Source: a virus | Reading direction: 5' to 3' (one strand) | Length of the DNA stretch: 64,000 nt | Virus record (IMG/VR): IMGVR_UViG_3300021961_008157 | Program-made: the position numbers and the translations under genes | Shown here: one piece after another, positions 1-64,000 of the stretch | Position numbering within the stretch: the stretch's first letter is position 1 | Layout: each line of letters begins with the position of its first letter | Notes under the pieces: model-generated | Databases searched by the model: none | Told to the model about the DNA's origin: nothing | Seen by the model: the letters and a program-made list of their open reading frames with translations, nothing else

Positions 1-1052
1 GTCATATATGATAATAAGGTCTGATCAGTTTGCAATACATGCCACCCACCAACATAATTTTTAAATGCATCAGACTGGCTTTTAAAACCTTTTGCTAATG
101 TACTACCTGACTGACTGCTTCTTAGTTGAGCAATGATACTTTGAGGTACTTCTTTTGTAAAATTAATTGACTTCAATATTTCTCTATGAAATCTTGTTGA
201 CTTTTTTTCTGCTAAACTACTACCGTACAATATAACGGGTTCTGGATCTCTTCCTTGGACGGCGCATTTTAAATAATAGTTATCGAATTTTTCTAATTCG
301 TTTAACGATGTTCCTGTTTGCAAACAATAATTTAGCATCATGTGACATTGTTTGGCGTGTAATTCTGGCAAATCCGGTGATACAAAAAAGAATTCCATTT
401 CTGGACGCATCATTACAACTCCAAATGTGCCATCAAGAAAAGTAAAATAATACCCATCATTTTCTTTAATTAAATATGGTTTTTCATGCCCAGTGACTAC
501 ACAATAGTTATTGTTGCTAAACAAACGACTAATAATGGTTTGATCTAGCAGCGGGCAATTATATTTAAAATGAGAGCTAAGATTTTTAGTTACTAAAAAA
601 TCTTCGGATGTTACTTGTGTTTCGAACTCTTTTATACTAACGTCGTCAAATGCAGACTTAGTAACAATTTTTGTAGTTTTGTCTGGATGATTTTGAATCA
701 ACCAATTTACAATGTCTTTTGACATGTATTCTGGATTACTGTTACCTGAATAAGAAACATAAATTTCGTCGATATGTATATTATTGCGCAAGAAAGTATT
801 ATAAACAGTAATCGAATCTGTGCCGCCACTAAATGCCAAAACAAGTTTAGAATACTTGTTTCTTAATTGGTGAGCTCGTTTGTCACAAAGTGACTGAAAA
901 CTTTCTAGCGGCTCAACAGTCCAATTAATAGTGGAAAATACATCGTCATAAAAATCAAACTTTGGAAATGTATGAGTTTCGTATATAGAGGCGTGTAGAA
1001 ATGTTGCATATGGATTTGCAAATTTAACGCCATTGACATTATAGTAGACCAT
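1..1052 (-). CDS. PP-loop (adenine nucleotide alpha-hydrolase-like) protein, runs off the left window edge
   Basis: Not in the ORF track. ATG at 1052 opens a frame MVYYNVNGVKFANPY...LVLAFSGGTDSITVYNTF containing the SGGxDS PP-loop; no stop seen before position 1. Confidence 0.7.
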   Translation of the reverse strand, partial: MVYYNVNGVKFANPYATFLHASIYETHTFPKFDFYDDVFSTINWTVEPLESFQSLCDKRAHQLRNKYSKLVLAFSGGTDSITVYNTFLRNNIHIDEIYVSYSGNSNPEYMSKDIVNWLIQNHPDKTTKIVTKSAFDDVSIKEFETQVTSEDFLVTKNLSSHFKYNCPLLDQTIISRLFSNNNYCVVTGHEKPYLIKENDGYYFTFLDGTFGVVMMRPEMEFFFVSPDLPELHAKQCHMMLNYCLQTGTSLNELEKFDNYYLKCAVQGRDPEPVILYGSSLAEKKSTRFHREILKSINFTKEVPQSIIAQLRSSQSGSTLAKGFKSQSDAFKNYVGGWHVLQTDQTLLSYM

Positions 1053-1086
1053 TTCTAATTATTTTTAGTATTTTGACTTTAATGAA

Positions 1087-2724
1087 TTAACTATTGAAAA
1101 TAGCCTTATTTAAAAATTTTGTTTGATCTGAATAATTAGCATCTAATACTATTTTTTGTTTTAAAAAATAAGAAAGTTCCTTAACAAAATTATCTGTTGT
1201 CATCAATGAAGCATAAAAATAGATATGTGGCAAACACAAAATGGTCTCGTCGATACCAAAAAGAGGAATATTTAATCTAGAGCCTTTGTACTCTTTGTAT
1301 TGTTGATTCACATAATTAAAAGCATTTTTAAATATGGTGTGTGATGTTTTGTACTTTTCGTTAACAAATAAATTATAATACATGTCTATATAGTTTTTGT
1401 CAAGCACATTTATTCTTGACAAGAATCTGCACATCCCAGAAAATATAATCATATGGGAAATGTCTTCTCGAGTGGCCGAATTGGTTGCGACAACAGTATC
1501 TACATTATACTCGCTATTATTTGCAATATTATTAAGATTTAAATTTTTTATTTTATTTTGATCAGAAAAATAAGCAGGAAATGTTACTGCTTTCTCGCTT
1601 TCAATTTGCAATCCGTATTTTTGTATATAAGTTGGATCGCTCATTTCGGTATTAGGTAAAATCTGACATACACTAATAACGTCTGGTAATTCTAAGTGCC
1701 AATCCATAAAACTTTGTAATTGATTAAAAAAGGTTTCTCTGGTTTGCATCGGTAACCCAATAATTAAATCTAGTCGTAGCGGCACCTCAAGTTCTTTTTT
1801 AAATTTCCCAAATGCTTTCCTCCATGGTATTGTTTCGGCACGTTTAATTGCTACTCCGACTTTGTTATCAATGTCTTGTACTCCATACTTGAATCTATCA
1901 ACAAGTGGTCCAAAAATTTTAGCAATTTCAAAACATTTTTCTTTGTTATTTTTAGCCCAACTTACATCAACAGACTGCAATTCTTTTCTTTTATTTTGCG
2001 CAATATGTCTTGCAATTTCTATGTCATCGCGTGATATGCCAAAATTAGCGTCGGCTATTCTTAATATGTTTATCGAACTATTCAATAATATATCTAATTC
2101 TTGTTTTACAGTTGAAAGCAACTTAAATCTCATTTTTTGTCGATTACTATCACCCCATGAACAAAATGTGCAACCATACGGACAACCTCTGTTTGTCTCG
2201 TAAACATAGACAATACTTTCTTGTTCCTCTTTTTTTACTGCTAGCGAGTTAATCAACTCTTGTATTTCAGCGGCGTTGTCCAAAACTGAACTTGATCCCC
2301 ACTCTTTTAAATAATTTGTCACCAGTTTATCTTTAATTTCGCCATCTACTATCTTTGCGAAAATGGTCTCGGGGTCACCAATTACACATGTATCAAAAAG
2401 AGGATCTTCGGCCCATAAAGCAGTTACTTGATAACCACCAGCAATAATTTTACAATTTGGCCACGTTTCTTTTACTTTTTTTGATAAAGATAAGTGATGT
2501 TCTTCGTTCCAAGAATAAACGCTAATAACAAAATAGTCAAGTTGACCGTGCTTTTTTAAATATTCAAAGCACTGGTCAACAGGTGTGTCTCGAACAATTG
2601 GCGTTATCCACTCAAGTTCTTGTTTTCCATATTTTTTGTAATCAGATTTTAGTAAAAAATAAATTGATGGTATATGAATGGAGAAACCCGGATGACTTGG
2701 ATTATGAACGTATATTTTTTTCAT
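1087..2724 (-). CDS. B12-binding-domain radical SAM protein
   Basis: ETNRGCPYGCTFC (CxxxCxxC), N-terminal SVYSWN/IIAGG cobalamin-binding-like region, DANFG and LIIGLP motifs. Confidence 0.85.
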   Translation of the reverse strand: MKKIYVHNPSHPGFSIHIPSIYFLLKSDYKKYGKQELEWITPIVRDTPVDQCFEYLKKHGQLDYFVISVYSWNEEHHLSLSKKVKETWPNCKIIAGGYQVTALWAEDPLFDTCVIGDPETIFAKIVDGEIKDKLVTNYLKEWGSSSVLDNAAEIQELINSLAVKKEEQESIVYVYETNRGCPYGCTFCSWGDSNRQKMRFKLLSTVKQELDILLNSSINILRIADANFGISRDDIEIARHIAQNKRKELQSVDVSWAKNNKEKCFEIAKIFGPLVDRFKYGVQDIDNKVGVAIKRAETIPWRKAFGKFKKELEVPLRLDLIIGLPMQTRETFFNQLQSFMDWHLELPDVISVCQILPNTEMSDPTYIQKYGLQIESEKAVTFPAYFSDQNKIKNLNLNNIANNSEYNVDTVVATNSATREDISHMIIFSGMCRFLSRINVLDKNYIDMYYNLFVNEKYKTSHTIFKNAFNYVNQQYKEYKGSRLNIPLFGIDETILCLPHIYFYASLMTTDNFVKELSYFLKQKIVLDANYSDQTKFLNKAIFNS

Positions 2725-2767
2725 TATTACACTATTTACTCGTCCCGGGCATTTCTACAATATAAGA

Positions 2768-3571
2768 TTATTGACCCAGACCTAGATGCGCAGTCGACGT
2801 CCTTTTGACAAGAAATTCTTTGAAAGCATTTGATTTCAAAATATCTGTTAACGCAGGCAACGTATCCTTGGATAAGGTGCCCATTGACCATAGATCAATG
2901 GTTATATAGCGTTCGTTGTTTTTAGAAGGCCCTGCTAGGAATGGTAAATTATAATGATTTTTCACAGACGACGCTGCTATACATTTGCTACCAGCACTGA
3001 TAACATTTTCAACTCCGTTGGCAATAAAGATCATGTCAACGTCGGTTCCAGCAATTGCAGCAGCCCTTGCAGCACTAAGAGCAGCATATGGAATAGCGCG
3101 AACATTTAATTTCAATGAACTGTTATTCATAAGATCATTCCACTGTGATACTGAGCCTACTGACATAGCTACTTTATAAGTTTGCGAGCCGTTAAGAGTT
3201 GACAATGTAATGTTTGTTTTTGATGGGGCGGTGCACAAATAAAGTGTTGTGCTTGCCAGATTAGTAAGAAATTTAAATGTAGGATAATCTTTCTGTGCAG
3301 GACAACGTGCTGCTGTGTCTTGAAAAATATCGCCCCCGGCCATAACAACAAATGCATTTTGTTGAGTTTTTGCATTTGCCAGTGCATCGTGACAGGATTT
3401 AAAAAACTCTTGTTTGACTGTGTGTCCCTTGCTCCGCAGCCCTTCGACTAACGGCACTGACCATAATTCAGTGCCACCACCGGGCGGATAATAGTAATTA
3501 AAGTGATAAGATTCGGCTGCTGCTGTAACTGATGCAACAGTAAATATAATTGCTGTAAAAAACTTATTCAT
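2768..3571 (-). CDS. TctC/Bug-like tripartite tricarboxylate transporter substrate-binding protein (divergent)
   Basis: Signal peptide, YPPGGGTE motif resembling the TctC PGGxxD motif, adjacent to a TctA-like gene. Confidence 0.6.
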   Translation of the reverse strand: MNKFFTAIIFTVASVTAAAESYHFNYYYPPGGGTELWSVPLVEGLRSKGHTVKQEFFKSCHDALANAKTQQNAFVVMAGGDIFQDTAARCPAQKDYPTFKFLTNLASTTLYLCTAPSKTNITLSTLNGSQTYKVAMSVGSVSQWNDLMNNSSLKLNVRAIPYAALSAARAAAIAGTDVDMIFIANGVENVISAGSKCIAASSVKNHYNLPFLAGPSKNNERYITIDLWSMGTLSKDTLPALTDILKSNAFKEFLVKRTSTAHLGLGQ

Positions 3572-3580
3572 GATTTCTCC

Positions 3581-4906
3581 TTAAAAGTTGAGTAATAAAA
3601 ATCGGAAAATTTCCGATGATACTGATGTTGATAAAAGCATACCAAATATCAGTGCAACGCGAACTGAAAATTCTTTTATAAAAAAACCAGTTAACATTGA
3701 GATCCCAGTTAAGAACAAGTACAAGCCTAGTTGATGGTTGGCTATTCCTTCTGACACGCACACCGCTATGCTTAATGCAATTAATATAGGATAAATTATT
3801 TTGTTTAAATGGATGTATATTGAAACCATGCTTTGGTAAAAAATTCCAGCAATAATCCAATTAACTATATTAGACAGAATCAGTATCAAAATCAATGTGC
3901 TGGACATTGATGCTATAAAATCAAAACTGGTAGAAAGTCCAAAACCATTACGTTCGGCCAACGCCATGATCACTGCTTCTGATGGAATAATGGGCAGCAC
4001 TAAAAATATCAACGGTATCAATACAGTGATAGAAGCTGAATTGTTGGCAGCTTCTGCAGAAATTACTATTTTTTGATTGTTGTTATTGATCTTTTTCTCA
4101 ACTACTGCTGCAACCATCGATGATATTGATGTTCCTACCATTGGCACTAGCCCCATTATTGCACCTATCAATGAGCCGCGCAATGATGACAACACCGGTG
4201 GGAATTTTAATAAATTTTGGAGGCGCGTTCTAAAACCAAAGTCATTCAAATTAATAACAGGAACAGGTAATGTACGCCTTGCATAACTAAAAATTTCCGG
4301 CAACATTAAAAATCCAATGAATACTGGTAAAAATGGAATTCCACTGGGCAAAAAATTTGCCGTGGATAAAAAATATTCTTGTCTTAAAACGTCATATCCA
4401 ATATGTCCAATTATTAGTCCTGTAATTGCAAATGTTAGTGCCAACACCTTTTGTTTGCTTGTAATACTAACTAGCACAATAATCATTGTTAGCAATATTA
4501 ACCTTGGATTGTTGTTAAGAAAGTATTTCATAAAATCAGTATACCGCGTGGCTGCATAAAAAATTAGCACACCAAAAATAGCTGCTATTAAGCTAGATGT
4601 GGCTGTGTTGCTTAATAATTCTGCACCACGACCCTGTCTAAACTCATCATGGCCGTGCTGGACTGCTGGTATACCTGTAATTTCCCCGGCTATACCATAC
4701 ACAATAGATGGTATGCTGCTGTAATACTGTACAGAAGACATCATTACAGAATAAAATACAAACAGTTCAACAACCGGCAATCCGATCAAAATAGGATATA
4801 AAATTAGTATTCCGGAAGCAGGGCCCACTCCCGGAAATATCCCGATTGCAATACCACTGACTATACCAAGCAGTATGACTGGCAACAAATATAATAACTC
4901 ACTCAT
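3581..4906 (-). CDS. tctA: TctA-family tripartite tricarboxylate transporter permease
   Basis: Polytopic membrane protein with GIFPGVG, GLVPMVG and AEAANNS motifs typical of TctA. Confidence 0.8.
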   Translation of the reverse strand: MSELLYLLPVILLGIVSGIAIGIFPGVGPASGILILYPILIGLPVVELFVFYSVMMSSVQYYSSIPSIVYGIAGEITGIPAVQHGHDEFRQGRGAELLSNTATSSLIAAIFGVLIFYAATRYTDFMKYFLNNNPRLILLTMIIVLVSITSKQKVLALTFAITGLIIGHIGYDVLRQEYFLSTANFLPSGIPFLPVFIGFLMLPEIFSYARRTLPVPVINLNDFGFRTRLQNLLKFPPVLSSLRGSLIGAIMGLVPMVGTSISSMVAAVVEKKINNNNQKIVISAEAANNSASITVLIPLIFLVLPIIPSEAVIMALAERNGFGLSTSFDFIASMSSTLILILILSNIVNWIIAGIFYQSMVSIYIHLNKIIYPILIALSIAVCVSEGIANHQLGLYLFLTGISMLTGFFIKEFSVRVALIFGMLLSTSVSSEIFRFLLLNF

Positions 4907-5024
4907 TTAAGCAACTGGTCCAAGATATCAAAATTAAAACGATGATCGTAATAAACTATCGTAACTTTACTTGTATTTGGGTTTGCTTGTAGAAGAACTC
5001 TACTTACGGTCGGCGTTCTGTTAT

Positions 5025-5054
5025 ATTATAACAGTAAAGACATCACTATGTCAA
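5025..5054 (-). promoter_or_regulatory. sigma70-type promoter for the tctA operon
   Basis: TTGACA-18 bp-TATAAT on the minus strand. Confidence 0.65.
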
Positions 5055-5114
5055 GCGTCAATTGATATTCCGACGTCCAATGGCTGGGCGTTGCATCTTT
5101 ATTTATCTTTTGAT

Positions 5115-5188
5115 TGGAGCGGGGTAAGAGAATCGAACTCTCAGCATGAGCTTGGAAGGCTCAGGTATTACCACTATACGAACCCCGC
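5115..5188 (-). tRNA. tRNA-Gly(TCC)
   Basis: Cloverleaf, anticodon arm tgagc-CT TCC AA-gctca, encoded CCA. Confidence 0.95.
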
Positions 5189-5197
5189 AGTTAACAT

Positions 5198-5273
5198 TGG
5201 TGGATCGTGAGAGGCTCGAACTCCCGCCATTCTGCGTGTAAGGCAGACACTCTACCAACTGAGTTAACGATCC
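5198..5273 (-). tRNA. tRNA-Val(TAC)
   Basis: Anticodon arm tctgc-CT TAC AC-gcaga, encoded CCA. Confidence 0.95.
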
Positions 5274-5280
5274 TATTATA

Positions 5281-5354
5281 TGGTGCCCCGCCACAGAATC
5301 GAACTGCGAGCCTCGGATTACAAAACCGATGTTTTACCATTAAACTAGCAGGGC
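5281..5354 (-). tRNA. tRNA-Thr(TGT)
   Basis: Anticodon loop TT TGT AA, T-loop TTCGATT, encoded CCA. Confidence 0.93.
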
Positions 5355-5424
5355 TACTTCTATTTATTGCCTATATTTTCGCCAATAAATTTTGGTGTCT
5401 TCAGAACTGACGTTTTGAATATTT

Positions 5425-7080
5425 TTATTTCAATAAAATCTTAGAGACTAGGACTTGTCCAAAAGTTTCAAATCCTTGATATAATTCTGCATCACAATTG
5501 ATACCTAGTCGATCATAAAGTTTAGTTTTGTATTCAATAGCTCGGACGATTTTCAATCTATCTAGCTTGTTCCAATCTATTTCGCCAAAAGATTTGTTTA
5601 ATACTTGACTCATATCGGCGCCAGCCCCGGCAAAATAAAAAGCAGATTGTCCAGTTACTTTACGGATTTTGTGTTTTTGTCGATAATCATGTAAATCTCC
5701 TACCATCTTTTCTACTTCTAGTCGGTTGGTATGTTCGTTCTCCCAAATCATAGTCCCGGCATGCCGAGAAACTGCGTAAATGTTCTTGTTATCGTTAGAT
5801 GATTGATCGATTTCTCGATATCCATACTTGGTATAATTTTTATCGATATCGCTGAGAAATTGATTATTAAAAGAATGATTACTAGGTTTAATATGAAGGG
5901 CATATACCTCCCATGAATCCAACGGATTATTTTCGCTGAGCAAAAATTGCTCAGTTTGTTTCATGCTTTCTATGCTTTCGTATGGGAGTCCAAAGATAAA
6001 ACTTCCATGAAGACTGACTTGATCTCCGTACGTGTCTTTTATCTTCTGTATTGTGGCGATCAGTTTTTCTCGGTTGCCGCCCTTACCAATAGCAGCAGCT
6101 GATTTAGAATTGAAAGTTTCTATACCAAAATGTGCTGCTCGCAGCCCACTTTTAAAAAGATAATCAATGGTTTCGGGGTGTGCTGCTAACAGATCTAAAC
6201 GGATATATCCCCACCATTCCAAATCAAAAGGCAAGGACTGGGAAAGTTCATACAGCATCTTGCACTTTTCTGGACTGTCGTTAACTGTATCATCACAAAA
6301 AACATATCTAGTGACTCCAAACTTTTCATAGTTATCTATTAGTTCTTGTTGTAGAAGATCAGTACTCCTGACAAAATCCATCTTTTTCTTTCCATTCAAA
6401 GGAAAACTACAAAAGCTACAGTTAAAGATGCAACCTCTGGCTATCTCTATCATGAGTGTTTCGCCTGAGAATATAACATCGTAATCTTCATAATTCATTG
6501 AACAAGAACTAAAATTGTATCCTTGTGCTTTACTGTCGTCGATGATTATAGGTCCAAATATACTCCGATAGCTTTGTTTTAATTGGACAGAAGGATCTAT
6601 CAAATGATTTGCCAAATTTACTATACTCATTTCGGCATAACCTAATACTATATAATCAAAAAATTTATTGTGAGAATTGTCAGATGCAGCAGGCCCTCCT
6701 AGGACTAATCGACAGCGAGGATTTTTCGATTTTATAAAATTTTTTATTGGTTGATTTTTATCAAGGCCATGAGGAATGATCATTCCTGGACTACTGTTTT
6801 TGAGCACCGCTCCGCCATCACTTGTTTGCGTTGCTGTGCTAATGTCTGCATAATAGAAATTATTAACTCCAACAAATAGTGTTTTATCAGATATTAAAGT
6901 ATCTAGTATCTTGAAGATTTCTGTGACAGAAAAAATTGATAAATGATGTATGACTGCTACTTGTATACCATGTTGTCTTAGTGTATGGGCTACTTTATAG
7001 ATGCCATAACTTTTTTTCAAACTAATAATATCTGTATTATCAGCAAACAAAATTACATTAGGTTTGGTATTGTCAAACAT
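5425..7080 (-). CDS. B12-binding-domain radical SAM protein
   Basis: EIARGCIFNCSFC, LVLGGP, DDTVND, FGIET and FIFGLP motifs. Confidence 0.85.
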   Translation of the reverse strand: MFDNTKPNVILFADNTDIISLKKSYGIYKVAHTLRQHGIQVAVIHHLSIFSVTEIFKILDTLISDKTLFVGVNNFYYADISTATQTSDGGAVLKNSSPGMIIPHGLDKNQPIKNFIKSKNPRCRLVLGGPAASDNSHNKFFDYIVLGYAEMSIVNLANHLIDPSVQLKQSYRSIFGPIIIDDSKAQGYNFSSCSMNYEDYDVIFSGETLMIEIARGCIFNCSFCSFPLNGKKKMDFVRSTDLLQQELIDNYEKFGVTRYVFCDDTVNDSPEKCKMLYELSQSLPFDLEWWGYIRLDLLAAHPETIDYLFKSGLRAAHFGIETFNSKSAAAIGKGGNREKLIATIQKIKDTYGDQVSLHGSFIFGLPYESIESMKQTEQFLLSENNPLDSWEVYALHIKPSNHSFNNQFLSDIDKNYTKYGYREIDQSSNDNKNIYAVSRHAGTMIWENEHTNRLEVEKMVGDLHDYRQKHKIRKVTGQSAFYFAGAGADMSQVLNKSFGEIDWNKLDRLKIVRAIEYKTKLYDRLGINCDAELYQGFETFGQVLVSKILLK

Positions 7081-7119
7081 ATGATGTATTTAAAAGTTTT
7101 AAAATAAAACTTTATATAT

Positions 7120-7211
7120 TGGTACCAGCGGAGGGGATCGAACCCTCTCAAGAACGCTAATCTGGCGCTAAAAGTCTTATAAGGACTCTCTGACTACCAA
7201 GTCTCGCTGGC
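7120..7211 (-). tRNA. tRNA-Ile(TAT), atypical, with long variable arm
   Basis: Acceptor gccagcg/cgctggt+A+CCA; anticodon arm gagtc-CT TAT AA-gactt; variable stem agcgc/gcgtt; T-arm gaggg-TTCGATC-ccctc. Confidence 0.8.
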
Positions 7212-7220
7212 ATTAAATTT

Positions 7221-7501
7221 TGGTGCGACTGGCCAGAATCGAACTGGCATGACTTGCGTCGAGGGATTTTCTTACCACTATAGTTTTCACTACCCTTTCG
7301 GTTTGTGGTCTGGACTATACCTTAACCATTGCTTTCGCTTTAGGTCCCCGCCGTCTAGTCTCTACACGTTCCCTTTTGGGTTTCGCTCGGTATTAGCATT
7401 TTACAGCCTTCACCGAATTTGACGGGTTCTACTCCTACCGTTTCCAGTAGGGCACTCAAATTTTCTAAGTCCCTTGTGTCTACCGATTTCACCACAGTCG
7501 C
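7221..7501 (-). tRNA. tRNA-Leu(TAA) interrupted by a group I intron
   Basis: Exons 7467-7501 and 7221-7270 join to give aggga-CT T|AA AA-tccct; long variable arm; CCA. Confidence 0.92.
7271..7466 (-). mobile_element. Compact (196 nt) group I intron, no ORF
   Basis: P (AAATTCGGTGAA), Q (ATACCGAGC), R (GTAGAGACT) and S (AAGGTATAGTCC) elements; follows U34 and ends in G. Confidence 0.9.
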
Positions 7502-7513
7502 ATTATGTGTTCT

Positions 7514-7542
7514 ATTATAGTACACTATTAATTAAATGTCAA
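7514..7542 (-). promoter_or_regulatory. Consensus sigma70 promoter for tRNA-Leu/tRNA-Ile
   Basis: TTGACA-17 bp-TATAAT. Confidence 0.85.
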
Positions 7543-7543
7543 C

Positions 7544-7567
7544 AAAAAAGGCTCCGAAGAGCCTTTT
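7544..7567 (-). terminator. Intrinsic terminator after the porin gene
   Basis: aaaaggctc-TTCG-gagcc followed by a U tract. Confidence 0.85.
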
Positions 7568-7583
7568 ATCTAATTATTAAAAA

Positions 7584-8417
7584 TTAGAATGTGTGCTGCA
7601 AACGAACACGGCTAGTAGCAACATTGGATGCTGCACTAGAGTTTCCATCTACTGTACGATATGCAAAAGCAACACTTGTACGCTTGCTGAGTGCATAGGA
7701 AGCACCAACTTCTTTAGCAGTACCATTGCCATCACTGTAAGCAGCGCCAACAGTTAGAGGACCAACGGGCAGGCTAACGCCAACAGCGTAGCTGTCAGAA
7801 ACGCCAGTTTCGCGACCACTATAACCAGCACCAACTGTTACGCCGGCAACTTTCATAGAAGCACTTGCGCGAACACGCTTGGATGTTTCGTTGTAGTCAA
7901 CACCTGCATCCAATGGGCCAACGGCACCAGTGGCACTCACTGTGTATCCACGAGCAGTAGTAGCATCAACAGCGCGGCTACCACTTACGCCAACCTTAAA
8001 ACCACCGATAGCGGGAGAAGTGTAACCAATGGTATCAATGTTACTAGCAGCAGCTAATACGGAACCGTCGGCACCAATTACTGGAGCGCCAGCATAACCA
8101 CGACCGATAATGCCGTTACCAGCTTCAACTTGGCCGACTGTAACGGAACCGAAGCCACCACCGATAGTGACAGAAGCGTCAGTACCAGCCAATGTTTCAC
8201 CACGGCCATTGCCATTCCAGCCCATTTGTGCAGACACAGACATGCCAGCACCTAGATCTTCAGTAGCTTTAACTACGATCTCAGACTTGGTGATGCCCGA
8301 AGTTGCAACTGCGCCTTCGGCTTTGGTTAAGTCGTAACGCATAGTACCGGAAACGGTTTGTGCTTGAGCAGCACCAAAAGATGCCGCCAAAGCGGCAATT
8401 AAAACGAGTTTTTTCAT
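7584..8417 (-). CDS. Gram-negative trimeric porin (Betaproteobacteria type)
   Basis: Signal peptide ending AAQA; EDLG, YTSP and YALSKRT motifs; C-terminal HTF. Confidence 0.9.
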   Translation of the reverse strand: MKKLVLIAALAASFGAAQAQTVSGTMRYDLTKAEGAVATSGITKSEIVVKATEDLGAGMSVSAQMGWNGNGRGETLAGTDASVTIGGGFGSVTVGQVEAGNGIIGRGYAGAPVIGADGSVLAAASNIDTIGYTSPAIGGFKVGVSGSRAVDATTARGYTVSATGAVGPLDAGVDYNETSKRVRASASMKVAGVTVGAGYSGRETGVSDSYAVGVSLPVGPLTVGAAYSDGNGTAKEVGASYALSKRTSVAFAYRTVDGNSSAASNVATSRVRLQHTF

Positions 8418-8533
8418 TGATTTGTTTTCCTTATGAACAAGCAGAATTTCTGCTTCAGTTTTACTTATCAGTGTTTATACTATAACAAACAAAAGCACAC
8501 AAAAACTGGCGTTTTTGCGCAAAATGGCAAAAT

Positions 8534-11002
8534 TTATGCACGAATATGTTGCAAAATAGTGTTTACCAGTAGCTGTCGCCCCACTGGTTTAATTAACACA
8601 TCATCCATACCACTTGCAAGTGCTTCTTTACGCATAAATTCAGACCCATTGCCAGTTACTGCCACAATAGGCAACCGATTCAGCTGATCCACTGATTTAG
8701 CACGGATCAGGCGTGTGGTCTCCAAACCATCTACCATGGGCATTTGAATATCCATCAACACTATATCAATGCTACCGTGAAGTGTATCTAACTGTTTAAG
8801 TGCATCATAACCATTAGATGACTGGAACACTTCTGCCCCCGCGTCTTCTAGCATTGTAACAAGTGCAATACGATTGGTTGTCATATCGTCCACAACCATA
8901 ATGCTTAATCCGTCTAAGGGCTTTTCGTCCTTAAACGTGTCACTGTCAAATTCTTTTTCAAACGGTACAACAATAGTAAAACTAAATGTAGACCCTACAC
9001 CCAGTTCGCTTGTTACAACAATTTCACTGTTCATTGCTTGCACCAAGCGGCGTGAAATTGCAAGGCCCAAGCCAGTGCCCCCATATTTTCTTGTGTGTCC
9101 CGAATCCGCTTGAGTAAATGGCGTAAACAGCTTTTTCAGCATTTGTTCGCCCATACCAATTCCAGTGTCAACAACTGTAAATTTAATTGTGGCCTTTGAT
9201 CGATTGTCTGAGGGTTGCAATTCAATGGAAACAGTAACCCTACCAGTTTCAGTAAACTTTACAGCATTGTTTGTTAAGTTAACCAATACTTGTAGCAATC
9301 GCGAATCATCAACTATTATGTTTCTATCCACCAATGCTGGATCTAAATTCATTAATACAATTACATTTTCGTTTGTTTGACTGTTGCTTATAATAGCATT
9401 TAGATTGTCAACTAGTGAAGGCAAACTGGTTACAACTGGATCAAGATCCAGTTGTCTTGCTTCCATTTTGCTGTAATCTAAAATGTCATTAACAATACGC
9501 AATAGTAGTTGACCTGAATCTTTAGCAACTTCCACACAATATTTGGCTTTATCATTTAAGTCATATCGCGATAGCACTTCTAACATGCCAAGCACACCGT
9601 TTAGTGGTGTTCGCACTTCATGGCTTACAACAGATAAAAATTCTTGCTTGGCTTGTGCACTTGCCTTTACTTCTTCAAGCAGTTGATGATCAGCAGTCAT
9701 GTCCAACAGTTGCACAAACAAGTGTGGGCTGTTGCTAATGCTAATACGGCTAAAAATCATACGCACATCCACATGATCTGCATGTGTCATTGGGCCCACA
9801 TATTCAAACACTTGATCTTCACCTGTAGTCATTACAGTTTTTGCAATGGCATCGCAACCAGTTTTTGTCCACCAGTTGGATGTAAACACATTTGTGTTTT
9901 CCAGTTGAGCCACGGTGGCGCCTGCTATTCTATAAAGCGCACGATTTGCCCAAACAAGATTGCCCCGCTGATCAAATATAGATTTACCATATACTGCACG
10001 ATCCATTATTTTTCTTAGGTCTTGCAGTTCTGTTTCTTGTCGCTGTTTAACCAGCCTCGACAGTTGAAACAACACAAAAAATCCTGTTACAACACCAAAC
10101 AGGCAGGCAAATATAATCAATGATTCAGTGCGAGCAGGCCAATTAATTGGCATTGGTTTGCTGCGAAACATTTTAACTTCCAACACCAAATAGTCCGGCG
10201 CGGCAGATGAGTTGCCGCCAGTGGAAATCAAGTCCGAAAACGCAAACCGGCCATCAACTGCCCTTGGAATCAGCGTCCAACGATTTATTATAGGAAAAGC
10301 AGTTTCTTGATTTACTAACTTGTCAGCATACACTTGCTGTAATTCGCCGGGACTTGATCCTAACAAAATTACTGGATGTATGTCATTTTCATTATCAGCA
10401 TATGTTTCAAGTGCTGGCAAGTCAGCTATCGCGTTAGGCAGTTTAAGCAAAGATATACCGAGGCCAAGTAGTATACCGTTTTTGTCATAGCGGGGAGTAC
10501 GATAAATCAAACCGGTACCACCTTGAACCAACTTAAATGGACCTTCCCAAGCACCTTGACGAGTATTAATAATATTTCTTACTGCCGGGCGTTCTGCCAA
10601 TAAGTTAAGTCCCATTGCAGCTTCGTTGCCTTCTAGTGGAACTATTTGCGTAATAACAGTTCGATGATCTGCCCATTGTGCAACTGAATTGTGTCCTGAC
10701 AGCCCAACAAGACTGCCAGCACTAGACTGAAAGCTGCTGTTATTTGATAATACTTCAAGCGGTAAGTTGGATGTGCTGATTGCCAGACGCTTGGCTTGGT
10801 CCAGTCTATTTGATATAGCTCTAGCAATACGATCACTGGCCGCGTCAGCCTTAGCGTGCCACACTTGCTCTTGTTCTTTGATATAGTCTTTTTGCCAAAA
10901 CAATCCACCGAGCAAAAACACCGCCGCCCCAATAACACCCGCAACGATGGAGGCACGGTATATGTGTTGTTTAGCAGAGTCAGACAAGTTTCGCATTTTC
11001 AC
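8534..11002 (-). CDS. Hybrid sensor histidine kinase (CHASE-PAS-HisKA-HATPase-REC)
   Basis: Two TM segments, CHASE-like GPFKLVQGG, SHEVRTPL H-box, N/G boxes (NAVKFT, DTGIG, GGTGLGL), receiver domain VVDD...MDIQMP...KP. Confidence 0.92.
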   Translation of the reverse strand: MKMRNLSDSAKQHIYRASIVAGVIGAAVFLLGGLFWQKDYIKEQEQVWHAKADAASDRIARAISNRLDQAKRLAISTSNLPLEVLSNNSSFQSSAGSLVGLSGHNSVAQWADHRTVITQIVPLEGNEAAMGLNLLAERPAVRNIINTRQGAWEGPFKLVQGGTGLIYRTPRYDKNGILLGLGISLLKLPNAIADLPALETYADNENDIHPVILLGSSPGELQQVYADKLVNQETAFPIINRWTLIPRAVDGRFAFSDLISTGGNSSAAPDYLVLEVKMFRSKPMPINWPARTESLIIFACLFGVVTGFFVLFQLSRLVKQRQETELQDLRKIMDRAVYGKSIFDQRGNLVWANRALYRIAGATVAQLENTNVFTSNWWTKTGCDAIAKTVMTTGEDQVFEYVGPMTHADHVDVRMIFSRISISNSPHLFVQLLDMTADHQLLEEVKASAQAKQEFLSVVSHEVRTPLNGVLGMLEVLSRYDLNDKAKYCVEVAKDSGQLLLRIVNDILDYSKMEARQLDLDPVVTSLPSLVDNLNAIISNSQTNENVIVLMNLDPALVDRNIIVDDSRLLQVLVNLTNNAVKFTETGRVTVSIELQPSDNRSKATIKFTVVDTGIGMGEQMLKKLFTPFTQADSGHTRKYGGTGLGLAISRRLVQAMNSEIVVTSELGVGSTFSFTIVVPFEKEFDSDTFKDEKPLDGLSIMVVDDMTTNRIALVTMLEDAGAEVFQSSNGYDALKQLDTLHGSIDIVLMDIQMPMVDGLETTRLIRAKSVDQLNRLPIVAVTGNGSEFMRKEALASGMDDVLIKPVGRQLLVNTILQHIRA

Positions 11003-11343
11003 TACTGCGGAATTTGCGGTATACTAGACGTGTTCCCAGTTAAAATACTGCTTGTGTTGCTGAGTTCAAATATCCGTTTTCTAGTTTCTGAATCAAGACT
11101 ATTAACAACGGCCAGCATGTTGAACTTTAATTTGTTTAGATCTTTTTCTTGTGCAGACAGCCTGTCCTGCTGCTCTTTAATGTCATTTTGATAATCAACC
11201 AGTTTAGCATAGCGTTTTTCAAACCAAAAAGACAAGCCCACGCTTAATGCCATCAGCAGTAGTGTTACGGCCAACTGACGACTGGTCATTGACCGTATCA
11301 CCTTAATCACGCCAGCAGTTTTATCAATGTCGATTTCAGGCAC
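11002..11343 (-). CDS. Membrane-anchored coiled-coil protein
   Basis: One TM helix plus coiled coil; abuts the kinase start. Confidence 0.6.
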   Translation of the reverse strand: MPEIDIDKTAGVIKVIRSMTSRQLAVTLLLMALSVGLSFWFEKRYAKLVDYQNDIKEQQDRLSAQEKDLNKLKFNMLAVVNSLDSETRKRIFELSNTSSILTGNTSSIPQIPQ

Positions 11344-11345
11344 AA

Positions 11346-11591
11346 TTATCTCCTCAGTTGCTGCTGCTGTATGTCATCTACAATCATGCCCGTTAATGGA
11401 CCATTTGGTGTAGGTATAATACAGTATGTGCCAATGGGCTGAAACGGCACATATGCCCAACCCCAGGGAGTCATGCACACATTGCCCTCCCAATAACCAG
11501 TATATTGATTGTATCGTACTGCGCTAGCCACACTGATTGAAAAGACCGCTATTGCGGCACCAACAGCCAACCGTGCGATGGTTTTAAACAT
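11346..11591 (-). CDS. Small secreted Cys-containing protein
   Basis: Signal peptide from MFKT; the upstream ATG at 11606 abuts the terminator. Confidence 0.55.
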   Translation of the reverse strand: MFKTIARLAVGAAIAVFSISVASAVRYNQYTGYWEGNVCMTPWGWAYVPFQPIGTYCIIPTPNGPLTGMIVDDIQQQQLRR

Positions 11592-11606
11592 ACTGATATT
11601 TATCAT

Positions 11607-11629
11607 AAAAAAGCCCGCCGAAGCGGGCT
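11607..11629 (-). terminator. Intrinsic terminator (UUCG hairpin)
   Basis: agcccgc-TTCG-gcgggct followed by T run. Confidence 0.85.
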
Positions 11630-11657
11630 GGTTGTTACAAAATTTAAATAGATTTTT

Positions 11658-12464
11658 TTATGATTTAATAAGTAGGTGCGGGTAAATATCAAGCAATTTC
11701 TTAACAAACTTTGTTGATGTTAATATGTCAAAATGATGCTTATCTCTTGCAAAATCAACTTGTTCTACTGGGTGTATAAATTCTAATAATTTATTATTTA
11801 AAGAATTAAAATCTGCGTGCCAAGACAGTCTTGGGTCTAGTTGGGGGAGTGTTTTATCAATAGTAAAAGCTAATGGTATAATAGATTCTATTGCTACTTT
11901 GGTTGTTAATTTATTTCTTGCTTGAGTAAATTTGTGTAAATCATTATTAAAATTAAATTGATTTAAAAATTTGGATTTGTCATCGTCATAATATTTAAAC
12001 CACATCCTTCTTTCATTGTCGGGCAAACTTTCATCTGGTGATTCGTCACGATGACAATACGACCACATTATAATTATACGGTCCGGATTAATTTCTTTAA
12101 CTACTTCATTTACTTTTCTTGCTATCCATTCATTGCTAGCACCATCCATACTTACATTAATACATCGACGTTTGCTTTCTTTTTGCAGAATATATGGCCA
12201 TGTGTGCTCAATCGGCGATCCTAAGCCAACAGTAAAACTGTCTCCAAAGCACCAAATTGACTCTTTTAACTCGTCAATTGAATCTGGCCATTCGGTGTCA
12301 CGAAATCCGCGTGAATTATATACATAGGATATTTTTTCGGAGTACAGATAATTTGAAAAAAAATCTTTGTCAAGGCAATGAGCTTCGGAGTCTGAACCGC
12401 TTGTGTAAGCCTTGGTGTTTGATAGGTAATCTAATTTTAAAAATGGTAGTATGGTATTGTTCAT
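11658..12464 (-). CDS. SGNH/GDSL-like hypothetical protein
   Basis: NSRGFR, FGDSFT, GASN and DxxH motifs. Confidence 0.6.
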   Translation of the reverse strand: MNNTILPFLKLDYLSNTKAYTSGSDSEAHCLDKDFFSNYLYSEKISYVYNSRGFRDTEWPDSIDELKESIWCFGDSFTVGLGSPIEHTWPYILQKESKRRCINVSMDGASNEWIARKVNEVVKEINPDRIIIMWSYCHRDESPDESLPDNERRMWFKYYDDDKSKFLNQFNFNNDLHKFTQARNKLTTKVAIESIIPLAFTIDKTLPQLDPRLSWHADFNSLNNKLLEFIHPVEQVDFARDKHHFDILTSTKFVKKLLDIYPHLLIKS

Positions 12465-12469
12465 ACACG

Positions 12470-12492
12470 GTTATTTATAGTCTATAAATAAC
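12470..12492. promoter_or_regulatory. Back-to-back T4-like late promoters (TATAAATA) driving divergent genes
   Basis: Inverted repeat gttatttatag-t-ctataaataac between two divergent ORFs. Confidence 0.6.
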
Positions 12493-12495
12493 TTT

Positions 12496-13707
12496 ATGAA
12501 TGTTTTGATACTTACACCCGACAGAGTTGGTTCTACTTTACTGCAAAGAACGTTAACCGTTTACATGCTCAGAAGAGAATTTAATAAACCAGTGATTAAT
12601 TTGCACGAATTAACCAACGGTCTTAGAAAATATTATAATACCACGTTAAATCAAGAAGTTTTAGGAAAACCGGGAGACTTTTCTAAATGGGGTTATTATC
12701 AAACTCTTGATCAGATAACTGATTTGTTAAAAAGTGTTGATCATTATATTACTAGCAGGCTTGCACATTATCATATACTGAATAGAAAAGATACATTAAA
12801 CGACCAATTAAAATTTTATGAATATTTAAATGAAAATTTCTTTGTTATAAGTTGTAGAAGAGAAAATGTATTTGAACACGGGTTGAGTTGGATTATTCAA
12901 AGCGCAAGTAAAAAGTTGAATGTGTATTCTGCTATTGAAAAGGTTGATACATTTTATGATGTTTACAGCAATGGCATAACGGCACCTAAAATAGGATTTG
13001 TTAAATATCTTAATCAATATAAAGAATATGTAGAATGGGTTGATAGATATTTTAATGTTCAATCATACTTTCACTATGAACAATCAATCAACAACTTAGA
13101 GGAATACATTTTGAGTTTAGATTTTATGAAGCGAGAAAATAACAAATGGGAAAACATGTTTGATATTAGTTTTGATGATTGGAACAAGTGTCATAAAATT
13201 TTACCTGACTTAAAATTATACGAAAATGAAAACACTTATAACAAACAGTTAGAAATTCCAAGTAATTTACTATTTTCAAGAAAATCTAGCGAGAAATATC
13301 TTTTAGGAGTCAGTACACCTCAATTGTTAAAAAACAGTTCAAGCGAGCAAGAAGCCGATCAGAAGACTGGAAATAGCATTATTGAACATCAAACGGCCAG
13401 TGTGCCAGCATTTTTTCCAAACGAAGAAACATATAATTTTATTCAAAATAATATTGTTCCGTATATAAACACAGAAAATCAGTTGTCACAGTTGGTAAAA
13501 GACGGATTTTTAATAACAGGCATTCCAATAAAATTGCAAACATTTGCCGAGAAGAAAAAAATTATTAAAAACTACGATGAGTGTTTAATTTGGTTCAATG
13601 AATGGGCCGAAGAAACAAAATTCACAAAACCGTTTGTCGAAGACAATGATGTGTTAGCAAAAGAGTATACAAACTTTAATGTATCGAACACTCCATTATT
13701 AAAATAA
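12496..13707 (+). CDS. P-loop sulfotransferase-like protein
   Basis: N-terminal TPDRVGSTLL resembling the 5'-PSB motif; RRENVFE..LSW resembling the 3'-PB motif. Confidence 0.55.
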   Translation: MNVLILTPDRVGSTLLQRTLTVYMLRREFNKPVINLHELTNGLRKYYNTTLNQEVLGKPGDFSKWGYYQTLDQITDLLKSVDHYITSRLAHYHILNRKDTLNDQLKFYEYLNENFFVISCRRENVFEHGLSWIIQSASKKLNVYSAIEKVDTFYDVYSNGITAPKIGFVKYLNQYKEYVEWVDRYFNVQSYFHYEQSINNLEEYILSLDFMKRENNKWENMFDISFDDWNKCHKILPDLKLYENENTYNKQLEIPSNLLFSRKSSEKYLLGVSTPQLLKNSSSEQEADQKTGNSIIEHQTASVPAFFPNEETYNFIQNNIVPYINTENQLSQLVKDGFLITGIPIKLQTFAEKKKIIKNYDECLIWFNEWAEETKFTKPFVEDNDVLAKEYTNFNVSNTPLLK

Positions 13708-13710
13708 TTC

Positions 13711-13734
13711 AAAAGAAAACCCGCCGAAGCGGGC
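13711..13734 (-). terminator. Intrinsic terminator after tmRNA
   Basis: gcccgc-TTCG-gcgggt followed by U-rich tract. Confidence 0.8.
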
Positions 13735-13739
13735 ATCTG

Positions 13740-14110
13740 GTTGTTTATTTTACAAGGTAAGTCCTACCCCGGGTCTGGCTCAAAGTGCCAGTACAGCGGC
13801 CTTGCTACGGCTGTAGAACTTGATGTTCTTGCCGCTAACAGTTACGCTACCATTTGTAGATGCGTTTGCATTTACTAGTTTTATGCGATTAACGTTCGTC
13901 ATCTAACGTGCTGTCCAGTTCAATACTCTTTACTCAATCGATCGCTATGTCAGGCCCATCATAAACACATTGGATTTTGGATTCGAACCTTGTCCTAGTG
14001 TTGTCCATCTGCACTTCCCACAGTACTGAACCCTATGTGTTTATGGTGGACCTGCCCGGTACCGCCCCGGGGTCTTGAATCCTTTTCTATCACCTTCATA
14101 CAGCAATAAC
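13740..14110 (-). ncRNA. ssrA: Circularly permuted (two-piece) tmRNA
   Basis: The 3' acceptor half (...cccgg-GGCGGTA-ccggg-caggtcc-A-CCA, ending 14044) precedes the 5' half GGGCCTG (13957). G3:U70 pair present. Tag frame 13869-13780 after TAAAT: ANASTNGSVTVSGKNIKFYSRSKAAVLAL*. Outer boundaries approximate. Confidence 0.88.
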
Positions 14111-14128
14111 TTACATTATATATTTATT
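14085..14128. repeat. 44-bp direct repeat, copy 1 (tmRNA 5' end and -10 region)
   Basis: ttctatcaccttcatacagcaataacttacattatatatttatt, identical to 15142-15185. Confidence 0.95.
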
Positions 14129-14144
14129 TTAGCCAATGATAAGT

Positions 14145-15017
14145 TTATAGGTTATGCTTTTTCCATTCTGCACGAACCCTGGCTTTAGACTTTGCTGATA
14201 ATGGAACATAGTCCAAATCTTTTGCCATTGAGTCGCCATTTGTATAGCACCATTCAAAGAACTTGATTGCTTCTTTCGCAGAGCTATCTGGATAAACAAT
14301 GATGTAAGTTTCAGCAGTTAATTTGTAGTTGCCTTCTTTGAAATTATCAAAATTTGCTTCAACACCGTCTAACTTAGCAACAGTTAAACTATTGGATTTG
14401 GTGTAAGCATATTCAACGTATCCAATGGAACCAGGCAATCGCATAACCATTGCAGCAACACCGGCGTTGCCTTTACCTTGTGCAATGTTGTTACCTTCCC
14501 ATTTAACTGTCTTTCCTGGTTTAGTTGTAAAACCGTGTTTAGCCAGATAGTTTGTAAAAACAGAAGTAGTGCCAGAACTATCAGCACGGGATATCCGAGT
14601 AATTGCCAAGTCAGGCAACTTAGAATCAATTTGCTTCCAGTTTGTAACACGACCATCAAAAATATCAGCTATCTGTTTGCTTGTTAAATTTAACTCATTG
14701 GTCTTGACACCTGGAATGTTTACTACTGCAACAACACCACCCATGACCATTGGGAACTGGATCTGACCATTCTCATCCAACTCTGCTTGTTTAACTGCTT
14801 CGTCACTTGCACCAAACTGTACAATCTTTCCATTAATCTGTTTGATTCCGCCGCCAGAACCAATCGCCTGATAGTTGACTTGCACACCTGTTGCTTTGTT
14901 ATACTCTGCTGCCCATTTGCTATAAATCGGCGCAGGAAAGGTAGCTCCTGCACCAGTGACTGTAATTGCTTGAGCATTAATTGCAAATGCAGCAAGAAGC
15001 ATTAATAATTTTTTCAT
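14145..15017 (-). CDS. pstS: Phosphate ABC transporter substrate-binding protein
   Basis: GAGATFPAPIY, GSGGG, FGASD and RADSSGTT motifs. Confidence 0.95.
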   Translation of the reverse strand: MKKLLMLLAAFAINAQAITVTGAGATFPAPIYSKWAAEYNKATGVQVNYQAIGSGGGIKQINGKIVQFGASDEAVKQAELDENGQIQFPMVMGGVVAVVNIPGVKTNELNLTSKQIADIFDGRVTNWKQIDSKLPDLAITRISRADSSGTTSVFTNYLAKHGFTTKPGKTVKWEGNNIAQGKGNAGVAAMVMRLPGSIGYVEYAYTKSNSLTVAKLDGVEANFDNFKEGNYKLTAETYIIVYPDSSAKEAIKFFEWCYTNGDSMAKDLDYVPLSAKSKARVRAEWKKHNL

Positions 15018-15059
15018 TTGTAATTTCCTTTAATTTACATTTTTATTTAAACTAAGAAA

Positions 15060-15097
15060 GATTACATTTTTGTTACAAATATTACAATCGTGTTACG
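15060..15097 (-). promoter_or_regulatory. Tandem Pho-box-like sites upstream of pstS
   Basis: GTAACA-n5-GTAATA and GTAACA-n5-GTAATC half-sites with 11-bp spacing. Confidence 0.65.
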
Positions 15098-15141
15098 AAA
15101 CCAAAAATTTCTTAATTATTTTTTGGGGGATTTTAATATTG

Positions 15142-15185
15142 TTCTATCACCTTCATACAGCAATAACTTACATTATATATTTATT
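15142..15185. repeat. 44-bp direct repeat, copy 2
   Basis: Identical to 14085-14128. Confidence 0.95.
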
Positions 15186-15200
15186 CATTATTTTTGTCAA
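15172..15200 (-). promoter_or_regulatory. sigma70 promoter with embedded ATAAATA
   Basis: TTGACA-17 bp-TATAAT. Confidence 0.75.
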
Positions 15201-15264
15201 TCTCGTGAAAAATTTTTAAGTAAATTGGTGTAACTAAATATTTGTTAACTATCACAATCATTCA

Positions 15265-15513
15265 ATGAAACGTTTTTTTAATTTTAAGCATTTAACAAAT
15301 GCTCGAGTCTCGTACTTCAGGCATTTTAAATTTGCTATAAGTGAAGCATGGTTTTTGTTACTGATGTGTTTAGCTAGTGTTCTACATGCAATTTTTCCAT
15401 TTATCTTTGATTTTAAATTATTAGAATTAAGGGTTAATCGATTATTAGTGCTGCAAAAACTTTTACCTAAGCATGAAATTTGGAAAGATCTAAGAAATAA
15501 ATTAGATGAATGA
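15265..15513 (+). CDS. Small membrane protein (DUF6356-like)
   Basis: HL....SY..H..FA...HAIFPFIF pattern. Confidence 0.5.
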   Translation: MKRFFNFKHLTNARVSYFRHFKFAISEAWFLLLMCLASVLHAIFPFIFDFKLLELRVNRLLVLQKLLPKHEIWKDLRNKLDE

Positions 15514-16216
15514 AATTTATAAAAAGTGGTTACACGAAGGGTGCTATGTTTCCAGTAGTGGAACCACTGGCACTCCAAAAAAAGTATTCCAACCTCCTAA
15601 GAAATTGGTGGCCATGTGTGACGTTGCAATCAAACGTCAAAACATAGTACCAACCAGCCGAGTTTTAACTGTTTGCAAAATGGGACATGCCGGTGGTGCG
15701 CTGGCACAAACATTACCAGCGGTAAGCATTGGAGCATATGTTAGTATACAACCATTTAATGCATTTACATTTTTAACTGAACTATTAGAAAATAATTACA
15801 CCCATACACACTTAACACCCGATCACTGCAAAGCTGTTATGCTAACAAAAGGATGGGAAAATGCAAACTTATCCGGTATATGGGTAACATGTGGCAGCGA
15901 TCCTGTAACTTGGGATATAATCGAATCGTTTGTTAATCGTGGCGCAACATTTATGGCTAATTGGGGCATGAGCGAAATTGGTCCAGTGGCCATTAATTTA
16001 ATATTTGATAGTGTAGAAAAAGTAAAACATATTAAATCTTTTTGTCCTGATGGCTGTACCATCATGGGCGATACATACTGTTGTGATTATAAAGTTGTCA
16101 ACGACGTGCTGCATGTCAATGGCGACATATCAGTTTACGATGATTGGTATAATACCAAAGACAAAGTTAAAGTTGTAAATGATATAATGTTTTACAACGG
16201 TAGGGCGTTAGACTAG
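15506..16216 (+). CDS. Truncated AMP-binding (acyl-CoA ligase-like) protein
   Basis: SSGTTGTPK, WGMSEIGP and YNTKD motifs of ANL enzymes in only 236 aa. Confidence 0.75.
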   Translation: MNEIYKKWLHEGCYVSSSGTTGTPKKVFQPPKKLVAMCDVAIKRQNIVPTSRVLTVCKMGHAGGALAQTLPAVSIGAYVSIQPFNAFTFLTELLENNYTHTHLTPDHCKAVMLTKGWENANLSGIWVTCGSDPVTWDIIESFVNRGATFMANWGMSEIGPVAINLIFDSVEKVKHIKSFCPDGCTIMGDTYCCDYKVVNDVLHVNGDISVYDDWYNTKDKVKVVNDIMFYNGRALD

Positions 16217-16218
16217 GC

Positions 16219-17037
16219 TTATTTCGAAGCAAGGTCAATATAATTATCAAACATATCGCCGATAATTTTTGCTCTTTGCTTTATATTTTTGTTGCCCAGC
16301 GTAACCATAGTGTAAAGAACACCATCCTTTTCCACTAACATAGCCAAACAACGACCAGCAGCAGTAGTCCACCCAGTTTTGGTTAGAACTATTTCGTTGT
16401 GCTTGAACACCCATTGATTGGTATTACGCAATTGAATTTTCACTGGCTTTTTGCGTTTTGGCGGAGTGTATTCAACCAGGTACTGTTGAGTGCTGCTTAG
16501 GAACTTGATCAGTGGATACTTGTTTAGCGTTAATAAAAATTCTGTCAACTCGCGCACCGTGCTAACATTTGCACTTAGCAGTCCTGTGCTGTCAGCAATC
16601 TTGGTGTTTACCAGTCCCATCTTTTCAACATGCATATTAGCATCGATTAAAAACTGTTCATAACCACCGGGATGTGCGCGGGCCAGCGACTCAGCTGAAC
16701 GATTGTCGGAACTCATCAGCATAGCTCGTAGTAGTTCATAGCGTTCAACCCGTGCGCCATTGGCAAAACGTCCCGAGCTCCTACCGTTTACTTTGATGGG
16801 TTCATATAAATTAACGCCGCTGTTTAAAACAGTATAAGCAGTAAACAGTTTGGTAATGCTGGCTATGCTACGAACATCTTGTGTTTCTTTTTCAAGTTCA
16901 AACCGTTGCTCGCGAGCATTGTACAATCCATAACTGTTGTACTCTGCTTCATCAGCAAGGCTGCTCCTTGAAAACAACAATGCCAAAACCGCAAAGGATA
17001 GGTATGCGATGCCTTTAATCATGTTAATACTTAGCAC
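16219..17037 (-). CDS. Peptidase S11 D-Ala-D-Ala endo/carboxypeptidase (PbpG-like)
   Basis: SITK (SxxK), SDN (SxN) and KTG motifs; signal peptide. Confidence 0.9.
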   Translation of the reverse strand: MLSINMIKGIAYLSFAVLALLFSRSSLADEAEYNSYGLYNAREQRFELEKETQDVRSIASITKLFTAYTVLNSGVNLYEPIKVNGRSSGRFANGARVERYELLRAMLMSSDNRSAESLARAHPGGYEQFLIDANMHVEKMGLVNTKIADSTGLLSANVSTVRELTEFLLTLNKYPLIKFLSSTQQYLVEYTPPKRKKPVKIQLRNTNQWVFKHNEIVLTKTGWTTAAGRCLAMLVEKDGVLYTMVTLGNKNIKQRAKIIGDMFDNYIDLASK

Positions 17038-17049
17038 AGGGCTAAAAAT

Positions 17050-17139
17050 TGGCGGAAGCGGTGAGATTCGAACTCACGATACCGGTTAAGGTATGACGGG
17101 TTAGTAATCCGTTGCCTTCGGCCACTCGGCCACGCTTCC
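17050..17139 (-). tRNA. tRNA-Ser(ACT)
   Basis: Ser-type body (GGAAGCG acceptor, long variable arm, G73, CCA); anticodon loop TT ACT AA. Confidence 0.85.
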
Positions 17140-17636
17140 TAAAATTGTCCATTAACTGATCGTAATCTAGCATTACCCAAATCACGAAAACGATCTGCTG
17201 CATAACTTGCAGCAAACGCATGGGGTTTAACTGCGGGGGTAAGATTACAAGTTCCTTTTATATATCCAATGGCTTGTGCAATTACACAATTAGAACCATG
17301 TGTTTCATCGGGATTGATGTCTAAATGTACTTCAACAAACCTGCCGGCAAACGAGTCACTTAATCGCTGATACATGTCGGACACTTTATAAACTTCGTTC
17401 ATCAGTCGCAATGCGGGACGACCCACACGATTATCCCAGTCACGCTCCCGCACCACTTCTCCGAATATTTTACAGCCACTATTGCCATTAATGTGCACCA
17501 CAATGGCTAGAGTGTAATCTGCATACCAACCGTCGAATAGTTTAACACGCTCACTGTCACAACCTAGGTAGATACGGGTTTCGGCGCTTTGGGCTTGAAT
17601 AAACTCCTTGACCTGCTCTATGTCGATTGTTTGCAT
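17139..17636 (-). CDS. RNase H-like YkuK (DUF458) family protein
   Basis: IYLGCDS, EVHLDIN and KP.AFAASYAAD motifs. Confidence 0.85.
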   Translation of the reverse strand: MQTIDIEQVKEFIQAQSAETRIYLGCDSERVKLFDGWYADYTLAIVVHINGNSGCKIFGEVVRERDWDNRVGRPALRLMNEVYKVSDMYQRLSDSFAGRFVEVHLDINPDETHGSNCVIAQAIGYIKGTCNLTPAVKPHAFAASYAADRFRDLGNARLRSVNGQF

Positions 17637-17690
17637 GTTAAATTATTTATGGTGCACTTAATTGTATTTGAATAAACAAAATACTTAATT

Positions 17691-18299
17691 TTATTTTATT
17701 TTTTTAATTTTTAAAGCATACGGGTTAACATACACACCCGGAGATGTGATACTTTTTCTAACAGCACTTCTTGGACCAATTTTAGTATCGTCACAAATTG
17801 TTACATTATCCATTATTAATACATCTGTAGATATAAAACAAAAATTTCCAATTTTTACATTGCCGCCTACTAAAACAAATCCTGATAAAAAACTACCATT
17901 GCCTATAGAAACATTTTCTGCAAATGCACAGCCCCCGTGTATAATACAATCTTTGCCTGTGGTTAGGTTATACCATCCGGACCCTTGATATAAAAAACTC
18001 CCGGGTCCAATGGAACAATTGTTATATGTTGTGCCGGGCGCTGTTGAGTTATGTAGATAAGAAAACCTATCATGATTTCTTTCATCTAACAATGACGATA
18101 CCAACTTACGTTCTACAAAGTCTTTGGTTATAAGATTAATATATTGATAGTCTTGAGAAGAACTGCTTATAAAGTCAGATGGATTAATTCTTGTAATAGA
18201 TAATGATGGATCCTCATAATGAATGTAATTAGACAAAACTTTAAAAGTGGCAGTTTCGTAACTGATAGCTGCCAGCGGTTTACTATTTTTTATAATCAT
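17691..18299 (-). CDS. Left-handed beta-helix acyltransferase (NeuD/PglD-like)
   Basis: Hexapeptide repeats in the C-terminal half. Confidence 0.75.
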   Translation of the reverse strand: MIIKNSKPLAAISYETATFKVLSNYIHYEDPSLSITRINPSDFISSSSQDYQYINLITKDFVERKLVSSLLDERNHDRFSYLHNSTAPGTTYNNCSIGPGSFLYQGSGWYNLTTGKDCIIHGGCAFAENVSIGNGSFLSGFVLVGGNVKIGNFCFISTDVLIMDNVTICDDTKIGPRSAVRKSITSPGVYVNPYALKIKKIK

Positions 18300-18304
18300 T
18301 GACG

Positions 18305-19294
18305 TTATTTAACAGACACAACCAGGATACCGTTATTACCACCAAACCCAAAACTACATTTTAAAAAAGTTTTTTTTGATGAATCGTTGAAATTATCAAT
18401 TGCAGCAGCAAGTTCCACCAAACTGCTGGCGCCAAGTGTATGACCAATTTTTGATTTGTAAGATGTAATTGGAATGTTTGGAAGTATTTTACTGTGTAAT
18501 TCAAGTTCAACACTATCACCTGCTGGTGTTGCTGTAGCATGTGCATCCCAATAACTAAAATCTTCTTTAGAAATTCCTGACTTAGATATAGTATTTTCAA
18601 TTAAATCTTCTAACTTTTCAATATCAGATGGATTTGTTGGGTGTGTTGGAATTGTTTCATACCCTAAACTTTCTATTATTGCTTTTGTTTTTAAGTTGTG
18701 TTCTTCGGCAAAGTTTGTTGACGATACTATAATTGCTGCTGAACCATCGCCAAGCATTATGCCGCCGACGTTGCTATCCATTGGAGGTGCCCAAGTATCC
18801 GCTTTCGAAGTTGCCCCAATGCTGTTAAATATGTGCTTCATAAATTCGATGGAAGCAACTTCGGCTGATATAATTAGTGTTAGGCCCGAGTCGTTTCTTT
18901 GTGCTAATTGCAATGCCTTAATGCCCGAGGCACAGGCCGACAAAACACTAAACATATCTATGTTTGAACTTAACTTAGGATATAACCAAGCTAAATCAAC
19001 TACACCTAAGTATTGCAATGCTTTTGACGGTCGTGATCTGGCGCGACCTTGATTTATATTTTTATGTACTTCATCAACTGCGGTACTATCATTATATGTA
19101 CCTGCAACAATAATGGTATTAATAAGTGGTAATAAATGATCTGGTAACTCGGACAATGCTTTTTTCAGCAAATCAGAATAAGATAAATTTAATGGTATTA
19201 CCCAGCCCTGCTCGGTTTTTACAGGGGTTGCATTTTCAGTCACAGCATCTACATGCTTACTGTACAAAATAGACAACTTGGTTGGAATAATCAT
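18305..19294 (-). CDS. Beta-ketoacyl synthase-like protein (FabF/FabB, shortened)
   Basis: SACASG, DAHATAT..GD, KSKIGHTLGA and SFGFGG motifs. Confidence 0.85.
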   Translation of the reverse strand: MIIPTKLSILYSKHVDAVTENATPVKTEQGWVIPLNLSYSDLLKKALSELPDHLLPLINTIIVAGTYNDSTAVDEVHKNINQGRARSRPSKALQYLGVVDLAWLYPKLSSNIDMFSVLSACASGIKALQLAQRNDSGLTLIISAEVASIEFMKHIFNSIGATSKADTWAPPMDSNVGGIMLGDGSAAIIVSSTNFAEEHNLKTKAIIESLGYETIPTHPTNPSDIEKLEDLIENTISKSGISKEDFSYWDAHATATPAGDSVELELHSKILPNIPITSYKSKIGHTLGASSLVELAAAIDNFNDSSKKTFLKCSFGFGGNNGILVVSVK

Positions 19295-19311
19295 TTATTG
19301 TAAATTATTTA

Positions 19312-19394
19312 TGGTGGGCAAGGAGAGACTCGAACTCTCACTCCGAGGAACTGGCTTCTAAGACCAGCGCGGCTACCAATTACGCCACTTGCCC
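19312..19394 (-). tRNA. tRNA-Leu(TAG)
   Basis: ctggt-CT TAG AA-gccag, variable arm, CCA. Confidence 0.93.
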
Positions 19395-19437
19395 ATTAGT
19401 ATATTGTAGTTGATTTTTTGTAGTTTGTCAAGTGTAT

Positions 19438-19511
19438 TGGAGCGGGATACCAGAGTTGAACTGGTGACTTGTCCTTGGCAAGGATATATTTTACCCCTAA
19501 ACTAATCCCGC
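19438..19511 (-). tRNA. tRNA-Gly(GCC)
   Basis: Anticodon loop TT GCC AA, U73, CCA. Confidence 0.9.
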
Positions 19512-19528
19512 TTTCGTTTATTTATTGG

Positions 19529-19604
19529 TGGCTCCTCGACCTGGGCTCGAACCAGGGACCTACGGATTAACAGTCCGGTGCTCTACCAACTGAGCTATCG
19601 AGGA
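19529..19604 (-). tRNA. tRNA-Asn(GTT)
   Basis: cgga-CT GTT AA-tccg, CCA (followed by a second CCA). Confidence 0.95.
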
Positions 19605-19723
19605 ATATAATTGGTTCGGTTTGTCTGACACTTAACCAATGAACTCTAGAATTCATTACGCTAAATTTCAAACCCAGGGTATTTAACCCGCGACATCAAT
19701 ACACCGAAAGGTTTTGATGCGTG

Positions 19724-19778
19724 TCCTTGATAGCATCACTGCTATTTCGTCCTTGTTACGTTGGACTCATCAGAAGGA
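19724..19778 (-). ncRNA. Type I hammerhead ribozyme
   Basis: tcctt-CTGATGA-gtcc[aacgtaacaa]ggac-GAAA-tagca[gtga]tgcta-TC-aagga: complete core with stems I-III. Confidence 0.92.
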
Positions 19779-19788
19779 TAACGTTGTT

Positions 19789-19863
19789 TGGTGCGCCCGG
19801 GGAATTCCGACATCCCGACCCAGCGATTATGAGTCGCTTGCTCTGCCCCTGAGCTACAGGCGC
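19789..19863 (-). tRNA. tRNA with CAT anticodon (Met or lysidine-type Ile2)
   Basis: agcga-CT CAT AA-tcgct; atypical T-loop GTCGGAA; CCA. Confidence 0.8.
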
Positions 19864-19903
19864 ATATTATAGAAAAGCTGACCGTCAGCTTATATATAAC
19901 AAA

Positions 19904-19915
19904 TTTTAAAGAACA
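19904..19915 (-). promoter_or_regulatory. boxA-like antitermination element
   Basis: TGTTCTTTAAAA versus rrn boxA TGCTCTTTAACA, just upstream of the tRNA array. Confidence 0.55.
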
Positions 19916-19989
19916 GTTGCATCAGTATTTTGCCGTTATAGCAAACCTCTCACTCGTTTGAATGACACAGTCACACTCTGACACAAAAA

Positions 19990-20218
19990 TGCTCTGCGTC
20001 CCCCGGCGGTAATTATACTGCATCAACGTAGCCCACAGACAGGACCCACCGCATCACACACAGCCTCCACCCGCTTCCCGACAGGGACCGTTCTCGCATT
20101 GCCAGCGCCGGTTAGGTTGGACCGCATCTTTCGACGTAAGACTATTATGTCTTAGAACCACCCGTGGCTATCACACCACTTCAATCCTCCGGGTCAGAGT
20201 AGCCGTTGATTAAACGGC
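19990..20218 (-). ncRNA. Unidentified highly structured ncRNA
   Basis: GC-rich non-coding block with nested long-range stems (ctctg/cagag, cccgg/ccggg, ggtggtt/aattacc) and several hairpins; own promoter. Confidence 0.65.
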
Positions 20219-20241
20219 ACGGTTTTTACTGTCTAAACGTT

Positions 20242-20270
20242 ATTATATAACAAATTTGATTTAATGTCAA
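20242..20270 (-). promoter_or_regulatory. Consensus sigma70 promoter for the ncRNA/tRNA transcript
   Basis: TTGACA-17 bp-TATAAT. Confidence 0.85.
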
Positions 20271-20305
20271 CCGTTTTTGAAGCTGAGGAACCGATAAATA
20301 TTGTC

Positions 20306-20587
20306 ATGATTGAAGAATATACCGCATTGATTACCGATCATGGGTTCCCGGTTGTTGCCGCTCTTGCGGGTGGATACTTCATCTTTTTAACCATTAAATT
20401 CATTCTTCGTGGTGTTACTGAAAACATACGGGGACTAAAGGCAAACATTCAAGCACTAGAGCGACGTATTACTGTGATGAACAATGATATGAAACGCATA
20501 GACATCGCAGTCAGTAGAGTACTAGGCGTAGAAGCTGATTTAGACACTATTTCAAGATCCGAGCCCGACGATCGGAGAAAAGACTAA
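20306..20587 (+). CDS. Small membrane protein with coiled coil (YvrJ-like)
   Basis: GFPVVAA motif, TM helix, coiled coil; start taken at MIEEY. Confidence 0.55.
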   Translation: MIEEYTALITDHGFPVVAALAGGYFIFLTIKFILRGVTENIRGLKANIQALERRITVMNNDMKRIDIAVSRVLGVEADLDTISRSEPDDRRKD

Positions 20588-20865
20588 TGTCGCCTTCAGA
20601 GTTGGTAGCTCAGTACGGTTTTCCAATAGTAGCAGCAATAGGAATGGCCAGCATAATATATTATATTTGGATATGGGCAACAAACGAAGCCGGCACTATA
20701 CTAGATGAAACAAACACTACACTGATACGATTAATTGATCGCATACGAGTATTAGACAACGACATGATTCGATTGACTCAGAAAGTAAACGTGGTAACAC
20801 AACTTAAATCAACGCTGATTGACAAAGAAAATATCAAGTTTATTGATACTGTAAACAAACTATAA
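20587..20865 (+). CDS. Small membrane protein, paralog of the upstream gene
   Basis: YGFPIVAA, TM helix, RIRVLDNDMIR versus RITVMNNDMKR upstream. Confidence 0.6.
   Translation: MSPSELVAQYGFPIVAAIGMASIIYYIWIWATNEAGTILDETNTTLIRLIDRIRVLDNDMIRLTQKVNVVTQLKSTLIDKENIKFIDTVNKL
20835..20865. repeat. 31-bp direct repeat, copy 1
   Basis: caagtttattgatactgtaaacaaactataa, identical to 21588-21618. Confidence 0.95.
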
Positions 20866-20876
20866 CAAGGAGTATT

Positions 20877-21524
20877 ATGAATCTAGCATACTTGCCAATA
20901 GATATTCCTACTCCTATTCTTAACGAACAGAAAATAATAGATTGGTTTGAATCTCACAAATTAATAGATCAAGATTATTTGGAGTACCGCCAAGGCCAGC
21001 ATGCCTGGGCTACGGTTTCAACCTGTACACTTCCTAAAGACTGGCGTAGATTTGATAACAAAATGTGGGCTAATCGTAGACAGGAAAGCAACAACAATGG
21101 AGTATTATTTCATCCCGGGTTTGAAGATATATTTCCGGAACTAGCAAGTTGTATTAAACAACTGCCTTTTAAACAATTAACAGTTAGTAAAATGTTGTAT
21201 CAACTAAATGAAATTCCTGCTCACCAAGATGCTCCTGATCATAGAAATCCATCTGAGCCTAGAAGATATACTATATACTTAACTGCACCGGAGTATAATA
21301 CGTTTTATGTTTCTAAAACTGCTAATAGTGAAAAGATATTAATTAAAGTAGATCCTGAGTATTCGTGTTTTGTTTTTAATAATACTGATTGCTGGCACGG
21401 TGCATTAAAAAATGATCGGCCTAAAATTATCTTAACTACCGCAGGTATTTTAGACAATGAAAAACACGAAGCATTATTGGAAAGAAGTCTAAAAAAGTTT
21501 AAAAATCAAGCAATATACTTATGA
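20877..21524 (+). CDS. 2OG-Fe(II) oxygenase-like protein
   Basis: HxD (AHQD) plus distal WHG..R; aaggag RBS. Confidence 0.55.
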   Translation: MNLAYLPIDIPTPILNEQKIIDWFESHKLIDQDYLEYRQGQHAWATVSTCTLPKDWRRFDNKMWANRRQESNNNGVLFHPGFEDIFPELASCIKQLPFKQLTVSKMLYQLNEIPAHQDAPDHRNPSEPRRYTIYLTAPEYNTFYVSKTANSEKILIKVDPEYSCFVFNNTDCWHGALKNDRPKIILTTAGILDNEKHEALLERSLKKFKNQAIYL

Positions 21525-21607
21525 AGTACCATTATTATTACAACAATATTCCAGGACAAGGACTATGTAGAAATAATCTCATCTACACAAGTTTATTGAT
21601 ACTGTAA
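21521..21607 (+). pseudogene. Probable truncated gene fragment MKYHYYYNNIPGQGLCRNNLIYTSL
   Basis: ATGA-coupled to the upstream gene; runs into the 31-bp repeat and stops within it. Confidence 0.45.
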
Positions 21608-21618
21608 ACAAACTATAA
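21588..21618. repeat. 31-bp direct repeat, copy 2
   Basis: Identical to 20835-20865. Confidence 0.95.
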
Positions 21619-21960
21619 TTTACTTAACCCTATCTCTGCCAGATCAACAGTGGCATAAATGTCAAATACTTGATGCATCCGCATGAGTTCAAATAGTGCT
21701 TGAACCGGGCGAGACATACCAGCGAGTGCCAGCTGCTGCCTATAATCAATACTTGAGCGCAGTAAACTGATCAGCGAGCCTAAGCCACTGCTGTCAATAA
21801 ACTTGACCTGTTCCATGTCCAATACCACATGCTGTATGCTGCCATCTCCTGCCAAGTGATTTAATACCTTTTGTTTGAACTCACTGGCGTTTACAACAGT
21901 TAGTTCGCTGACTGTGAGGGTAATGACGGTGACTGTACCTTGTTTTTTTACATTAAACAT
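21613..21960 (-). CDS. STAS-domain anti-sigma factor antagonist
   Basis: VVLDMEQVKFIDSSGLGSL motif. Confidence 0.9.
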   Translation of the reverse strand: MFNVKKQGTVTVITLTVSELTVVNASEFKQKVLNHLAGDGSIQHVVLDMEQVKFIDSSGLGSLISLLRSSIDYRQQLALAGMSRPVQALFELMRMHQVFDIYATVDLAEIGLSKL

Positions 21961-21987
21961 AATTATATAACACTGATGTCGCTGCTG

Positions 21988-23844
21988 TTAAAAGTTATAT
22001 TTTGCCGCAACATAAAAGGTCCTGCCTAATTGAGCATAACCCGATGGTTGCTCATATTTTTTATCAGTAATGTTATTTATTTTAAAACTTACTGTTAATT
22101 TTTCGTTAAACCACGATTCTTCAATGAAGAAATTATAAGTTGCTACACTATCGGCTTGAAAACGTGCAAATGTTGTACCATTTAGGTCATACATTTGTCC
22201 CATATAATTTGCTGACAGTCCAACTTTGAGATTGGGTTTTGCATGCCAAACAGCATGTGCATTACTAGACCACTGTGGGCGTCTTAGCTTTTGCATACCT
22301 AAACTATCAATGCTGTTATTATATGTTGTATTGGTCTTTATCTCAAATTGATTAAAGCGTTTTTTAAGTGCAACCTCAACACCTTGGCTGCTCGATACAC
22401 CTGAGTCATTTTGATATGTAGCAGTAAATGTGCTTGAGTCATACACATATGCAACGGCATCTTTGGTCTTAATATAAAAGAATGTAATATCAAACCAATC
22501 TTGTTTGTAACCAACTTCGTATGAAACGCTGCGCTCTGGATTAAGATTCGGGTTACCACTAAAACCAAAATTATCTACACCGTATAGTTCATAAAATGTG
22601 GGCAAGCGAAAACCATTTGCTACTGATGCTTTAAAGCCATGATAGTAGCCACCAATTCGGCCAGTTAAATAACGATTATATTTTGTATTGGTATCGGCCC
22701 TGGCAGATATGTTTATTAACTGGTCTTTGTTAAACTTATATACGCTATTTGCAAATAGTGCATTATTTGTACGGCTTGAGTCTACAGTAGAAACATACCC
22801 ACCACTGGTGGTATCAATTTTTCCTGCTGTGTTTGAAAATTCATAACCAGTTGTAGTTTCGAATTTGTTAGACATTGACCAAAGTTGTGTAACTAAAACA
22901 GTATTGTTTACGCTATTAAACTTATCAATGCTGCCTTGATTATTATATTTTCTATCATGCATGCTGCGATTGTAAATTATTTTAGTACGATCATTGCTTG
23001 CACTTGCTTGAAAATTGCGCCAGCGCCAGTTGGCTGTATAGTTGTCAACATCTGCATTGCTGCTGTCTAAATTTGTAATGTTGTAATTTTGAATATAGCC
23101 TGTGTAATAAGTCCAATCATTGGAAAACGTTTTTTGCTGTAATGCAAAGTTGTTAAAAGAATATGGATCGCGCTCACTACCACTGGCATGTACGCTAATG
23201 TTATCAGACTTTTCGTGTTCACCTTCAAAGCTGACAATGGTGTCTTGCAAACGATGCCCTAATTTAACTTTCTTGTTAAATGTTTTGTTGCTGCCATAAC
23301 TGGCCAAAACATAATTATTGGCAGTTACTGATGTGGTCATGTCAATAACACCGGCAACAGCATTTGCACCATACAAACTGCCAGCAGGCCCTTTAATAAC
23401 GCTCACACGATCAAGTCCAACTGATGAATGTTGGCTGATATCGTCGGCCCCGCTCACAGTACTTTCATCTCTAATAGAAATGCCATTTAGTGTTAGTAGT
23501 GTATGATTCGAGTCTGTTCCTCGCAAAAACAAACTGCTACTTTGCTTGGTAGTACCATTTTGCATGATGTTCATGCTAGTTGAATTAGACGTAGATTCTT
23601 GTATGGTTCGGAATGGATCTAAATAAACAGTATTCCAGGTATAGGTACTACTAGCTTGCTCTGTAGGTGTTCTTGCTAAAACAATAGTAACACGATATGG
23701 TTCTAAATCAACATTGGTTACATGTTGCCCGGCAACATAGACTGTTGTTAAAGATGACAGTTTGCCAACTTTTTTTATTTCATCTGCATGTGTATAAGCA
23801 GACAAAAACAAAACAAACAAAATTACTGGAAGTTTTTTTATCAT
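21988..23844 (-). CDS. TonB-dependent receptor, BtuB-like
   Basis: Plug LRGTDSNHTL, VIKGPAGSLYGANAVAGVI, GNPNLNPERS, NITDKKYE, C-terminal YNF. Confidence 0.85.
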   Translation of the reverse strand: MIKKLPVILFVLFLSAYTHADEIKKVGKLSSLTTVYVAGQHVTNVDLEPYRVTIVLARTPTEQASSTYTWNTVYLDPFRTIQESTSNSTSMNIMQNGTTKQSSSLFLRGTDSNHTLLTLNGISIRDESTVSGADDISQHSSVGLDRVSVIKGPAGSLYGANAVAGVIDMTTSVTANNYVLASYGSNKTFNKKVKLGHRLQDTIVSFEGEHEKSDNISVHASGSERDPYSFNNFALQQKTFSNDWTYYTGYIQNYNITNLDSSNADVDNYTANWRWRNFQASASNDRTKIIYNRSMHDRKYNNQGSIDKFNSVNNTVLVTQLWSMSNKFETTTGYEFSNTAGKIDTTSGGYVSTVDSSRTNNALFANSVYKFNKDQLINISARADTNTKYNRYLTGRIGGYYHGFKASVANGFRLPTFYELYGVDNFGFSGNPNLNPERSVSYEVGYKQDWFDITFFYIKTKDAVAYVYDSSTFTATYQNDSGVSSSQGVEVALKKRFNQFEIKTNTTYNNSIDSLGMQKLRRPQWSSNAHAVWHAKPNLKVGLSANYMGQMYDLNGTTFARFQADSVATYNFFIEESWFNEKLTVSFKINNITDKKYEQPSGYAQLGRTFYVAAKYNF

Positions 23845-23875
23845 TATAGTACTGTTTAAATAAATTTTATTTCAA

Positions 23876-23953
23876 TGGCGCGACTGGAAGGATTCGAACC
23901 CTCGACCCTGGAGGTAGAAGCTCCATGCTCTAATCCAGCTGAGCTACAGCCGC
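23876..23953 (-). tRNA. tRNA-Arg(TCT)
   Basis: tggag-CT TCT AC-ctcca, CCA; TTGACT-17-TATAAT promoter at 23959-23987. Confidence 0.93.
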
Positions 23954-23964
23954 AAACGATTATA

Positions 23965-24936
23965 CTATAAAAGATGCTTTAAGTCAACACGGTCAACTGC
24001 CTGTTGGAATGGATTTGATTCGAGCAACCGTAAGTTATGTTCAAAACGGGCACAACTGCTTTGTATAAAATTGTTGACTTTCTCAAAATTACTCAGCAAA
24101 TCAAGATTGCGTTCTATAGCATAGTAACAACGATCAAAAGGATCCGACATATTTTGGTAACTGTGATCTACAACGTCGTCAAAAACGTCAAACCCCCACT
24201 CACGCATAATGTCAGCACAGCGCCAACCACCAACCCATAACGGCAGCGTGCCACTGTATATACTCATTATGGTTTTTTCGGTTATTATAGTTTCCCTTTC
24301 AAAAAAAGCCGGCTCGGTGATGATGCTTACGCATGACGGTTCAAAAATTTCTTTTTGAAGAAATCGACGGTAATTTTCCGAGCTTTCAACGTTTTTCTGT
24401 TGTAGTCCCCGATCTAACAAATTTTCTTGTCCTAATAAAAAATGTTTTGTGCTGATGTTAACTGGTGTGTTTGTAATCAATGGCGCATACTTTTCTGACA
24501 ATTGTGCTAATCTGCTAACAGAAACTGTGGGATTTTTCCAGCATAAGGTATAGGTGTAATTGGTCAGTTTAAAATGTTCAATTAATACCAGCAGGAACTC
24601 TCGATGTAGCCGCGGCTTATTAATCATGAAATTAAAACATCGACTGCGTTGTGACCAATCAGGTATGATACCTTCGCTAATAAATGTTTGTGTTTCTTTA
24701 GCTAAAAATTTTGGATAAAGCACTATATTATAGTTTTTTAGTTCATCATCGTGGCACAGGACATGATCTATTAACAACACATGATTGTGTGGATCACAGG
24801 TGCTATTATCTAATAATGCTTTTACATGAAAACAGCGATCGTTTTCATTATAATGATGATCGTTTACAAATATCACTTCGGGCTCGGTTAATACTTCGCC
24901 TGAGTAGGCATAACTAGGTCCGTGAATTTTTAACAT
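23965..24936 (-). CDS. Glycosyltransferase-like protein (GT10-like C-terminus)
   Basis: ITEKT...PLWVG...GFDVFDDVVDHSY motif shared with its neighbour. Confidence 0.5.
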   Translation of the reverse strand: MLKIHGPSYAYSGEVLTEPEVIFVNDHHYNENDRCFHVKALLDNSTCDPHNHVLLIDHVLCHDDELKNYNIVLYPKFLAKETQTFISEGIIPDWSQRSRCFNFMINKPRLHREFLLVLIEHFKLTNYTYTLCWKNPTVSVSRLAQLSEKYAPLITNTPVNISTKHFLLGQENLLDRGLQQKNVESSENYRRFLQKEIFEPSCVSIITEPAFFERETIITEKTIMSIYSGTLPLWVGGWRCADIMREWGFDVFDDVVDHSYQNMSDPFDRCYYAIERNLDLLSNFEKVNNFIQSSCARFEHNLRLLESNPFQQAVDRVDLKHLL

Positions 24937-25865
24937 ATTTGATCTAGGATGTGGTTAAATTTATTGGGCCATGCTTGCTCAAATTCGAGTAAAAGACTTC
25001 GATTATGTTCAGCAGCACATTTAAATCTGATGTAGTCATTGTCACTATATTCACAATTAACAAAGGATTTCAGTTGTTCAACTATTTGAAGTAATCTTTT
25101 ACTATGATCTGCTATTTGGTCGTAGTTATGATCAACATAGTCATCTAGTACGTCAAATCCATAACTTTTTAAATATTTAACTGATTGGGGACTACAGTAG
25201 AGCAGCCAGGGACGCGGCATTTGTAGTGCTCTAAATATTTTTTCACTAAAAGTAATATGACTGTCACTAGCGTAAGTTTCTAATACCACACTTACTTTTG
25301 AGTCAATTATGCAAGATTCTAAGCCTTTATAATTTTCAATATTACTGTAGGGAATTTTTGATCTCATTGTCTGGTGCTCGTAATTGTATTCTTCTAAACC
25401 AGATTCAATATACTGCCAATCATAATTGTTTTGCCTCAACAGTATTGTATCTGGATCTGTTATTCCAAGGCGCTGACAATTAAAACTTACTAAGCCGTGC
25501 TCTAACAAATTATTTCTAACTAACTCGTAAAACATTTGTGAACGATTGCCATCGGCACGATTCATAAAACAATTATAAGCATAGCTAGGAATTTTTTCAA
25601 CATACACTGGATTATAATGATTGATGTGCCAGTATTCGGGCACAACTGATAACAATTTTCCTTTGATTGGTTTTAGTGGTATGTTGTCAGTTATGACTAT
25701 ATCATTTGTCCATGCCGCAGGATCATGCATAAACACGCTATCGATTAGGCACCACGATACATCTGTACGATCTTTAAGAACTTGGTTAAGACATTGATTA
25801 ATTGCATTTTCTCTATCTTGAAAACACCATGACTGCTCGTGTATAATCTGTTTTGGGTTAAACAT
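24930..25865 (-). CDS. Glycosyltransferase-like protein, paralog
   Basis: VVLETY...FSEKIFR...GFDVLDDYVDHNYD. Confidence 0.5.
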   Translation of the reverse strand: MFNPKQIIHEQSWCFQDRENAINQCLNQVLKDRTDVSWCLIDSVFMHDPAAWTNDIVITDNIPLKPIKGKLLSVVPEYWHINHYNPVYVEKIPSYAYNCFMNRADGNRSQMFYELVRNNLLEHGLVSFNCQRLGITDPDTILLRQNNYDWQYIESGLEEYNYEHQTMRSKIPYSNIENYKGLESCIIDSKVSVVLETYASDSHITFSEKIFRALQMPRPWLLYCSPQSVKYLKSYGFDVLDDYVDHNYDQIADHSKRLLQIVEQLKSFVNCEYSDNDYIRFKCAAEHNRSLLLEFEQAWPNKFNHILDQIC

Positions 25866-25917
25866 TGGAAATTGTTAATAGTTTTTTCTAGTTGAATGCT
25901 GCCAAATAAGTACTTAT

Positions 25918-26613
25918 ATGGAATACTGGAACAATCCTATAAAAAAATATAAGTGGCCTTGCGCCGAAGATCCTGTTGTTGAAAGTTTTCATAATGGGCA
26001 ACATTGTTTGTTTTATAACCCTGCAATTCCAATAGCAGAAATAAAATATAATACACCATTGATACAATATATTAAATGGGCCAACGATGCTGTACACAAT
26101 ATTGGGATTGATAACACCTCAGATCAAACTCAACTTAGCAAGATTTTAAAAATAAATCTTTTAGTTGAACATATACAAGCTCATGGTATAGTTAAACCAA
26201 TATTAGTGTACTACACCGGATCTAAATTTGTAACATTGACCGGTGATGGTAAACTCCGAGCACTCGAATGTTTGCCAAACTTAACTACCACTGTCCCGGT
26301 GTTTATAACTACTGCAACTTGTTATAAAGATCGACTAGAAGAGTCTACAGGCATGATGCCTATTAGAACATTTAATGAATTTGCCGGTGTATTTGACGCA
26401 AAAATTGGCCAACAATTTTTATTTACGCTAACCGATTCTAATGCCCCATATGGAATGTATTGGTATGAATATGCCAGCCCGCTAACCGCTAATGTAACGC
26501 CCGATGTTGATGATTCAATCAAGATGCTTAAATCTTATTTTAGCAAACACCTTAACACTCAACTATCCGTTGATTGGTTTACCACTCCGATTGATTGGTC
26601 TCAATATCAATAA
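25918..26613 (+). CDS. Hypothetical protein with weak ParB-N-like segment
   Basis: GIVKPILV...GDGKLRAL. Confidence 0.45.
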   Translation: MEYWNNPIKKYKWPCAEDPVVESFHNGQHCLFYNPAIPIAEIKYNTPLIQYIKWANDAVHNIGIDNTSDQTQLSKILKINLLVEHIQAHGIVKPILVYYTGSKFVTLTGDGKLRALECLPNLTTTVPVFITTATCYKDRLEESTGMMPIRTFNEFAGVFDAKIGQQFLFTLTDSNAPYGMYWYEYASPLTANVTPDVDDSIKMLKSYFSKHLNTQLSVDWFTTPIDWSQYQ

Positions 26614-26981
26614 CTTTCTAAAAATTTTTCTATATCACCATACAGTTGCGCTGCCACTGCTTCTCGACTCCCAAACATGTAGACTTTAACTGGCACATGT
26701 TTTACTACTTCTATGTAGTAAGGCATTTGTAGTTTGCGATCAAGTGTTAAAATAATGCGTGTAAGAATAACTCGTTTATTAGTAATGGGTTTGACTTCTA
26801 TTCCATAGTGCGCTAAATTTAGCACACGACTTAATACATAAAAGCCATGGTCAGTTAATCGCATGCCGCCGTTTTTGCGTATGTTTATCCACCAGGTTTT
26901 TAGGGCCAAATCAACAGACTCTTTAAACTCTTCCGGCAGCTCTTCAACCAGCCGTTCAGTAAGTTTCAGTTTGTCGCGCAC
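26607..26981 (-). CDS. Hypothetical phage protein
   Basis: Intact ORF coupled to neighbours. Confidence 0.6.
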   Translation of the reverse strand: MRDKLKLTERLVEELPEEFKESVDLALKTWWINIRKNGGMRLTDHGFYVLSRVLNLAHYGIEVKPITNKRVILTRIILTLDRKLQMPYYIEVVKHVPVKVYMFGSREAVAAQLYGDIEKFLESY

Positions 26982-27277
26982 TAGTTTTGGGGCGTGACTG
27001 TTTCGCCTTGTGTTAATAGTACCACACTAAACTTGTCAGTTTTAAACTGTGCGTTTAGTTTCTTGGCAAGATTGTGTGCATGGCCAGGATTAGAAAAGCT
27101 GACCTTTTTATACTTGGGCCCAGGCTGTTGAACCAGCATGTTGCTGGTTTTGAGATTGATTGGTGTATTGTCAAAAAATACTGCCCAAACGCCTGCTGAC
27201 GACAGCACCTGCTCAGTCTTGTAAGTGGTCTTATTTGTCAGTTCAAGTAGAACCTTAGGTTTGGGTCTTGACATCAT
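26981..27277 (-). CDS. Hypothetical phage protein
   Basis: Basic 98-aa ORF preceded by ATAAATA. Confidence 0.65.
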   Translation of the reverse strand: MMSRPKPKVLLELTNKTTYKTEQVLSSAGVWAVFFDNTPINLKTSNMLVQQPGPKYKKVSFSNPGHAHNLAKKLNAQFKTDKFSVVLLTQGETVTPQN

Positions 27278-27316
27278 TAAACTCCAACATTTATTTATCA
27301 GAAATGTATGTAGTTT

Positions 27317-27526
27317 TTAAAATGATCCGCCTTCAACTTCAACTGTTATCGTATCATTTTGTTGTGCGGCCACTGCTACTTCACGTAAATTGTTTAATGT
27401 TAACAATAACTTAGTGATGTCAGCATGCAGGTCTTTGGCGTCCTTCATTGGCATGGTAAAGTCTTTGGCAGCCCGCGCTTCGAAGCCTTGCACCCGCTCG
27501 ATAAACTTTTGTATGTGTATGCTCAT
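27317..27526 (-). CDS. Hypothetical phage protein
   Basis: ATGA-coupled ORF. Confidence 0.6.
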   Translation of the reverse strand: MSIHIQKFIERVQGFEARAAKDFTMPMKDAKDLHADITKLLLTLNNLREVAVAAQQNDTITVEVEGGSF

Positions 27527-27888
27527 TTTTTAACAAAGGATGTTAGATCAGGAGGTGTCCATCCCAATGGTTTAAGAACCTTCCCATCATCACGCTTCCG
27601 TACCTTTCCAGTTTGCTTGTCAATTTTGGCAAAGTTAGAACGCATAACTTCCTTCCAAGCACCTTCGGCATCGCTGCCCATTGAGTGAATAGCACCAATG
27701 GTAACAACTAAGATATCAATTAGCGCATCCAACTGCTCAACACGATCATTGGTATCAACGGCTTGTTGTAGTTCACCAACTTCTTCGGCAATAAGTTTTA
27801 GGTACAAATCAAATTGATCTTGATTGCTACGATCTACTGATTGATCGCAGGCTTGCATAAATTTCTCTTGATCACGAAATGGATTCAT
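27523..27888 (-). CDS. MazG-like / PRA-PH nucleotide pyrophosphohydrolase
   Basis: EEVGEL...DALIDIL...SNFAK...DGKVLKP. Confidence 0.85.
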   Translation of the reverse strand: MNPFRDQEKFMQACDQSVDRSNQDQFDLYLKLIAEEVGELQQAVDTNDRVEQLDALIDILVVTIGAIHSMGSDAEGAWKEVMRSNFAKIDKQTGKVRKRDDGKVLKPLGWTPPDLTSFVKK

Positions 27889-28322
27889 ACTGTTACTTCT
27901 TCTTTTGTGTGGAATGGGCCTTGGTAGGGATAGCGTTGTAGTGCAATCAGTTTAGGATCTTGTATTACCCGCCACTTTCGCCCACGTTTGATTGAATACC
28001 ACCCAGCAGCAAACCAGGACTTGCTTTTTTTAGTTTTGGTGTATAAGGGCAAGCGATGCACCACATCCCAAACTGGATTGTAACAGCGGCCTGCTGCGGA
28101 AAATCCATGCACCGTGCCAACTTCGGGCTTGACACGTGGAGGATTTTTTTCAAACGTAATATTTGATTCTCGTGCTGCAAGTTTAATAGTTTTAAACTGC
28201 TTGACTTGATCATGAATACGAACTTGATAACCACCGTTTAGTGCTTCAATGTTGCCAACTTTTTGATCTTCTTCTTGTAATATCCAGTATTGTTTATCAG
28301 CTACTACTTTAGCTACTAACAT
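27885..28322 (-). CDS. Hypothetical phage protein
   Basis: Intact ORF in operon. Confidence 0.6.
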   Translation of the reverse strand: MLVAKVVADKQYWILQEEDQKVGNIEALNGGYQVRIHDQVKQFKTIKLAARESNITFEKNPPRVKPEVGTVHGFSAAGRCYNPVWDVVHRLPLYTKTKKSKSWFAAGWYSIKRGRKWRVIQDPKLIALQRYPYQGPFHTKEEVTV

Positions 28323-29316
28323 CTAATACTCCTTTGTAAGTTTCGTTTAACCAACGACCAAAACTTTCCGCGTTGTCGCCGCATCTGTTAAGATCGTATT
28401 TGCCACAGAACTGCATAAATCTCACACCCACTTGACCAATGTCCTTTCGCGACACCTGTTCAATGATAGCCAAGTCCACCGCATCTTTGACTGCCTGCGG
28501 TTGACAAGTAAGATCAATCAACTCACGATTGCGCTCATAATCGTCTAGCACACGATGTTCTTCACCATTGTGATCAGTCCATCGTTGTAGCATCATATTG
28601 TTCCAGTTATAGCCACGAGCTTTACGGTCCTCAAATGCTTCTTGTAATCCCACTTTGTTTTTGGTGCCCTTGGTGCGAACACCGGGATAAGCGGAAAAAA
28701 TGTTATCGCTAGTATCACCGCGCATGCATTTTTCAAACAGGAGCCACGCAGGATCGGGAATTTTTTTAGGTTCCTTAGTTTTCTTATCAATCACAGGATT
28801 GCCTTTAGCATCAAAAATGCCTTCTGTGGTAATAAGTTCATCGGTAATACCATTATACTGCTTTACATTGGGCGCAACCAACTGAACAAAGTCAGTGTCG
28901 CTGCTGATAATAATGTGCTCGTCTTGGGGGTGTAAATCAATCCAACGTGCAATGATGTCATCGCCCTCGGCTGTGGGGCAACGAAGCACACTACAGTTGG
29001 TTCGTTCTGACAAGTATTTAGTCAAATTATCATACGTTTCCCAGAACATTTTGTCTTCTTCTGCTTCTGCTTCAGTAAGAGCGGCGCGAGCTACAGCACG
29101 GTTGGCTTTGTAGGGTTTGTAATAGTCCTTGCGCCAACTACGCCCTTCTAGAGCAAAAACCACGTGATCTGCTTCAAAACGGCGCACAACTTTATTGGCG
29201 CTCATTAGTGTAGTGTGTAATGCTACACCAACTTTCTCCCAAGGATCTGAAGCGCGAAAAGCCGTGTGCCGAGCACGGAAGAACATGTTGGCAGTATCAA
29301 TTAGAACGTATTTCAT
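28309..29316 (-). CDS. 5'-3' exonuclease / T4 RNase H-like
   Basis: LID.AN, SWRK..Y.YKANR, EGDDIIA, SSDTDF and GDTSDNI motifs; sigma70 promoter at 29323-29351. Confidence 0.9.
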   Translation of the reverse strand: MKYVLIDTANMFFRARHTAFRASDPWEKVGVALHTTLMSANKVVRRFEADHVVFALEGRSWRKDYYKPYKANRAVARAALTEAEAEEDKMFWETYDNLTKYLSERTNCSVLRCPTAEGDDIIARWIDLHPQDEHIIISSDTDFVQLVAPNVKQYNGITDELITTEGIFDAKGNPVIDKKTKEPKKIPDPAWLLFEKCMRGDTSDNIFSAYPGVRTKGTKNKVGLQEAFEDRKARGYNWNNMMLQRWTDHNGEEHRVLDDYERNRELIDLTCQPQAVKDAVDLAIIEQVSRKDIGQVGVRFMQFCGKYDLNRCGDNAESFGRWLNETYKGVLDVSS

Positions 29317-29347
29317 AGTCTAATTATAGCAGAAATACCAATATAAG

Positions 29348-30058
29348 TCAATTGATGATTTGATTAGCAATAATGTATTTTAACATGTGGCGATTCCAAA
29401 ATGCATGCCCGTCCTTACCAAAATGCCACGATTCGGGCAAGACTGTTTGGATACCCGCGGCCCGTATCCGAGCGTTGTATGTGCCTTCGGACTCATAAGG
29501 ATCCATATAACTGACTCCCCAATCCTTCCGATCACCAGCGGCTATACTGCTAAAGTCATTGTTGCCATTGAAGAAAATGTGCTTGATTCCTTGCTCTTTT
29601 AATTCGGTGTGCAACTGCCAAATTTCTTCATGTGCCGCTTGTGTTTTTGCCCGCCAATCAGAGTCGACCACAAACTCTTTGTAGCGTTGTTGAGCCGACT
29701 CGGGCACATCATCAGTGCCGCTGGCGCCCACTTGATGGTAAACACCATCAATCAACCACTCTTCGCGTTCCCAAGTTGACCACTGAATAACTACCAGCAG
29801 TTCGCTGAAGTTTTTTATCTTTTTCAAAAACTCTCGTGTGGTGCGCATAATGCGAGCGTTGCTGCTGCCACTTTCAGCACCACAGTGAAAACTGGCCCGC
29901 ATTGCTTCGCTTAGCCGCCGCCCCCAACTTACTGCTAGATTTTCTGGATGCGGATAACGCCCTTGGTAAAATAGCGCAGGATCATCCATTGCAAACGCAT
30001 GTGGATTGACTGCTTCAGCAGCCGCGGTATGGCTATCCCCGTTTACATACAGTATCAT
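29348..30058 (-). CDS. SGNH-like hypothetical protein
   Basis: NGDSHT, GSSN and WH...GH motifs. Confidence 0.55.
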   Translation of the reverse strand: MILYVNGDSHTAAAEAVNPHAFAMDDPALFYQGRYPHPENLAVSWGRRLSEAMRASFHCGAESGSSNARIMRTTREFLKKIKNFSELLVVIQWSTWEREEWLIDGVYHQVGASGTDDVPESAQQRYKEFVVDSDWRAKTQAAHEEIWQLHTELKEQGIKHIFFNGNNDFSSIAAGDRKDWGVSYMDPYESEGTYNARIRAAGIQTVLPESWHFGKDGHAFWNRHMLKYIIANQIIN

Positions 30059-30441
30059 TAGGAAACTTCCGTCCTACCATCGCCAATGTCGCGACTCTTA
30101 ACTACACGATTGGGATTGTTAGCCATTTCCTGTTCCCATGTTTCCATAACCACATGGCGGCAAACATTTTGGAACCAACGATCCACAATGTCTGAATCCT
30201 TATCATCGGGACGCCCTTGGTATCCTGCTCGTACCAAATTGGCAACAAACTTGTCATTCCAATCTAACTCAAATGAACCTTGGTGTAGGTTTTCAGGATC
30301 AATGTCCATACTTAAAATAGCTACCCATGGCTCGCCACGCTCGGTAGCCAACTCTTTTTCGCTTTTTTGTGGTGCCTTAGGCTTTTCAACCTTAGGCTCT
30401 TTAATTTCAGGCTTCTTTTTAAATCGATCAAAAAATCCCAT
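30058..30441 (-). CDS. Hypothetical phage protein
   Basis: GSFELDWNDKFV; RBS before MGFF. Confidence 0.6.
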   Translation of the reverse strand: MGFFDRFKKKPEIKEPKVEKPKAPQKSEKELATERGEPWVAILSMDIDPENLHQGSFELDWNDKFVANLVRAGYQGRPDDKDSDIVDRWFQNVCRHVVMETWEQEMANNPNRVVKSRDIGDGRTEVS

Positions 30442-30451
30442 TTGTTTTCCT

Positions 30452-31342
30452 TTATGCAAGACTTGTGTATAAGTGTTGTTGCAAGTTTAGTTTAAGACCG
30501 TGCTCAATGCAATACTGTCCAACATACTCGTGATTGCGTTGATTTGCTTCGAGATTTAATAAACCTGGTTCCCAGAAGCTGATAACTTCGTCCACTGTAC
30601 TACGCTCTGTCATGGTAATCTGTCCCTTCTCTGCTCGCAATAGTTTAATCTTTTGCGGAAAACTATTATAAACATTCATTGGACTTACATAGATATCTCG
30701 ACCTGTTTGTTCCTTCCACTCAAGTGCCCAATCTGGCACTTCGGCGTATGGACTGCCTTCAGTTGCTTCCATAACAAATTTTAAGCAATTGGCACGTTCA
30801 AGAATTGTTTTGCTGGGAGCATAATATCTAACTGCCTTGCCTTCCTTCTCCATACACTTTGGAGAGCATACTAGCGTTACGCCTAGTGGCACATCAGTAG
30901 ATAAAATGCCATTGCTTTCAACCTGAACTGCTTTAAACTTGGGCAGTTGCTGCCGCATGAACTCGCTGATGTTGTCTTGTAACAGCGGCTCACCACCTGT
31001 CATCACTAATACAATGTTGGGAAAATCAACCAATCGTGTGTTTATATCTGCAACAGGTACAGCCCACAGTGGCACTAGTTTGCCTTTACTGGTCCAGAAG
31101 CTGGTGATAGTGTCATACATTTTGCGTTCAATGTCCGCAAACGTCATCCAGTCACCGTCGTCAAAGAAAGTGTCACAAAATGAGCAATCTAAATTACATT
31201 TAGCCAGTCGAATGAATAGCGCAGGTTGACCAGCGAAAGGCCCCTCACCTTGTAGGGTGAAGAACATACTGGTTACAAAAAGTTTTTCAGGTTCTGTATC
31301 CTTGAAGAACTTCTTCCCTATGATTTCATTAGTACCAAACAT
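30452..31342 (-). CDS. queE: 7-carboxy-7-deazaguanine synthase (radical SAM)
   Basis: TLQGEG, FIRLAKCNLDCSFCDT, TGGEP, ESNG, SPK and QxH motifs. Confidence 0.9.
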   Translation of the reverse strand: MFGTNEIIGKKFFKDTEPEKLFVTSMFFTLQGEGPFAGQPALFIRLAKCNLDCSFCDTFFDDGDWMTFADIERKMYDTITSFWTSKGKLVPLWAVPVADINTRLVDFPNIVLVMTGGEPLLQDNISEFMRQQLPKFKAVQVESNGILSTDVPLGVTLVCSPKCMEKEGKAVRYYAPSKTILERANCLKFVMEATEGSPYAEVPDWALEWKEQTGRDIYVSPMNVYNSFPQKIKLLRAEKGQITMTERSTVDEVISFWEPGLLNLEANQRNHEYVGQYCIEHGLKLNLQQHLYTSLA

Positions 31343-31343
31343 A

Positions 31344-31970
31344 TTATTCCTTGCTAAATCTTCCTAAGATTACCCCACTGTTTTGTCTATAACCTTCGTT
31401 GTGCAAATGGCGATAACCTTGCAGCAACAAAAATGGAACAGCAGCAGAACACTTCCCGATAAACACACCTTCATTTGGATGATACCAAGTATCATCGCAA
31501 ACAATAATACTATTTTCTGTCATCCTACGCATGAGTAAAATTGCTTGTAGCAAATGTGTTTGTTGACTACTTAGATTAGTCATTTCAATGTTCATTAAAT
31601 CTCTGTAGCGTTGTTTCACATCTGCTACAAATGACTCTTCGGCACCACCAAGCCAATAATCCCAATCAAAGTTATCAAGATATGCCAGCGATATTTTAAC
31701 ATTGGGATCTAAGTGTTCTAAAAACTGTTCTCCACGAGCATGCACTAATTTTACATGATCTGGTAGTCGGTTGTCAACCTTCAAGTTATCGGCTGCGCGA
31801 TTGATTTGATCTGCGTCAACATCCACACCATAAAAATCTACGCCACGCTCTAAACATAAATCAGCAAAAAATCGAGTGCTGCCCTCACCGCGATCTACTC
31901 CAATTTCAACCCAACTGCCATTGTCAATAGCGTCAATAAACTTTGTTATGTTACGATAGTAAGTACCCAT
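31344..31970 (-). CDS. SAM-dependent methyltransferase-like protein
   Basis: VEIG..RGEGST, LAYLD, IIVCDDT. Confidence 0.55.
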   Translation of the reverse strand: MGTYYRNITKFIDAIDNGSWVEIGVDRGEGSTRFFADLCLERGVDFYGVDVDADQINRAADNLKVDNRLPDHVKLVHARGEQFLEHLDPNVKISLAYLDNFDWDYWLGGAEESFVADVKQRYRDLMNIEMTNLSSQQTHLLQAILLMRRMTENSIIVCDDTWYHPNEGVFIGKCSAAVPFLLLQGYRHLHNEGYRQNSGVILGRFSKE

Positions 31971-32323
31971 TATTTTTTCTGTCCTTTAAGAATATTCCAT
32001 GCATTGGTTTTTTCCAATAACTGTTTTTCTAATTTTCTATATTGGTCACCCAACTGCTTTAGCTCATCCCACTCTTGCTCTAATTCTGGATTTGGGTTGA
32101 GTAAGGCCAATCGAGATTCGATATTTTCAATGGCTTTCAGCAAACTTTTGTCCCCGACTGTAATATCACAACCATCCTTGAGTGTAATACCTTCATCCCC
32201 AAATTGTACTGCTTGTTCGGAATAATCATTCCATGTAACACTCCCAGATGCATATTCGGTGTTGATAGAATAAGTTGTGCTGTCGTCCAAATTAATAGTT
32301 AATGTATCAAGTGTGTCAGTCAT
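31970..32323 (-). CDS. Hypothetical phage protein
   Basis: C-terminal coiled coil. Confidence 0.55.
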   Translation of the reverse strand: MTDTLDTLTINLDDSTTYSINTEYASGSVTWNDYSEQAVQFGDEGITLKDGCDITVGDKSLLKAIENIESRLALLNPNPELEQEWDELKQLGDQYRKLEKQLLEKTNAWNILKGQKK

Positions 32324-33105
32324 ATAGTTACCTTTCTTGCCTTTACCAACAAGTGCCAACCTAAGTACTCTCTCACCGCTTCTCGCATGGCTCCGGGCAT
32401 AGCTTCAAACCAAGGCTCAAGTTCATAGCGTCCTTGCTTGTACGCTTCTACATTATACATGAAACAGTGGTCCTGACGCAACCGCTCAATAGAAAAGCGA
32501 TTCCCTAGCAAGTCGGCGATATCATCTTTGGTGTAGCTTTTAGCATATGGGCAACCAGCTTGCGCTTCATATTGGTCAAGCCCTTTGTTGATCATTGCTT
32601 GTTTCCAACTATTTTTAGCATAAACCATAAAACGGAATTCTCCATTGGGTTTAAGAATATTGTACACATTGTCAAGTATACGATCAATGGCTGGGAAATG
32701 ATGTATTACCCCATAGCTGTAAACCAAGTCAACAGGAGGTATTTGATTGTAAGTGTTCCAATCGCTGGCGTCACCTGAATAAAAATTACCTGCTAGCCCC
32801 TCAACTTCGAAACGCTGTTGCGCCAGTTTAACACTGGCTTCGCTGTAGTCAATAGCATAATAGTCAGCACCATGGCGGGCAAATTCAGCAGCGTCGGATC
32901 CAATACCAGGACCGATTTCTAATACCTGCTGCCCTTGCCACAAGTGAAATCCTGCAAATTCTGGAATGTGGGGCTCCACAAGAAACCGGCGAGCCGACAC
33001 TTCTTGGAAAAATTCGAGACTGCCAACGGCGTTTCCGCTGTGGCGAATATTACAAGGCTGATTGTTCCAGTATTGTTTGATGCGTTCTTCTAAACTTAGC
33101 GTCAT
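32320..33105 (-). CDS. Class I SAM-dependent methyltransferase
   Basis: VLEIGPGIG, DLVYSYGVIHH, LKPNG. Confidence 0.88.
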   Translation of the reverse strand: MTLSLEERIKQYWNNQPCNIRHSGNAVGSLEFFQEVSARRFLVEPHIPEFAGFHLWQGQQVLEIGPGIGSDAAEFARHGADYYAIDYSEASVKLAQQRFEVEGLAGNFYSGDASDWNTYNQIPPVDLVYSYGVIHHFPAIDRILDNVYNILKPNGEFRFMVYAKNSWKQAMINKGLDQYEAQAGCPYAKSYTKDDIADLLGNRFSIERLRQDHCFMYNVEAYKQGRYELEPWFEAMPGAMREAVREYLGWHLLVKARKVTI

Positions 33106-33929
33106 TTTTGTTTTGCCCAATCAGGTTTCCACTGAGACATTTGATTGTTTATATCATTGACTTTTAACTTTTCCCAAGGGTCCTGTTTACCTGTAAACAC
33201 TCCTTGAAAAAAATCAGTGTTTAAACCACGAGACTTCATGTATGAAGCCAATCGGTGTAAATCCGCTATGCGTTTTCTATACCAGTTTGCATGATGGAAG
33301 TCCCGTGGATCTTCGGGATTGCCCTCTAGCATCGGCCGTGTTTCAAATATGCTGTCTTTGTTATTGCCAGTTAAATCATATCTATCATGCGTCACATGTA
33401 CATTTATACGTTCCCATATATCCATTACATAAGCCTGTTGGCTGATCCAAGCATCGCTGATTTGGTGGGGACTTAGATAGCCAAATAACTCAAGCCACTC
33501 GCGGGGCACAATGGGAAAAATGCTGTAAGGATGATCGCGATGTGTGTGAAAAGCTAATATTTTAAATTCACCAGTATGGTTGGCTATTACAGTATCCCAA
33601 CCCGGCGTTTCCATTACAGCATCGTCATTCCAAAATACCAACCAATCAGCGTCGGCGCTTTTTGCTAGGCTGTTTACATACTCGTTTAGTCGAATATAGC
33701 CCAGTGGTTCAAATATACGAGCTTGATAATTTACACCAAGCTCGTCTAACTTAGGCTGTAGTGTTTGCTTAAAATAGTCAATGGTTTCTGTATCGTCGCG
33801 ATCGAACCCAATTAGCACTTGAAACGAATCAACATTGTCGGCTGTGTTTACAACACTTAGTATACTGCGCTCAAGTGCGGCTGTTCTGCCTCTAGTGGGC
33901 AACAGTAATGCTATGTTGTATTCACTCAT
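33102..33929 (-). CDS. GT-A fold glycosyltransferase (GT2-like)
   Basis: LLLPTRGR, FDRDD, WNDD. Confidence 0.75.
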   Translation of the reverse strand: MSEYNIALLLPTRGRTAALERSILSVVNTADNVDSFQVLIGFDRDDTETIDYFKQTLQPKLDELGVNYQARIFEPLGYIRLNEYVNSLAKSADADWLVFWNDDAVMETPGWDTVIANHTGEFKILAFHTHRDHPYSIFPIVPREWLELFGYLSPHQISDAWISQQAYVMDIWERINVHVTHDRYDLTGNNKDSIFETRPMLEGNPEDPRDFHHANWYRKRIADLHRLASYMKSRGLNTDFFQGVFTGKQDPWEKLKVNDINNQMSQWKPDWAKQK

Positions 33930-33951
33930 TTGTTTTACTGCACAATAACGA

Positions 33952-34140
33952 TCAGTTTCGACTGAAAATACTTTTTATCAAAGCAAGAAAAAAGTTTGTT
34001 TTCTTTTTAGATTTATGGGGGCATTCAAACCAGCGGCAGCCATCTTTGTTGAACTTAGACAGCATTACTCCGCAGGTGGTACATCTTATCTTGACCTTCT
34101 TATTATTTCCAAAAACATTGTAAACTTCGTCGTAATCCAT
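33952..34140 (-). CDS. Small Cys-containing hypothetical protein
   Basis: CxxC...CxxxxC. Confidence 0.45.
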   Translation of the reverse strand: MDYDEVYNVFGNNKKVKIRCTTCGVMLSKFNKDGCRWFECPHKSKKKTNFFLALIKSIFSRN

Positions 34141-34142
34141 AA

Positions 34143-34379
34143 TTACTTTTTTGTAAACCAGTCACCGAAGTAGTGTTTAATAAAAACTAAAATAACAATC
34201 CATTTAAGTAAGTTGAGGGCTTCACTAAATATTGAGCCGAACCAATAACGCTGTTCGGTTACAAATCCTAGCCCCAAAAACACTATAACTCCAAACGTGA
34301 TTGCAAAATATTTTAATCCACTTTTAAAGTGCTTTTTAATAAATTTACCAACTTCGCTAACGCTTTTCTTTAAATCCAT
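34143..34379 (-). CDS. Small membrane protein
   Basis: Two hydrophobic segments. Confidence 0.5.
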   Translation of the reverse strand: MDLKKSVSEVGKFIKKHFKSGLKYFAITFGVIVFLGLGFVTEQRYWFGSIFSEALNLLKWIVILVFIKHYFGDWFTKK

Positions 34380-34382
34380 AAT

Positions 34383-34886
34383 TTACTCCAACAAGTTCTC
34401 ATTCCATTCTCGGTGCCCTTCCCTCCATGCCATATTACTTTGTGTTTCACGGACTTCTACACGATAGCACCACAAGCGTTCTGCTTCGCCTGGCCCCCAC
34501 ATTTCAGGAATGTAAACACCATTGACATAACGATATAGCATATCGCTTAGTCCTTCGCAGCCCAGTTTAGGCAGCACTACAACCTTGGCCATTTTCTTTT
34601 CTTGTAGGAGTTTGTATGTGGCCATTTCCGGATCATCTTGTGCAACAATCAGTGTATGGTCAAACTGATCTTCTAGTATCTTCTTTAGTTCTTTAAGTCC
34701 GCCGTAGTCAGCAGCCCAGTTCCTTACATCCAAATCATCTGTACCAAAATAAAACTTCATGCTAAACGAATAGCCATGAATTAAATTACAATGACTATCC
34801 GCACGCCACTGACGATAAGCGCAGGGAAAAGCATCGTGATATTCTTTTGTCGATGTATACTTGTACACCCGGGGTTGATTTGCCAT
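34383..34886 (-). CDS. queD: 6-carboxytetrahydropterin synthase
   Basis: HCNLIHGY, FDHT and EVRET motifs. Confidence 0.88.
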   Translation of the reverse strand: MANQPRVYKYTSTKEYHDAFPCAYRQWRADSHCNLIHGYSFSMKFYFGTDDLDVRNWAADYGGLKELKKILEDQFDHTLIVAQDDPEMATYKLLQEKKMAKVVVLPKLGCEGLSDMLYRYVNGVYIPEMWGPGEAERLWCYRVEVRETQSNMAWREGHREWNENLLE

Positions 34887-34968
34887 GTTTTCTCCTATGT
34901 TAAATTATAGCATAGGCAGCAGAATTTGTATACCGGGATGATGCTCTAAGACCGGTGCAATACTTTAT

Positions 34969-35352
34969 TTATTTGCGATAGTTGCCCTTGCCGGGAATTG
35001 TGTTTCGCACACCCCCAACCGGATCCTCAACATCACCATTTCGGCGAGGGATTAGATGCACATGCGGCCAATTGACCGTTTGTCCTGCTGGAGTTCCATA
35101 ATTCATACCAATGTTAAACCCATCGCATTCGCCCGATTCAACCATACGCTGGCCTTCTGTGAAAGCATTGTCAATTGCTTCCAGTAATATGTGTTTCATG
35201 TTAAACTTGGGCACAAACAACAAGTGTCCCGGTGTACATGGATACTTGTCTAAGTATACTGCCACACGATAGTTTTCCCGCACCAAATCGGTCCATGGTG
35301 CGGTACTTTCTTCGATTGATTCAGGTATGTCTTTGAATATATGCGTTTCCAT
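34969..35352 (-). CDS. HIT family hydrolase
   Basis: PGHLLFVPK, AGQTV.WPHVHLIPR. Confidence 0.9.
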   Translation of the reverse strand: METHIFKDIPESIEESTAPWTDLVRENYRVAVYLDKYPCTPGHLLFVPKFNMKHILLEAIDNAFTEGQRMVESGECDGFNIGMNYGTPAGQTVNWPHVHLIPRRNGDVEDPVGGVRNTIPGKGNYRK

Positions 35353-35353
35353 T

Positions 35354-38017
35354 TTACAATGCCAACTTATACAACAGCCCAATTTGACCAGTGCCGTCTT
35401 GCCCGTATGTTGCTGAAAAGTTCAGGGAGTGATTCCGTTTTACATAATCATAACTAGCACCCACAAAGGCCAAATTTGAGTTACGAATTTTGCTGTTTAC
35501 ATTTGAGTAGTGCATAACACCGCCGGCATCCACACTGGTTGGAACAGTTAATGCTACAGATCCGCTTACAACTGCTGGGCGAATACCTCCGTACAAATTG
35601 ATGTTTTGATCCCTCCAACCAGCCATTGCGTAAACACTACGAACAGGTGTTACACGAGTAACCATACCATAGTTGTATTGCCCAACAGTATTCATAACGC
35701 CTGCTTGTGCCCAACTACCAGTACGTTCGGGACTGTACATTACATTAAACTCGGCAGTAGTAGAACCGGTGCTTTGCCCCCACATGCCCGAGAAGTTGAT
35801 CCAGGGATTGCGATCTGTTTGCGTAACAGTCACTTGGTACTGTACAGGTTGATAGTTAGGATCAAATGCTTGACTGCTTACACCAACACTGATGTTAGCA
35901 CCCGAGCCGCTAACGGACAAGCCATTGTTGGTCATTACAGATCCTGCAAAGCGGCTGCTCCAACTTTGTCCCGGTGTGTGTTTCAAATAGTGTAGCGGCT
36001 GCGACGAGGACGCAACAGCCGGAGATAAATCAACTATAAAATCTCTTTGGAAACTGTCCACAGCCGACACCGATGACAACACAGAGGATACTGTAGCATC
36101 TACACCGCCTGAAACGCTCAAAGAGCCACTAAGTGGAGCAGTAGTACCTGTGCGACCAGTTACGCTGATACCCAAATCTCCCACTGGTTGTGTAGCACGA
36201 TTTAGATCCAGCAAGCCTTGCCCCATTACGTTGACATTATAGTTGGGTAGATTTTTGTTGGCAGTTTTCAACAGCAACTGAACAATTTGATTGCCCTTCA
36301 TATAAGGCCACAGTTGGTGTACAATTGCCGCGGCTCCCGAAACTGCTGGTGCCGCAAAACTGGTACCACTGCTGGTCCTATATAAACCATTGTAGTCAAC
36401 CGTTTCAATGGCCACGCTGGGCGCCATAATGAAAAAGTCGGAAGTGCGATATTGATCCTTACAAACTGAGTCGACTACGACTTTACAAACGTGTCCAGCA
36501 CCGTTGCCTTCGGGCGTTTTACTTGTAGAGTTCCAGCCACCTGCAATCAACATCTGACCGTTGAGCAACAAATTTCCCCCAGCATCAGTTGCTGTAGCAA
36601 ATACAGCGGGCGACTGGGTGTATTGTAAGCCTTGATTGCCGGCTGCCACAACCAATACCATTTCTTTGCCCAATACTCCTGCCCAGTCAGTGGGCTTGGC
36701 TAGGTTATAGTAGTTGGTTCCGCCATAGTAAACGTGGTTGCTGTAGAAGGTGCCATCGCCCAACCGATACACACTACTCTTATAGTCTGTGCTGTAATTG
36801 GTGTTAGAACTTAAATTGGCCACTACAATGTCGGAGTATTGTTGTGCCCACAGGAGCGCCTTGAGAGCAGACGCCATACTTACACTAGAAGTATTACCAA
36901 TTTTGGCCACAGCCAGATTAGCATCAAATGCTACGCCATACATTCCCTTGCCATCACGTGCGCCGGCAGCAATAGCAGCCACTTGACTACCGTGCCCCAC
37001 AACGTCTTGAATACCTGTGGTAGTATAATCAACGGTGTATTTGATTTTGCCGGCAAATTCACTGCCATCAATATCGATACCAGTGTCCATAACAAGAATA
37101 GTGGATCCTTTACCAGTCCAACCTCGGGCATACGCATAGTTAGCACCAATGGCACTGATGGTTTTGCCTGCCTCCCCTGTTAGATAGTAAGCAGGATCGC
37201 GACTGGGCACTGGTGTTGGAGTACCCATGTTTGTATTGTTATAGTAAGTTGATGCATTAAAATTAGCATCTACTGTAGTAGGAGTGTCCGGCGCTGTTGT
37301 TGTTTCAGTGGTTGTGGTTGTGGGTCCACTGATAACAGTAGTGGACACAATTTCTTTGGCTGTAAGTTTTCCATCAACGTAAGTGTATTGCCATCTTTGT
37401 GATACCACACTACCATCTGCTAATGTCGCAGTTCTAGTAACATAAGAATATCGGATCACTGGTTCTGCAACCACCGGTGCAGGCTCTACCACCGCTACTG
37501 GTTCCGGTGCAGGAGCAGGTGTTACAACCGTTGTGCTGTCAATGCTTTTGTCAGTTAGTTTTTCGTCAGTATAGGTATACTTCCATTTTTCTGCAACAAC
37601 GCTACCATCGGCTTGTGCTACAGTTTTGGTGACAAACGCATATCTAATAACTGGCACAGGAGTTGGCGGCACTACCATCGTGCTACTAACTACGTTACGA
37701 GCAGTGATTTTACCGTCTGTGTAGGTAAGGCGTGTTACTGTTTCAATAACACTACCATCAGCTTGCGTCTTGCGATCAGTGACGTTATTGTAAGTAATTA
37801 CTGGTGCTTTTACGCCTAATACTGTTTCGCTAACAACCGTTTTGGCTCTAAGTTTGTTGTTAACATAAGTGTATTGCCATCGTTGGACCACGGTGGTGCC
37901 ATCGGCTTGTTTGACTTTTCGTGTTACATATGAGTAACGAGTGACGTCCGCTGCCAACGCAACAGAAACAACTGCCACTAACAATAGCCCTACCAAAAAC
38001 TTAACAAATCGACTCAT
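35354..38017 (-). CDS. Secreted S8 subtilisin-like protease with N-terminal repeats and beta-rich C-terminus
   Basis: DTG, HGS and GTSFAAP catalytic motifs; signal peptide; four ~45-aa repeats. Confidence 0.9.
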   Translation of the reverse strand: MSRFVKFLVGLLLVAVVSVALAADVTRYSYVTRKVKQADGTTVVQRWQYTYVNNKLRAKTVVSETVLGVKAPVITYNNVTDRKTQADGSVIETVTRLTYTDGKITARNVVSSTMVVPPTPVPVIRYAFVTKTVAQADGSVVAEKWKYTYTDEKLTDKSIDSTTVVTPAPAPEPVAVVEPAPVVAEPVIRYSYVTRTATLADGSVVSQRWQYTYVDGKLTAKEIVSTTVISGPTTTTTETTTAPDTPTTVDANFNASTYYNNTNMGTPTPVPSRDPAYYLTGEAGKTISAIGANYAYARGWTGKGSTILVMDTGIDIDGSEFAGKIKYTVDYTTTGIQDVVGHGSQVAAIAAGARDGKGMYGVAFDANLAVAKIGNTSSVSMASALKALLWAQQYSDIVVANLSSNTNYSTDYKSSVYRLGDGTFYSNHVYYGGTNYYNLAKPTDWAGVLGKEMVLVVAAGNQGLQYTQSPAVFATATDAGGNLLLNGQMLIAGGWNSTSKTPEGNGAGHVCKVVVDSVCKDQYRTSDFFIMAPSVAIETVDYNGLYRTSSGTSFAAPAVSGAAAIVHQLWPYMKGNQIVQLLLKTANKNLPNYNVNVMGQGLLDLNRATQPVGDLGISVTGRTGTTAPLSGSLSVSGGVDATVSSVLSSVSAVDSFQRDFIVDLSPAVASSSQPLHYLKHTPGQSWSSRFAGSVMTNNGLSVSGSGANISVGVSSQAFDPNYQPVQYQVTVTQTDRNPWINFSGMWGQSTGSTTAEFNVMYSPERTGSWAQAGVMNTVGQYNYGMVTRVTPVRSVYAMAGWRDQNINLYGGIRPAVVSGSVALTVPTSVDAGGVMHYSNVNSKIRNSNLAFVGASYDYVKRNHSLNFSATYGQDGTGQIGLLYKLAL

Positions 38018-38047
38018 AAGAGTTCCCCAAATTGATAATGTACATAC

Positions 38048-38076
38048 ATTATAGCAAAATGGTATTTATCGGTCAA
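38048..38076 (-). promoter_or_regulatory. sigma70 promoter with embedded ATAAATA
   Basis: TTGACC-gATAAATAccattttgc-TATAAT (17 bp). Confidence 0.65.
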
Positions 38077-38399
38077 CCACGGTCCAAATGCTTGATTTTA
38101 TTGGGAATTCCGTTCCATTTTTCGTAATCGGGCAGCGGATCTTTGCGTTTGGTAATTACTGGCCATTTTTTTGCCAATTCGGCATTGATAGCAATAAACG
38201 GACGCTGATCCTCGGGCAAGTCTTCTTCGGCATAAATGGCGTTAACAGGACACTCGGGCACACAAACTGCACAGTCAATGCATTCATCAGGATCAATTGC
38301 CAAAAAGTTTGGTCCTTCAACAAAACAATCTACTGGGCATACATCTACGCAATCGGTGTGTTTGCATAGAATGCAATTGTCAGTTACCACATATGTCAT
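38073..38399 (-). CDS. fdxA: 7Fe ferredoxin
   Basis: [26 protein letters not shown]...[12 protein letters not shown]. Confidence 0.95.
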
Positions 38400-38400
38400 A

Positions 38401-39108
38401 TTAATAAACCCCTTTACCACCAGCAGATTGCTGTAGTTTAATGTTGTCAAAGAACTCTTTTTTGGTTGCGGGGTCAGTTTGGAACGCACCCTTTAGTACT
38501 GTAGTTTGCGTCAAACTCGAAGTGGCCATTATACCTCTATTGGTGCAACAACCATGTTCAGCACCAATATGAACTGCTACGTTTGATGAGTTGGTAGCAC
38601 GAGCAATTTCCCGAGCAATGTCGTTGGCTAGTTCTTCTTGTAGCGTACCACGACGAGCACACCATTGTGCAATGCGAGTGTATTTACTCAGTCCAATTAA
38701 TTTTTCTGCGGCAATGATTCCAATATACGCAACACCAGTCACTGGCTGATGATGGTGACTGCACATGCTGTTCAGTTCACTGCGCACTACTAGCATGCCT
38801 TCATAGCGTTCATCAGAATCATTGGGAAAGGCTGTAGCATCCGGGGCAGGATCGTAACGTCCACTCATGATTTCGTTAAAATACATTTTGGCCAGCCGCC
38901 GGGCCGTACCTTGGCTGTTGGGATCGTTTTCACGATCAATCAGCAACGCATCTAACACTTGTTCAAATGCTTCTGTTGCTTCGTCAATCAGCAGTTCTTT
39001 GTTGTTGTCTGAAACGTAGTCACTGATATTATCACCAGCCCAAAAACGTTTACGGTCTTTTCGCATTTGTTCGCGTATCACTTGCGACAAATTTTTTTCT
39101 TCATTCAT
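38401..39108 (-). CDS. folE: GTP cyclohydrolase I
   Basis: SMCSHH, GLSK..R, LQEEL, HGC...RG. Confidence 0.93.
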
Positions 39109-39149
39109 TTATTATGCTCCGATGTTAAGGCAGAGGATTGCCGTTGTTT

Positions 39150-39178
39150 ATTATACAAGGTATTTAGACAGTTGTCAA
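39150..39178 (-). promoter_or_regulatory. sigma70 promoter of folE with embedded TAAATA
   Basis: TTGACA-actgtcTAAATAccttg-TATAAT (17 bp). Confidence 0.75.
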
Positions 39179-39774
39179 TCAACTATAGTAATAGTTCGTA
39201 AATCAGGATAAGGCACAAATACTGGTGCCGGACGATTTTCTTGAAGTCCTTTTAGGAGGGCCAATCCTTGTTGTGCTTCTTCAATTGTGGGCTTGTAGTG
39301 GTAGCCGACATGGAATATTTTTTGCTCAACCCAAGGACTAATAGTCAAATCTCTACCATCATAGCGTTGAGCAAGCAAAGTTTTGTATGCTTCGCTGTCA
39401 TCTAATAGGATAGCACCACCACGGCCAATGTGCAATGGTTTGGTATTACCAAAACTCAAACATTGTAGTGTGCCCGATCGATACATGTTTTCCTCTAGCC
39501 GACGTGCGCTATCCCAAATCCTTGTACCGTGGATCTGATACTCGCCTTTCCAAGTTTGCCGATCCTCGTCGAGATAATCATAAACAATGTCCAATTTGTG
39601 CATGGTCATTGGTATGCTCAAATAGGTAAATGGAGTAAATTCACATTCCTGTATGCGATCATATCGCAAGCAAAGTTCAATAGCATGCGTACAGCAGTCA
39701 GTCATAACAGCATACGGTGCGCCAGCAAACTCGGCTAACTCTTTTTCAAAACGTAGTATTGTATCAAAGATCAT
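39175..39774 (-). CDS. Short DegT/DnrJ-like PLP aminotransferase
   Basis: FEKELAEF, CTHAIELCL, DSA, SFGNTKPL..GRGG. Confidence 0.75.
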   Translation of the reverse strand: MIFDTILRFEKELAEFAGAPYAVMTDCCTHAIELCLRYDRIQECEFTPFTYLSIPMTMHKLDIVYDYLDEDRQTWKGEYQIHGTRIWDSARRLEENMYRSGTLQCLSFGNTKPLHIGRGGAILLDDSEAYKTLLAQRYDGRDLTISPWVEQKIFHVGYHYKPTIEEAQQGLALLKGLQENRPAPVFVPYPDLRTITIVD

Positions 39775-40715
39775 CGATTGTACCATGCCCAAGCATGACT
39801 TATTATGTTATTCAAATTGTATTTAGGTTGCCATCCTGCCACTTGAATAAATTTAGAAGCATCAGCAGTGAGAACAGCTGGATCACCATCCCTTGCTTGA
39901 CCAAACACCACAGGAATACTGTGGCCCACAACTGCTTCTGCACCATCAACTATTTCAAGGTTGCTATGTCCTACTGATGTCCCCAAGTTATAAACACCTG
40001 CGGGTATTGTATTTTCTAGTGCCATAACATGTGCGCGAGCAATATCTTCTACATGTACATAATCGCGAACACAAGTTCCATCGGGCGTTTCAAACTTATT
40101 TCCGTTGCAAACAAACTGAGTATTATTTTTTACGCTTTCGAGCACACGAGCAATAATGTGTGTGGCACCGCCTTTTTGCCCGTGCCTTGCGCGACTATCT
40201 GCACCACAAGCATTAAAGTAGCGAAAAGCCACATAGTCCAAGTTGTAGGCACGGTGATAGCTGGCCAAGGCACGTTCAATTGCGAGTTTAGTTTCACCAT
40301 AAGGACTAATGGGATCAGCAGGATCCACTTCTTGACAAGGAGTCATCACTGGCCGTCCGTATGTGGCTGCGCTCGAGCTGAATATAAATCGTATGTTCTG
40401 TTGCCGGCGACTCCGTATAATGTCCAACATAGCAATGGTTTTAACCACATTGTTGTTGTAATATTCAGCAGGATCGGTCATACTGGGACCAACCAAGCTG
40501 GTGCCAGCACAATGAATGACAGCGTCTGGAAAGTCCACCATCAGTGGACCCAGGCCTTCGACGCTGGCAAAGTCAGCCCTAACAAAGCGATCTAATGTAA
40601 TGGGCAGTTGATGATTTTCACGATCAATGCCGATTACTGTATGTCCCGCATCTTTTAACTGTAGGGCGATTTGGCCGCCGATGTAGCCGCTTACGCCCGT
40701 TACAATTACTTTCAT
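39771..40715 (-). CDS. galE: UDP-glucose 4-epimerase
   Basis: GVSGYIG, FSSSAATYG, YGETK, RYFNACGA, DGTCVRDYVHV. Confidence 0.92.
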   Translation of the reverse strand: MKVIVTGVSGYIGGQIALQLKDAGHTVIGIDRENHQLPITLDRFVRADFASVEGLGPLMVDFPDAVIHCAGTSLVGPSMTDPAEYYNNNVVKTIAMLDIIRSRRQQNIRFIFSSSAATYGRPVMTPCQEVDPADPISPYGETKLAIERALASYHRAYNLDYVAFRYFNACGADSRARHGQKGGATHIIARVLESVKNNTQFVCNGNKFETPDGTCVRDYVHVEDIARAHVMALENTIPAGVYNLGTSVGHSNLEIVDGAEAVVGHSIPVVFGQARDGDPAVLTADASKFIQVAGWQPKYNLNNIISHAWAWYNR

Positions 40716-41926
40716 CCTTCAATTCTTACCACTTGGTATTTTTCATGGCTCGCATAATCACGATAGCGATTACCCGCGCGATTCCACTGCTCTCCCTGCC
40801 CTTCAATAATGTCAATCACACGATCAACAGTACCGTCAGTCCAATCACTGATCAAGCCCATGTTGTGATGTGGTGCCCGTAGGAGATTCTGCATCTTGTG
40901 ATAAGCATCATCAATGCTCCAAGGAACATACAGTCTATTGGGATCATTGGCAAATGTTTCGGGAAAACTACGATATGCTGGATACAGCACATTACAACCT
41001 AGTGTGTCCGCTTCGCTTACTGTGTTTGACACCCAGTCTTGCAGCGCACAGTTAAACAATACTCGAGTATCATTCAGCAGAGCATAGTATTGATTTTTGC
41101 TTAGGTTGTCATAAATCTTTAATTTACCTTCGGACTCCAGCTGCCGTGCTCGCGTAACATAATCGGAATTGTTGCTCCGTAACGCACCACCCGAGTAGAT
41201 GGCAAATTCACATGGTTCACCGGACAGCTCGCCATACATTTCAATCAAGTCCATGAAAAAGCCGGGCTGCTTTTCCTGATCAAATCGTGCAGCAAATCCC
41301 ACACGTCGCGGACGTTGATCAAATGGTTTAATATTGTCAACGCCACCAATACGCTCCAGCACTTCGGCTTTGCCAAACGCCAGTCCCGAGATATTGTAGA
41401 TTGGGCAGTCCCAACCAGCAATGCGCATGTGTGCTACCATTTCTTCGTTGGTAGCAAGTACTGCTCCACCTGATGTGCGCACTAGTTCACATACCATCTT
41501 TTCATATAAGCCCATCCATTTTGCCATGCCCCAAACATGTACGAAATCATCAGGATCAATGGTCTGAGCAAGACAGCGAACAAAAATCCTAGGACGCATA
41601 GCAGCATCAACTTGATCCATAATATAAGGCAAGCTCTCAATGCCGGGCTGAAACATATCTTCAAAGTAGACAACATCTTCACCTGTAACTTCTCCCTTAC
41701 GCATCATTTGCACCAGATTCATCAGTTGGCTCATACCAAAGTAACTGCGACCGTGTGCATCTAACACTTGGCCCACCGAAATTGACTGCGAGTTGTCAAT
41801 CACTGTACCAGGAACATAAACTACATCAAGACCACGGCGATCAAACACCCGCCGGTTCCATTCAGTTAGTTGAAGAGTGTAGCGAGCCTCGTATGATTCA
41901 AGACCCATGTAGTAGAGTTTTCTCAT
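40712..41926 (-). CDS. GT-B fold glycosyltransferase
   Basis: ARFDQEKQP and ..SEADTLGC..LYP...SFPE, resembling GT4-type C-terminal motifs. Confidence 0.65.
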   Translation of the reverse strand: MRKLYYMGLESYEARYTLQLTEWNRRVFDRRGLDVVYVPGTVIDNSQSISVGQVLDAHGRSYFGMSQLMNLVQMMRKGEVTGEDVVYFEDMFQPGIESLPYIMDQVDAAMRPRIFVRCLAQTIDPDDFVHVWGMAKWMGLYEKMVCELVRTSGGAVLATNEEMVAHMRIAGWDCPIYNISGLAFGKAEVLERIGGVDNIKPFDQRPRRVGFAARFDQEKQPGFFMDLIEMYGELSGEPCEFAIYSGGALRSNNSDYVTRARQLESEGKLKIYDNLSKNQYYALLNDTRVLFNCALQDWVSNTVSEADTLGCNVLYPAYRSFPETFANDPNRLYVPWSIDDAYHKMQNLLRAPHHNMGLISDWTDGTVDRVIDIIEGQGEQWNRAGNRYRDYASHEKYQVVRIEG

Positions 41927-42150
41927 GGACCCACATTCCGATTCAAACGACGAGCATCTTCCAGCCACATGTCGCGAGCATTTTTGCCCTGAACAAATTT
42001 AGTATACTGCTGCCATGCATAACTTTTAAAGTTATACAAGTCGGCTTCGTTGTAGCGATAGCCATAGTCCCGACAAAAGTTCAACAATCGTTCCAGATCC
42101 TCTTGGACTGCATAAACTTTGTTGTTAACTTCGAAATTGGGTTTACCCAT
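41923..42150 (-). CDS. Hypothetical protein
   Basis: RBS aaggaa; overlaps the glycosyltransferase start. Confidence 0.6.
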   Translation of the reverse strand: MGKPNFEVNNKVYAVQEDLERLLNFCRDYGYRYNEADLYNFKSYAWQQYTKFVQGKNARDMWLEDARRLNRNVGP

Positions 42151-42161
42151 GATATTTTCCT

Positions 42162-42614
42162 TTAGATTTTTACATTAAGGTTAGGACGAGAAATTTCATA
42201 TTTGATCAAGCAGCCATTCTCGCCATCTTCTGCCACTTCGATCCATACAGCCCTTTCGGGGTATCGGTTTGCAATTTGCAGATACAAATCATCTGCAATC
42301 ATTTCACAACTTTTATAGTTCAGTTCTAGCGTTCCACCAGCATAAAGATTCTCTAGCCAGCGTTTAAACTGAATAAACTCAATGTCGCGATCATTATGGA
42401 ACACATCAATCCATACGCGAAAGTGAAAGATATGCCTGTGGGGCACACCTAGAAAGGATACATCATACTCGTCGCCTGTAGCCAGTGCGGGATCGCTTGC
42501 AGCCGCGGGATATTTGTGTACCCCTTCTTTTCTAAACGTGACCCAAATCTTGCGTTCAGCTTGACTCATTATTCTTGCTGCTGTTTCAGCCAGTGCTTGT
42601 TCTCTTGGATTCAT
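42162..42614 (-). CDS. QueD-like T-fold protein, DpdL-type (putative CDG decarboxylase)
   Basis: LGVPHRHIF (LxxxHRHxF), DRDIEFI, SCEMIA and EDGENG motifs. Confidence 0.7.
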   Translation of the reverse strand: MNPREQALAETAARIMSQAERKIWVTFRKEGVHKYPAAASDPALATGDEYDVSFLGVPHRHIFHFRVWIDVFHNDRDIEFIQFKRWLENLYAGGTLELNYKSCEMIADDLYLQIANRYPERAVWIEVAEDGENGCLIKYEISRPNLNVKI

Positions 42615-43117
42615 AATACTTCATCCTTGGTATATTTAGACCAGTCCGTAAATGCCTTCCGATCCATTAGATCGTGCAAACTATGACACCATACTCCGGG
42701 GTTGGTGGCTCGGAAATCTTTGTCGTCAATTTTAATTGTGGCATTATAACCCAACTGCTGTAGGTAAGGCAGTTTAACTGAAATCATAGGAATAAAGTTG
42801 GGGTATTCAGCTAATCCGCCTTCGATTAGGCCTTCTACACAACTTGCATCAACATCGAGTGTACACCAATAGCCTTTTTGTAGAAATGGTGTAATCATCT
42901 GTTCCCAATGCTGCCAATCAGGCGAGTTAGTTGACAACCTAGGAAAGCTCATATTGGCACCAAAATAAACATGCTCGCGGCCTTGTAGGTGAGCAGCAAC
43001 GTCATCAACTGGTTGTACGCCAATAACAAATAGAGTTTTTAATCCGTGTGCGGGCGTGTGTTCTACTTCGACGCCGGTAAAGAAGTTTACCGATTCGTCA
43101 TATCCATCTCTTTTCAT
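42611..43117 (-). CDS. Hypothetical protein in the deazaguanine cluster
   Basis: ATGA-coupled between the dpdA-like and dpdL-like genes. Confidence 0.65.
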   Translation of the reverse strand: MKRDGYDESVNFFTGVEVEHTPAHGLKTLFVIGVQPVDDVAAHLQGREHVYFGANMSFPRLSTNSPDWQHWEQMITPFLQKGYWCTLDVDASCVEGLIEGGLAEYPNFIPMISVKLPYLQQLGYNATIKIDDKDFRATNPGVWCHSLHDLMDRKAFTDWSKYTKDEVL

Positions 43118-44682
43118 AGCATTAGATCGTGTTCGAGTTTATCTAGGTTTTTGCTGTCAAGTTCGTCGTTGTCAGATTGTACTACAGAGTCGGCTTCTTC
43201 GTCAACCACTTCAAACAAGTTATTAAACTGAGTTCGGGCATTTTTAGCCTTTTTACCCTTAAAACCTCTAGTGCCCACAATGTCCATCCAATAACGGTCA
43301 TAACTTTCGATAATGGCTTCGGATTCAGCTCGATCAGGCGTGGCAAAAATGGCTTCTACAATGTCTTCAAAACGAGTGTGATCACCGTTTGCATCCCACA
43401 TCATTCGCGGCCGGGAGCCGTTATCAAAATCACGATTGGCACGTTGTACCGACTCAATGTGTATCCAAACATTGTGTGCCATTAGTAAAGCATACGAAAA
43501 ACTATCCCACGATGTTTTGCCTTCTTTACCAATCTTATTAAGATCGCCGGGCTTGTAGTAGCAGATGTCCTTCATTTGCAGTTGGCGGCTTATGGGACTT
43601 TCGTCAAAACAATCAACCAAACCATCGGCTACCACTGCGGGCCCAAACGGGCGAGTATCGGTGGCATACTTTTTATCATCCACAATGGGGTTCATACGAT
43701 AACTCCACTTGCCATCATACGGCAGTACAATTTCGTGATAAACTTGTCCATTGGCTGTGGCTAGGAATGGACTTGCACAATCAAAGGAAATGGTAAAGTT
43801 AGGATTAACATACTTTCTAACCGCCCTTTGAATCACAGTGAGTAGCACAGCCCATTCCAACTTAGAGGTGCCTAGGAAGTGCATCCAATCGTGTACGCCG
43901 GCTTGTAGTAGATTATCATGGCGTAGTGCTACCAAACGCTTGAGCACTAGATGTACATCGCACATGTTTTGTCCACCCATGGACCAACCATTAAAGTGTG
44001 TGTCGGGATACTTGACAGGATCGCAGTACTCTTTCATGATGTCATACCAGCGATCAGCGTCAGCGTGATTGGCACCTTGCAGCACGTTTAGTATTTTCAT
44101 ACCACCATTTTTGACGCCACGGCGGTGTTTCATAAAGTATTCGTTGTTATACTTTGTTGCGTCAACTGCTTCTTGTAGTGTGCTAATACCGCAAGCAGAG
44201 CTGGCTTTCTTATCGTGTATAACCCATGTGGGAATATCCAGTGTCATACCATAGTCGGCAACACCGTCCAACCACTTGAGTACAGCTTCACGACGTTTTT
44301 GTGCCTTAGGGCAACCGGAGTTGGCTTTCCAGTCGCCTTCCCAAAGTCCCTTGGCAATTTGGAATCCGCCCGAGTCGCCTAGCATTAGTGTGCCGGGCTC
44401 ACGATTCCGAACCATGTCCTCAGACCAGTCTTGCTTGTTAAGATCAAGATTGGCATGACCACCTGAGTACAAACTCCATTTATATGGGAACAATGCCTGC
44501 TGACTGTTAAGCCAGTTTAACCCCTCCATGTCTTGTATACCCGCGGGCATACGAGATGGTTCCACATAAGGACCCCCTACTGGATCACGCTGTTTGCCTA
44601 TAAAGGTAGCGTAAAATCCACTGATGGCCGGCAAAAAGATGGCGTAATCGTTTTGCTTGGCCGTTAAGTTGTCTTGTGTCAC
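43114..44682 (-). CDS. DpdA-like DNA deazaguanine transglycosylase (TGT fold)
   Basis: DSGGFQ, LDIP, VLQG, HFLG and SFD motifs; clustered with folE/queD/queE and replication genes. Confidence 0.8.
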   Translation of the reverse strand: MTQDNLTAKQNDYAIFLPAISGFYATFIGKQRDPVGGPYVEPSRMPAGIQDMEGLNWLNSQQALFPYKWSLYSGGHANLDLNKQDWSEDMVRNREPGTLMLGDSGGFQIAKGLWEGDWKANSGCPKAQKRREAVLKWLDGVADYGMTLDIPTWVIHDKKASSACGISTLQEAVDATKYNNEYFMKHRRGVKNGGMKILNVLQGANHADADRWYDIMKEYCDPVKYPDTHFNGWSMGGQNMCDVHLVLKRLVALRHDNLLQAGVHDWMHFLGTSKLEWAVLLTVIQRAVRKYVNPNFTISFDCASPFLATANGQVYHEIVLPYDGKWSYRMNPIVDDKKYATDTRPFGPAVVADGLVDCFDESPISRQLQMKDICYYKPGDLNKIGKEGKTSWDSFSYALLMAHNVWIHIESVQRANRDFDNGSRPRMMWDANGDHTRFEDIVEAIFATPDRAESEAIIESYDRYWMDIVGTRGFKGKKAKNARTQFNNLFEVVDEEADSVVQSDNDELDSKNLDKLEHDLML

Positions 44683-45401
44683 TTGCTTTGTGCGGGGAGG
44701 ATATAGTTATAAACAGCCAGACCAGAATCAACAGTGATCATTGCGGCGCCGTCGTCGCTGATCTTAACCACTTTGTCGCCAGTAAGGTCCATAATGCCAA
44801 TAAAAGTTTTAATGGGCCAAGACCAAGCACGTTTAAGTTGGCCTTTAACACCAGGTTGGAATACAAAATTACCAGCGTGTGTGCTGTGATCGCCAAAGAA
44901 AAACATTAAATTACCACCGTCAGTTTTGGCTTGGAAGTTTACTTCTTCGGCATTAGCCTGTGCTTGCATTTTTAATCGCATGATGCTGGCTACTGTGGGT
45001 TCAAATTCAATGTGCCAGTTAGCACCTTTAAACTTGATTGTTTTTAGTTTTTCATTGACAATTTCACTGGCCATAAAGCGATAGCTGTTTTTAAAATCGC
45101 CTGTGGCATTTTCAAAGTTAATACCATCGGGCTCACCAGTGGCGCGCCGTGTGATACTGAGCTTGGCATTTTCGCGATACTCTTGAAGGTTAAGCAAAAT
45201 TTTCAGTTTGCTTAAATTTGGCATACCAAAGTTGCCAATAAAGTCCGCAATGGGGTTGGCAAATTTGCCCTCTACTACTACAGAACGGTCTTCGGCTAGT
45301 CCCGAAATAACTGTTTCTTTATCGTCGCCAGTAATTTTGACCAAATCAATTACACCCAAATCAAGTGTGTGTTCAACCAAGTCCAGTAAATGATCTCTCA
45401 T
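44679..45401 (-). CDS. Probable sliding clamp (gp45-like)
   Basis: 240 aa, near the polymerase, C-terminal YILPA. Confidence 0.5.
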   Translation of the reverse strand: MRDHLLDLVEHTLDLGVIDLVKITGDDKETVISGLAEDRSVVVEGKFANPIADFIGNFGMPNLSKLKILLNLQEYRENAKLSITRRATGEPDGINFENATGDFKNSYRFMASEIVNEKLKTIKFKGANWHIEFEPTVASIMRLKMQAQANAEEVNFQAKTDGGNLMFFFGDHSTHAGNFVFQPGVKGQLKRAWSWPIKTFIGIMDLTGDKVVKISDDGAAMITVDSGLAVYNYILPAQSK

Positions 45402-45434
45402 GTGTTAATTCTCCTATTGTGTATTGTAAGTGAT

Positions 45435-46418
45435 TTATTTAGATTTAGCAAGTGTTTTAGGAATTATTTTTGCCAATGCTTGCCCGCCTTTTAAGCTGCC
45501 AATTGTTCCGGGTTTGACCAATTCCAACCAAGTGACGTTTTGTGTATTGTTCCAAGAAAATTGTGTGCGATAGCCAATTTTTCGAGCTGCTGCCCTAACA
45601 CGCTTACCGGGTGTGTAAAAGCAGTAGTGCCTCTCAACTAATTCTACAGCATGATAGCGATCGCAATCGTTAAAAGTCATTGCCAGTGTGCCTCCAGGTC
45701 TTAATTTTTTATAAATGTTTTCAAGATAGCTTTCCAATACTTCCATAGACACAAATTCAAAAAAGTTAAATGCAAGACACAAGCCCATTTGGTTGTTGGG
45801 CAACTCCGATAATAAATCAGTGTCTGTTGGTAATTGGGGATAGATGCGTAATCGATTTTTGTAATCGTCGTTAAATTTAGACAGAGCCGGCTCTAATAGT
45901 TCATTACTATAATCAACCAAATAAAGAGGATCAAGTGCTACTAGGTCATCTATAAAAGATTCTGTTGCTGGCCTAATAATCAAGCCAGCACACTTCCAGT
46001 CAGCTAGCGATTTTAAGCGATTTTGCAACATTGTCTTGGCTTCGTCGGAAATTGTTAAGCGTCGATCTAGAATCTGCTGATCAACTTTTTTATCTGTTTC
46101 TTCACCAAGAGTCTTATAATTGTTTGCAATTACAGCATACCGTGCTGAACTGCTTTCATAGTAGTCTTTTTCCGCAAACTCAATCATAAGATCAAGCTCG
46201 CGTATTAGCTCATTTAGTGTAGATCCAAACTGATTAAATGTATCAATAAGATTGTATAAATCTTCTTCAATAGTTTCAGTAAATGTGCGCGGCTGTATGA
46301 CACTGGTTTTAACGGTATGAACAACATCTGACAATTTGTGCCGTGCCTGATACTGTATGTCCTCAATGTCATACTTTTGTAGTTGATTGCGATATGCAAT
46401 AAGTTCACTTAATTTCAT
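45435..46418 (-). CDS. Methyltransferase-like protein with N-terminal coiled coil
   Basis: LRPGGTLAMTF motif. Confidence 0.5.
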   Translation of the reverse strand: MKLSELIAYRNQLQKYDIEDIQYQARHKLSDVVHTVKTSVIQPRTFTETIEEDLYNLIDTFNQFGSTLNELIRELDLMIEFAEKDYYESSSARYAVIANNYKTLGEETDKKVDQQILDRRLTISDEAKTMLQNRLKSLADWKCAGLIIRPATESFIDDLVALDPLYLVDYSNELLEPALSKFNDDYKNRLRIYPQLPTDTDLLSELPNNQMGLCLAFNFFEFVSMEVLESYLENIYKKLRPGGTLAMTFNDCDRYHAVELVERHYCFYTPGKRVRAAARKIGYRTQFSWNNTQNVTWLELVKPGTIGSLKGGQALAKIIPKTLAKSK

Positions 46419-46421
46419 ACA

Positions 46422-49079
46422 TTACCATTCAAATAAAGTTTGGAATGTGTTTTCAGTGTTAGTGGCACTGGTCAAATCCCACTCAAGCACACCTAGCAAA
46501 TTGTCGATCTTTTGATCAACCACAGTGGCTTCCATAGCACCGTCATCAAATGGCAGTTCCTTAAACCACTCGGGCAGTCGCTGTTCATCTGTGGGATAAC
46601 CAATACTGGTCCAGCCCAGTGGATTAGCTTTTAGCTTGCACACAATAGTTTTCATACCATCAACAATTTGCATTGAGTAGTTATCGCCATTCATACGCCG
46701 TAAATTATTCCAGTTAAGTGCTGCTCTAACGTGCCCGGGCATGTTGGCTTTGCCTAACCGTTCTTCCTCAGCGGCATACTTGGTTAAGTTATTAACACGT
46801 TTGGGACTGCCCTTTTCCCAACCTGGGCGATCCATGAACGTATACTTAAATTCGCGTATGCGTTCAACAATCTTGTCCCGCGGATGACCACTCAGAGCCA
46901 TGTTCAATATTTCTAACAAAAAATCTTGAATCACACGCGGAGTATCACTGCGTTTTAGATCCAAGCCCATGACCTTGGTCTTGCCAATAGCACCGTTAAT
47001 GTCTAGGCGTTTGCCTTCAAGATCAACAATGTTTACAGCATAACGCTTTTTAGTAATAAACAAGCCACGATCGGCTACCAGTTCGCGACCAGCCCGGATC
47101 AACGCCCCCATTTCTCGCGGGCAGTGAAATGCTTGTTCCATAAATCCCGGGAAAGAGCCATTCACTTGTTCAGCAATAGAATCATACAGCGCAATACAAG
47201 TTTCTTTGTTCCATTCCATGTTTCCTGCTTCAACTTCTTTTTTCACTGCGTGCCAAGCAGTAAAGTAACAACTGTCAGTGTCGCCATAAATGATAGCGTC
47301 GCCCACATGGTCATATACACCAGTGATACACTCATTGATATATGCATCCATGTGCTTGGCAATTGAACGACCTGTTAGCGTAGTTGATTGTCCAATCCGA
47401 TGATCAAAGAAACGGCATCCAGGATTTAAAATAGCGCCATACAAACTGTTTAGATTAATTTTCTTAACCAATTGACGCTTGTCCCAAAACGCTTCTTCTT
47501 TTTTATCCTTTGCATCGCGTTTCTTGGCTTGCATTTCCTTACGCTCCGCATACCAACGCTCCAACAATCCGGGAATGATACCTTTCTTTTCATATGTAAG
47601 AATAGTGCCATTGGCCGACAATATCCATGGACGATTCGAATCAAATATAATGGACCAAATTTCCGCAGCCGAGTACACATCCGACTCGCCAGACTGCCAG
47701 TCAACGGTGATTTCAGTGCCGCGTTGTTGTTCCATAACAGCAGTATACTCTAAACTGCCAAACAATCCCTCCCACGCCGCTGCAAAACTTTGTCCACTGT
47801 TGATTTTATCTTTGATGTATCTATCAGTCATGATAGGACGCAGTTGCCCCACAACTGTTTCGGGTCCCATGTTCATAGCACGAATCGCTGACGGATATAG
47901 ACTGTTAATGTCCACTGATCCAATCCACTCGCTCATGCCCTTCTTGGGATAAGCCACATATGCACCGGCCGCTTGTGTGTTGTCATCAGTTAGGCGCTGC
48001 TGCCGATTGGGCACAACCATGCCCCGCTCGTGTGCTTCGTTAATAATAGCCTGCTCAGTCACAGCCACAGCACCCATGGTGGTCTGTAGCAACACAGTAT
48101 TAGCATGTGCCAGCGTGTTGGCTAGATCTAGAAACTGTAGTTTTTTGTCTAACTTGTTTAGTAGTGCTGTGTCTTGGCGGTTGTATGCAATAAACGTTTT
48201 GAAGTGCTGGTTATACAGTTGATCCAGCGTACCTTCAAACTGTGTCTTACGCTCGCCCAACTCGTATTCAGCAATAGCATCTAGACTATAACTGTGCCGT
48301 TCTTCATAAGTGTATTTCCGATACAACTGCATATAGTCCATATGCACACGACCAATCAAGTCATAAGTTTCTTGCTCGGCACCAAAGCGTTCAAACTTCC
48401 GTGGCTTGGGAAACTGCCCCCAAAGGCAAAACTTTCGTGTATCGTCCTTGCTGAGTATGCGTGTGATGCGATTGATAGTGTAAGGAATATCATAGCCTTC
48501 GGAGTTCCACCCACTAAGCACATCTGCATCGTCGATCAGGTCCAGGAACATTTTGAGCATGTCCGCTTCGTTGTCAAACAAAAATGTGTTATCAAACTCG
48601 GCAACCAACTCTTGTGCTGTTTCCATGCTAATGGAACGCGGAGGCACAGCCAGCGTTACCAACTGATCCAGCCAATCCAGGTATACCGAAATCGCTGTTA
48701 TGGCGTTGAATGGATCTTCGGTGGGCGAAAAGCCGCGAACCTTGTCAAAGTCTACTTCAATGTCGAAAAATGCTGTTTGTAGTACAGGGGAGTCGGCATC
48801 TTTATAGTTTTCTTCAAAGCAGCGAAAGATAGGATTGATATCGCTTTCATACAACTGCTTGCTGCTGTGCATTCGAATTTCTTTGCGAAATTCTTTGTTG
48901 TTCCGAGTGGAGAATCTGCTGACTGGTGTGCCGTAGATGCTTTGAAACTTACCCCGCGGGTCATCGTAATAAAAAACAAAACTAGCAGGATATTCTTTAT
49001 AGACACGATGACCATTTACACGCTCTACAACGTGAATGCGATCAGAATCTCTATCAAATAGTGCATCTACATATGACAT
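46422..49079 (-). CDS. Family B DNA polymerase
   Basis: Exo DIEVD, DINSLYPS, K..LNSLYG, YGDTDS, KKRY. Confidence 0.97.
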   Translation of the reverse strand: MSYVDALFDRDSDRIHVVERVNGHRVYKEYPASFVFYYDDPRGKFQSIYGTPVSRFSTRNNKEFRKEIRMHSSKQLYESDINPIFRCFEENYKDADSPVLQTAFFDIEVDFDKVRGFSPTEDPFNAITAISVYLDWLDQLVTLAVPPRSISMETAQELVAEFDNTFLFDNEADMLKMFLDLIDDADVLSGWNSEGYDIPYTINRITRILSKDDTRKFCLWGQFPKPRKFERFGAEQETYDLIGRVHMDYMQLYRKYTYEERHSYSLDAIAEYELGERKTQFEGTLDQLYNQHFKTFIAYNRQDTALLNKLDKKLQFLDLANTLAHANTVLLQTTMGAVAVTEQAIINEAHERGMVVPNRQQRLTDDNTQAAGAYVAYPKKGMSEWIGSVDINSLYPSAIRAMNMGPETVVGQLRPIMTDRYIKDKINSGQSFAAAWEGLFGSLEYTAVMEQQRGTEITVDWQSGESDVYSAAEIWSIIFDSNRPWILSANGTILTYEKKGIIPGLLERWYAERKEMQAKKRDAKDKKEEAFWDKRQLVKKINLNSLYGAILNPGCRFFDHRIGQSTTLTGRSIAKHMDAYINECITGVYDHVGDAIIYGDTDSCYFTAWHAVKKEVEAGNMEWNKETCIALYDSIAEQVNGSFPGFMEQAFHCPREMGALIRAGRELVADRGLFITKKRYAVNIVDLEGKRLDINGAIGKTKVMGLDLKRSDTPRVIQDFLLEILNMALSGHPRDKIVERIREFKYTFMDRPGWEKGSPKRVNNLTKYAAEEERLGKANMPGHVRAALNWNNLRRMNGDNYSMQIVDGMKTIVCKLKANPLGWTSIGYPTDEQRLPEWFKELPFDDGAMEATVVDQKIDNLLGVLEWDLTSATNTENTFQTLFEW

Positions 49080-49152
49080 AACAAAATCCGTTTATGGCCG
49101 GCAGCCGTGATACATGCTCGTAGCGTGAGCGACTCGTTGTGAATGCTACTAC

Positions 49153-49410
49153 TTATAGCGTTTTGCCTACAGTGGTCAAAATAGTTTCTAGTAGCTCGTG
49201 ATCCTGCTGCTCTTTACCAAATTCAGCTTTGTGTGCCAGTTTGATGGCTTTTTTCAGAATAGCTGGTTTGATTTCCAGTTCTTCTGCCACTGCTTTAATA
49301 GTATCGCTTAGGCCACCTTGTAATGATTCAATTTCATGCATCACAGTCATGCCTTCGTTAATGATCTGTGTAAGTTTGATTTTTTGGTCGCCGTTGAATG
49401 TTTTGGTCAT
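49153..49410 (-). CDS. Small helical dsDNA-binding protein (T4 DsbA/GapR-like)
   Basis: Size and the IKAVAEELEIKPAILKKAIKL pattern; TTGACT-17-TATACT promoter at 49433-49461. Confidence 0.55.
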   Translation of the reverse strand: MTKTFNGDQKIKLTQIINEGMTVMHEIESLQGGLSDTIKAVAEELEIKPAILKKAIKLAHKAEFGKEQQDHELLETILTTVGKTL

Positions 49411-49477
49411 AAAATACTCCAATTAAAAATGTAGTATACACAATAAGACAAGCAAAGTCAACAGTTTTGGTGCAGTA

Positions 49478-50566
49478 TTATCTGAATTTGTTTAATATTT
49501 TGTTAGCGGTTTGTTCATTATTGTCCTGGCATTTTTTTCTGAAATCTCCCGACCAGACATAATCGTTGTTGTGTTCAGTACTGTTCCGGGTCATTAACTC
49601 AATGTCGTTAGTAGTGTAATTAGCAAGACTTTTTATCAAATTAACTATTCCCTGCATTCGAGTAATATTTCCCGGATCGTTGTCCCAACTTAAATCTAGT
49701 TCACCATAATCAAATTCAAATCCCAAATCACGCAGATGTTTATATGATTCAAATTGTCCAACAGGTACAAAAGGAGTTCCAGCAATTAAACATTTATATA
49801 ACTTTTCTGAAAATGATGGCCCTGGTATAATAACATCACCAAATTCATTAATCATGCGACTGTAATGAAAACTCTCGCCCACAAAGTGCAATGCTGACTC
49901 TAAATATGTTGATTGCCAGGGGTTTGAATTTACGTGCTGATTATTATCAATCGCGTTGTTAAACTCATCAATGGCAATTGTTTTTCCCAGCCATTTGGAT
50001 TGAAATGTACTCATTAATCCGTCGAGTTCGCTGTTGCCGGTTGGCACCCAATGGTGTACATTTTTAAGCTCGACCCAGTCGCTGAGTTTAACCAGCAATT
50101 CTTCTCGTTTGATATACTCCATTAACGCAGTAAACACTATTGCTTTAGATTGTGTTATTCGATTGCAGATATTACTGATTTTGTATTTGATTGTGCGTGT
50201 CTGTTGATTGGGAAATCTTTGAATAATTCTGTGTATGTGTTCGTGCCAACTATGATATTGATAAAAATAAACATTATCAAGAAATGGAAAATCATAGTCA
50301 GATCCATCACACAATACAATAATCGGCTCTGATATTCTAGCTGCCTGACTCATAACCCATTCAGTGTCGAATCTTTCTTGATGAAATAGTAGGACATAGG
50401 TTGAATGACCTAAGGGTAGATTAATGGGGTTGTTCGATGAACTAGGTATACACGGCCAAAGTGCAAAGTATGTGTCTTTGGGTAAGTCTTCTAACCAATT
50501 TAGTTCGTCGATTTCCAGTGGGAATGTTGGACGACCAAAAAATTGATCAGGCATAATGTATTTCAT
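49478..50566 (-). CDS. Glycosyltransferase-like protein (family of 23965-25865)
   Basis: FSEKLYKCLIAGTPFVPVG...LGF. Confidence 0.5.
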   Translation of the reverse strand: MKYIMPDQFFGRPTFPLEIDELNWLEDLPKDTYFALWPCIPSSSNNPINLPLGHSTYVLLFHQERFDTEWVMSQAARISEPIIVLCDGSDYDFPFLDNVYFYQYHSWHEHIHRIIQRFPNQQTRTIKYKISNICNRITQSKAIVFTALMEYIKREELLVKLSDWVELKNVHHWVPTGNSELDGLMSTFQSKWLGKTIAIDEFNNAIDNNQHVNSNPWQSTYLESALHFVGESFHYSRMINEFGDVIIPGPSFSEKLYKCLIAGTPFVPVGQFESYKHLRDLGFEFDYGELDLSWDNDPGNITRMQGIVNLIKSLANYTTNDIELMTRNSTEHNNDYVWSGDFRKKCQDNNEQTANKILNKFR

Positions 50567-50577
50567 GCCATTATATA

Positions 50578-50666
50578 GCTCACTTTGTAGGTCACGGTAG
50601 CGATTCGCTTCCTACGCCCAGCAGCCGGGCAACACCACGGTAACTAGTACCGGTCCTAAGGTGTGT
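50578..50666 (-). ncRNA. Candidate structured intergenic RNA
   Basis: Three consecutive GC-rich stems in a non-coding gap. Confidence 0.5.
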
Positions 50667-50670
50667 TCTT

Positions 50671-52248
50671 TTACTTGCCGGCTACAGCCAGCGCAGCACC
50701 TTTGTTAAAACTGGGACTCCAGGGACTATTAGCCTGCTGTAATCCCTTACTCTTGCTCCATTCATAGCCAGCACGATGTCCCGAACAGTCTTTAGTGCAC
50801 TCACTGCCCAAAAACTTTAGTTCATTCAGTTCATCTTTAAATCCGCTCAAGTTGCGCTCAACCTGACTGACCCAAGCACTAACATCACTGGAACCAATTT
50901 CTTCCACATCGCCTACAAATTCAGCAACACTATCAATGGCGTCACCTACAGCAAAAGGTCCATATTTTTGTAATAAGTCTGCTCGCTGCCTTAAGATGCG
51001 GTTTGTAATAGCATTGGCCACAGGATTGTCTTCTTGGCCTTCGTCCACACCTTGCTGTTCATGCATATCGCGAAGCTCTTTATACTTGTCTAGTAAGTCT
51101 TTGTGTTTGCCAATCTCAGTTGATTTCAATCCATAGCGAGCAGTTTTAGCGTTGTCTAAATGATATTTGGCTCTCTTATGATCACCACGTTCATGGGCAT
51201 CGATAGCCTTCTTCATAGTTGTGGCAAACGACGATTCCGCTACACCTTGTAGTTCTTTTTGTGTGGCGCCTGCTTTACGAGCAGCTTCAGCATCTTTAGA
51301 ATCTTTTGTCTTGCGATATTTTGCTAATAATTCTTTGCGGGTGCCACCTTGACTTGGGGGATTGTAATCTGTGGCACTTGCGGTTTCATCCACACCGTGT
51401 TCAGGCTTAACATCCACAACCTTAGCCATACTATGATGCTTTAGGAAACGCTCACGAGCAGAACGAGGACCAGTCATACCCCGAACACGGAACTTTTTAA
51501 CCTTACCGTCTACTTCAGCAGTGACAATGTAATCGCGAACCATTTGAGCAGCGGCTTGTAGACCACTTGGATCTAATGCTGCTTCATCCATATCGTCACG
51601 GAACTCACCGCTGTCGTGCATACGTGCTTCTTCTTCGTCACTATCAGCATAGTCGTTAAAACTTACATCGCTAGAGTGAAAACTATGCTTACCGTGATTG
51701 TATAAGTTTACAATAACAAAACGCTTGTCTTGACCAAAATCATCAATAACGCCAGTTGCACCATTGAACTCAACGTTGCCAGTGATAACAACATCATCAC
51801 CAATGTTTAAGCCTTCTGCGGATTCCGCCACACCTTCTTTTACGCTGTCAATGATTGCTTTAATTTGCTTCAAGTGATTTAATTTACTTGCTAATTGTTT
51901 AGCATTAGCATATTGGCTGCCAGATGTTGTGCGCTCATAGTCGCCATATCTTTTTAATTCATTTGCAACTTGTGTAATTTCAGCATCAATGTTAGGATGC
52001 TTTGCTGCCCAACCTTGTGCAATGCGCTGGTCTCTTTCGCTACTTTGCGCATCACCTTCACTCATACCCGAGCGTAGTTTCTTGCTAAACTCCTGAGCGC
52101 TTTTCTTTTCAGCTTTTTGGAAACGGCGTTCAATGTCTTTTAACCCGCGTCTGTGTTCGCGATCAATTTTCTTATCTTGTGCCGCAAGTTTATCTATAAC
52201 ATCCTGAAAAGGATTGGCATTTTCATTGAAAAGGTCGTTTAAGTTCAT
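50671..52248 (-). CDS. Modular putative head-cargo polyprotein with GV[A/D]E linkers
   Basis: N-terminus MNLNDLFNE; EGVAE, HGVDE, QGVAE and QGVDE separate unrelated segments. Confidence 0.65.
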   Translation of the reverse strand: MNLNDLFNENANPFQDVIDKLAAQDKKIDREHRRGLKDIERRFQKAEKKSAQEFSKKLRSGMSEGDAQSSERDQRIAQGWAAKHPNIDAEITQVANELKRYGDYERTTSGSQYANAKQLASKLNHLKQIKAIIDSVKEGVAESAEGLNIGDDVVITGNVEFNGATGVIDDFGQDKRFVIVNLYNHGKHSFHSSDVSFNDYADSDEEEARMHDSGEFRDDMDEAALDPSGLQAAAQMVRDYIVTAEVDGKVKKFRVRGMTGPRSARERFLKHHSMAKVVDVKPEHGVDETASATDYNPPSQGGTRKELLAKYRKTKDSKDAEAARKAGATQKELQGVAESSFATTMKKAIDAHERGDHKRAKYHLDNAKTARYGLKSTEIGKHKDLLDKYKELRDMHEQQGVDEGQEDNPVANAITNRILRQRADLLQKYGPFAVGDAIDSVAEFVGDVEEIGSSDVSAWVSQVERNLSGFKDELNELKFLGSECTKDCSGHRAGYEWSKSKGLQQANSPWSPSFNKGAALAVAGK

Positions 52249-52949
52249 TATGCTTCCTCTATGTAGTCAGCACTTTCGTCTTGTTTTTTGCTTCGTGCAA
52301 GATACATTTCCAATGCCATTTGTGCTTGGTCTAAATTTTTAAAGCGTGACTTTGTTGCACGACCATTGTGGCGCACTTCAAAGCCACATAGTTCATCGCC
52401 GTGTATTTCACAGATACGACCATCTTCTAGCGTGATTGTTTTAACGGGCGACGACTCAGTGTATATAGGCTCTTCTACTGGAGCAGTAGGCATTTGGATC
52501 ACTGGCTCCTCGTCAGTGGGATTTTCAGCCACAGCAGTAATTTGTTTGGCAATAATGCTACGGTCTTTATTATTTTTTTCTTTGATGTCGCTGTCGCTTT
52601 TAGTTTTTTCTTTTAAGTCTGTATCTTTCTTTTCAGTAGCAATACTGTCAAGATATTCAGCAAAAGATTTTTTAACTTTTTCTAGTTTGTCTTCACTGGT
52701 GACTGCTTCTTCGATTTTTTCTTCGTCTTCTTCCTCAACGCTTTCATTGGCGCCAACCATGTAGCCTGCGCTGGGTGCTTTTTTATTTGGATCGCCGCCT
52801 AGCACTGGACCTTGCTTGGGCATGCTAAACAATGCTGGCATCTGTGGCACAGACTTTTGTTGACTGTTTAGGCCAGACTTAACAGAAGCAGGTGTAATGC
52901 TGCCTTCAATTACAGCCAGGCGTTGCATTATAGTGTAAATTTCATCCAT
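52248..52949 (-). CDS. Acidic hypothetical phage protein
   Basis: Intact ORF in the late cluster. Confidence 0.6.
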   Translation of the reverse strand: MDEIYTIMQRLAVIEGSITPASVKSGLNSQQKSVPQMPALFSMPKQGPVLGGDPNKKAPSAGYMVGANESVEEEDEEKIEEAVTSEDKLEKVKKSFAEYLDSIATEKKDTDLKEKTKSDSDIKEKNNKDRSIIAKQITAVAENPTDEEPVIQMPTAPVEEPIYTESSPVKTITLEDGRICEIHGDELCGFEVRHNGRATKSRFKNLDQAQMALEMYLARSKKQDESADYIEEA

Positions 52950-52951
52950 GA

Positions 52952-53392
52952 TTATTCCCTAACGTCCTTTAGAAAGCTACGCAATTGCCAAGCATACTTG
53001 TTTTGCTGACTCAGTCGTTCAGCAATAAAGTTGGCAATGTCTTGTTTGTTTTCAGCTTCAGCATCAGCAAAACAACTGTTCAATAGGTCTACCATTGTTT
53101 GGCTGTCTGCCAGTAGTTCTTGGATCATTAGTTTGGCCCGGGGTATTTTTGTTTGGCCGGGTATTTGTGTCAATTCCTGAAAGCGTTCTAAGCTGCCAGG
53201 AGCGTATTCGTCTAAACTTCGTATATACTCAGCCAGTGGATCAATGGCTTCGTACGCATCTTGGTATATCTCTCCAAAAAAATTGTGTAACTGTGCAAAG
53301 TCGCTGCCTTCAACGTTCCAGTGAAAGTAGTGAACTTTTAGATAGTAGGAAAACTGGCTGGCCAGTAGTGTTTTTAGTTGATCAGTTAGCAC
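52952..53392 (-). CDS. dps: Dps / ferritin-like DNA protection protein
   Basis: HYFHWNVEG.DF..LH..F, D.LAEYIR.L, W.LRS. Confidence 0.9.
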   Translation of the reverse strand: MLTDQLKTLLASQFSYYLKVHYFHWNVEGSDFAQLHNFFGEIYQDAYEAIDPLAEYIRSLDEYAPGSLERFQELTQIPGQTKIPRAKLMIQELLADSQTMVDLLNSCFADAEAENKQDIANFIAERLSQQNKYAWQLRSFLKDVRE

Positions 53393-53576
53393 GACGTTTC
53401 TTTCCTTTTTTCATATAACTTGGAGTATTTGGAGTTGCATCCGTAGTGTATTTACCAGAAAAGAAGCTGCCGCCGTTTCTACTAACCATGCCCAGCGGAG
53501 CAGCTACTGGTGCTATACCACCTGCGCTAGTGGCGCCAGCTGACGCATTTTCGCGAATAAATTCGTGTGCTTTCAT
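53382..53576 (-). CDS. Small putative virion peptide
   Basis: N-terminus MKAHEFIRE, Gly/Ala-rich core, basic tail. Confidence 0.55.
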   Translation of the reverse strand: MKAHEFIRENASAGATSAGGIAPVAAPLGMVSRNGGSFFSGKYTTDATPNTPSYMKKGKKRRAN

Positions 53577-53854
53577 TGTGTAATTTTTAAAATATTGTTG
53601 GTAATGCGTCCGGGACCGTGGTCAACACGGAGGTTGTTTATGTGCAATGTTGCTACAGTGGGATCAAGCAATTGATAACTGATAACGTATTCCCCAGGTT
53701 CTGCTTCAATTTGGAGCATTTCTTCAAGATACTCGTTGGTCCACTTCCATGTGCGTTCAGCAAACAGTTCGTCATCAACATACACACGGTATACAGGCGG
53801 TGTGCCCGACCAAGTGCAATCAAGATCACACAGTACACGAACAAATTGTCTCAT
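53573..53854 (-). CDS. Hypothetical protein
   Basis: Preceded by TAAATA; coupled to the next ORF. Confidence 0.55.
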   Translation of the reverse strand: MRQFVRVLCDLDCTWSGTPPVYRVYVDDELFAERTWKWTNEYLEEMLQIEAEPGEYVISYQLLDPTVATLHINNLRVDHGPGRITNNILKITQ

Positions 53855-53872
53855 CCTGTATTTAGCTACAGT

Positions 53873-54061
53873 TTATTGAACTTGTTTGATAGAACCTATG
53901 TGCCAGTCTTGTATATTATATTGGGTTTTTAAGATGTTCCGGGCTACAGTAATGTTTGGAGCCCAAGTTGTTACGTTAACCAAAGAAACATATCGTGGGT
54001 TTTCAATACGGATTTTAGCAATCCATTGCTTGGCTGACCCGACAATTTCTTTGGCTTTCAT
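53873..54061 (-). CDS. Small hypothetical protein
   Basis: N-terminus MKAKEIV; TAAATA upstream. Confidence 0.5.
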   Translation of the reverse strand: MKAKEIVGSAKQWIAKIRIENPRYVSLVNVTTWAPNITVARNILKTQYNIQDWHIGSIKQVQ

Positions 54062-54094
54062 TGTGTATTATTTACCAGATAAATGGTCATAATT

Positions 54095-55081
54095 CTATGC
54101 ATTGTGCCCATATACTTGATAGTATCTTAGAATCATTGAATCTGCAAAAAATTTGTGTGATAGTAGTCCGGGATGGCTGCCGTCAGAACCCAGGTCAATA
54201 TAATGATCATCGTGGTTCTGCCCAAAAATTCCATGTAATGGAATAAAATTCGGCATTCTTTCCATGTCTGACTCAATGCCTTTGATTAGTGTTGCTAAAA
54301 TAAATTTAACTCCGATTTTATTACAAAAATTTATAACTTGGTAAATCGACGTTATAGATTTGTACTGTGTATGGTCAGACAAAAAGTATTCTTTAGTTAT
54401 TAACTTTGCAGCCAGACTGCTTGCGTGACTTTTGTTTATATTTGTAAATTTCACCGACATCGACATATCGTCCCAAAATGAAAATCTTTTTGGATTTGTA
54501 ATCCCCCAAAATAAAATATCATTTTTTTCTAAGTCGGACCGCAAGATCTGATCGGCTGCCCACTCAATTGAACTCCCTGAGCGTGTCAGGAAAGAAACTG
54601 GAAGATTTAATTTTTCAGAAATTATATTTCCATAACGTTCGTGTTGTTGAACACCCATTCCGTCACTTATACTACATCCAGCAATCCAAATTTGCGGTTT
54701 TTCTGATCTTTTTGTGTCAGCAAGTTCCAGTGAATTCTTGGCTATCCCCTTTGCTTCATATCCATGAACAATTTTTGTTGGGTCCTTTGAGAATACTGTT
54801 AGATACGATTCGATCCATTCTTTTTGCTTGCTAGATTGAAAGAGAGATTGATCAGACCATTTTTCAGGAGGAGCATATATTATTCTGTTTGCCTGTCTTA
54901 AAACAGATGCAAATTGTACCAAATTGTCAAGGTCGCCAATACTGATATAGTAAGTGCCCGGTGATAGTTCTTTGTAATTTTTGTTGGTAATTAATACTGC
55001 ATCAAGATCATGTTTTTGTGCTGTTTCTGCCAAATACGGAGTTATATCGCCAACAAAAATTGTAATTTCTTCGGTGGCCAT
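54095..55081 (-). CDS. SGNH-like hypothetical protein
   Basis: AGCSISDG, GSS and DGSHPG motifs. Confidence 0.55.
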   Translation of the reverse strand: MATEEITIFVGDITPYLAETAQKHDLDAVLITNKNYKELSPGTYYISIGDLDNLVQFASVLRQANRIIYAPPEKWSDQSLFQSSKQKEWIESYLTVFSKDPTKIVHGYEAKGIAKNSLELADTKRSEKPQIWIAGCSISDGMGVQQHERYGNIISEKLNLPVSFLTRSGSSIEWAADQILRSDLEKNDILFWGITNPKRFSFWDDMSMSVKFTNINKSHASSLAAKLITKEYFLSDHTQYKSITSIYQVINFCNKIGVKFILATLIKGIESDMERMPNFIPLHGIFGQNHDDHYIDLGSDGSHPGLLSHKFFADSMILRYYQVYGHNA

Positions 55082-55087
55082 TGAATA

Positions 55088-55717
55088 CTACTTTGTAGAT
55101 TTAGCGGCGTTCTTTTCCTTTACAGCACCCTCGGGCATGTAGGGAAAACTTACAGGATGTCGAAAACATGCTTTAGGATCGCCTTGCCCCGCTTCGATTA
55201 AAAATGCTGTTTCGGCGGGCACTTGTCCCATAGGGCAATAGCATGTGGCAATGCCATTTGGTCCCTTTTCGCAATTCCAGCTAAAACAGTTGCTGGCATT
55301 GTAGCCTTGCTTTAGATCGGCGCTGCATTTTTGAACCACAACTTTCATGTCTTTGGGCTTGTGGCTGAAGTTATTGGCTTCTTGTGGATACTCTAGCCGC
55401 GGCCAAAATGTGCTCCATACATGTTTGCTGTCAGTGGGCTCGCAACTGCCCTTCATGTTGCCCATGCTGGTGTCAGCAATATTGGGACCGTTTAATATGG
55501 GGCAACGGCACACCACTTCAGGATATGAATTGCCAGCTGAGTTAGTAATCATTCGCTGCGTACCATCGGCATTCATTACAGGCTTACAAGTACTGGCTGC
55601 ACAAAGCGCAAATTCGCCTTGGCAAATGGTCAATCCCGGAGGTGCTTTGGGTTTTGATTGTGCAAATGCTGCACTAGCCAGTACTAAACTGGTTAAAAAT
55701 ATTACTAGTTGTTTCAT
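55088..55717 (-). CDS. Secreted cysteine-rich protein
   Basis: Signal peptide, many Cys residues. Confidence 0.65.
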   Translation of the reverse strand: MKQLVIFLTSLVLASAAFAQSKPKAPPGLTICQGEFALCAASTCKPVMNADGTQRMITNSAGNSYPEVVCRCPILNGPNIADTSMGNMKGSCEPTDSKHVWSTFWPRLEYPQEANNFSHKPKDMKVVVQKCSADLKQGYNASNCFSWNCEKGPNGIATCYCPMGQVPAETAFLIEAGQGDPKACFRHPVSFPYMPEGAVKEKNAAKSTK

Positions 55718-55718
55718 G

Positions 55719-56606
55719 TTAATCCGCCTTAATTTGTACGTTACTTATACTCATTGATGTGGTGCTACCACACATTGCACCCCATGAGCATGAACCATTC
55801 CACCAGCCCTGGGGTTGCCCGGGACTCCAACCGCCCTGCCAAATACTAGCATGAATCCAATAACCATTGTTCATGCTGGTTTTAAGATCGTTCATGTTAA
55901 TAGAACCGCTGCCACTATATCCAGACCCAACAGTTGAATCATACACTACCACGCTGTTGCTCCCTTGAGTGTATGTGACTTTATATGTGGGAGTGTCACC
56001 ATAGGTAAAGTCAGCAGTCATTTGTACTGGTTTGGTAATGTCAATAATGCCGGCTAACTTGTGCGATCCCCCTGATGGATTGTCGCTCATTTTACTAGAA
56101 TCATAGCAGCTGGTGTTCAATGCTTTGTCAGTATAGCTAAGTTCAAATCGTTGTGGTGCATTTATGCCACCGTTGCCTGTGTGAATTGTAGTTTGAATTA
56201 CTGCGTTGGCGTTGGATTCAAGCATGTCAATTTCACGGCAATTTTGATCAGTCAAGTTGCCCCCAGCATCACAATAGTCTTTGCCCGAGTTTGAACGGGT
56301 GGGATTGGTTGGATTGCTTACCATATAAAAAGTATGATTTACAAAATTACTAGTGGCTCGGCTGAGATCAACAGTGGCTGTAATTTGTGTGATGTTTTTG
56401 TATGATTGCTTGCTTACCACTCGTCCCGCGGCACACGAAGACGTGCCAAAAGACACAGCGCCCGGTGTATTCACATCAGGATTGGTGTCGCAACTTTTAT
56501 AGTCTACTACAAATGTTGGTGTGTATGTGGTTTGTGCTGTGCTTGTTACTGTTGGTTTACATCCGACTAATAATGATAAAAATACCAGTGTTACTAATTG
56601 TTTCAT
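55719..56606 (-). CDS. Lipoprotein with GH7/GH16-like (clan GH-B) glycoside hydrolase motifs
   Basis: Lipobox LVGC; YCDA...CREIDMLESN. Confidence 0.6.
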   Translation of the reverse strand: MKQLVTLVFLSLLVGCKPTVTSTAQTTYTPTFVVDYKSCDTNPDVNTPGAVSFGTSSCAAGRVVSKQSYKNITQITATVDLSRATSNFVNHTFYMVSNPTNPTRSNSGKDYCDAGGNLTDQNCREIDMLESNANAVIQTTIHTGNGGINAPQRFELSYTDKALNTSCYDSSKMSDNPSGGSHKLAGIIDITKPVQMTADFTYGDTPTYKVTYTQGSNSVVVYDSTVGSGYSGSGSINMNDLKTSMNNGYWIHASIWQGGWSPGQPQGWWNGSCSWGAMCGSTTSMSISNVQIKAD

Positions 56607-56645
56607 GTTACTTCCTTCAATTTTATTTAACAATATAGACGGTCC

Positions 56646-56930
56646 TTACCACCATTTCATTGCCACACCAAATCCAAATACATTTACACAAGCAAAGTAT
56701 GCTGTCAGGAGCATGGGCCACGGAATGCCCCGGCGGTAATACGCATACACTCCGGCGATAGAACCAATGAAAAATCCGGGATACACAATACGCATGTCAG
56801 GATTGTCAGCAGTTAATGCCAGCGTTAAACTGGCTCCTACAGTTGTTATAAAACTAACCAGCTCGTAGTAAAAGGCAGTGCGATCGATTTTATAGCTTTG
56901 GATCCAAAAGGCTATTATTTTTTGTTTCAT
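56646..56930 (-). CDS. Small three-TM membrane protein
   Basis: Hydrophobic segments. Confidence 0.65.
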   Translation of the reverse strand: MKQKIIAFWIQSYKIDRTAFYYELVSFITTVGASLTLALTADNPDMRIVYPGFFIGSIAGVYAYYRRGIPWPMLLTAYFACVNVFGFGVAMKWW

Positions 56931-56949
56931 CGTTTGTTGCGTGTTTTGC

Positions 56950-57048
56950 CTATAAAATTCTGATCATTACCATTACTGTTATTACTGCCACTGCCGCTAT
57001 TAGTATTAGATCCGACACCGTTTCCTTGATCTTGTTCTTGTCCATCAT
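56950..57048 (-). CDS. Putative single-TM mini protein MMDKNKIKETVSDLILIAAVAVITVMVMIRIL
   Basis: Below the ORF-track cutoff; ATGA-coupled to the upstream gene; flanked by a 24-bp imperfect repeat. Confidence 0.45.
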   Translation of the reverse strand: MMDKNKIKETVSDLILIAAVAVITVMVMIRIL

Positions 57049-57347
57049 CGCTTGCTGCGTGTTTCGCCCATGGACATTCCCCATGTGCCATCTTCATCTA
57101 CGCCGCCTGCTCGTGCGTCCTGCTGCGACATTTTAGCTGTTTCTGCATTCCGTGCAGCGTCGGCAGCTTGTGATTGCCAGCTACTTTCATCATCAACGTT
57201 CCCAGTTTCTTCTTCCTCAATGGGCACACAGTTGTTGACTCGCACGCCACCTTTCATTTTGGTTTTGGGATTGCCAATCTTTTTACCTGACCAGCATTTG
57301 GGATCTAGCCGTGTTTTTTCTTCAATTATGATGTCTTGGATTTTCAT
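57045..57347 (-). CDS. Small putative virion protein
   Basis: N-terminus MKIQDIIIEE, CW.G.K...VNNCVP module, GVDE. Confidence 0.6.
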   Translation of the reverse strand: MKIQDIIIEEKTRLDPKCWSGKKIGNPKTKMKGGVRVNNCVPIEEEETGNVDDESSWQSQAADAARNAETAKMSQQDARAGGVDEDGTWGMSMGETRSKR

Positions 57348-57359
57348 ATGTACCTTTGT

Positions 57360-59354
57360 TTATGTTCGGCTGGTATAGTCCTTGAAGTTTTCCGCACGAT
57401 CTTGTAACCCCCGCATACCCGGATTGATCATTCGGGTTACTGCGGCTACGTCATTGTAGTTATCTACATTGGGCTGCACACGATGTTTCCAGTACCACAC
57501 AGCCACTTGTGCTGCTACTGCTGGATCTTCAACTAATTCTGGTCGTTGTTCAAGTGGTAATCCCAGTGCTTGTCCAGCTACTTTGTAGTTGTGTCGCCCG
57601 GTCAATTGTATAAACCCACGACCTTTGTAGCGTTCACCATCACCAGCAAACTTATTGCCTAGTGCCCGTGCTTTCTTTGGTGCGTGTTTAGGATCGTATT
57701 TCCGAAAGTCTAACTTACCGCCAATTTCTTTTAGTCGTTTAAAGTCCAGTGTTTCGTGGGCGCATTGTGCCATAAACGCTGCTAGTTCAGTGCCGGCTAG
57801 ACCAGCACGTTGAGCAACAGATTTTAACACATTTTCAAGTGGACTGTTTGTTATATTTTTTATTTGCGCCGGTGCTTTGGGTTGTGCCTGCTTGGCTGTT
57901 TGTGCTTTTTGCACGCCTTGGGCAATGGAACTTTTTGCAACTGGTGCTTGGATTTGTTTTGCTGGTTGCTGTGGTGCAGGAGCAGTTGCTACTGGAGCGG
58001 TGCTGCTTGAACTCCATTTATTAAACGCATCTTTTGCAGCCATACCACCAGCGCCACCTGCACCAATAGCGCCAGCAATAGCCAAGTTTCCTAGAGTGTC
58101 CTTCCAACCTTCTCCGAGTGGCAATGATTGTTTTAAGAACTGCTCACCTTCACTGGTAACATACCAATATCCGTCATCGTTGATAGCATAACCATTGCTA
58201 TCTAAACTGTCTAACACGTTGTCATATTCTGCGGTGCGTGACTCATCTTCGATAAAATCCATACCTAATTTTGCTGCTGTATAGATAGCGTGTAATACTA
58301 ATATCTTGCCGTAACCCTTACCTTTGTATTCGGGATTGACTTCAGCAATGCTGCGTCCACTGTTTGCGTCATATTGATAACCGCCTGCAGGTTTGCCGTT
58401 AACTGTCATTTCAGTAGCAAACTTATTACGACCTTTACGAACTGAAATAGCAACTTGCTCTACTGACTCCGCCACACCTTGCTTCTTTGCCCAGTCGTCT
58501 GGAGAAACTTTATTTTTTTCAATAAATCGATCGTGTAGTTTGCTCGGTGTTATTTTATGATTTTTGGCCACAGTTTGCATCATGTGATCTATGGCGTCAT
58601 AACTGTGGGGATCTTTAAGATCTTTTTCTAAATCTTCAACGCTGTCTTCGTTGGCTTTCTTTTTCCCACCTTTCATATTGGCGCACCAGTGATACATTTT
58701 GCCTTTTTCGCCTGAGTACTTTTTGGCCTTAGCCCGCAAGTCAGTTACTGAACCAGCGCAACTTGCGCCCGCTGCTTTTACACGACCTGGGCGACTTTTA
58801 CCTTTTACTTTACCGTCAGCAAAGTTTTCCGCCACACCTTGTTCCCAGATATTTTTACCCGGTTTGTGTTTGTCCCAGAATGCAGCACCGGCATCTGTTT
58901 GCTGTCCACTGCGGCGTATTCTATATCCCTTACTCTTAACATAATCATACATTGTGGCGGCAATGCCTTGACCACGGAAGCGTTCATCAACTTCTAAGTC
59001 TTGTGGATTGAGAACCATGCCTTGACTGTCATAATCTATTGTAAATAATACATGTCCTAATTCTCTACTACCTGCTGATGCCTTGACAAATACTTCTCCA
59101 TCATCATCATCTTTTTGAAGTAAAATGTTTATACCGCCGTAGTTTTCTCTGTTCTCTGCCACACCAGCGGTGCTGCCCAGTCCTGGTAGTTTTACACCAA
59201 TAACATCTTGCACCAAGTCCCAACCCTGTTTGTATTTTTTCGCAGCGATTAAACGTTTGAGTTCGGCTTTTTGCTCAGCCGTGGCCAATGTGAAAAACTT
59301 AAAAGTTTCCATTGCGCCTATGTTACGCTTGTAACTCAACTCATTTAATCGCAT
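57360..59354 (-). CDS. Modular polyprotein: two GNAT-like modules, small modules, C-terminal GH19 lysozyme
   Basis: FRGQGIA and YKGKGYG acetyl-CoA motifs; AQCAHET, YKGRGFIQLTGRHNY, VTRMIN; GVAE linkers. Confidence 0.8.
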   Translation of the reverse strand: MRLNELSYKRNIGAMETFKFFTLATAEQKAELKRLIAAKKYKQGWDLVQDVIGVKLPGLGSTAGVAENRENYGGINILLQKDDDDGEVFVKASAGSRELGHVLFTIDYDSQGMVLNPQDLEVDERFRGQGIAATMYDYVKSKGYRIRRSGQQTDAGAAFWDKHKPGKNIWEQGVAENFADGKVKGKSRPGRVKAAGASCAGSVTDLRAKAKKYSGEKGKMYHWCANMKGGKKKANEDSVEDLEKDLKDPHSYDAIDHMMQTVAKNHKITPSKLHDRFIEKNKVSPDDWAKKQGVAESVEQVAISVRKGRNKFATEMTVNGKPAGGYQYDANSGRSIAEVNPEYKGKGYGKILVLHAIYTAAKLGMDFIEDESRTAEYDNVLDSLDSNGYAINDDGYWYVTSEGEQFLKQSLPLGEGWKDTLGNLAIAGAIGAGGAGGMAAKDAFNKWSSSSTAPVATAPAPQQPAKQIQAPVAKSSIAQGVQKAQTAKQAQPKAPAQIKNITNSPLENVLKSVAQRAGLAGTELAAFMAQCAHETLDFKRLKEIGGKLDFRKYDPKHAPKKARALGNKFAGDGERYKGRGFIQLTGRHNYKVAGQALGLPLEQRPELVEDPAVAAQVAVWYWKHRVQPNVDNYNDVAAVTRMINPGMRGLQDRAENFKDYTSRT

Positions 59355-59365
59355 ACGTGTTGCTT

Positions 59366-60511
59366 TTATTCGTCAATATAGTTTTTAACCAGCAAAACAT
59401 CAAATCCGCCAGAAACACTGGCATTGGTGTTTAACACTGATAACACTCTCATTATCATGTCAGTTTTTTCCGGGAATCGAATGCCCCCATATATGACATT
59501 TTGGAGTCTAAACGTTGTGCCAATAGCCGTTTGATTTAAAATACGCTCTGCTTTCCCAAATTCACGAACCCACCCGGCAACGATAGCTTGATTTGTTTGT
59601 GCATCTAACAGCGAAGCACTAAACTCTTTAACATATGCAGTATAACCAGCGGGAACAGTATAAGCAGCAATAGCACTTTGTCCTGCAGCCGCGGGCAGGA
59701 CCATGAATATATTGGCCGTTGTAGTAGTATGCTGTGCTGTTAAGGTGCCTACATTACTCACCTGACCTGCTGCGGGCGTTTGTACAATGCCTAAACTCAT
59801 GCGCCAAAATGTCAAAGTAGTTACACCAACACCTGATCCATTCAAAGTTACAACTTCATCTATTGGATTGTAATTAAAATCCAAGCCGTATAATTTTACA
59901 GTCAAGCCAGCATCTGTCGCGCCGGCGCTGCTGGTCACAGTCAGCGTTTCGGCAGTGCCTGTTGTGGGGAATCCAGTATAAAAGCCGCCACCGTTCCACA
60001 CATCTTCGGGACCATCAACGTCAGTGTTGAATCCAACTCGATTAACAATAGTACGGCCTTGATATTTGCCTTCGGCTACAAGATCAATTGCGTCCATGCT
60101 GCGCACCACAATAGAGTCAGCGTCAAATGACACCGTGTCATCAAGTCTTGTAGTGGGTATAGCAATTTTGGCACTGGTACTGAGCACGGTTACTACATCA
60201 GTAGTGCTGGTGCTCCCGCTGGCGTTTTCAATACGCAAGCGAAAGTATGGACTGATCGAAACAAAGTTGTGAATTTTGCCTGTCAACACTACATTTGAGT
60301 CGCTAATTTGTAAGATTCGTATGGGATTGGTTCCGTCAGTACTAAATTCAGCATATGCTGTTACTGCCTGGTTGGTGCTCATTGTCGTTGATATGCTGGC
60401 ATATGGAACTACATAATCCCAGCCACCTGTCCATGATTGACCTGTTAGTATGTCAGCAGTGGTGCTGTTGTTTGTGCTTACAGTTCCTGTTTGAGTGTAT
60501 AAAAAGCTCAT
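59366..60511 (-). CDS. Beta-rich putative virion/tail-associated protein
   Basis: Thr/Gly/Val-rich, YTVPAG motif, structural context. Confidence 0.5.
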   Translation of the reverse strand: MSFLYTQTGTVSTNNSTTADILTGQSWTGGWDYVVPYASISTTMSTNQAVTAYAEFSTDGTNPIRILQISDSNVVLTGKIHNFVSISPYFRLRIENASGSTSTTDVVTVLSTSAKIAIPTTRLDDTVSFDADSIVVRSMDAIDLVAEGKYQGRTIVNRVGFNTDVDGPEDVWNGGGFYTGFPTTGTAETLTVTSSAGATDAGLTVKLYGLDFNYNPIDEVVTLNGSGVGVTTLTFWRMSLGIVQTPAAGQVSNVGTLTAQHTTTTANIFMVLPAAAGQSAIAAYTVPAGYTAYVKEFSASLLDAQTNQAIVAGWVREFGKAERILNQTAIGTTFRLQNVIYGGIRFPEKTDMIMRVLSVLNTNASVSGGFDVLLVKNYIDE

Positions 60512-60945
60512 TATATTATTCTCCATCCGTTATTGTATATCATAGCCAGTGCTCCATTGTTGACTGCCAGCGTTGCACCACCAGCATCGTTGTCTATGGT
60601 TCCCACTAGTACTATGTTGTTGACGTTGCAATTGCCGCTTTCGTCTTTAATTGTAATTTGTTTACCGGCCACTGCGCTGGTTGGTAGGGTAACAGTACAG
60701 ACACCCGCATAGTTTATGCCAACATAGTAGTCATCAGTAGCCAGTGTATAAGAAGATGTAGTCACCGTGGTTGTATTATATACCGGCGCACCAGTGTTGT
60801 ATATAAGCGTACCACCGGGTGTTACGCCGTCACCAATACGTAGCCGAGGGTCGGCTTCACTGTACCAAATTTTTCCTAAATCTCCTACATACGTGGCTGC
60901 ATCACCTTTGGTTTTGAAGCTACTCCATATTTTGTAAAAGCTCAT
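60511..60945 (-). CDS. Small tail fibre/baseplate-like protein
   Basis: IGDGVTPGG and TVTLP...GKQITIKDESG motifs. Confidence 0.55.
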   Translation of the reverse strand: MSFYKIWSSFKTKGDAATYVGDLGKIWYSEADPRLRIGDGVTPGGTLIYNTGAPVYNTTTVTTSSYTLATDDYYVGINYAGVCTVTLPTSAVAGKQITIKDESGNCNVNNIVLVGTIDNDAGGATLAVNNGALAMIYNNGWRII

Positions 60946-60959
60946 TTTAATGCCCTTTA

Positions 60960-63900
60960 TTATCTCATCTCGGGTACTACTTCAATCTCGGCACTTTCTG
61001 GTGGAGGATTGTATCGTCCATTTCGAATGGCTGCCAACAACCATTCTTGGGCTTTGCGGTTAGCATCCCCTTGATTGTTGCCAATGCCACTGAGTCTGTG
61101 TATTTCTTGGCCGTTGACTTTAATTATCCATTGTCCAGTAAACTCACCGCCTGGTTGCTGTGTGCTTGCTGCGGGTTGTGGCTCTTGTTGCTGTGCTTGA
61201 GCAGCACGTTGGCGCTGTAGGTCTACAGTAGAACCAGGTAATGGACCACGGCGTAAACCAATTGAACCACGGGTCATGCCACTATCTCTAACCATTTCGT
61301 CTCTATACCTATTACCAATTTCTATAGCCATTTCGTCGTCGGCAGCATAGTATGTGCGATAAACTTGGCCAGTTTCGCGACTAAACATTTCATACTTTAC
61401 GCTTTGATTAGAACCAGTGGGTGTTATTGACATTGGACGATCACGCCTAAATTCTGAATCGCTGCCACCGGCTGGTTGCCCCAATGTCTGATTATCATCA
61501 CGTTGAGCTAACCAAACTTGATCTGGATGTTCTTGTCTCCATTGTCTTAACACAATATTGGCATCATCGATGTTAGCCGCCATGAATCGGTAATATACAC
61601 TGGTTCTATCACTTTCAGGTGTAATAACATAGTTACCGTCAGGGTTACTTGGACGACCATTTACTGTTGGTCCCGACCGTTGCCCAACTGCTTGTGGTTC
61701 ACCTACTGTTGCTCGAACTGGTTCTTTATTGTACGGTGCAACGGGTTTGGCTTCTAAGTTTGCAGCACTTGCCCAATCTGGATAATTCTCTGGTTGTGTT
61801 GCTATTCTAATCGCTTCTTCTTTGGATGACGCAACAACTTTAATGCTGGCCATATAACCTGGGCGGCTAACTTCCCACCAAAACTTTTCATCACCAGTAT
61901 CGCCCTTTTTAACCTTACGCTCTAGTTGTGCTTGTTTGATAAAACTCTTTAAATCTTCTTTAGGCATTTCACCTGCTACATACTTGGCAAAGTATTCCAA
62001 TGTGTCTTTGCCCGAGCCATTTGGTGACAGCACTTTGTATAACTTCTTCAAGTATTCTTGACGATACTTTTTAGGATCCATAGCAGCATCAGTAGCCACA
62101 ACAAAGCGCAGTAGTGTATTTTCTAACTTGTCTACATTTGCCGCATACTCACCCAACCAATCGCCCCCGGGACTGCGGAATTCAATATAGTTGCCCTTTG
62201 TATTGATGCTTGTGTATTTCTGTGTTTCGCCAGAGTGAATGATTTTAGTTGCCATCGCTTCTAAATTATCTTTCATTTTCTTTAGCAAAGCAGCCGCATC
62301 TTCGGGACGCTGATTTATACGATCGCGCACAATCCTCATAGCACTTTTAGTATATGTATTGGCTGAACGACCAAATTGATCCAGTACATATTCATCGCCT
62401 AACAGCAATGCCAGTTTAACATAGTCAAGTTTATCAGTTGACAAGTCGGGTATGCTAACATTCATATGTAAGCCGGTGGAATCGTTTGTGTACGCACCAA
62501 CTCTGCCTGCCCACTTTACAACTTTTTCCAAGTCATCGAGCATTTCATCTAGTGGTAGCGGAGGACTAATAAACTCAAGACCAGATTCGCCACTATTGTC
62601 GGGATCTAAACTGCTGTCAGGTTCAATAACATAGTCTGTGGCGTTCCGCTTGGCACCGTGATAACTTGATGAGTACTGAACTTTGCGACCAATAGCATCC
62701 TCAAAATCCGACGCAATCGATCCTATATCTGTTTCGGGTTCAGGGTTGTAATAATGTGGCCAAGCGATATCGTGGCTTCCGGAAATATCACTCATGTTGG
62801 GATAAACAGCGTCCAGGAATTCTCGCTCTTCAGTATTGTTAAACGCTTCTTCCCTGTAATCATCATATGCTTCTTGATGAAAACTGTTGGTATTTTCTAT
62901 TGAATACTCAACAAAGTTCTTCCAGTCTTCTTTAGTCAGTTCATGATCTTCGGGTAATTCTAATACTTCTCTAACATCATCGTCGCTGGCATTTTCTTTA
63001 ACCCAATCCCAGACACGTTCTTCCTCATCCTCTTCCCAGTTTTCATCTATACGCTCACCTAACCATTCAAAAAATTCATCTTGTAAATTTTCTATTAGGC
63101 GATCAACTTCACGGCGGGAGTTGTAGTCATTATCATGAAAGAATTCTCTAATGTCAGCCCAACTACGGCTGCGTTGATCTGAATCATAATCAGGTTCTAT
63201 GTCGCCGTCACCGTAACTATCTGTATCAACACCCGGAACGATCATTTCAAATTCCATGCCAGCACGAGCGTCAATGTTTCGTGCTAAATCGCGCAAAGAA
63301 CTAATGCTCATGTTGATTTCAAACAGTGCTTCTTCGGTTAATGATTCATTTACATTATAAGTAGGATCAGTTTTGACTTTCTTCATGCCCGCCGGTTGTG
63401 CAGGATCACGAGGATCAATGTCTGTTATATCCAGACCTGTAGCTTCTAAATCTTTAATAAACTTGTGTTCTGTATCTTCGTCGCCGAAACTGATGATAGA
63501 ACTGGGAGGTCCCTTGCCAAAATCGTGTTTACCAAGGCCCTTTAAGTTGCTGATGTGTTGTCCCAATTTGTACCAGTCGTATACATCGCTTACATCTACA
63601 CGCAAAGTACCCTTTGGCATAGTGGGTTTGGATTCTGGCCCAGGTGGATGATCAGGACTGTAATCTTCAGCAGTCCGGCCAGGTAGTCGCCCTGTTTCTT
63701 TAAACTCCCGCAAAGCATTGGCCAGCCCTTTCATCAACAGTTCAGGATGTCCTTGGCTGTCAGTGTTTAAATTTAATTTGTTGGCTTCTTTACCAGTGGC
63801 ACCGGGTTTAACATCTTTGGTCAGGGCCATAGACCAGCGCGGATCACGGGCCTGCTTTTTTGTTGGAATGTACCCCGAGCTTTCGTTGGCGTTGGCAGCA

Positions 63901-63998
63901 CGGCGCAGAATGTTTTTAACACCTTGGCGAGCTCCATATTTTAAATCGTCTTTAGAAATTCGACTGAGATGTACAGCAGATTTAACAGCTTCGGCACC
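60960..63998 (-). CDS. Large modular protein with amidoligase (COOH-NH2 ligase type 2) domain; 5' end beyond the window
   Basis: GMEFE, EPDSSL, GLEFISP, STGLHMNVS, KYTSIN and IEFR motifs; frame stays open upstream of 63830 to the window edge. Confidence 0.75.
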   Translation of the reverse strand, partial: GAEAVKSAVHLSRISKDDLKYGARQGVKNILRRAANANESSGYIPTKKQARDPRWSMALTKDVKPGATGKEANKLNLNTDSQGHPELLMKGLANALREFKETGRLPGRTAEDYSPDHPPGPESKPTMPKGTLRVDVSDVYDWYKLGQHISNLKGLGKHDFGKGPPSSIISFGDEDTEHKFIKDLEATGLDITDIDPRDPAQPAGMKKVKTDPTYNVNESLTEEALFEINMSISSLRDLARNIDARAGMEFEMIVPGVDTDSYGDGDIEPDYDSDQRSRSWADIREFFHDNDYNSRREVDRLIENLQDEFFEWLGERIDENWEEDEEERVWDWVKENASDDDVREVLELPEDHELTKEDWKNFVEYSIENTNSFHQEAYDDYREEAFNNTEEREFLDAVYPNMSDISGSHDIAWPHYYNPEPETDIGSIASDFEDAIGRKVQYSSSYHGAKRNATDYVIEPDSSLDPDNSGESGLEFISPPLPLDEMLDDLEKVVKWAGRVGAYTNDSTGLHMNVSIPDLSTDKLDYVKLALLLGDEYVLDQFGRSANTYTKSAMRIVRDRINQRPEDAAALLKKMKDNLEAMATKIIHSGETQKYTSINTKGNYIEFRSPGGDWLGEYAANVDKLENTLLRFVVATDAAMDPKKYRQEYLKKLYKVLSPNGSGKDTLEYFAKYVAGEMPKEDLKSFIKQAQLERKVKKGDTGDEKFWWEVSRPGYMASIKVVASSKEEAIRIATQPENYPDWASAANLEAKPVAPYNKEPVRATVGEPQAVGQRSGPTVNGRPSNPDGNYVITPESDRTSVYYRFMAANIDDANIVLRQWRQEHPDQVWLAQRDDNQTLGQPAGGSDSEFRRDRPMSITPTGSNQSVKYEMFSRETGQVYRTYYAADDEMAIEIGNRYRDEMVRDSGMTRGSIGLRRGPLPGSTVDLQRQRAAQAQQQEPQPAASTQQPGGEFTGQWIIKVNGQEIHRLSGIGNNQGDANRKAQEWLLAAIRNGRYNPPPESAEIEVVPEMR

Positions 63999-64000
63999 TT

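Follow-up and report, generated by a model that had tools for sequence, protein, structure and literature searches.

A type I hammerhead ribozyme between two phage tRNA genes is probably the 5′ processing module of a pseudoknotted RNA

The stretch of DNA analyzed here (64 kb; "the window") stems from a huge uncultured phage which encodes a family-B DNA polymerase (PolB), auxiliary genes, many tRNAs, and a permuted tmRNA. The tmRNA is of the two-piece type and is located on the minus strand (13736–14158; Rfam, 96.6 bits). A group I intron match of 53.2 bits is found on the same strand (7120–7476) beside a 92-nt tRNA-Ile (UAU). The locus of interest belongs to an RNA operon on the minus strand that is headed by a sigma-70-type promoter, TTGACA-17-TATAAT (20270–20242), with 12 of 12 matches in the hexamers. 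Transcription is expected to run from this promoter through the hammerhead described below. Two tRNA genes of the operon flank the hammerhead, both on the minus strand. The upstream one is a CAU tRNA with an encoded CCA (19863–19789), which is recognized by the Rfam tRNA model (46 bits at 19792–19863) and is not called by ARAGORN. Its T-loop, GUCGGAA, is atypical and its T-stem is weak; it may be a specialized or impaired tRNA. The downstream one is a tRNA-Asn (GUU; 19604–19529), called by ARAGORN and found with 68.7 bits by Rfam.

By sequence reading, the CCA end of the CAU tRNA is at 19791–19789. It is followed by a 10-nt spacer (19788–19779), which contains the motif ACGUU (19784–19780), and by a type I hammerhead ribozyme (19779–19723, minus strand), as indicated by the Rfam model RF00163, by a family model of our own (R1), and by the local fold. 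Stem I consists of 5 bp between UCCUU (19778–19774) and AAGGA (19728–19724). The core sequence CUGAUGA (19773–19767) leads into stem II, in which the 4 bp GUCC/GGAC (19766–19763/19752–19749) enclose a 10-nt loop. The core sequence GAA (19748–19746) is followed by stem III with 6 bp and a GUGA loop (19745–19730), and C17 is at 19729. All conserved core positions are present (C3-U4-G5-A6-N7-G8-A9, G12-A13-A14, and H17), and the A15.1–U16.1 pair is formed by A19745 and U19730. The topology is that of type I, as stems II and III are closed by loops, stem I is open, and G10.1–C11.1 closes stem II. All three stems, with 5, 4, and 6 bp for I, II, and III, are reproduced by the local fold. When 259 nt of context are folded, stem I is swapped for another pairing in the minimum-energy structure.

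A preliminary description of this DNA had proposed an intact type I core at these coordinates, located between the CAU tRNA and tRNA-Asn and 10 nt past the CCA, with cleavage after AUC. Sequence reading and the local fold of the minus strand agree with this, and the cut between 19729 and 19728 agrees with C17 at 19729. The idea that the ribozyme splits a polycistronic transcript is supported as well, since the predicted cleavage between the two tRNAs would sever the RNA. The stretch is very probably a real self-cleaving hammerhead.

Several searches addressed whether the hammerhead is more than a chance match. A search of the window for the core motif CTGATGAG..CGAAA..TH gave a single locus, with 0.12 expected. 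Among the Infernal hammerhead models, which had been recommended as a check for this locus, RF00163 (type I) matches a 201-nt stretch with 26.6 bits (E 9.6e-5; model positions 1–45), below the gathering score of 34 bits, and a scan of the whole 64-kb window at Rfam gathering thresholds gives no hammerhead. Relatives with many compensatory changes in their stems also score low with RF00163 (28.7 and 30.5 bits), so that the Rfam cut-off is evidently set too high for these phages. The model R1, a covariance model of the hammerhead and the adjacent helix P1, was trained on 18 phage relatives and not on the window. Over both strands of the 64 kb, it gives a single match at 19779–19690 with 64 bits and an E value of 4.5e-14 (calibration rough), and the alignment spans model positions 1–87. 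In the four helices of the 18 relatives, 95.2% of the cells are paired, and 16 of 24 pairs are changed on both sides. None of 500 shuffles reached such a high value, and slid controls were 31–42% paired. Judged by its sequence, the window ribozyme is an ordinary member of the known hammerhead class.

The preliminary description had also noted that loop II could contact the 5′ flank. As claimed, AACGU in loop II (19762–19758) is Watson–Crick complementary to ACGUU in the spacer (19784–19780), and the probability of such a 5-bp complement by chance is about 0.3–3.5%. In the study of Perreault et al. (2011, PMC3088659), about 40% of the hammerheads had a pseudoknot, and the geometry in the window (a 5-bp stem I, one unpaired base, and then the helix) resembles these pseudoknots. 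Among 126 distinct phage type I hammerheads sampled, the loop II of the window is the longest (10 nt), and in none of the other 125 was a 5-bp match between loop II and the 5′ flank found. All relatives of the unit have a loop II of 3–5 nt and a stem I of 6 bp. The window copy thus departs from every relative in three features: the 5-bp stem I with A:C at the sixth position, the 10-nt loop II, and the pair 15.2–16.2, which is U–A in the window versus C–G in the relatives. Because of these three departures, the window copy could be slower or decaying. The contact between loop II and the flank may have arisen by chance or as a compensation specific to this lineage.

A predicted pseudoknotted RNA starts directly at the cut and extends to the vicinity of tRNA-Asn (19728–19615, minus strand). 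It was delineated by an alignment of the window with 10 relatives (A1), by compensatory changes, by the fold z-score, and by R1 over P1. The window carries AAGGACACGC at the cut. Helix P1 (19721–19691) closes a 13-nt loop, ACCUUUCGGUGUA (19712–19700), and is followed by the hairpin P2 (19689–19677) and by a long hairpin (about 19673–19623). The pseudoknot pairs UUCGGU (19708–19703) with ACCGAA (19620–19615), and all six pairs are Watson–Crick. A 10-nt spacer (19614–19605) separates its 3′ strand from tRNA-Asn.

The 124 nt between the cut and tRNA-Asn form a more stable fold than shuffled sequences (z = −3.06). RNAalifold recovers the pseudoknot unaided, with CG, GC, UA, and GU at two columns. 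Over 11 sequences, for which the 3′ ends were chosen by complementarity, 95.5% of the pseudoknot cells are paired and three pairs covary; in P1, five pairs covary. We estimate that a complementary distal partner would be found by chance in about 11% of sequences, and it is present in almost all units described below. The first bases, AAGGACA, which run on from the 3′ strand of stem I, are invariant in the subfamily of the window (alignments A1 and A3). When thresholds are relaxed, the knotted RNA of the window and that of five relatives cannot be assigned to any Rfam family. Membership in the COG2908 RNA family (RF02939) was considered and rejected as the score is 16.1 bits (E 0.084) versus a gathering score of 58.7. 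The two have a short hairpin motif, AACCUUUCGGUGUA, in common, and the rest is unmatched.

To survey other phages, IMG/VR was scanned with a hammerhead-core pattern. Some phage hammerheads were found to adjoin tRNAs, and several of them are then followed by a common motif, ACCUUNNGGUGUA. Together with three further scans, this gave 34 distinct units, the window counted. In all 34, the 3′ strand of stem I directly continues into the knotted RNA. Common to the units is a P1 that closes a 13-nt loop, ACCUNNNGGUGUA, in which NNNGGU pairs with A-ACCNNN located 80–150 nt downstream (4 nt in the minimal form). The 5′ start of the knotted RNA is AAGGACA in the subfamily of the window, AGACAG in a sister subfamily, and UUACAC in the minimal form. 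A local ACCU/AGGU pairing that had been considered for the AGACAG subfamily is merely part of the variable P1 stem and was dismissed. These data point to a phage RNA that seems widespread and is missing from Rfam 15. An 18-base knot pattern was also run against genome contigs and gave at least 114 matches. Those inspected were chance matches in GC-rich coding sequence, and Rfam found nothing in seven of them.

The neighbors of the units differ on both sides. Upstream, a tRNA 3′ end lies 0–10 nt away in the window and in L038, L121, L122, L129, L130, and L149, with a distance of 0 nt in L149 by sequence reading. A promoter-like site precedes the units of L025, L077, and L106, and other units follow the end of an ORF. 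Downstream, a tRNA begins within 10 nt in the window, L038, L121, L124, L132, and L153–155; an ORF with a ribosome-binding site 9–35 nt away follows in L007, L122, L133, L144, L145, L148, and others. Overall, such an ORF comes after about one-third of the units and a tRNA after another third. Within 300 nt, 14 of the 34 units have a tRNA and 20 have none, and tRNA-Asn follows the unit in three cases only (window, L121, and L132), which are too few to claim a special link with this tRNA. Given these varying neighbors, the ribozyme travels with the downstream RNA and not with a tRNA. Hence, as far as the comparison of these loci goes, the hammerhead belongs to the conserved pseudoknotted RNA that lies downstream of it in unrelated phages.

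We also looked at the relatives of the phage itself. A search with PolB gave about 600 relatives, and the set with 81–91% identity includes two complete genomes (347 and 364 kb) that carry terminal repeats and in which PolB is 83–85% identical to that of the window. Relatives with a PolB identity of 90–91% are on contigs that are too short to reach the hammerhead region. The ten longest PolB-relative records (the two complete genomes and eight long fragments) contain no copy of the unit and no type I hammerhead at all. As a positive control, R1 finds one unit per record in five of five unit-bearing records, one of which had been used to build R1. Since two complete relatives are without the unit, it is dispensable for this phage group. 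The tRNA islands are rearranged in the PolB relatives, where either another tRNA or a promoter plus a small ORF is found ahead of tRNA-Asn. Thus, the unit is best described as a sporadic cassette and no fixed part of the tRNA operon of this lineage, as judged from the genomes compared.

Some further observations concern these genomes. In one complete relative (G001; L358:1092–1503), a promoter-like site and an ORF of about 50 codons precede tRNA-Asn in the place of the unit. The order of tRNAs varies widely among the PolB relatives. The ORF-free operon head of the window (19990–20270, minus strand) is 74–75% identical in G001 (106521–106635), G002 (334–439), and G004 (54718–54942). These three do not have the hammerhead unit yet keep the operon-head stretch, which suggests that the operon-head RNA is conserved independently. 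No close relative of the window copy was found by an exact 29-mer scan of IMG/VR, and two neighboring proteins used as queries gave no related loci. A scan of one metagenome for hammerheads like that of the window gave three matches, all of which are unrelated and were discarded. A "distant" BLAST search against cultured phages gave tRNA segments only among the matches listed.

We consider it probable that the stretch is a functional type I hammerhead which serves as the 5′ processing module of a composite unit, where it is joined to a pseudoknotted RNA about 115 nt long. Transcription of the operon would begin at the consensus promoter at 20270, and the folded hammerhead would cleave itself between C19729 and A19728. 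The upstream product would comprise the leader RNA and the CAU tRNA with a 60-nt trailer, which is the ribozyme, and would end with a 2′,3′-cyclic phosphate; this trailer would be left for host nucleases. The downstream product would start with a 5′-OH at AAGGACA, the first bases of the knotted RNA. The 13-nt loop of P1 would pair with ACCGAA about 90 nt further on. Finally, RNase P, as expected from general tRNA biology, would cut at tRNA-Asn (19604) and free the knotted RNA as a species of about 124 nt. Hammerheads with type I topology cut at their own 3′ side, which fits the making of a downstream 5′ end. As the cut would yield exactly the conserved first base of the knotted RNA, the latter is likely the client of the ribozyme. 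The anatomy, the place in the family, and the compensatory changes among relatives are shown by the sequences; from these, we infer self-cleavage, the order of the events, and the purpose of the cut, namely, to set the 5′ end of the knotted RNA and to insulate it. Our best guess for the knotted RNA is a stable, nuclease-resistant 5′ structure or a small RNA. Its position at the heads of mRNAs suggests a structured 5′-OH insulator or stabilizer, and within tRNA arrays, a free small RNA would be the outcome.

A different role would be tRNA maturation, in which the hammerhead separates and matures the tRNAs of the array as a counterpart of theta ribozymes, an analogy already drawn in the preliminary description. 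Theta ribozymes are minimal HDV-like ribozymes of gut phages and are likewise small self-cleaving ribozymes beside phage tRNA genes (PMC10879173). The location of the window hammerhead, 10 nt past a tRNA CCA and about 125 nt ahead of tRNA-Asn, is in favor of this role, and so are the units located 0–9 nt after a tRNA 3′ end in L129, L130, L038, L121, L122, and L149. Moreover, in L074 and L118, the predicted cut of a type I hammerhead falls exactly at tRNA-Tyr position 1. However, theta ribozymes cleave no more than 5 nt to either side of a tRNA 3′ end (Kienbeck et al. 2024, PMC10879173), whereas the predicted cut in the window is 60 nt past the CCA, which ends at 19789, with 124 nt remaining to the start of the next tRNA. 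Hence, neither mature tRNA end would be made, and the analogy fails at this point. Theta ribozymes also belong to another class and cut at their own 5′ end. For the window hammerhead, the cut is predicted on its own 3′ side, at a distance of 60 nt from the tRNA, so that it would serve the downstream RNA. The 20 units without a nearby tRNA argue against tRNA maturation too, as does the sequence right after the cut, which is conserved as part of another RNA. A maturation role therefore appears rather improbable.

The client might also be the downstream mRNA or tRNA precursor. The hammerhead would then strip off variable upstream RNA, and the knot together with the 5′-OH would shield the transcript from 5′-end-dependent decay, so that the unit would be an insulator and 5′ stabilizer, a natural analogue of RiboJ. 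A 5′-OH end is a poor entry substrate for RNase E and RNase J. The arrangement of many units, with an ORF and its ribosome-binding site 9–35 nt on in about one-third and a tRNA in another third, as well as the units directly after a promoter in L025, L077, and L106, would suit such a device. In the window, however, RNase P would detach the knot from tRNA-Asn, and hence there would be no need for a lasting protection of the tRNA. We regard this explanation as unlikely. A decaying or inactive relic, or a mere chance match, would be in line with the score below the Rfam gathering threshold, the three departures from the family consensus, and the close relatives without the unit. Yet all core bases, the three stems, P1, and the six pseudoknot pairs are intact, R1 gives an E value of 4.5e-14, and the covarying relatives also reach only 28.7–30.5 bits with RF00163. 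A relic or chance match is thus very improbable.

For the preferred composite unit of hammerhead and knotted RNA, a cleave-then-fold device, i.e., a natural self-installing 5′ cap, can also be conceived, which we consider doubtful. Before the cut, the invariant AAGG would be held in stem I by UCCUU. Afterwards, the freed 5′-OH end would move onto the CCUU of the P1 loop, and RNAalifold indeed pairs the 5′ AAGG with this CCUU. Both RNA ends would be locked in one loop, cleavage would become irreversible, and the knot would be nuclease-resistant. The model is weakened because the pairing is made of invariant bases only, because the sister subfamily with AGACAG in stem I has no 5′ AGG, and because the conserved GG after P2 is an alternative partner. 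If it were true, the knot would be a natural 5′ cap that phages put before tRNA arrays and mRNAs.

Compared with known systems, the window hammerhead resembles bacterial and phage type I hammerheads (RF00163, clan CL00010; Perreault et al. 2011, PMC3088659) in its core, open stem I, G10.1–C11.1, A15.1–U16.1, and C17, and in its phage location. It differs from RF00163 members in its score below the Rfam cut-off and in its fusion to a pseudoknotted RNA that starts at the cut. A role in cutting long phage transcripts has been suggested for phage hammerheads (PMC3088659). In that paper and in the part of the full-text literature that was searched, we found no natural hammerhead in tRNA arrays or fused to a pseudoknotted RNA, and hammerheads and tRNA arrays co-occurred there only in engineering papers. 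In hammerhead–tRNA fusions used in vitro and in the RiboJ insulator, an upstream hammerhead gives a defined 5′-OH end. The composite unit is similar to these constructs in that the hammerhead is upstream and the downstream 5′-OH end would be independent of the preceding RNA. The constructs are engineered, however, and their partner is a simple hairpin or a tRNA, whereas here it is a natural, conserved pseudoknotted RNA. The composite of hammerhead and knotted RNA appears to be undescribed.

Phage hammerheads are known to be common, and their purpose has been largely open since 2011. The composite unit would provide a concrete client, a fused pseudoknotted RNA whose first base is at the cleavage site. 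In unrelated phages, the two move together, into tRNA arrays as well as to the 5′ ends of mRNAs. A vague processing of polycistronic RNA thereby turns into the testable proposal that the ribozyme sets the 5′-OH end of a specific structured RNA. The case of the window further indicates that the ribozymes beside phage tRNAs are of more than one functional kind.

Three further groups of loci are of note. In L007 (11100–13960), L052 (10850–11170), and L125 (11411–11822), a compact 23-nt pseudoknot (CCUUGCGGUGUA, AGG, UA, and ACCGC) recurs about 10 nt ahead of many ORF starts within the same phage, and a hammerhead precedes some of the copies only. From its sequence pattern, it looks like a minimal form of the knotted RNA. 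In L153 (about 1049–1268), L154 (about 4907–5142), and L155 (about 988–1204), each encoded on the minus strand, the units belong to the same subfamily, and their hammerheads have a very long insert in stem III. Their cores read CGUAA for CGAAA, with position 13 changed, and the knotted RNA is kept; these hammerheads are possibly inactive or have variant cores. In L074 (8399–8525, plus strand), L118 (2634–2766, minus strand), and probably L078 (6483–6600, plus strand), hammerhead position 17 directly precedes position 1 of tRNA-Tyr, and one strand serves both as the 3′ strand of stem I and as the 5′ strand of the acceptor stem. With this arrangement, the tRNA 5′ end would be generated by the ribozyme with no need for RNase P.

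What the first reader, a model, noticed from the sequence alone, without database searches (positions are those of the whole stretch)
19990..20270. Unrecognised ~230-nt multi-branched ncRNA with its own consensus promoter at the head of the tRNA operon
This GC-rich non-coding block follows TTGACA-17-TATAAT. It has nested long-range pairings (ctctg/cagag, cccgg/ccggg, ggtggtt/aattacc, cgct/agcg) and hairpins (gccgtt/aacggc, taagac/gtctta, cgtc-GAAA-gatg, cggt/accg, tccc/ggga, gtgggtcc/gggctac). I do not recognise RNase P, SRP, 6S or group I/II intron signatures in it. Its complexity is what one expects of a ribozyme or a large phage RNA motif.
Basis: partly seen in the sequence, partly recalled or inferred. 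Interest (0 to 1): 0.7.

Follow-up and report, generated by a model that had tools for sequence, protein, structure and literature searches.

The report
New knotted RNA in phage tRNA islands
The flagged stretch is a real 235-base, intricately folded non-coding RNA gene of a family found once per genome among the tRNA genes of uncultured giant phages; it matches no catalogued RNA family and its job is unknown.

Summary
Window 19990-20224 (minus strand) is a GC-rich, ORF-free 235-nt RNA gene behind a perfect TTGACA-17-TATAAT promoter, upstream of a tRNA operon. It is not a one-off. Relatives occur once in each of 161 IMG/VR phage contigs and one MAG contig. All 15 near-complete 262-525 kb phage genomes tested have it. 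It always lies inside same-strand tRNA arrays, often 0-3 nt after a tRNA CCA end. Covariation is strong: 95.6% of cells paired versus 74% in shuffles, and 460 double changes versus 145. It supports seven helices, an L1-L3 kissing loop and a k-turn, with pseudoknots likely. Rfam 15 gives no match at E<=10. There was no hit in 50,697 cultured-phage records or in the literature library. GOLLD RNA sits separately in the same islands in some genomes. Function is unknown. My best guess is a stable trans-acting RNA matured along with the tRNAs. A self-cleaving ribozyme and an RNA-only assembly remain open. This scan has found the same family before on other DNA (e1-5389030, e1-5375737, e1-5820354, e1-5820361).

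The parts
20265..20270 (-). -35 hexamer TTGACA
   Evidence: 12 of 12 match; 11 near-consensus sites in the window, all on the minus strand, 0.96 expected
20242..20247 (-). -10 hexamer TATAAT. The start of transcription is inferred near 20233-20236, about 10 nt before the conserved RNA.
   Evidence: the start site is inferred, not measured
19990..20224 (-). The RNA gene, 235 nt, a long-form member of the family
   Evidence: Homology limits from blastn and nhmmer against 161 loci; alignment A1; coordinates mapped
20219..20224 (-). Conserved 5' end AACCGU (family consensus AACGUU). CGU may pair with ACG at 20089-20092.
   Evidence: In 90 loci this motif starts 0-3 nt after a tRNA CCA.
20202..20218 (-). 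H1 hairpin GCCGUU/AACGGC. Its loop AUC kisses the H3 loop.
   Evidence: 5 of 5 pairs with double changes; columns 18-64: GC 42, AU 19
20187..20199 (-). H2 hairpin CUCUG-ACC-CGGAG with an invariant C-rich loop
   Evidence: 99.7% paired; 3 pairs with double changes
20179..20186 (-). J2/3 GAUUGAAG (consensus GAUGAGAAG), conserved and single-stranded
20165..20178 (-). H3 hairpin. Its loop GUGAUA has a T-loop-like UGAYA; GAU pairs with AUC of the H1 loop.
20156..20164 (-). Motif 1, CGGGUGGUU (invariant GGGUGGU). Candidate pseudoknot strand.
   Evidence: U74-A148 changes to C-G in 6 of 111
20126..20155 (-). Long-form insertion: hairpin UAAGAC/GUCUUA plus hairpin CGUC-GAAA-GAUG (GNRA loop)
   Evidence: 20 of 111 unique members carry such an insertion; the second hairpin is usually GNRA-capped
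20108..20125 (-). H4 hairpin CGGU/ACCG with loop CCAACCUA (invariant ACC)
   Evidence: 4 of 5 pairs with double changes
20095..20107 (-). H5: a 3-bp stem CGC/GCG with 7-nt loop UGGCAAU
   Evidence: C-G to U-A in 22 of 70; last loop U covaries with A of AGAAC: 105 UA, 6 CG
20065..20094 (-). Invariant core AGAACGGUCCCUGUCGGGAAGCGGGUGGAG. It holds the H6 candidate UCCC-UGUC-GGGA and motif 2, GGGUGGA.
   Evidence: A 20-mer from here matches exactly in 93 IMG/VR contigs; the pairing is unresolved
20017..20064 (-). H7 (GCUGUG/UGCAGU), a k-turn (bulge UGU, tandem G.A from UGAU/UGAU) and the variable hairpin H8
19990..20016 (-). Invariant 3' tail AUAAUUACCGCCGGGGGACGCAGAGCA
19871..19890 (-). Terminator-like hairpin AGCUGAC-G-GUCAGCU followed by UUUUCU, between the RNA and the first tRNA. 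Its role is unclear.
   Evidence: Read from the sequence; not listed by the scan
19792..19863 (-). First downstream tRNA (anticodon CAU)
   Evidence: Rfam tRNA, 46 bits; missed by ARAGORN

Best explanation
Window 19990-20224 (minus strand) encodes a member of a widespread, uncatalogued family of pseudoknotted non-coding RNAs. Family members are about 175-280 nt long. Uncultivated giant (jumbo) phages carry one copy inside their tRNA gene islands. In this phage the RNA is transcribed from its own consensus sigma-70-type promoter at the head of a run of tRNA genes. In most relatives it occupies a 'tRNA slot', starting 0-3 nt after the CCA of one tRNA and ending a few nt before the next. Shown: the RNA has a five-hairpin 5' domain (H1-H5) with an H1-H3 loop-loop kiss. 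It also has an almost invariant core with two GGGUGGN motifs and C-rich partner loops. A k-turn arm is dispensable in a few members, and there is an invariant 3' tail. Inferred: it is released as a stable RNA by the same nucleases that mature the tRNAs (RNase P at the next tRNA; an endonuclease or the transcription start at its 5' end). It then acts in trans during infection. Its near-invariant unpaired core most likely binds a highly conserved partner of the translation or tRNA apparatus: tRNA 3' ends, the ribosome, or a protein. I put about 0.3 on that functional guess.
For: Homologs: an exact 20-mer occurs in 93 IMG/VR contigs. Only 1 contig among 185,579 prokaryote species genomes has the 20-mer. 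Genomes: 15 of 15 phage records of 262-525 kb have it, 13 of them at least 90% complete. Fourteen have a single copy and the 525-kb record has two. Context: 157 of 161 loci contain tRNAs, and all 2200 tRNAs are on the RNA's strand. In 90 loci a tRNA ends 0-3 nt before AACGUU. In 47 loci a tRNA starts 2-18 nt (46 of them within 10 nt) after GCAGAGCA. Structure: 95.6% of cells are paired, against 74.4% in shuffles and 29-46% when partners are slid. There are 460 double-change cells against 145 in shuffles, and 0 of 500 shuffles reach the observed value. The kissing loop appears in three variants: GUC/GAC, AUC/GAU and ACG/CGU. Many G-U pairs fix the strand. The k-turn signature is present. The promoter is supported. 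There is no Rfam match, no cultured-phage match and no literature match by motif.
Against: The MFE is not more stable than shuffles. No partner was identified. L7Ae and RtcB are absent from 15 of 15 carrier genomes. The recurrent neighbour PF04308 is in only 10 of 15. Pairings inside the invariant core cannot be resolved by covariation. The terminator-like hairpin at 19871-19890 leaves open whether the RNA and the tRNAs share one transcript in this phage.
Confidence: 0.8

Rival explanations
1. It is a self-cleaving or processing ribozyme that cuts at its own 5' edge, as HDV-like theta, glmS and hatchet ribozymes do. The cut would release the upstream tRNA with a finished CCA end.
For: In 90 loci the conserved 5' AACGUU begins 0-3 nt after a tRNA CCA. 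This junction needs an endonucleolytic cut, and no acceptor-like helix for RNase P is visible there. The core is invariant and pseudoknotted, as in ribozymes. A hammerhead-like motif lies in the same operon.
Against: There is only one copy per genome, although the arrays hold dozens of tRNAs. The upstream tRNA differs from phage to phage: Tyr, Ser, Cys, Glu, Asn, Asp, Arg, Met or Pro. In this window and in many relatives no tRNA lies upstream; a promoter or a terminator-like hairpin is there instead. No known self-cleaving class matches.
Confidence: 0.12
2. It is an RNA-only architectural particle. Like GOLLD and ROOL, the ornate phage RNAs found near tRNA islands, it would assemble into homo-oligomers, and its loop-loop contacts might form between molecules.
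For: It shares the genomic niche of GOLLD and ROOL (PMC12286853). GOLLD lies 0.2-2 kb from it on the same strand in 4 of 15 genomes and in L060. It has conserved loops that could pair in trans, GNRA-capped insertions and a k-turn. No protein partner was found.
Against: It is three to four times smaller than ROOL or GOLLD. Nothing here distinguishes contacts within one molecule from contacts between molecules. An H-type geometry of motif 1 with the H4 loop is sterically natural within one molecule (inference).
Confidence: 0.15
3. It is a strongly diverged form of a housekeeping RNA (RNase P RNA, SRP RNA, 5S rRNA) or a T-box-like tRNA sensor.
For: There are short resemblances. GGUCC...GGAAGC recalls SRP helix 8. 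GAGAAGU...CGGGU recalls RNase P CR-I. GGGUGGNA equals the core of the T-box motif that binds tRNA NCCA ends. All three comparisons rest on my recall of those consensus sequences, not on a tool result.
Against: No Rfam model for these families scores at E<=10 on the window or on 9 homologs. The 5' end does not pair with the 3' end, so there is no P1. The candidate helix-8 loop is UGUC rather than GNAR, and its flanks are not complementary. There is no Stem I or specifier.
Confidence: 0.04
4. It is a cis-acting leader (riboswitch or attenuator) that controls read-through into the downstream tRNAs.
For: In this window it lies between a promoter and the tRNAs. It is followed by a U run, and a terminator-like hairpin lies 100 nt further on.
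Against: In most relatives it sits in the middle of an array, directly between two tRNAs, with no terminator. The U run after GCAGAGCA is not conserved.
Confidence: 0.04

Closest known systems
Phage T4 small stable RNAs rnaC and rnaD (species 1 and 2 RNAs)
   Same: Both are non-tRNA stable RNAs that occupy tRNA slots in a phage tRNA cluster, on the tRNA strand. In the T4 record rnaD starts 1 nt after tRNA-Arg and rnaC starts 6 nt after rnaD. Their function is also still unknown (my recollection of the T4 literature).
   Different: There is no sequence relationship: nhmmer --max at E<=100 gives no hit. The T4 RNAs are shorter (119 and 139 nt). rnaC ends in a tRNA-like T arm. The RNA here has no T arm and a different, pseudoknotted fold.
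GOLLD (RF02032) and ROOL ornate RNAs of phages and prophages
   Same: They are large, elaborately folded phage RNAs of unknown function, often near tRNA islands (PMC12286853). GOLLD is found in the very same islands as this RNA.
   Different: There is no match to either Rfam model. This RNA is about 200 nt, against about 580 nt and 800 nt or more. The two co-occur rather than replace one another.
T-box antiterminator and RNase P L15 (CCA-end binding by UGGN or GGU)
   Same: This RNA has two invariant GGGUGGN motifs. The same G-rich words pair with the tRNA 3' end in T-box and RNase P RNAs (from established knowledge, not tested here).
   Different: None of the architecture of either family is present. 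Here the motifs have internal C-rich partners, and one covarying pair was found: U74-A148 changes to C-G.
Candidate structured RNAs catalogued from IMG/VR (Fremin et al. 2023, PMC10690425)
   Same: They come from the same data source and are of the same kind: conserved structured RNAs of uncultivated phages, some overlapping tRNA regions.
   Different: I could not establish whether this family is among their 8,495 candidates, because the supplements are not held. The paper's text does not describe it.

Membership tests
The new family itself (tRNA-island knotted RNA of jumbo phages) | Invariant core (GAACGGUCCCUGUCGGGAAGCGGGUGG), motif 1 (GGGUGGU) and the 3' tail (AAUUACCGCCGRGGGAYG..CAGAGCA) | tested here: met
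   The window carries all of them
The new family itself (tRNA-island knotted RNA of jumbo phages) | Helices H1-H5 and H7, with an L1-L3 kissing pair | tested here: met
   The window's sequences pair in every helix. Loop AUC of H1 matches loop GAU of H3.
The new family itself (tRNA-island knotted RNA of jumbo phages) | Location inside a tRNA array on the same strand | tested here: met
   tRNAs at 19863-19312 lie on the minus strand. The same holds in 157 of 161 loci.
RNase P RNA (Rfam RF00010, RF00011 and relatives) | Match to the covariance models; P1 formed by the 5' and 3' ends; P4 pseudoknot with CR-I and CR-V | tested here: not met
   No hit at E<=10 in the window or in 9 homologs. The 5' end does not pair with the 3' tail.
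SRP RNA (helix 8 / domain IV) | GNAR tetraloop, with symmetric and asymmetric loops held between complementary helices | tested here: not met
   The loop is UGUC and the flanks AGA / GGUGG are not complementary. No SRP model scores.
GOLLD / ROOL | Match to Rfam models RF02032 / RF03087 | tested here: not met
   There is no hit on the RNA. GOLLD hits fall elsewhere in the same islands.
T-box leader | Stem I with a specifier loop, and an antiterminator with a UGGN bulge competing with a terminator | tested here: not met
   No T-box hit. Only the 8-nt word GGGUGGNA is shared.
Known self-cleaving ribozyme classes (hammerhead, HDV-like, twister, pistol, hatchet, glmS) | Match to the class model over the element | tested here: not met
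   There are no hits over 19990-20224. The only hammerhead-like hit is at 19723-19779, outside the RNA.
Known self-cleaving ribozyme classes (hammerhead, HDV-like, twister, pistol, hatchet, glmS) | Site-specific self-scission | not testable with these tools
   This needs in vitro transcription and cleavage assays.
T4 rnaC / rnaD | Sequence homology to the T4 RNAs | tested here: not met
   nhmmer --max at E<=100 gives no hit in T4 69.5-74.5 kb.
Kink-turn (structural module, not a family of genes) | C stem, 3-nt bulge, tandem sheared G.A/A.G, then NC stem | tested here: met
   C stem at columns 205-210 / 288-293; bulge UGU; G214 and A215 in 103 of 111; G286 in 89 and A287 in 90 of 111. Window coordinates are 20064-20052 and 20026-20017. 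The 3D kink itself was not tested.

The most novel reading that the evidence does not exclude
The RNA is a new class of functional RNA that acts directly on the tRNA pool. One option is a trans-acting binder of tRNA 3'-CCA ends that uses its two invariant GGGUGGN motifs, a free-standing analogue of the T-box and RNase P CCA-binding sites. The other option is a new ribozyme class that processes or protects phage tRNAs. It would be made by giant phages as part of their takeover of host translation.
Probability: 0.15. Interest if true: 0.95.

Novelty: categorically new. Interest (0 to 1): 0.78.

Why it matters
Giant phages carry large tRNA islands, tmRNAs and translation genes, and how they take over host translation is an open question. 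This is a single-copy RNA with ribozyme-grade conservation and a knotted fold. All 15 near-complete carrier genomes tested have it, and it is absent from Rfam and from all cultured-phage records searched. With GOLLD, ROOL and T4 rnaC/rnaD, it belongs to a small set of phage tRNA-island RNAs whose function has resisted explanation for years to decades. At about 200 nt it is the most tractable of these for structure determination and biochemistry. A defined consensus, covariation-backed helices and clear junction rules make direct experiments possible now.

Tried and rejected
1. Rfam at gathering scores and at E<=10, on the window and on nine homologous loci: nothing over the RNA.
2. blastn against 50,697 cultured-phage records, with the window region and with a consensus-like member: only tRNA hits, or none.
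3. Neighbour-gene routes to homologs. The phrog_18771 gene gave 38 loci without the RNA; five of their large contigs also lack it. The TonB-receptor-like gene gave no relatives.
4. Thermodynamic z-score: uninformative.
Profile HMMs were used instead.
7. Protein partners. Clustering of neighbour genes gave only island passengers: HNH and other endonucleases, a metallophosphoesterase, DnaJ, an S11 peptidase and a YkuK-like protein. PF04308 is in 10 of 15 genomes; L7Ae and RtcB are in 0 of 15.
8. Protein-coding reading, rejected. No conserved ORF, member lengths fall in all three residue classes modulo 3, and changes are compensatory. The antisense ORFs seen in 53 loci are spurious.
9. Resemblances to 5S rRNA, SRP helix 8, RNase P CR-I and the T-box, considered from memory: none meets the family's defining features.
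10. Literature search by motif and by topic: no description found.

Full report
WHAT IS AT THE COORDINATES

Read on the minus strand, the window shows TTGACA-17-TATAAT at 20270-20242 (12 of 12). About 20 nt further on, a GC-rich block begins. Windows spanning 19980-20219 are 52-58% GC, against roughly 27-45% in most flanking windows, and the block is G-rich on the minus strand. It holds no ORF above 35 aa on either strand. A tRNA with anticodon CAU follows at 19863-19792. After that come a hammerhead-like motif and three more tRNAs, all on the minus strand.

The promoter is not an isolated match. The window has 11 sites within one mismatch of the sigma-70 consensus. All are on the minus strand, and 0.96 are expected by chance. 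The minimum-free-energy fold is no more stable than shuffled sequence: z = 0.10 on the minus strand and -1.38 on the plus strand. The sequence alone therefore does not prove a structure.

HOMOLOGS

No Rfam 15 family matches, at gathering scores or at E<=10. No record among 50,697 cultured or deposited phages resembles the RNA. Searching IMG/VR changed the picture.
- A 20-mer from the middle of the block matched exactly in 93 viral contigs.
- A profile HMM finds exactly one copy in each of 161 loci, with lengths of 174-281 nt and a typical length of about 200 nt.
- Among one genome for each of 185,579 prokaryote species, the 20-mer occurs once, on a 23-kb contig of a Haliscomenobacter MAG.
- All 15 large carrier records tested (262-525 kb) have it. 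Thirteen are at least 90% complete and three have terminal repeats. Fourteen have a single copy and the 525-kb record has two.

The element is therefore a conserved single-copy gene of uncultivated jumbo phages. The window's DNA polymerase is about 50% identical to that of Sinorhizobium phage Phosso and 47% identical to that of Agrobacterium phage Atu_ph07. This places the source among such phages.

GENOMIC CONTEXT

In 157 of 161 loci ARAGORN finds tRNAs. All 2200 of them lie on the RNA's strand.
- In 90 loci a tRNA ends 0-3 nt before the conserved 5' words AACGUU, for example ...CCA|GAACGUUCC.
- In 47 loci the next tRNA starts 2-18 nt (46 of them within 10 nt) after the invariant 3' end ...GCAGAGCA.
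- The flanking tRNAs differ between phages. Upstream they are Tyr, Ser, Cys, Glu, Asn, Asp, Arg, Met or Pro. Downstream they are mostly Cys, Ala, Asp, Tyr or Ile.
- In other loci, as in this window, the RNA follows a promoter-like or terminator-like sequence instead of a tRNA.

The RNA thus occupies a 'tRNA slot'. This is the same layout as T4 rnaD and rnaC behind tRNA-Arg in the T4 record. The family HMM finds nothing in T4. GOLLD RNA, a known ornate phage RNA of tRNA islands (PMC12286853), lies separately in the same islands. It is 0.2-2 kb away on the same strand in 4 of 15 genomes and in locus L060.

STRUCTURE

I aligned the window with 69 members that are less than 93% identical to one another (A1). 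On this alignment the helices I derived fare as follows.
- 95.6% of cells form standard pairs, against 74.4% in column shuffles and 29-46% when partners are slid by 1-3 columns.
- 460 cells carry a change on both sides, against 145 in shuffles.
- The covariation score is 0.599 against 0.214.
- None of 500 shuffles reaches the observed values.

The supported elements, with window coordinates, are:
- H1, 20218-20202
- H2, 20199-20187
- H3, 20178-20165
- H4, 20125-20108
- H5, 20107-20095
- H7, 20064-20059 paired with 20022-20017
- the base of the variable hairpin H8

A mutual-information scan adds a loop-loop kiss between H1 and H3. It occurs in three co-varying versions: GUC with GAC, AUC with GAU (the window's version), and ACG with CGU.

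H7 and H8 contain a kink-turn signature: a C stem, a 3-nt bulge UGU, and tandem G.A pairs from UGAU/UGAU. This arm is deleted in two members (L138, L183), so it is peripheral.

The window belongs to a long-form subgroup (20 of 111 unique sequences). These members carry an insertion after motif 1: a hairpin followed by a short hairpin that is usually GNRA-capped. In the window the loop is GAAA, at 20155-20126.

Frequent G-U pairs (for example 69 of 70 at one H7 position) would be C-A mismatches on the other strand. This fixes the minus strand as the transcribed strand.

THE INVARIANT CORE

The most conserved parts barely vary, so covariation cannot decide their pairing. They are:
- two GGGUGGN motifs (20164-20156 and 20074-20065)
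- the C-rich loops of H2 (ACCC) and H4 (ACC)
- GGUCCCUGUCGGGAAGC
- the 3' tail AAUUACCGCCGGGGGAYGCAGAGCA

Three informative co-variations exist.
- U74-A148 (motif 1 with the H4 loop) becomes C-G in 6 sequences. The same U-to-C change is equally compatible with pairing to the H2 loop.
- The last nucleotide of the H5 loop covaries perfectly with the A of AGAAC (105 U-A, 6 C-G).
- Column 70 covaries with column 147 (94 C/A, 17 A/U). I cannot place this pair in a helix.

RNAalifold proposes that the 3' tail pairs with the GUCCCU...GCGG strand, instead of a local UCCC/GGGA hairpin. Both are compatible with the few variants seen. My reading is a compact fold with at least two pseudoknots. The H-type pseudoknot of motif 1 with the adjacent H4 loop is the best supported.

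Of the four 'nested long-range pairings':
- ctctg/cagag is refuted. ctctg pairs with cggag in H2, and the 3' cagag never varies.
- cgct/agcg is refuted. cgc pairs locally in H5.
- cccgg/ccggg is not conserved.
- ggtggtt/aattacc remains possible but breaks in 6 of 111 sequences. GGUGGU with ACCGCC does not break.

WHAT IT IS NOT

- RNase P: no model hit, no P1, no P4 topology.
- SRP: the GGUCC...GGAAGC resemblance to helix 8 lacks the GNAR loop and the flanking helices.
- T-box: only the 8-nt word GGGUGGNA is shared.
- GOLLD and ROOL: no model hit, and GOLLD sits next to the RNA rather than in its place.
- A known self-cleaving class: no hits over the RNA.
- T4 rnaC or rnaD: no similarity.
- Protein-coding sequence: no conserved ORF, member lengths fall in all three residue classes modulo 3, and changes are compensatory.

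Relevant calls are 5, 6, 30, 38, 42, 57 and 61.

FUNCTION

Nothing computed here reveals the function. Neighbouring genes are island passengers: homing endonucleases, a metallophosphoesterase, a YkuK-like RNase-H-fold protein, an S11 peptidase and DnaJ. The YkuK-like gene (PF04308) recurs 3-8 kb downstream on the same strand. It is also in this window at 17139-17636. It is present in only 10 of 15 carrier genomes. L7Ae and RtcB are absent from all 15.

My best-supported reading is a stable, trans-acting RNA that is expressed and matured with the phage tRNAs. Several features argue for a folded RNA with a specific, conserved target. There is one copy per genome. The position within the arrays varies. 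A promoter-headed arrangement exists, as here. The unpaired core is nearly invariant while the helices are free to vary. I favour, weakly, the tRNA or translation apparatus as the target.

A self-cleaving role at the tRNA junction remains open (about 0.12). The 0-3 nt junction speaks for it. The single copy, the varied upstream tRNAs and the members with no upstream tRNA speak against it. A ROOL- or GOLLD-like RNA-only assembly also remains open (about 0.15).

EARLIER NOTES OF THIS SCAN

A look-up by sequence shows that the same family was flagged and followed up on other genomes: e1-5389030, e1-5375737, e1-5820354 and e1-5820361. Their conclusions match mine: a new knotted RNA among phage tRNAs, with T4 rnaC/rnaD or GOLLD/ROOL as the closest analogues. 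One of them reports its presence in lake RNA samples, which I could not check. One first-reader note (e1-5389048) raised the SRP helix-8 resemblance. I examined it and do not find the defining features.

VERDICT

This is a real, strongly conserved structured RNA gene of an uncatalogued family. The function is unknown.

Noticed in passing
L060:311-775 (-); records G011, G013, G017 and G019 (coordinates): GOLLD RNA (RF02032, 189-206 bits) lies in the same tRNA islands as the new RNA, on the same strand and 0.2-2 kb away. It is present in 4 of 15 near-complete jumbo phage genomes and in L060. None is present in this window.
   Followed up: partly
L039:1428-1670 and many other loci (L041, L058, L099, L111; also L199:5560-5625): Downstream of the RNA, many arrays carry two further conserved non-tRNA modules, each closed by a long end-to-end stem. 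One is CAUAUUGAAGCACA...UGUGUUUCAAUAUG, about 90 nt. The other is UUUUUAUAGUCAAGCA...UGCUUGACUAUAAAAA, about 150 nt. They look like additional uncatalogued RNA genes. Earlier notes of this scan mention a second family.
   Followed up: no
window 17139-17636 (-); 10 of 15 carrier genomes: A YkuK-like RNase-H-fold gene (PF04308) recurs 3-8 kb downstream of the RNA on the same strand, inside the tRNA island. It is absent from 5 of 15 carrier genomes, so it is not an obligate partner.
   Followed up: partly
window 19723-19779 (-): A type I hammerhead-like motif (26.6 bits, below Rfam's gathering score of 34, E = 0.0004) sits just after the tRNA(CAU). It is covered by another finding of this scan (e1-5879070).
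   Followed up: no
window 19792-19863 (-): This tRNA with anticodon CAU has an unusual T arm (GGGAUGUCGGAAUUCCCC). Rfam finds it (46 bits) but ARAGORN misses it.
   Followed up: no
window, whole (sites listed): There are eleven sigma-70 consensus promoters with at most 1 mismatch, all on the minus strand, where 0.96 are expected. Four are perfect: 7514-7542, 15172-15200, 20242-20270 and 39150-39178. The phage evidently uses host sigma-70 holoenzyme for this whole region.
   Followed up: partly
window 19891-19908 and 20241-20258 (-): The word AAAUUUGUUAUAUA occurs twice: over the -10 box of the RNA's promoter and again 110 nt after the RNA. The second copy is followed by a terminator-like hairpin (19871-19890) and a TATAAT that abuts the tRNA. 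This may be a duplicated promoter fragment.
   Followed up: no
window 13736-14158 (-) and L101:10047-10346: Circularly permuted two-piece tmRNA genes are present in this phage (96.6 bits) and in another carrier of the RNA (98.5 bits).
   Followed up: no
record G009 (524,565 bp): 424194-424392 (+) and 119583-119794 (-): This is the only record with two copies of the RNA (97% and 84% identical to the query), on opposite strands and 300 kb apart. It may be a true duplication, or an assembly that joins two related phages.
   Followed up: no
alignment A1, columns 70 and 147 (window 20164 and about 20118): There is perfect co-variation, C/A in 94 sequences and A/U in 17. One position is the nucleotide before motif 1 and the other is the nucleotide before ACC in the H4 loop. 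It does not fit any antiparallel register I could draw.
   Followed up: partly

Follow-up and report, generated by a model that had tools for sequence, protein, structure and literature searches.

Linker-bounded mosaic genes of a T4-type giant phage as probable head-internal cargo polyproteins

We analysed a viral window of 64,000 nucleotides (the whole stretch of DNA under study) and found that a group of its minus-strand genes are pieced together from small modules that evolve independently, with a hydrophobic-x-Glu motif, mostly GV[AD]E in this phage, at every border. The linker fits the T4-type head-protease rule and its DNA is fixed at silent positions; therefore, these genes probably specify capsid-loaded kits that evolve by linker swaps. 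We assign a probability of about 65% to the reading that their products are cargo polyproteins inside the head of a T4-type giant phage and would be cut, packaged, and injected.

Architecture of the mosaic genes

An earlier note on this DNA had flagged three ORFs with modules joined by a repeated GV[A/D]E linker, and all three stand as described, on the minus strand: 57360-59354 (664 aa), 50671-52248 (525 aa), and 57045-57347 (100 aa). The repeat itself proved genuine and far above chance, since six-frame translation of the whole 64-kb window yielded eight copies (vs. 0.05 expected), all eight within these ORFs, for whose 1,289 residues the composition of the 45 window genes predicts 0.046 (Poisson P ~5e-16). 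The looser [VILM]-x-E is a common tripeptide, with 10 and 11 copies in the two long proteins, and motif presence alone is thus weak evidence. Beyond what had been noted before, we identified extra junctions in the 525-aa protein, T4-like leader peptides, conservation of the linker nucleotides, and neighbouring genes of like architecture past the flagged coordinates (60960 to the window end, 52248-52949, and 53382-53576). No T4 late promoter (TATAAATA) was found upstream of these genes.

Reading frame, Pfam domains, and homology blocks of related loci, which stop at the motifs, divide the 664-aa polyprotein (57360..59354, minus strand) into six modules: a small N-module (residues 1-67), a GNAT module (68-176), a basic Cys/His three-helix mini-protein of pI 10.2 (177-236), a helical module (237-296), a second GNAT (297-415), and a Gly/Ala-rich hydrophobic segment followed by a GH19 lysozyme (416-664). 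On the minus strand, the motif scan placed GVAE at residues 64-67 (59154..59165), 173-176 (58827..58838), and 293-296 (58467..58478), the last also delimited by homology blocks, while KANE (residues 233-236, 58647..58658) closes the basic module and PLGE (residues 412-415, 58110..58121) lies ahead of the GH19 module. The second GVAE is followed by NFADG, the customary post-junction start in this polyprotein family. The proposed enzymatic assignments held, with the two GNAT regions (Pfam residues 92-147 and 339-367) and GH19 (522-629) each contained within one inter-motif segment. The GH19 module scored 48.7 bits against PF00182 (cut-off 25.5) and aligned with solved phage GH19 endolysins (E 1e-18) over the A-Q-x-x-H-E and G-R-G-x-x-Q-x-T-G-R-x-N-Y stretches, which are conserved catalytic-region motifs. 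Stand-alone GH19 proteins of relatives carry a T4-like leader ending in ...QLDE and then the same GW start; the N-terminus of the 664-aa protein, MRLNELSYK, is only loosely leader-like.

The 525-aa polyprotein (50671..52248, minus strand) was resolved by its ORF, motifs, phmmer searches, and an AlphaFold model into the leader MNLNDLFNE and eight modules of 49-80 aa. Its junctions comprise GMSE (residues 61-64), GVAE at 139-142 (51823-51834) and 335-338 (51235-51246), and GVDE at 285-288 (51385-51396) and 400-403 (51040-51051), all coordinates on the minus strand, to which we add the N-terminal LFNE (6-9), DMDE (219-222), and LNE (474-476), absent from the earlier note. In the AlphaFold model (pTM 0.28, mean pLDDT 77), all five segments with pLDDT below 50 (62-66, 219-226, 286-303, 400-405, and 475-491) fall on or beside proposed sites, and one helix stops exactly at residue 142, the end of a GVAE. 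The sole linker placed inside a long helix, of moderate confidence, is GVAE 335-338; with this exception, linkers lie outside confidently folded domains, as Pfam domains and homology blocks stop at the motifs. Most of the modules are helical or basic peptides of 5-9 kDa without enzymatic signature, and a weak lead suggests a KOW/Tudor-like barrel at residues 143-222.

The 100-aa protein (57045..57347, minus strand) consists of the leader MKIQDIIIE, a Cys module, GVDE (residues 82-85, 57093-57104, minus strand), and a 15-aa tail; its Cys module is embedded in 399-911-aa proteins of relatives and follows GVAE in the closest one. The same mosaic family includes a 233-aa protein (52248..52949, minus strand) with a GANE junction at residues 66-69, between whose two parts relatives carry an inserted module of the 525-aa protein. 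Nearby on the same strand lie a 64-aa basic protein (53382..53576) with the leader MKAHEFIRE, whose post-leader residues copy the predicted mature N-terminus of the relatives' capsid protein, and a 62-aa protein (53873..54061) with the weaker leader-like start MKAKEIVGS, conserved in eight related loci. Finally, a large polyprotein with an Amidoligase_2 module (60960..63998, minus strand) runs off the window end after at least 1012 aa, its relatives measuring 1266-2216 aa; it contains NVNE (63345-63356) and ANANE (63882-63893) junctions on the minus strand, and the ATG at 63830 falls within a conserved module. A homologue of the amidoligase module, gp196 of the cultured jumbo phage Atu_ph07, starts with MRWQDIS, is encoded beside the portal gene, and is represented by 14 peptides in the proteome of purified virions (PMC6102473).

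Module exchange and linker DNA

Module order is not invariant among relatives, whose proteins of 126-1506 aa contain the same modules at every position. This result and the placement of linkers outside confidently folded domains both favour the interpretation given in the earlier note. BLAST against 80 related loci revealed homology blocks that start and stop at the motifs, in other orders and with other neighbours. By phmmer, 1,827 clusters share individual modules of the 525-aa protein, irrespective of position, and the basic module was found in 3,476 clusters of <365 aa. Its fusion partners in a Pfam re-scan were ART-PolyVal, NUDIX, GNAT, Pol-beta nucleotidyltransferase, and HicA; ParB-like, NT5C, and Cu/Zn-SOD partners derive from precomputed or Atlas labels only. 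None of the 50,697 cultured-phage records searched contained the modules.

At the nucleotide level, the linker DNA GGTGTGGCGGAA is kept at silent sites across phages: GCG encodes Ala at 20 of 31 linker sites, vs. 0-7% in a control module, and all 23 copies of the sequence are in frame. The likeliest reason for this conservation is that the linker serves as a frame-preserving crossover point for module exchange. More tentatively, and with the odds somewhat against it, the 12-18-base linker (CAA GGT GTG GCG GAA G..) may be a dedicated crossover site, a protein-level integron that would couple exchange, capsid loading, and product release.

Junction rule, leaders, and head protease

Junctions upstream of the basic module carried Glu at P1 in 65/65 cases of a first set and in 116/116 of an independent one, in which P3 was V, L, I, M, or F in 114 and GVAE was the commonest tetrapeptide (17/116). 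Asp never occupied P1 among these basic-module junctions. T4 gp21 cuts after L/I-x-E, with Asp blocking processing (PMC9026906), and the cut sites of T4 Alt are ITE-6 and LTE-619 (PMC5694885). At the motif level, the junction rule of V/L/I/M at P3 and Glu at P1 matches that of gp21, with a P3 preference for Val in this family vs. Leu/Ile in T4. The junction after the basic module, KANE here and x-N-E in relatives, deviates in having a non-hydrophobic P3.

A gp21-type protease (PF03420, Peptidase_S77) is encoded in 11 of 15 related contigs, including all seven that are ≥90% complete, and its gene adjoins gp22-like and gp23-like genes; gp23 was present in 5/5 relatives' contigs. The predicted maturation site of the relatives' capsid protein, L-x-E followed by S/N-A, has the same form as the junctions. 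The leader pattern M-[KRN]-x-x-[DE]-hydrophobic starts 78 of 113 basic-module proteins and matches six ORF starts in the window, five of them at 50.6-59.4 kb. Leaders of the T4 capsid-targeting type are MKAHEFIRE (53382-53576), MKIQDIIIE (57045-57347), and MNLNDLFNE (50671-52248), and the closest relative has MRAHEFIAE, to be compared with the T4 capsid-targeting sequence MKTYQEFIAE (PMC8442874).

In the mechanism that we propose, the chains would be made together with the head proteins and drawn into the scaffolding core by the short N-terminal leader of T4 capsid-targeting type (M-R/K-x-x-E-F-I-x-E), whereupon the gp21-type prohead serine protease would cut after the Glu of each border. The head would end up with separate small proteins, namely two acetyltransferases, the 60-aa very basic three-helix protein, the GH19 wall hydrolase with its hydrophobic segment, KOW-like and helical peptides, and the amidoligase from the neighbouring gene. 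At infection, this cargo would exit together with the DNA, in the manner of Alt and the T4 internal proteins. For many of the small helical or basic modules, 'effector' would be a presumptive label.

Alternative readings and known systems

It is unlikely that the linker acts as a recombination joint or flexible spacer only, between modules of chains that work intact and uncut at the motif, like classical polyvalent proteins. Silent-site conservation, the constant frame of GGTGTGGCGGAA, and module swaps exactly at the linker would all suit such chains, and the N4 virion RNA polymerase, a polyvalent protein, is packaged unprocessed (PMC5512222). However, a spacer or crossover point needs neither Glu, and never Asp, at the last position nor a hydrophobic residue two before, and this rule holds in junctions that differ in other residues and DNA and recurs at the predicted capsid-protein maturation site and at the ends of N-terminal leaders. 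Quite unlikely, too, is that the head protease cuts the chains as scaffold or core material comparable to T4 gp22, gp67, and gp68, with fragments expelled or kept as DNA-condensing filler. The small helical or basic peptides without enzymatic signature that make up most of the 525-aa chain would be compatible with this, as would the small fragments left by cutting of T4 core proteins (PMC5694885) and a basic module whose only resemblance to T4 internal proteins is its charge; but the 664-aa and neighbouring chains contain enzymes (two GNATs, GH19, and amidoligase), the basic module is joined elsewhere to ART-PolyVal, NUDIX, and HicA domains, among others, and relatives have a gp22-like scaffold and acidic core proteins of their own next to the protease. 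Cutting outside the head by another protease is highly improbable: the window does encode a Peptidase_S8 protein, an 887-aa subtilase (35354-38017), and a host enzyme could be invoked as well, but the junctions obey the same rule as gp21 and the capsid-protein site, and T4-type leaders indicate the prohead. Strict Glu specificity is not known from subtilases, which also counts against this option.

Cargo polyproteins, the reading that we favour, share with T4 IPI, IPII, IPIII, and Alt the short leader with an E-F-I-x-E core ending in a gp21-type site (PMC9026906, PMC3012670, PMC8442874, PMC5694885). They would likewise place small basic proteins plus enzyme in the head, as predicted here from sequence; diverse, fast-changing cargo follows the conserved leader in both systems, and Glu-specific cutting after hydrophobic-x-Glu, predicted here from the motifs, would be common to both. 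In contrast, T4 cargo consists of single units cut once (Alt twice), whereas up to nine unrelated modules per chain occur here with a site at each border; silent positions of the linker DNA are held constant, unlike in T4 internal proteins, and the modules are without sequence relatives in T4 or any cultured phage searched.

Polyvalent proteins, known from phages and conjugative elements (Iyer et al. 2017, PMC5512222), similarly unite unrelated activities in a single phage chain for which packaging and injection are predicted, and disparate domains also meet in our chains (the 664-aa protein has two GNATs and GH19, the neighbouring gene amidoligase and other modules). The likeness extends to GNAT and peptidoglycan hydrolase domains and to the basic module, which in other phages is joined to ART-PolyVal and ParB-like domains, although Pfam detected no ART-PolyVal, ParB-like, MuF, or zincin-like peptidase domain in the window's proteins. 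Processing of polyvalent proteins is predicted to rely on built-in zincin-like or assemblin-like peptidase domains, and T4-type ARTs are stated not to be in genuine polyvalent proteins (PMC5512222); our chains differ in having no peptidase domain and in borders that bear a predicted head-protease site and a conserved nucleotide motif. In phiKZ, 201phi2-1, and SPN3US, many head-internal (inner-body or ejection) proteins are cut, sometimes multiply, after the Glu of a three-residue motif (S/A-x-E) by gp175/gp245-type prohead proteases, distant relatives of gp21 (PMC5694885, PMC9026906). Those cuts trim propeptides and do not split chains of unrelated domains into their parts, P3 there is small (S/A/G) vs. 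hydrophobic here, and a T4-type leader and frozen linker DNA are unreported for them. A further parallel is offered by polymorphic toxins, in which a short conserved peptide (VENN in CdiA, the pre-toxin motif in Rhs) delimits an exchangeable domain; the DNA that encodes this peptide is conserved and thought to steer recombination, and in Rhs the motif is also a cleavage point. Polymorphic toxins are bacterial and secreted, and each has a single variable tip and is paired with an immunity gene, whereas each chain described here has many borders and no immunity genes, and would be head cargo of a phage, cut by a protease acting in trans.

We found no published description of this linker system, which we regard as a variant that extends T4 internal-protein and polyvalent-protein biology. 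If our reading is correct, it would carry the T4 'leader plus gp21 cut' rule beyond individual internal proteins, to strings of interchangeable ones. On the more tentative reading of the linker as a dedicated crossover site, giant T4-like phages would hold linker nucleotides fixed, so that linker-bounded modules could move between cargo genes and phages, each arriving with its head-protease cutting signal. The polyprotein family is very large and purely metagenomic, with thousands of clusters and none in cultured phages, and the sequence rule could predict the cell-delivered cargo of uncultured giant phages, including acetyltransferases, ADP-ribosyltransferases, NUDIX enzymes, wall hydrolases, and a basic protein of 60 aa that is extremely conserved. 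That linker DNA is conserved at silent sites suggests that in-frame module exchange is built into the system, which could help to engineer phage-delivered protein cargo.

Linker motifs, module borders and predicted folds

The three minus-strand genes that the earlier note had read as polyproteins, encoding 664 (57360-59354), 525 (50671-52248) and 100 amino acids (57045-57347), were found where it had placed them, together with every motif it had named. Six-frame translation of the 64 kb yielded eight GV[AD]E tetrapeptides, all within these three ORFs, whose 1,289 residues would be expected to hold ~0.05 (P ~5e-16), an excess that rules out chance or low complexity as the origin of the linker. 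Every Pfam domain of the 664-aa protein lies inside one inter-motif segment, namely two GNAT domains (residues 92-147 and 339-367) and a GH19 domain (522-629), the GH19 part matching solved phage lysins (E 1e-18) with the conserved catalytic-region motifs aligned.

An IMG/VR query with residues 1-439 of the 664-aa protein returned at least 595 loci, of which 80 were kept (L001-L080). When the window proteins were compared by BLAST with all ORFs of these related loci, the matching blocks started and stopped at the motifs, as proposed for module borders; in the 664-aa protein they span about 1-59, 59/65-176, 174-233, 233-293, 292-411/414 and 413-660. Module order was not invariant across the 80 loci, in keeping with the suggested expandable cassette system, and neighbouring modules varied between phages. 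The 60-aa Cys/His mini-protein at residues 177-236 of the 664-aa protein (the basic module) directly follows the second GNAT in L003-L006 and the N-module in L038. GH19 is a stand-alone protein in L019 and L062, and in L040, the closest relative, it terminates an amidoligase chain of 1588 aa. An exhaustive phmmer search with the 525-aa protein retrieved 1,827 cluster representatives, in which its modules (about 140-224, 220-297, 284-338 and 400-468) occupy any position in proteins of 126-1,506 residues, and uncovered two borders beyond those noted earlier, DMDE at 219-222 and LNE at 474-476. The chain running from 60960 to the window end, with an Amidoligase_2 domain, belongs to the same mosaic family. 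Its gene (60960-63830) is open to the window end and its ATG falls within a conserved module that begins after Glu (ANANE, then SSGYIPTKK...); relatives of the 60960-63998 minus-strand gene carry 400-750 additional upstream residues, and the true gene, of which a 956-aa ORF had been listed, extends beyond the window.

The AlphaFold model of the 525-aa protein, based on a checked alignment, predicts well-formed beads without a fixed mutual arrangement, because mean pLDDT is 77 but pTM 0.28. The linkers were found outside confident folds, as the polyprotein reading had implied, with pLDDT below 50 at residues 62-66, 219-226, 286-303, 400-405 and 475-491, each at or beside a proposed site. A helix end coincides with residue 142 of the GVAE at 139-142, and the GVAE at 335-338 is the sole motif inside a moderately confident long helix. 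Foldseek searches of the PDB with this model gave weak KOW/Tudor-like matches (E 2e-3 or worse), and we take it as a lead that the module at 143-222 may be a KOW/Tudor-type barrel. For the basic module, a compact bundle of three helices is predicted (pLDDT 87-89), preceded by a disordered Lys/Arg arm, with no Foldseek match in the PDB.

Fusion partners of the basic module include ART-PolyVal, NUDIX, GNAT, Pol-beta nucleotidyltransferase and HicA domains by Pfam re-scan, and ParB-like, NT5C and Cu/Zn-SOD from precomputed or Atlas labels only. The module makes up the final 60 residues of the chain in 99 of 118 cases among the best 120 of 3,476 clusters. Its own sequence (58647-58826, minus strand) recurs in hundreds of phage contigs, 170-355 kb long, with 75-92% identity at the protein level and with invariant Cys, His-Trp-Cys and Lys-rich ends.

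Junction rule, head protease and leaders

In the related loci, Glu is the last residue before the basic module in 65 of 65 distinct sequence contexts. An independent set, drawn from the best 120 of 3,476 clusters in a 5.8-billion-protein collection, likewise had Glu at the last position (P1) in 116 of 116 junctions, with no Asp, and V, L, I, M or F two residues before (P3) in 114 of 116 (V 75, L 15, I 15, M 7); GVAE was the most frequent tetrapeptide (17/116). Modules other than the basic one follow the same junction pattern. The T4 prohead protease gp21 cuts after L/I-x-E, and Glu-to-Asp substitution blocks processing (PMC9026906); the processing sites of T4 Alt are ITE-6 and LTE-619 (PMC5694885). 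At the motif level, the polyprotein junction rule is that of gp21. The x-N-E junction on the C-terminal side of the basic module retains Glu but lacks a hydrophobic P3, which speaks against uniform recognition.

Among related contigs carrying the same modules and sharing the gene order of the region, 11 of 15 encode a Peptidase_S77 (PF03420), as do all seven that are at least 90% complete, and those devoid of it are all at most 48% complete; a gp23-type capsid protein was present in five of five. Acidic core proteins, protease, scaffold and capsid protein lie in the same local order as in T4. The relatives' capsid proteins carry L-x-E, then S/N-A-S/T-A-G, just upstream of the conserved mature N-terminal region, a predicted site of the same kind as the polyprotein junctions; S, N and A are also frequent after junctions in the related loci. 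The window itself encodes an 887-aa protein with subtilase S8 and G5 domains (35354-38017, minus strand), an improbable candidate for cutting the junctions. Self-processing at the linker, by 2A-like skipping or intein-like cleavage, was dropped, such motifs being absent.

Proteins containing the basic module start with M-R/K-x-x-E-F-I/V-x-E, a pattern that, in loose form, occurs in 78 of 113 of them among the best 120 of 3,476 clusters (chance <1%). The leader of the closest relative reads MRAHEFIAE, and the capsid-targeting sequence of T4 is MKTYQEFIAE (PMC8442874). Where the basic module or GH19 stands alone, the leader is joined directly to those residues with which the module starts after the linker in the window. 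Six ORF starts in the window show the pattern, five of them within 50.6-59.4 kb, i.e., those of the 525-aa, 64-aa, 62-aa (53873-54061), 100-aa and 664-aa proteins, the last fitting only loosely. The sole such start outside the cluster is that of a methyltransferase-like protein (45435-46418, minus strand; MKLSELIAY). The 64-aa basic protein (53382-53576, minus strand) has a T4-like leader and then NASAGATSAGGIA. This stretch is almost identical to the N-terminus predicted for the mature major capsid protein of the relatives (NASAGSTSSGNIA, preceded by L-K-E) and may mimic the protease site or N-arm of that protein.

Nucleotide conservation of the linker

Codon choice at the linkers departs from that of 45 window genes: GCG encodes Ala at four of five GVAE sites in the window versus 9% of Ala codons in the genes, GTG encodes Val at six of eight versus 23%, and GGT encodes Gly at seven of eight versus 39%. 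The related loci hold 32 distinct GV[AD]E sites, 17 with exactly GGTGTGGCGGAA, and a Gly coming next after the linker is coded GGC in nine of nine. This 12-mer has 23 distinct copies in 1.29 Mb, where 0.08 would be expected, and all 23 lie in the GVAE frame. The basic module next to it, used for control, is ~90% conserved as protein, with silent sites randomised and GCG at 0-7% of Ala codons; DNA identity of modules to the window is only 72-82%. Linker DNA is therefore fixed while silent sites of the control module are randomised, which indicates selection or gene conversion acting on linker nucleotides. A role of the linker DNA as an internal Shine-Dalgarno site for translational restart, weighed by eye only, was discarded for want of a start codon at a usable distance. 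A rare-codon pause at domain ends would be an alternative account of the conservation; the likeliest is that the linker serves as a frame-preserving crossover point. Conserved linker DNA of this kind was not described in the literature searched.

Genome setting and relation to known systems

The window comes from a large uncultured phage and carries nine tRNA genes and a family B DNA polymerase (46422-49079); beyond 49 kb, every real gene up to its end is on the minus strand, in close packing. Two copies of the T4 late promoter TATAAATA are present, below chance, neither of them upstream of the proposed cargo genes, and the motif offers no support for an expression timing. A Dps/ferritin-like protein (52952-53392, minus strand; PF00210, E 8e-24) is encoded within the cluster and kept in 29 related loci at 42-69% identity. 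Genes for a 304-aa lipoprotein-like and a 209-aa Cys-rich protein with signal peptide are inserted at 55088-56633 (minus strand), and look like add-ons with few or no relatives in the related loci.

DNA matching revealed no near relative of the window among 50,697 deposited phage genomes. Cultured-phage matches of the 664-aa protein cover its GH19 part only, and none were found in these records for the 525-aa protein, the basic module or the 233-aa protein (52248-52949).

The chains resemble T4 internal proteins and Alt in leader, predicted gp21-type cutting and diverse cargo, and in domain content they recall polyvalent proteins as defined by Iyer et al. Unlike here, those polyvalent proteins are predicted to contain in-chain zincin-like or assemblin-like peptidases, and T4-type ARTs were set apart from genuine ones (PMC5512222). 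Multi-site polyproteins were not described for T4-type phages in the literature searched. Every computational test that could be run on the cargo-polyprotein interpretation came out in its favour. We infer that the chains would be cleaved, packaged and injected, and place the probability of the whole mechanism, i.e., cargo polyproteins with leader, head-protease cutting, packaging and injection, at about 0.65.

In the cultured jumbo phage Atu_ph07, which infects Agrobacterium, a homologue of the amidoligase part (30% identity, E 4e-20) is encoded at 155929-157431, two genes away from the portal gene. Gene size and order identify it as gp196, a protein detected in purified virions by 14 unique peptides covering 30% of it (PMC6102473 Table S5). 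This detection supports a virion location for a single module family, not for the three flagged genes themselves. The protein has a leader-like start, MRWQDIS, and L-T-E at residues 11-13, and Atu_ph07 gp196 might offer a laboratory system in which to study leader function and cutting.

Follow-up and report, generated by a model that had tools for sequence, protein, structure and literature searches.

Within a 64,000-nt viral sequence from IMG/VR (the window, by which we mean this whole stretch), a short peptide linker, GV[A/D]E, recurs seven times in nearly the same codons, which raises the question of why a linker should be conserved as DNA. The initial annotation had suggested that it is copied or selected at this level and could act as a crossover point for in-frame modules. 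We verified all seven copies, which lie on the minus strand within two ORFs, P0001 (four sites) and P0002 (three sites); no further GV[AD]E was found elsewhere among the window's 72 ORFs (approximately 19,500 codons). The copies, compared with a canonical 15-mer that is the core of the consensus described below, and the surrounding features are the following.

50671..52248, minus strand: P0001, 525 aa, a mosaic polyprotein whose N-terminus resembles a capsid-targeting sequence; carries GV[AD]E linkers 1–4
51823..51837, minus strand: P0001 linker 1, EGVAE, one mismatch to the canonical 15-mer, 12-nt core exact
51385..51399, minus strand: P0001 linker 2, HGVDE, three mismatches, GGT GTG and GAA retained
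51235..51249, minus strand: P0001 linker 3, QGVAE, a single synonymous mismatch (GTA)
51040..51054, minus strand: P0001 linker 4, QGVDE, two mismatches
50854..51027, minus strand: a widespread 58-aa module after P0001 linker 4 (alignment A1), with 485 IMG/VR relatives
57360..59354, minus strand: P0002, a 664-aa polyprotein with linkers at aa 64–67, 173–176 and 293–296
59154..59168, minus strand: P0002 linker 1, AGVAE, the most diverged of the copies (GCA, GAG)
58827..58841, minus strand: P0002 linker 2, QGVAE, the exact canonical 15-mer
58467..58481, minus strand: P0002 linker 3, QGVAE, one synonymous mismatch (GAG); the preceding AAG belongs to the extended consensus
58647..58826, minus strand: the NFADGK module, 57–60 aa, basic and T4-internal-protein-like, directly after P0002 linker 2

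The codon counts given for these sites in the initial annotation proved exact: GGT at 7/7 glycines, GTG at 6/7 valines (the other is GTA) and GCG at 4/5 alanines (the other is GCA). Its remark that the surrounding genes favour A/T-ending codons was borne out by the codon background of the window (fractions of GGT 0.377, GTG 0.217, GCG 0.096, GAA 0.778 and CAA 0.735). Binomial tails for GGT, GTG and GCG in the linkers are 1.1e-3, 5.9e-4 and 3.9e-4, respectively (product 2.5e-10); this test is post hoc, and was replicated independently in relatives. A raw scan of the window for the 15-mer with up to three mismatches recovered six of the seven copies against 1.5 expected, while the seventh (59154) has five mismatches and retains only GGTGTGGC.

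In IMG/VR, at least 120 contigs contain the exact 15-mer, where it again encodes this linker, in very diverse protein contexts. Among the matches listed, it is in frame inside ORFs of at least 100 aa in 157 of 167 cases, and 33 loci carry two to four exact copies, as against 0 of 120 for a synonymous control 15-mer, the two being compared by copy multiplicity and context only. The consensus extends over approximately 21 nt and reads K-Q-G-V-A-E-G. Conservation includes the third base of the codons on either side and ends sharply there, information content falling to zero past the consensus, which is asymmetric and has no dyad symmetry; variants are mostly one step away from it.

Loci found via the 15-mer are ascertained on the motif, and motif-identity statistics were taken from unbiased sets only, that is, from loci fetched by protein similarity, blind to linker codons. 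Motif counts covered the window, these blindly fetched loci and five large related contigs (240–520 kb; DNA polymerase 62–83% identical to that of the window), which hold one to seven copies each, clustered in few genes. At 43 de-duplicated GVAE sites outside the window, alanine is encoded by GCG in 34 (background 0.08), and P-values for the codon bias range from 1e-12 to 2e-29. When the window's five sites are included, GGT is used at 45, GTG at 39 and GCG at 38 of 48 sites, with backgrounds of 0.41, 0.19 and 0.08. The mismatch between motif codons and background is thus present both in the window and in independently fetched relatives, and supports the view that the linker is copied as DNA.

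Other GVxE linkers use background codons (GTG at 2/15 sites in GVDE and 1/11 in GVEE). A second control is internal. In P0002, an N-terminal leader is followed by a first GNAT-like region, the small basic NFADGK module with a spacer, a second GNAT-like region, a Gly/Ala/Pro/Gln-rich stretch and a GH19 lysozyme. The NFADGK module occurs in at least 594 IMG/VR stretches, in many of them at 85–92% amino acid identity, usually at the C-terminus of unrelated proteins and otherwise in a small ORF that begins with a 9-aa leader whose last residues are [IV]-x-E. In 54 copies its residues are invariant while its codons are at background, with GCG in 0–4% of invariant Ala columns; it serves as a control because its synonymous sites are scrambled. 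Together with the background codons of other GVxE linkers, this indicates that the bias belongs to one DNA species, and is therefore general neither to cleavage linkers nor to conserved residues. As a separate observation and a lead only, the structural neighbours of the NFADGK module in the Atlas include an ART-PolyVal cluster.

We then compared the ends of homology with the positions of the motif. Between contigs, 22.7% of internal blastn HSP ends fall within 6 nt of the core, versus 0.6% at random positions, and among HSPs with 90% identity or higher the share is 32–33%; the endpoints of different HSPs do not count as independent. Approximately 67–77% of breakpoints lie off the canonical motif, some at other short shared motifs and others without an obvious one. 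Two loci, L082 and L139, are 97–99% identical at the DNA level, yet behind an N-terminus of 98 identical residues L082 has two and L139 three unrelated modules, each bounded by the linker; a further locus, L180, contains a 99.4% identical internal duplicate bounded by the motif. As judged from these alignments, the motif marks the limits of cassettes that are gained, lost or exchanged, including swaps between near-identical contigs, as the initial annotation would predict. The crossover itself probably occurs within the motif, although selection for in-frame, domain-respecting junctions would yield the same coincidence of boundary and motif.

The same mosaic structure is seen in the window's own polyproteins. 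P0001 (linkers at aa 139–142, 285–288, 335–338 and 400–403) matched no Pfam or PHROG family, and its individual modules match separate ORFs from separate IMG/VR loci, the HSPs beginning or ending near aa 133–135, 283, 338 and 387–405. Between linkers 2 and 3 lies a 50-aa module with 82% identity to a module of another locus (L167), which there has canonical linkers on both sides. Positional orthologues of P0001 on related contigs, which adjoin a DNA polymerase 80–83% identical, are 300, 675 and 1167 aa long and have almost no modules in common. HSP starts and ends in P0002 cluster at aa 58–73, 167–179 and 288–293, i.e. at its three linkers, and also off the linkers at boundaries 231–257, 407–417 and 475–500. 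A conserved 86-nt element after P0001 had no match in an Rfam search.

At the protein level, the linker is likely an aliphatic-x-Glu site for a gp21-type prohead protease. Each of the seven sites in the window reads V-[A/D]-E, in agreement with the gp21-type (Peptidase_S77) rule of Glu at P1 and an aliphatic residue at P3, and degenerate linkers at homologous junctions retain [VLIM]-x-E. Peptidase_S77 was detected above cut-off in three of the five large related contigs, and those window ORFs that were compared with Pfam or PHROGs gave no protease match. The 9-aa leaders that directly precede the NFADGK module in small ORFs resemble the T4 capsid targeting sequence, which is processed at positions 8 and 10 (PMC9026906).

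We consider it probable that the motif in the window is a local instance of an in-frame junction element that occurs widely between capsid-cargo modules in a single clade of uncultivated jumbo phages within the T4 superfamily. The element would separate independently folding modules of capsid-cargo polyproteins, and cutting of the linkers by the protease would free each module inside the head, as with T4 internal proteins. It is the sole sequence common to otherwise unrelated cassettes, and a general phage recombination system may use it as a short GC-rich homology patch; with the patch at the linker, exchange between two copies would stay in frame and keep the cleavage site. At 15–21 nt, the element is short for efficient homologous recombination, which counts against this explanation.

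Recently exchanged copies would then be canonical, and junctions that no longer exchange would accumulate point mutations and become degenerate [VLIM]-x-E linkers that remain cleavable. Where homologous junctions have saturated flanks, the linker is indeed mostly non-canonical, from which we infer that canonical copies are young. A decay series of linkers is visible before the NFADGK module, and linkers adjoining the 58-aa module in its 485 relatives range from canonical QGVAE through many degenerate [VLIM]-x-E forms. Synonymous positions would therefore look conserved through birth-and-decay turnover rather than through site-by-site purifying selection.

Young canonical copies decaying at fixed junctions are also expected if every cassette simply carries its own linker, an explanation that is possible but to which we give clearly less credence. 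Cassettes would turn over in an arms race by illegitimate joins, of which only in-frame, domain-respecting junctions at linkers survive, and identity of linker DNA would be a by-product of recent common descent, not the cause of exchange. Cassette content does vary between genomes just 1–3% diverged, and other junction motifs serve some swaps. However, in 210 contexts the element is sharp-edged with unrelated flanks on both sides and therefore can be assigned to neither neighbouring cassette, nor would illegitimate joins regenerate the same approximately 21 nt at each new junction.

The nucleotides might instead function as RNA or DNA, whether as a pause signal for translation or a Shine-Dalgarno-like sequence between domains, as the target of a phage protein, or as a signal of the Chi type. 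High GC content of the element (the genome has 42% GC), the AGGTG within it and its rare codons would fit; still, we regard such a function as improbable, given that other working linkers of the same proteins have background codons and that the canonical sequence is not kept at homologous junctions. The former rules out a Shine-Dalgarno-like or pause signal as the main cause, and no start codon follows the motif. Its near-restriction to one frame of the coding strand also argues against a role as RNA or DNA, and a Chi-like signal is ruled out by the scarcity of copies: one to seven, clustered, per 240–520 kb, and, in 185,579 species genomes of bacteria and archaea, a single low-GC MAG contig with a clear phage-type copy.

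Equally doubtful is a dedicated phage-encoded site-specific system (integron-, shufflon- or invertase-like) that would recognise the element and move in-frame cassettes as circles. Asymmetry of the site is no obstacle in itself, the R64 shufflon having asymmetric 19-bp sites. Circles would form between copies in direct orientation, breakpoints are tightly localised, and a few linkers lie 0–7 residues ahead of a stop codon, resembling empty docking sites. Such a system is at odds with an element that lacks dyad symmetry and conserved arms past approximately 21 nt and whose copies decay freely, and no recombinase or integrase family was found among the ten ORFs flanking P0001 and P0002 or among 51 related polyproteins. 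Of the integron-like logic proposed initially, in-frame exchange of modules at the motif stands, as does the likeness to cassettes, whereas an integron machinery is improbable: the asymmetric consensus forms no attC-like imperfect palindrome or hairpin at cassette ends, its flanks are unconserved, and the ten neighbouring ORFs scanned offer no integrase.

Chance or ordinary codon usage, to which only the modest excess of the raw DNA scan over shuffles lends any weight, has a negligible probability in view of the codon bias in the window and its relatives, the NFADGK control and the control 15-mer. An assembly or adapter artefact is ruled out by the presence of the motif in open frames and in contigs from many samples, and the motif is presumably also shorter than the final assembly k-mers.

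Short repeats that promote shuffling are known in T4-type phages. PeSL cassettes (promoter-early stem-loops) are short conserved repeats in plastic regions; their copies recombine to give indels and replacements between close relatives, and direct repeats can yield mini-circles (Arbiol et al. 2010, PMC2839356; PMC4122927). Indels and replacements between close relatives bounded by a repeat are likewise found here. PeSLs are intergenic, consist of a sigma-70 promoter and a terminator hairpin and flank whole genes; the present element, in contrast, is approximately 21 nt long, lies inside ORFs in one frame without a stem-loop, and encodes a linker and putative cleavage site between modules. The glycine-rich motifs of the gp38 tail-fibre adhesin are in frame, part variable segments and have exchanges within or near them (Trojet et al. 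2011, PMC3157838, which cites Tetart et al. 1996, 1998). Both are conserved in-frame motifs at exchange points, but those of gp38 make up the structural core of a single domain within one gene family, whereas the linker is flexible, probably cleaved, and joins unrelated domains in many genes.

T4 internal proteins are small and basic, with a leader of about 10 aa cut after a Glu that has an aliphatic residue two positions before it, and the poor conservation of this cargo set is attributed to an arms race (PMC9026906). T4 has a separate small gene for each of them, and each product is cut once; the modules described here are strung together as polyproteins with repeated internal sites that have their DNA in common. 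Polyvalent proteins, known from phages and conjugative elements, join enzymatic domains that are unrelated to one another; the phage proteins are believed to be packaged for delivery into the host, perhaps with processing. Autoproteolysis by zincin-like domains was proposed for them, and a shared linker was not described (Iyer et al. 2017, PMC5512222). P0002 similarly combines several unrelated effector-type domains (two GNAT-like regions and GH19), and a late or virion context is likely for polyproteins of the P0001/P0002 type; polyvalent signature domains (zincin-like MPTase, ART-PolyVal and others) were not found in P0001 or P0002. In polymorphic toxins, coding motifs (VENN in CdiA, PxxxxDPxGL in Rhs) demarcate exchanged C-terminal cassettes, and the Rhs motif doubles as a cleavage site. 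Unlike these secreted toxins, the polyproteins described here would be phage head cargo, and each gene has a whole series of junctions where the toxin genes have one.

The clade has no cultured representative among 50,697 deposited phage genomes: neither megablast with the whole region nor tblastn with P0001, its C-terminus or the NFADGK module gave a match, and a full-text literature search for the linker peptide returned alpha-synuclein papers only. If the junction-element reading is correct, the clade owns a standardised connector, such that the head protease frees any cargo module and the DNA lets modules swap in frame, which would explain the fast diversification of head-internal, probably injected proteins. 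It would extend known T4-type repeat-mediated shuffling (PeSLs, gp38 motifs) from gene boundaries or a single adhesin to the boundaries between domains across many genes, and the linker hints at a natural way of packaging foreign proteins. Were dedicated machinery to operate after all, it would amount to an ‘integron inside ORFs’ by which jumbo phages re-assort injected cargo within few generations. The 15–21-mer can serve as a simple metagenome probe to find and delimit hundreds of uncharacterised cargo modules. Most modules of the 51 related polyproteins have no Pfam family; these polyproteins carry GNAT, deaminase, LysM and DUF domains.

The linker GV[A/D]E occurs among the 72 ORFs of the window at seven sites only, confined to two polyprotein ORFs, P0001 and P0002. 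The initial annotation had located all seven correctly (51040, 51235, 51385, 51823, 58467, 58827 and 59154), and each lies on the coding (minus) strand. The features concerned, together with the DNA polymerase used below to place the phage, are as follows.

46422-49079: DNA polymerase, T4-family
50671-52248 (-): P0001, 525 aa, no Pfam or PHROG match
57360-59354 (-): P0002, 664 aa, two GNAT-like regions and a C-terminal GH19 lysozyme

The codon counts reported for these sites were exact: GGT in 7/7, GTG in 6/7 and GCG in 4/5, against window backgrounds of 0.377, 0.217 and 0.096 (joint tail probability ~2.5e-10). The seven copies carry 3-9 mismatches to a 21-nt consensus. From a P0002 protein-based scan of IMG/VR, 80 of at least 594 loci were taken; their neighbouring genes contain 21 GVAE sites, 17 of which use the same 12-nt core (GGT GTG GCG GAA), with GCG at 7% of Ala codons there. 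A second set of 80 further loci was fetched by alignment of a linker-free module, and the sets were merged and de-duplicated. The resulting 48 GVAE sites have GGT in 45, GTG in 39, GCG in 38 and GAA in 40 cases (background 0.41, 0.19, 0.08 and 0.80). With the window's own sites set aside, the remaining 43 give P-values of 1e-12 (GGT), 8e-19 (GTG) and 2e-29 (GCG), with GAA at background. Thus, the codon-usage expectation against which the initial annotation proposed to weigh the motif is far exceeded both in the window and in independently fetched loci.

An exact search of IMG/VR for the 15-mer encoding QGVAE found it in at least 120 contigs; these loci are motif-selected and were used for flanks, contexts and breakpoints only. 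Of the 167 matches listed, 157 read QGVAE in frame inside ORFs of ≥100 aa, and their contexts differ extremely; 2-4 copies occur in 33 of the loci. A synonymous control 15-mer made of codons favoured by codon usage never occurs twice per locus among the matches listed, where it falls mostly within one conserved protein family and not at module joins. Large contigs hold 1-11 matches each to a degenerate 12-nt pattern, grouped in few genes; of the 128 versions that the pattern allows, the canonical one alone accounts for ~45% of these matches.

The NFADGK module (57 aa), which directly follows linker 2 of P0002, served as an internal control. Across dozens of contigs it retains 85-92% protein identity, many columns being invariant, but its synonymous sites are fully scrambled (GCG 0-4% in invariant Ala columns, GTG ~9-17% in invariant Val columns); therefore, codons in these phages are not fixed even where amino acids are strongly conserved. 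Background codons are also used by other linkers of this type (GTG in 2/15 GVDE and 1/11 GVEE), and GVTE linkers use ACG, one step from GCG, in 5/10. The uniformity of the linker DNA goes beyond codon usage and protein conservation, and the bias is a property of one particular DNA sequence, not of cleavage linkers generally.

We profiled the element from 210 different contexts of the 12-nt core. In the codon before Q the second position is A in 78% and the third is G in 60% (Lys is normally AAA); the codon after E is GGC (C 57%). Since conservation reaches these flanking codons and drops to zero beyond them on both sides, the unit is ~21 nt long and codes for K-Q-G-V-A-E-G. No dyad symmetry was found in its consensus. 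The residue preceding G is Q, E or K, encoded by CAA, GAA or AAA, and the remaining variants are mostly single-base neighbours of the consensus.

The boundaries of cassettes lie at this element. In BLASTP comparisons of linker ORFs from different loci, 17-20% of internal HSP ends fall within 8 residues of GV[AD]E, compared to 6% for random positions, with a sharp peak exactly at Glu. At the DNA level (blastn HSPs of ≥85% identity and ≥80 nt, internal ends only), 22.7% of ends are within 6 nt of the core, whereas random positions drawn from those loci give 0.6%, HSP ends being non-independent events; the proportion is 18% at 85-90% identity and 32-33% at ≥90%. The expectation that module breakpoints would map to the motif is borne out by this concentration and by linker-bounded swaps between near-identical genomes, which are recent. 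Loci L082 and L139 align at 96.9% identity over 2.6 kb and at 99.3% over 1.8 kb, and their polyproteins have the first 98 residues in common, up to a linker, followed by two versus three unrelated linker-bounded modules. L180 contains a 167-nt internal duplicate (99.4%) whose second copy has motifs at both ends. Within P0001 and P0002, HSP limits group at these seven sites and at a few boundaries that have no linker. A 140-aa module common to L075:2614-3033 and L192:8296-8715 (96.9% DNA identity, flanks unrelated on both sides) begins and ends at short coding motifs (E-N-F / E-N-F-A-D-G); cassette boundaries are thus formed by further junction motifs as well. Among the matches listed, 4 of 166 canonical linkers (L126, L140, L174, L119) stand 0-7 residues before a stop with no module after them; these may be what cassette loss has left behind, or docking ends that are free.

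We infer that short-homology recombination within the element, carried out by the general recombination functions of the phage, would exchange cassettes. In the chief alternative, less probable but still plausible, young cassettes simply carry the linker along and selection spares only junctions at linkers; the edges of the element, sharp on both sides, speak against it. Of the crossover point proposed initially, the boundaries and swaps at the motif stand; crossover within the element would follow from the recombination reading.

A nucleotide-level signal at the element is less likely than such recombination. We traced canonical junctions to homologous junctions, with both flanks aligned, in unbiased loci: at flank synonymous identity of 0.3-0.6, QGVAE was present in 0/32 subject linkers, seven redundant ones being xGVAE. 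Linkers before the NFADGK module are graded from 1-3 mismatches to an 18-nt consensus (single amino-acid changes) to unrelated [VLIM]-x-E, and the family of the module after linker 4 of P0001 has the same spread. Because diverged homologous junctions are mostly non-canonical and the series is graded, we conclude that the protease places only loose demands on the linker, that canonical copies arose recently and that junctions decay once fixed, which argues against site-by-site nucleotide selection and for continual re-creation by copying. The initial alternative, 'copied or selected as DNA', is accordingly narrowed: the uniformity is real, and decay at old junctions favours copying. A dedicated recombinase acting on the element is likewise less likely than general recombination.

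Repeat-mediated modular shuffling is known in T4-type phages from intergenic PeSL cassettes, mini-circles included (PMC2839356), and from the glycine-rich motifs that lie in frame in gp38 (PMC3157838). The linker element follows this principle; it differs in lying at domain boundaries inside many cargo genes, in its dual role as a putative cleavage site and in scale, and it is these features that are new here. Polyvalent phage proteins are on record without any shared linker (PMC5512222), and our literature search found no description of this one.

The polyproteins are likely head-internal cargo that the prohead protease would free. Peptidase_S77 (T4 gp21 family) is above cut-off in 3/5 large related contigs, the three proteases being 59-69% identical mutually. 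Many NFADGK modules are small ORFs in which a 9-residue leader ending in [IV]-x-E is immediately followed by the module, and P0001 has a similar leader at its N-terminus. The module ORFs have the layout of T4 internal proteins, in which a capsid targeting sequence of 10 residues is processed by a cut after Glu, with determinants at positions 8 and 10 (PMC9026906). Pfam gave few matches on 51 polyproteins (GNAT 5, DUF6321 3, deaminase 2, GH19 one, LysM one). The NFADGK module (window 58647-58826 (-); L001-L080; ~57 aa) is very basic, and its 85-92% identity holds for many IMG/VR stretches out of a set of at least 594. Almost without exception it either closes the C-terminal end of unrelated proteins or makes up, together with a T4-like leader, an ORF of 68-87 aa measured from stop to stop; it may be an internal-protein or packaging tag.

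Nearly all genes of the window are on the minus strand (GC ~0.42). Its polymerase is 50% identical to that of Sinorhizobium phage Phosso, 47% to that of Agrobacterium phage Atu_ph07 and 62-83% to those on five IMG/VR contigs (238-524 kb); because of the polymerase family and the large related contigs, we assign the window to an uncultivated T4-superfamily jumbo phage. A search of 50,697 deposited phage genomes found no tested module, NFADGK included. Of 56 matches to the 18-mer in 185,579 bacterial and archaeal species genomes, nearly all are in DNA of ≥53% GC and look like chance. The only clear exception is L333 (CAILDT010000116.1), an 8.9-kb, 39% GC contig with three 18-mer copies and modules like those of P0002; it was binned with an uncultured Bacteroidetes MAG, which hints weakly at a host. 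L291 (GC 0.44, Bdellovibrio MAG contig) is a possible second phage-type case.

Three related contigs (L284, L285, L287) keep the order of window 49000-52950, from a 233-aa gene through the polyprotein onward to the polymerase. Their polyproteins measure 300, 675 and 1167 aa versus 525 aa in the window and have at most one module in common with it, though the polymerases are 80-83% identical. The block that holds the polyproteins also contains a ferritin/Dps-like gene (52952-53392 (-), E = 8e-24) and, at 60960-63830 (-), an ORF of 956 aa that includes an amidoligase domain. Directly 3′ of the P0001 stop, an 86-nt non-coding stretch (50578-50663) is 86% identical to L095:2997-3082, which likewise directly follows the stop of a polyprotein ORF; it is an element conserved 3′ of these genes, and an Rfam search gave no match. 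Within a 100-aa ORF (57045-57347), 92 nt at 57223-57314 are 88% identical to L148:11191-11282 and form an isolated island of DNA similarity. In the 524,565-bp contig behind L160, two DNA polymerase matches lie close to the two ends, at 18.7 kb and 508 kb, and are oppositely oriented; linker pairs with equal 381-nt spacing occur at 176.5 kb and at 524 kb. The contig may contain a large inverted duplication or be a joined assembly.
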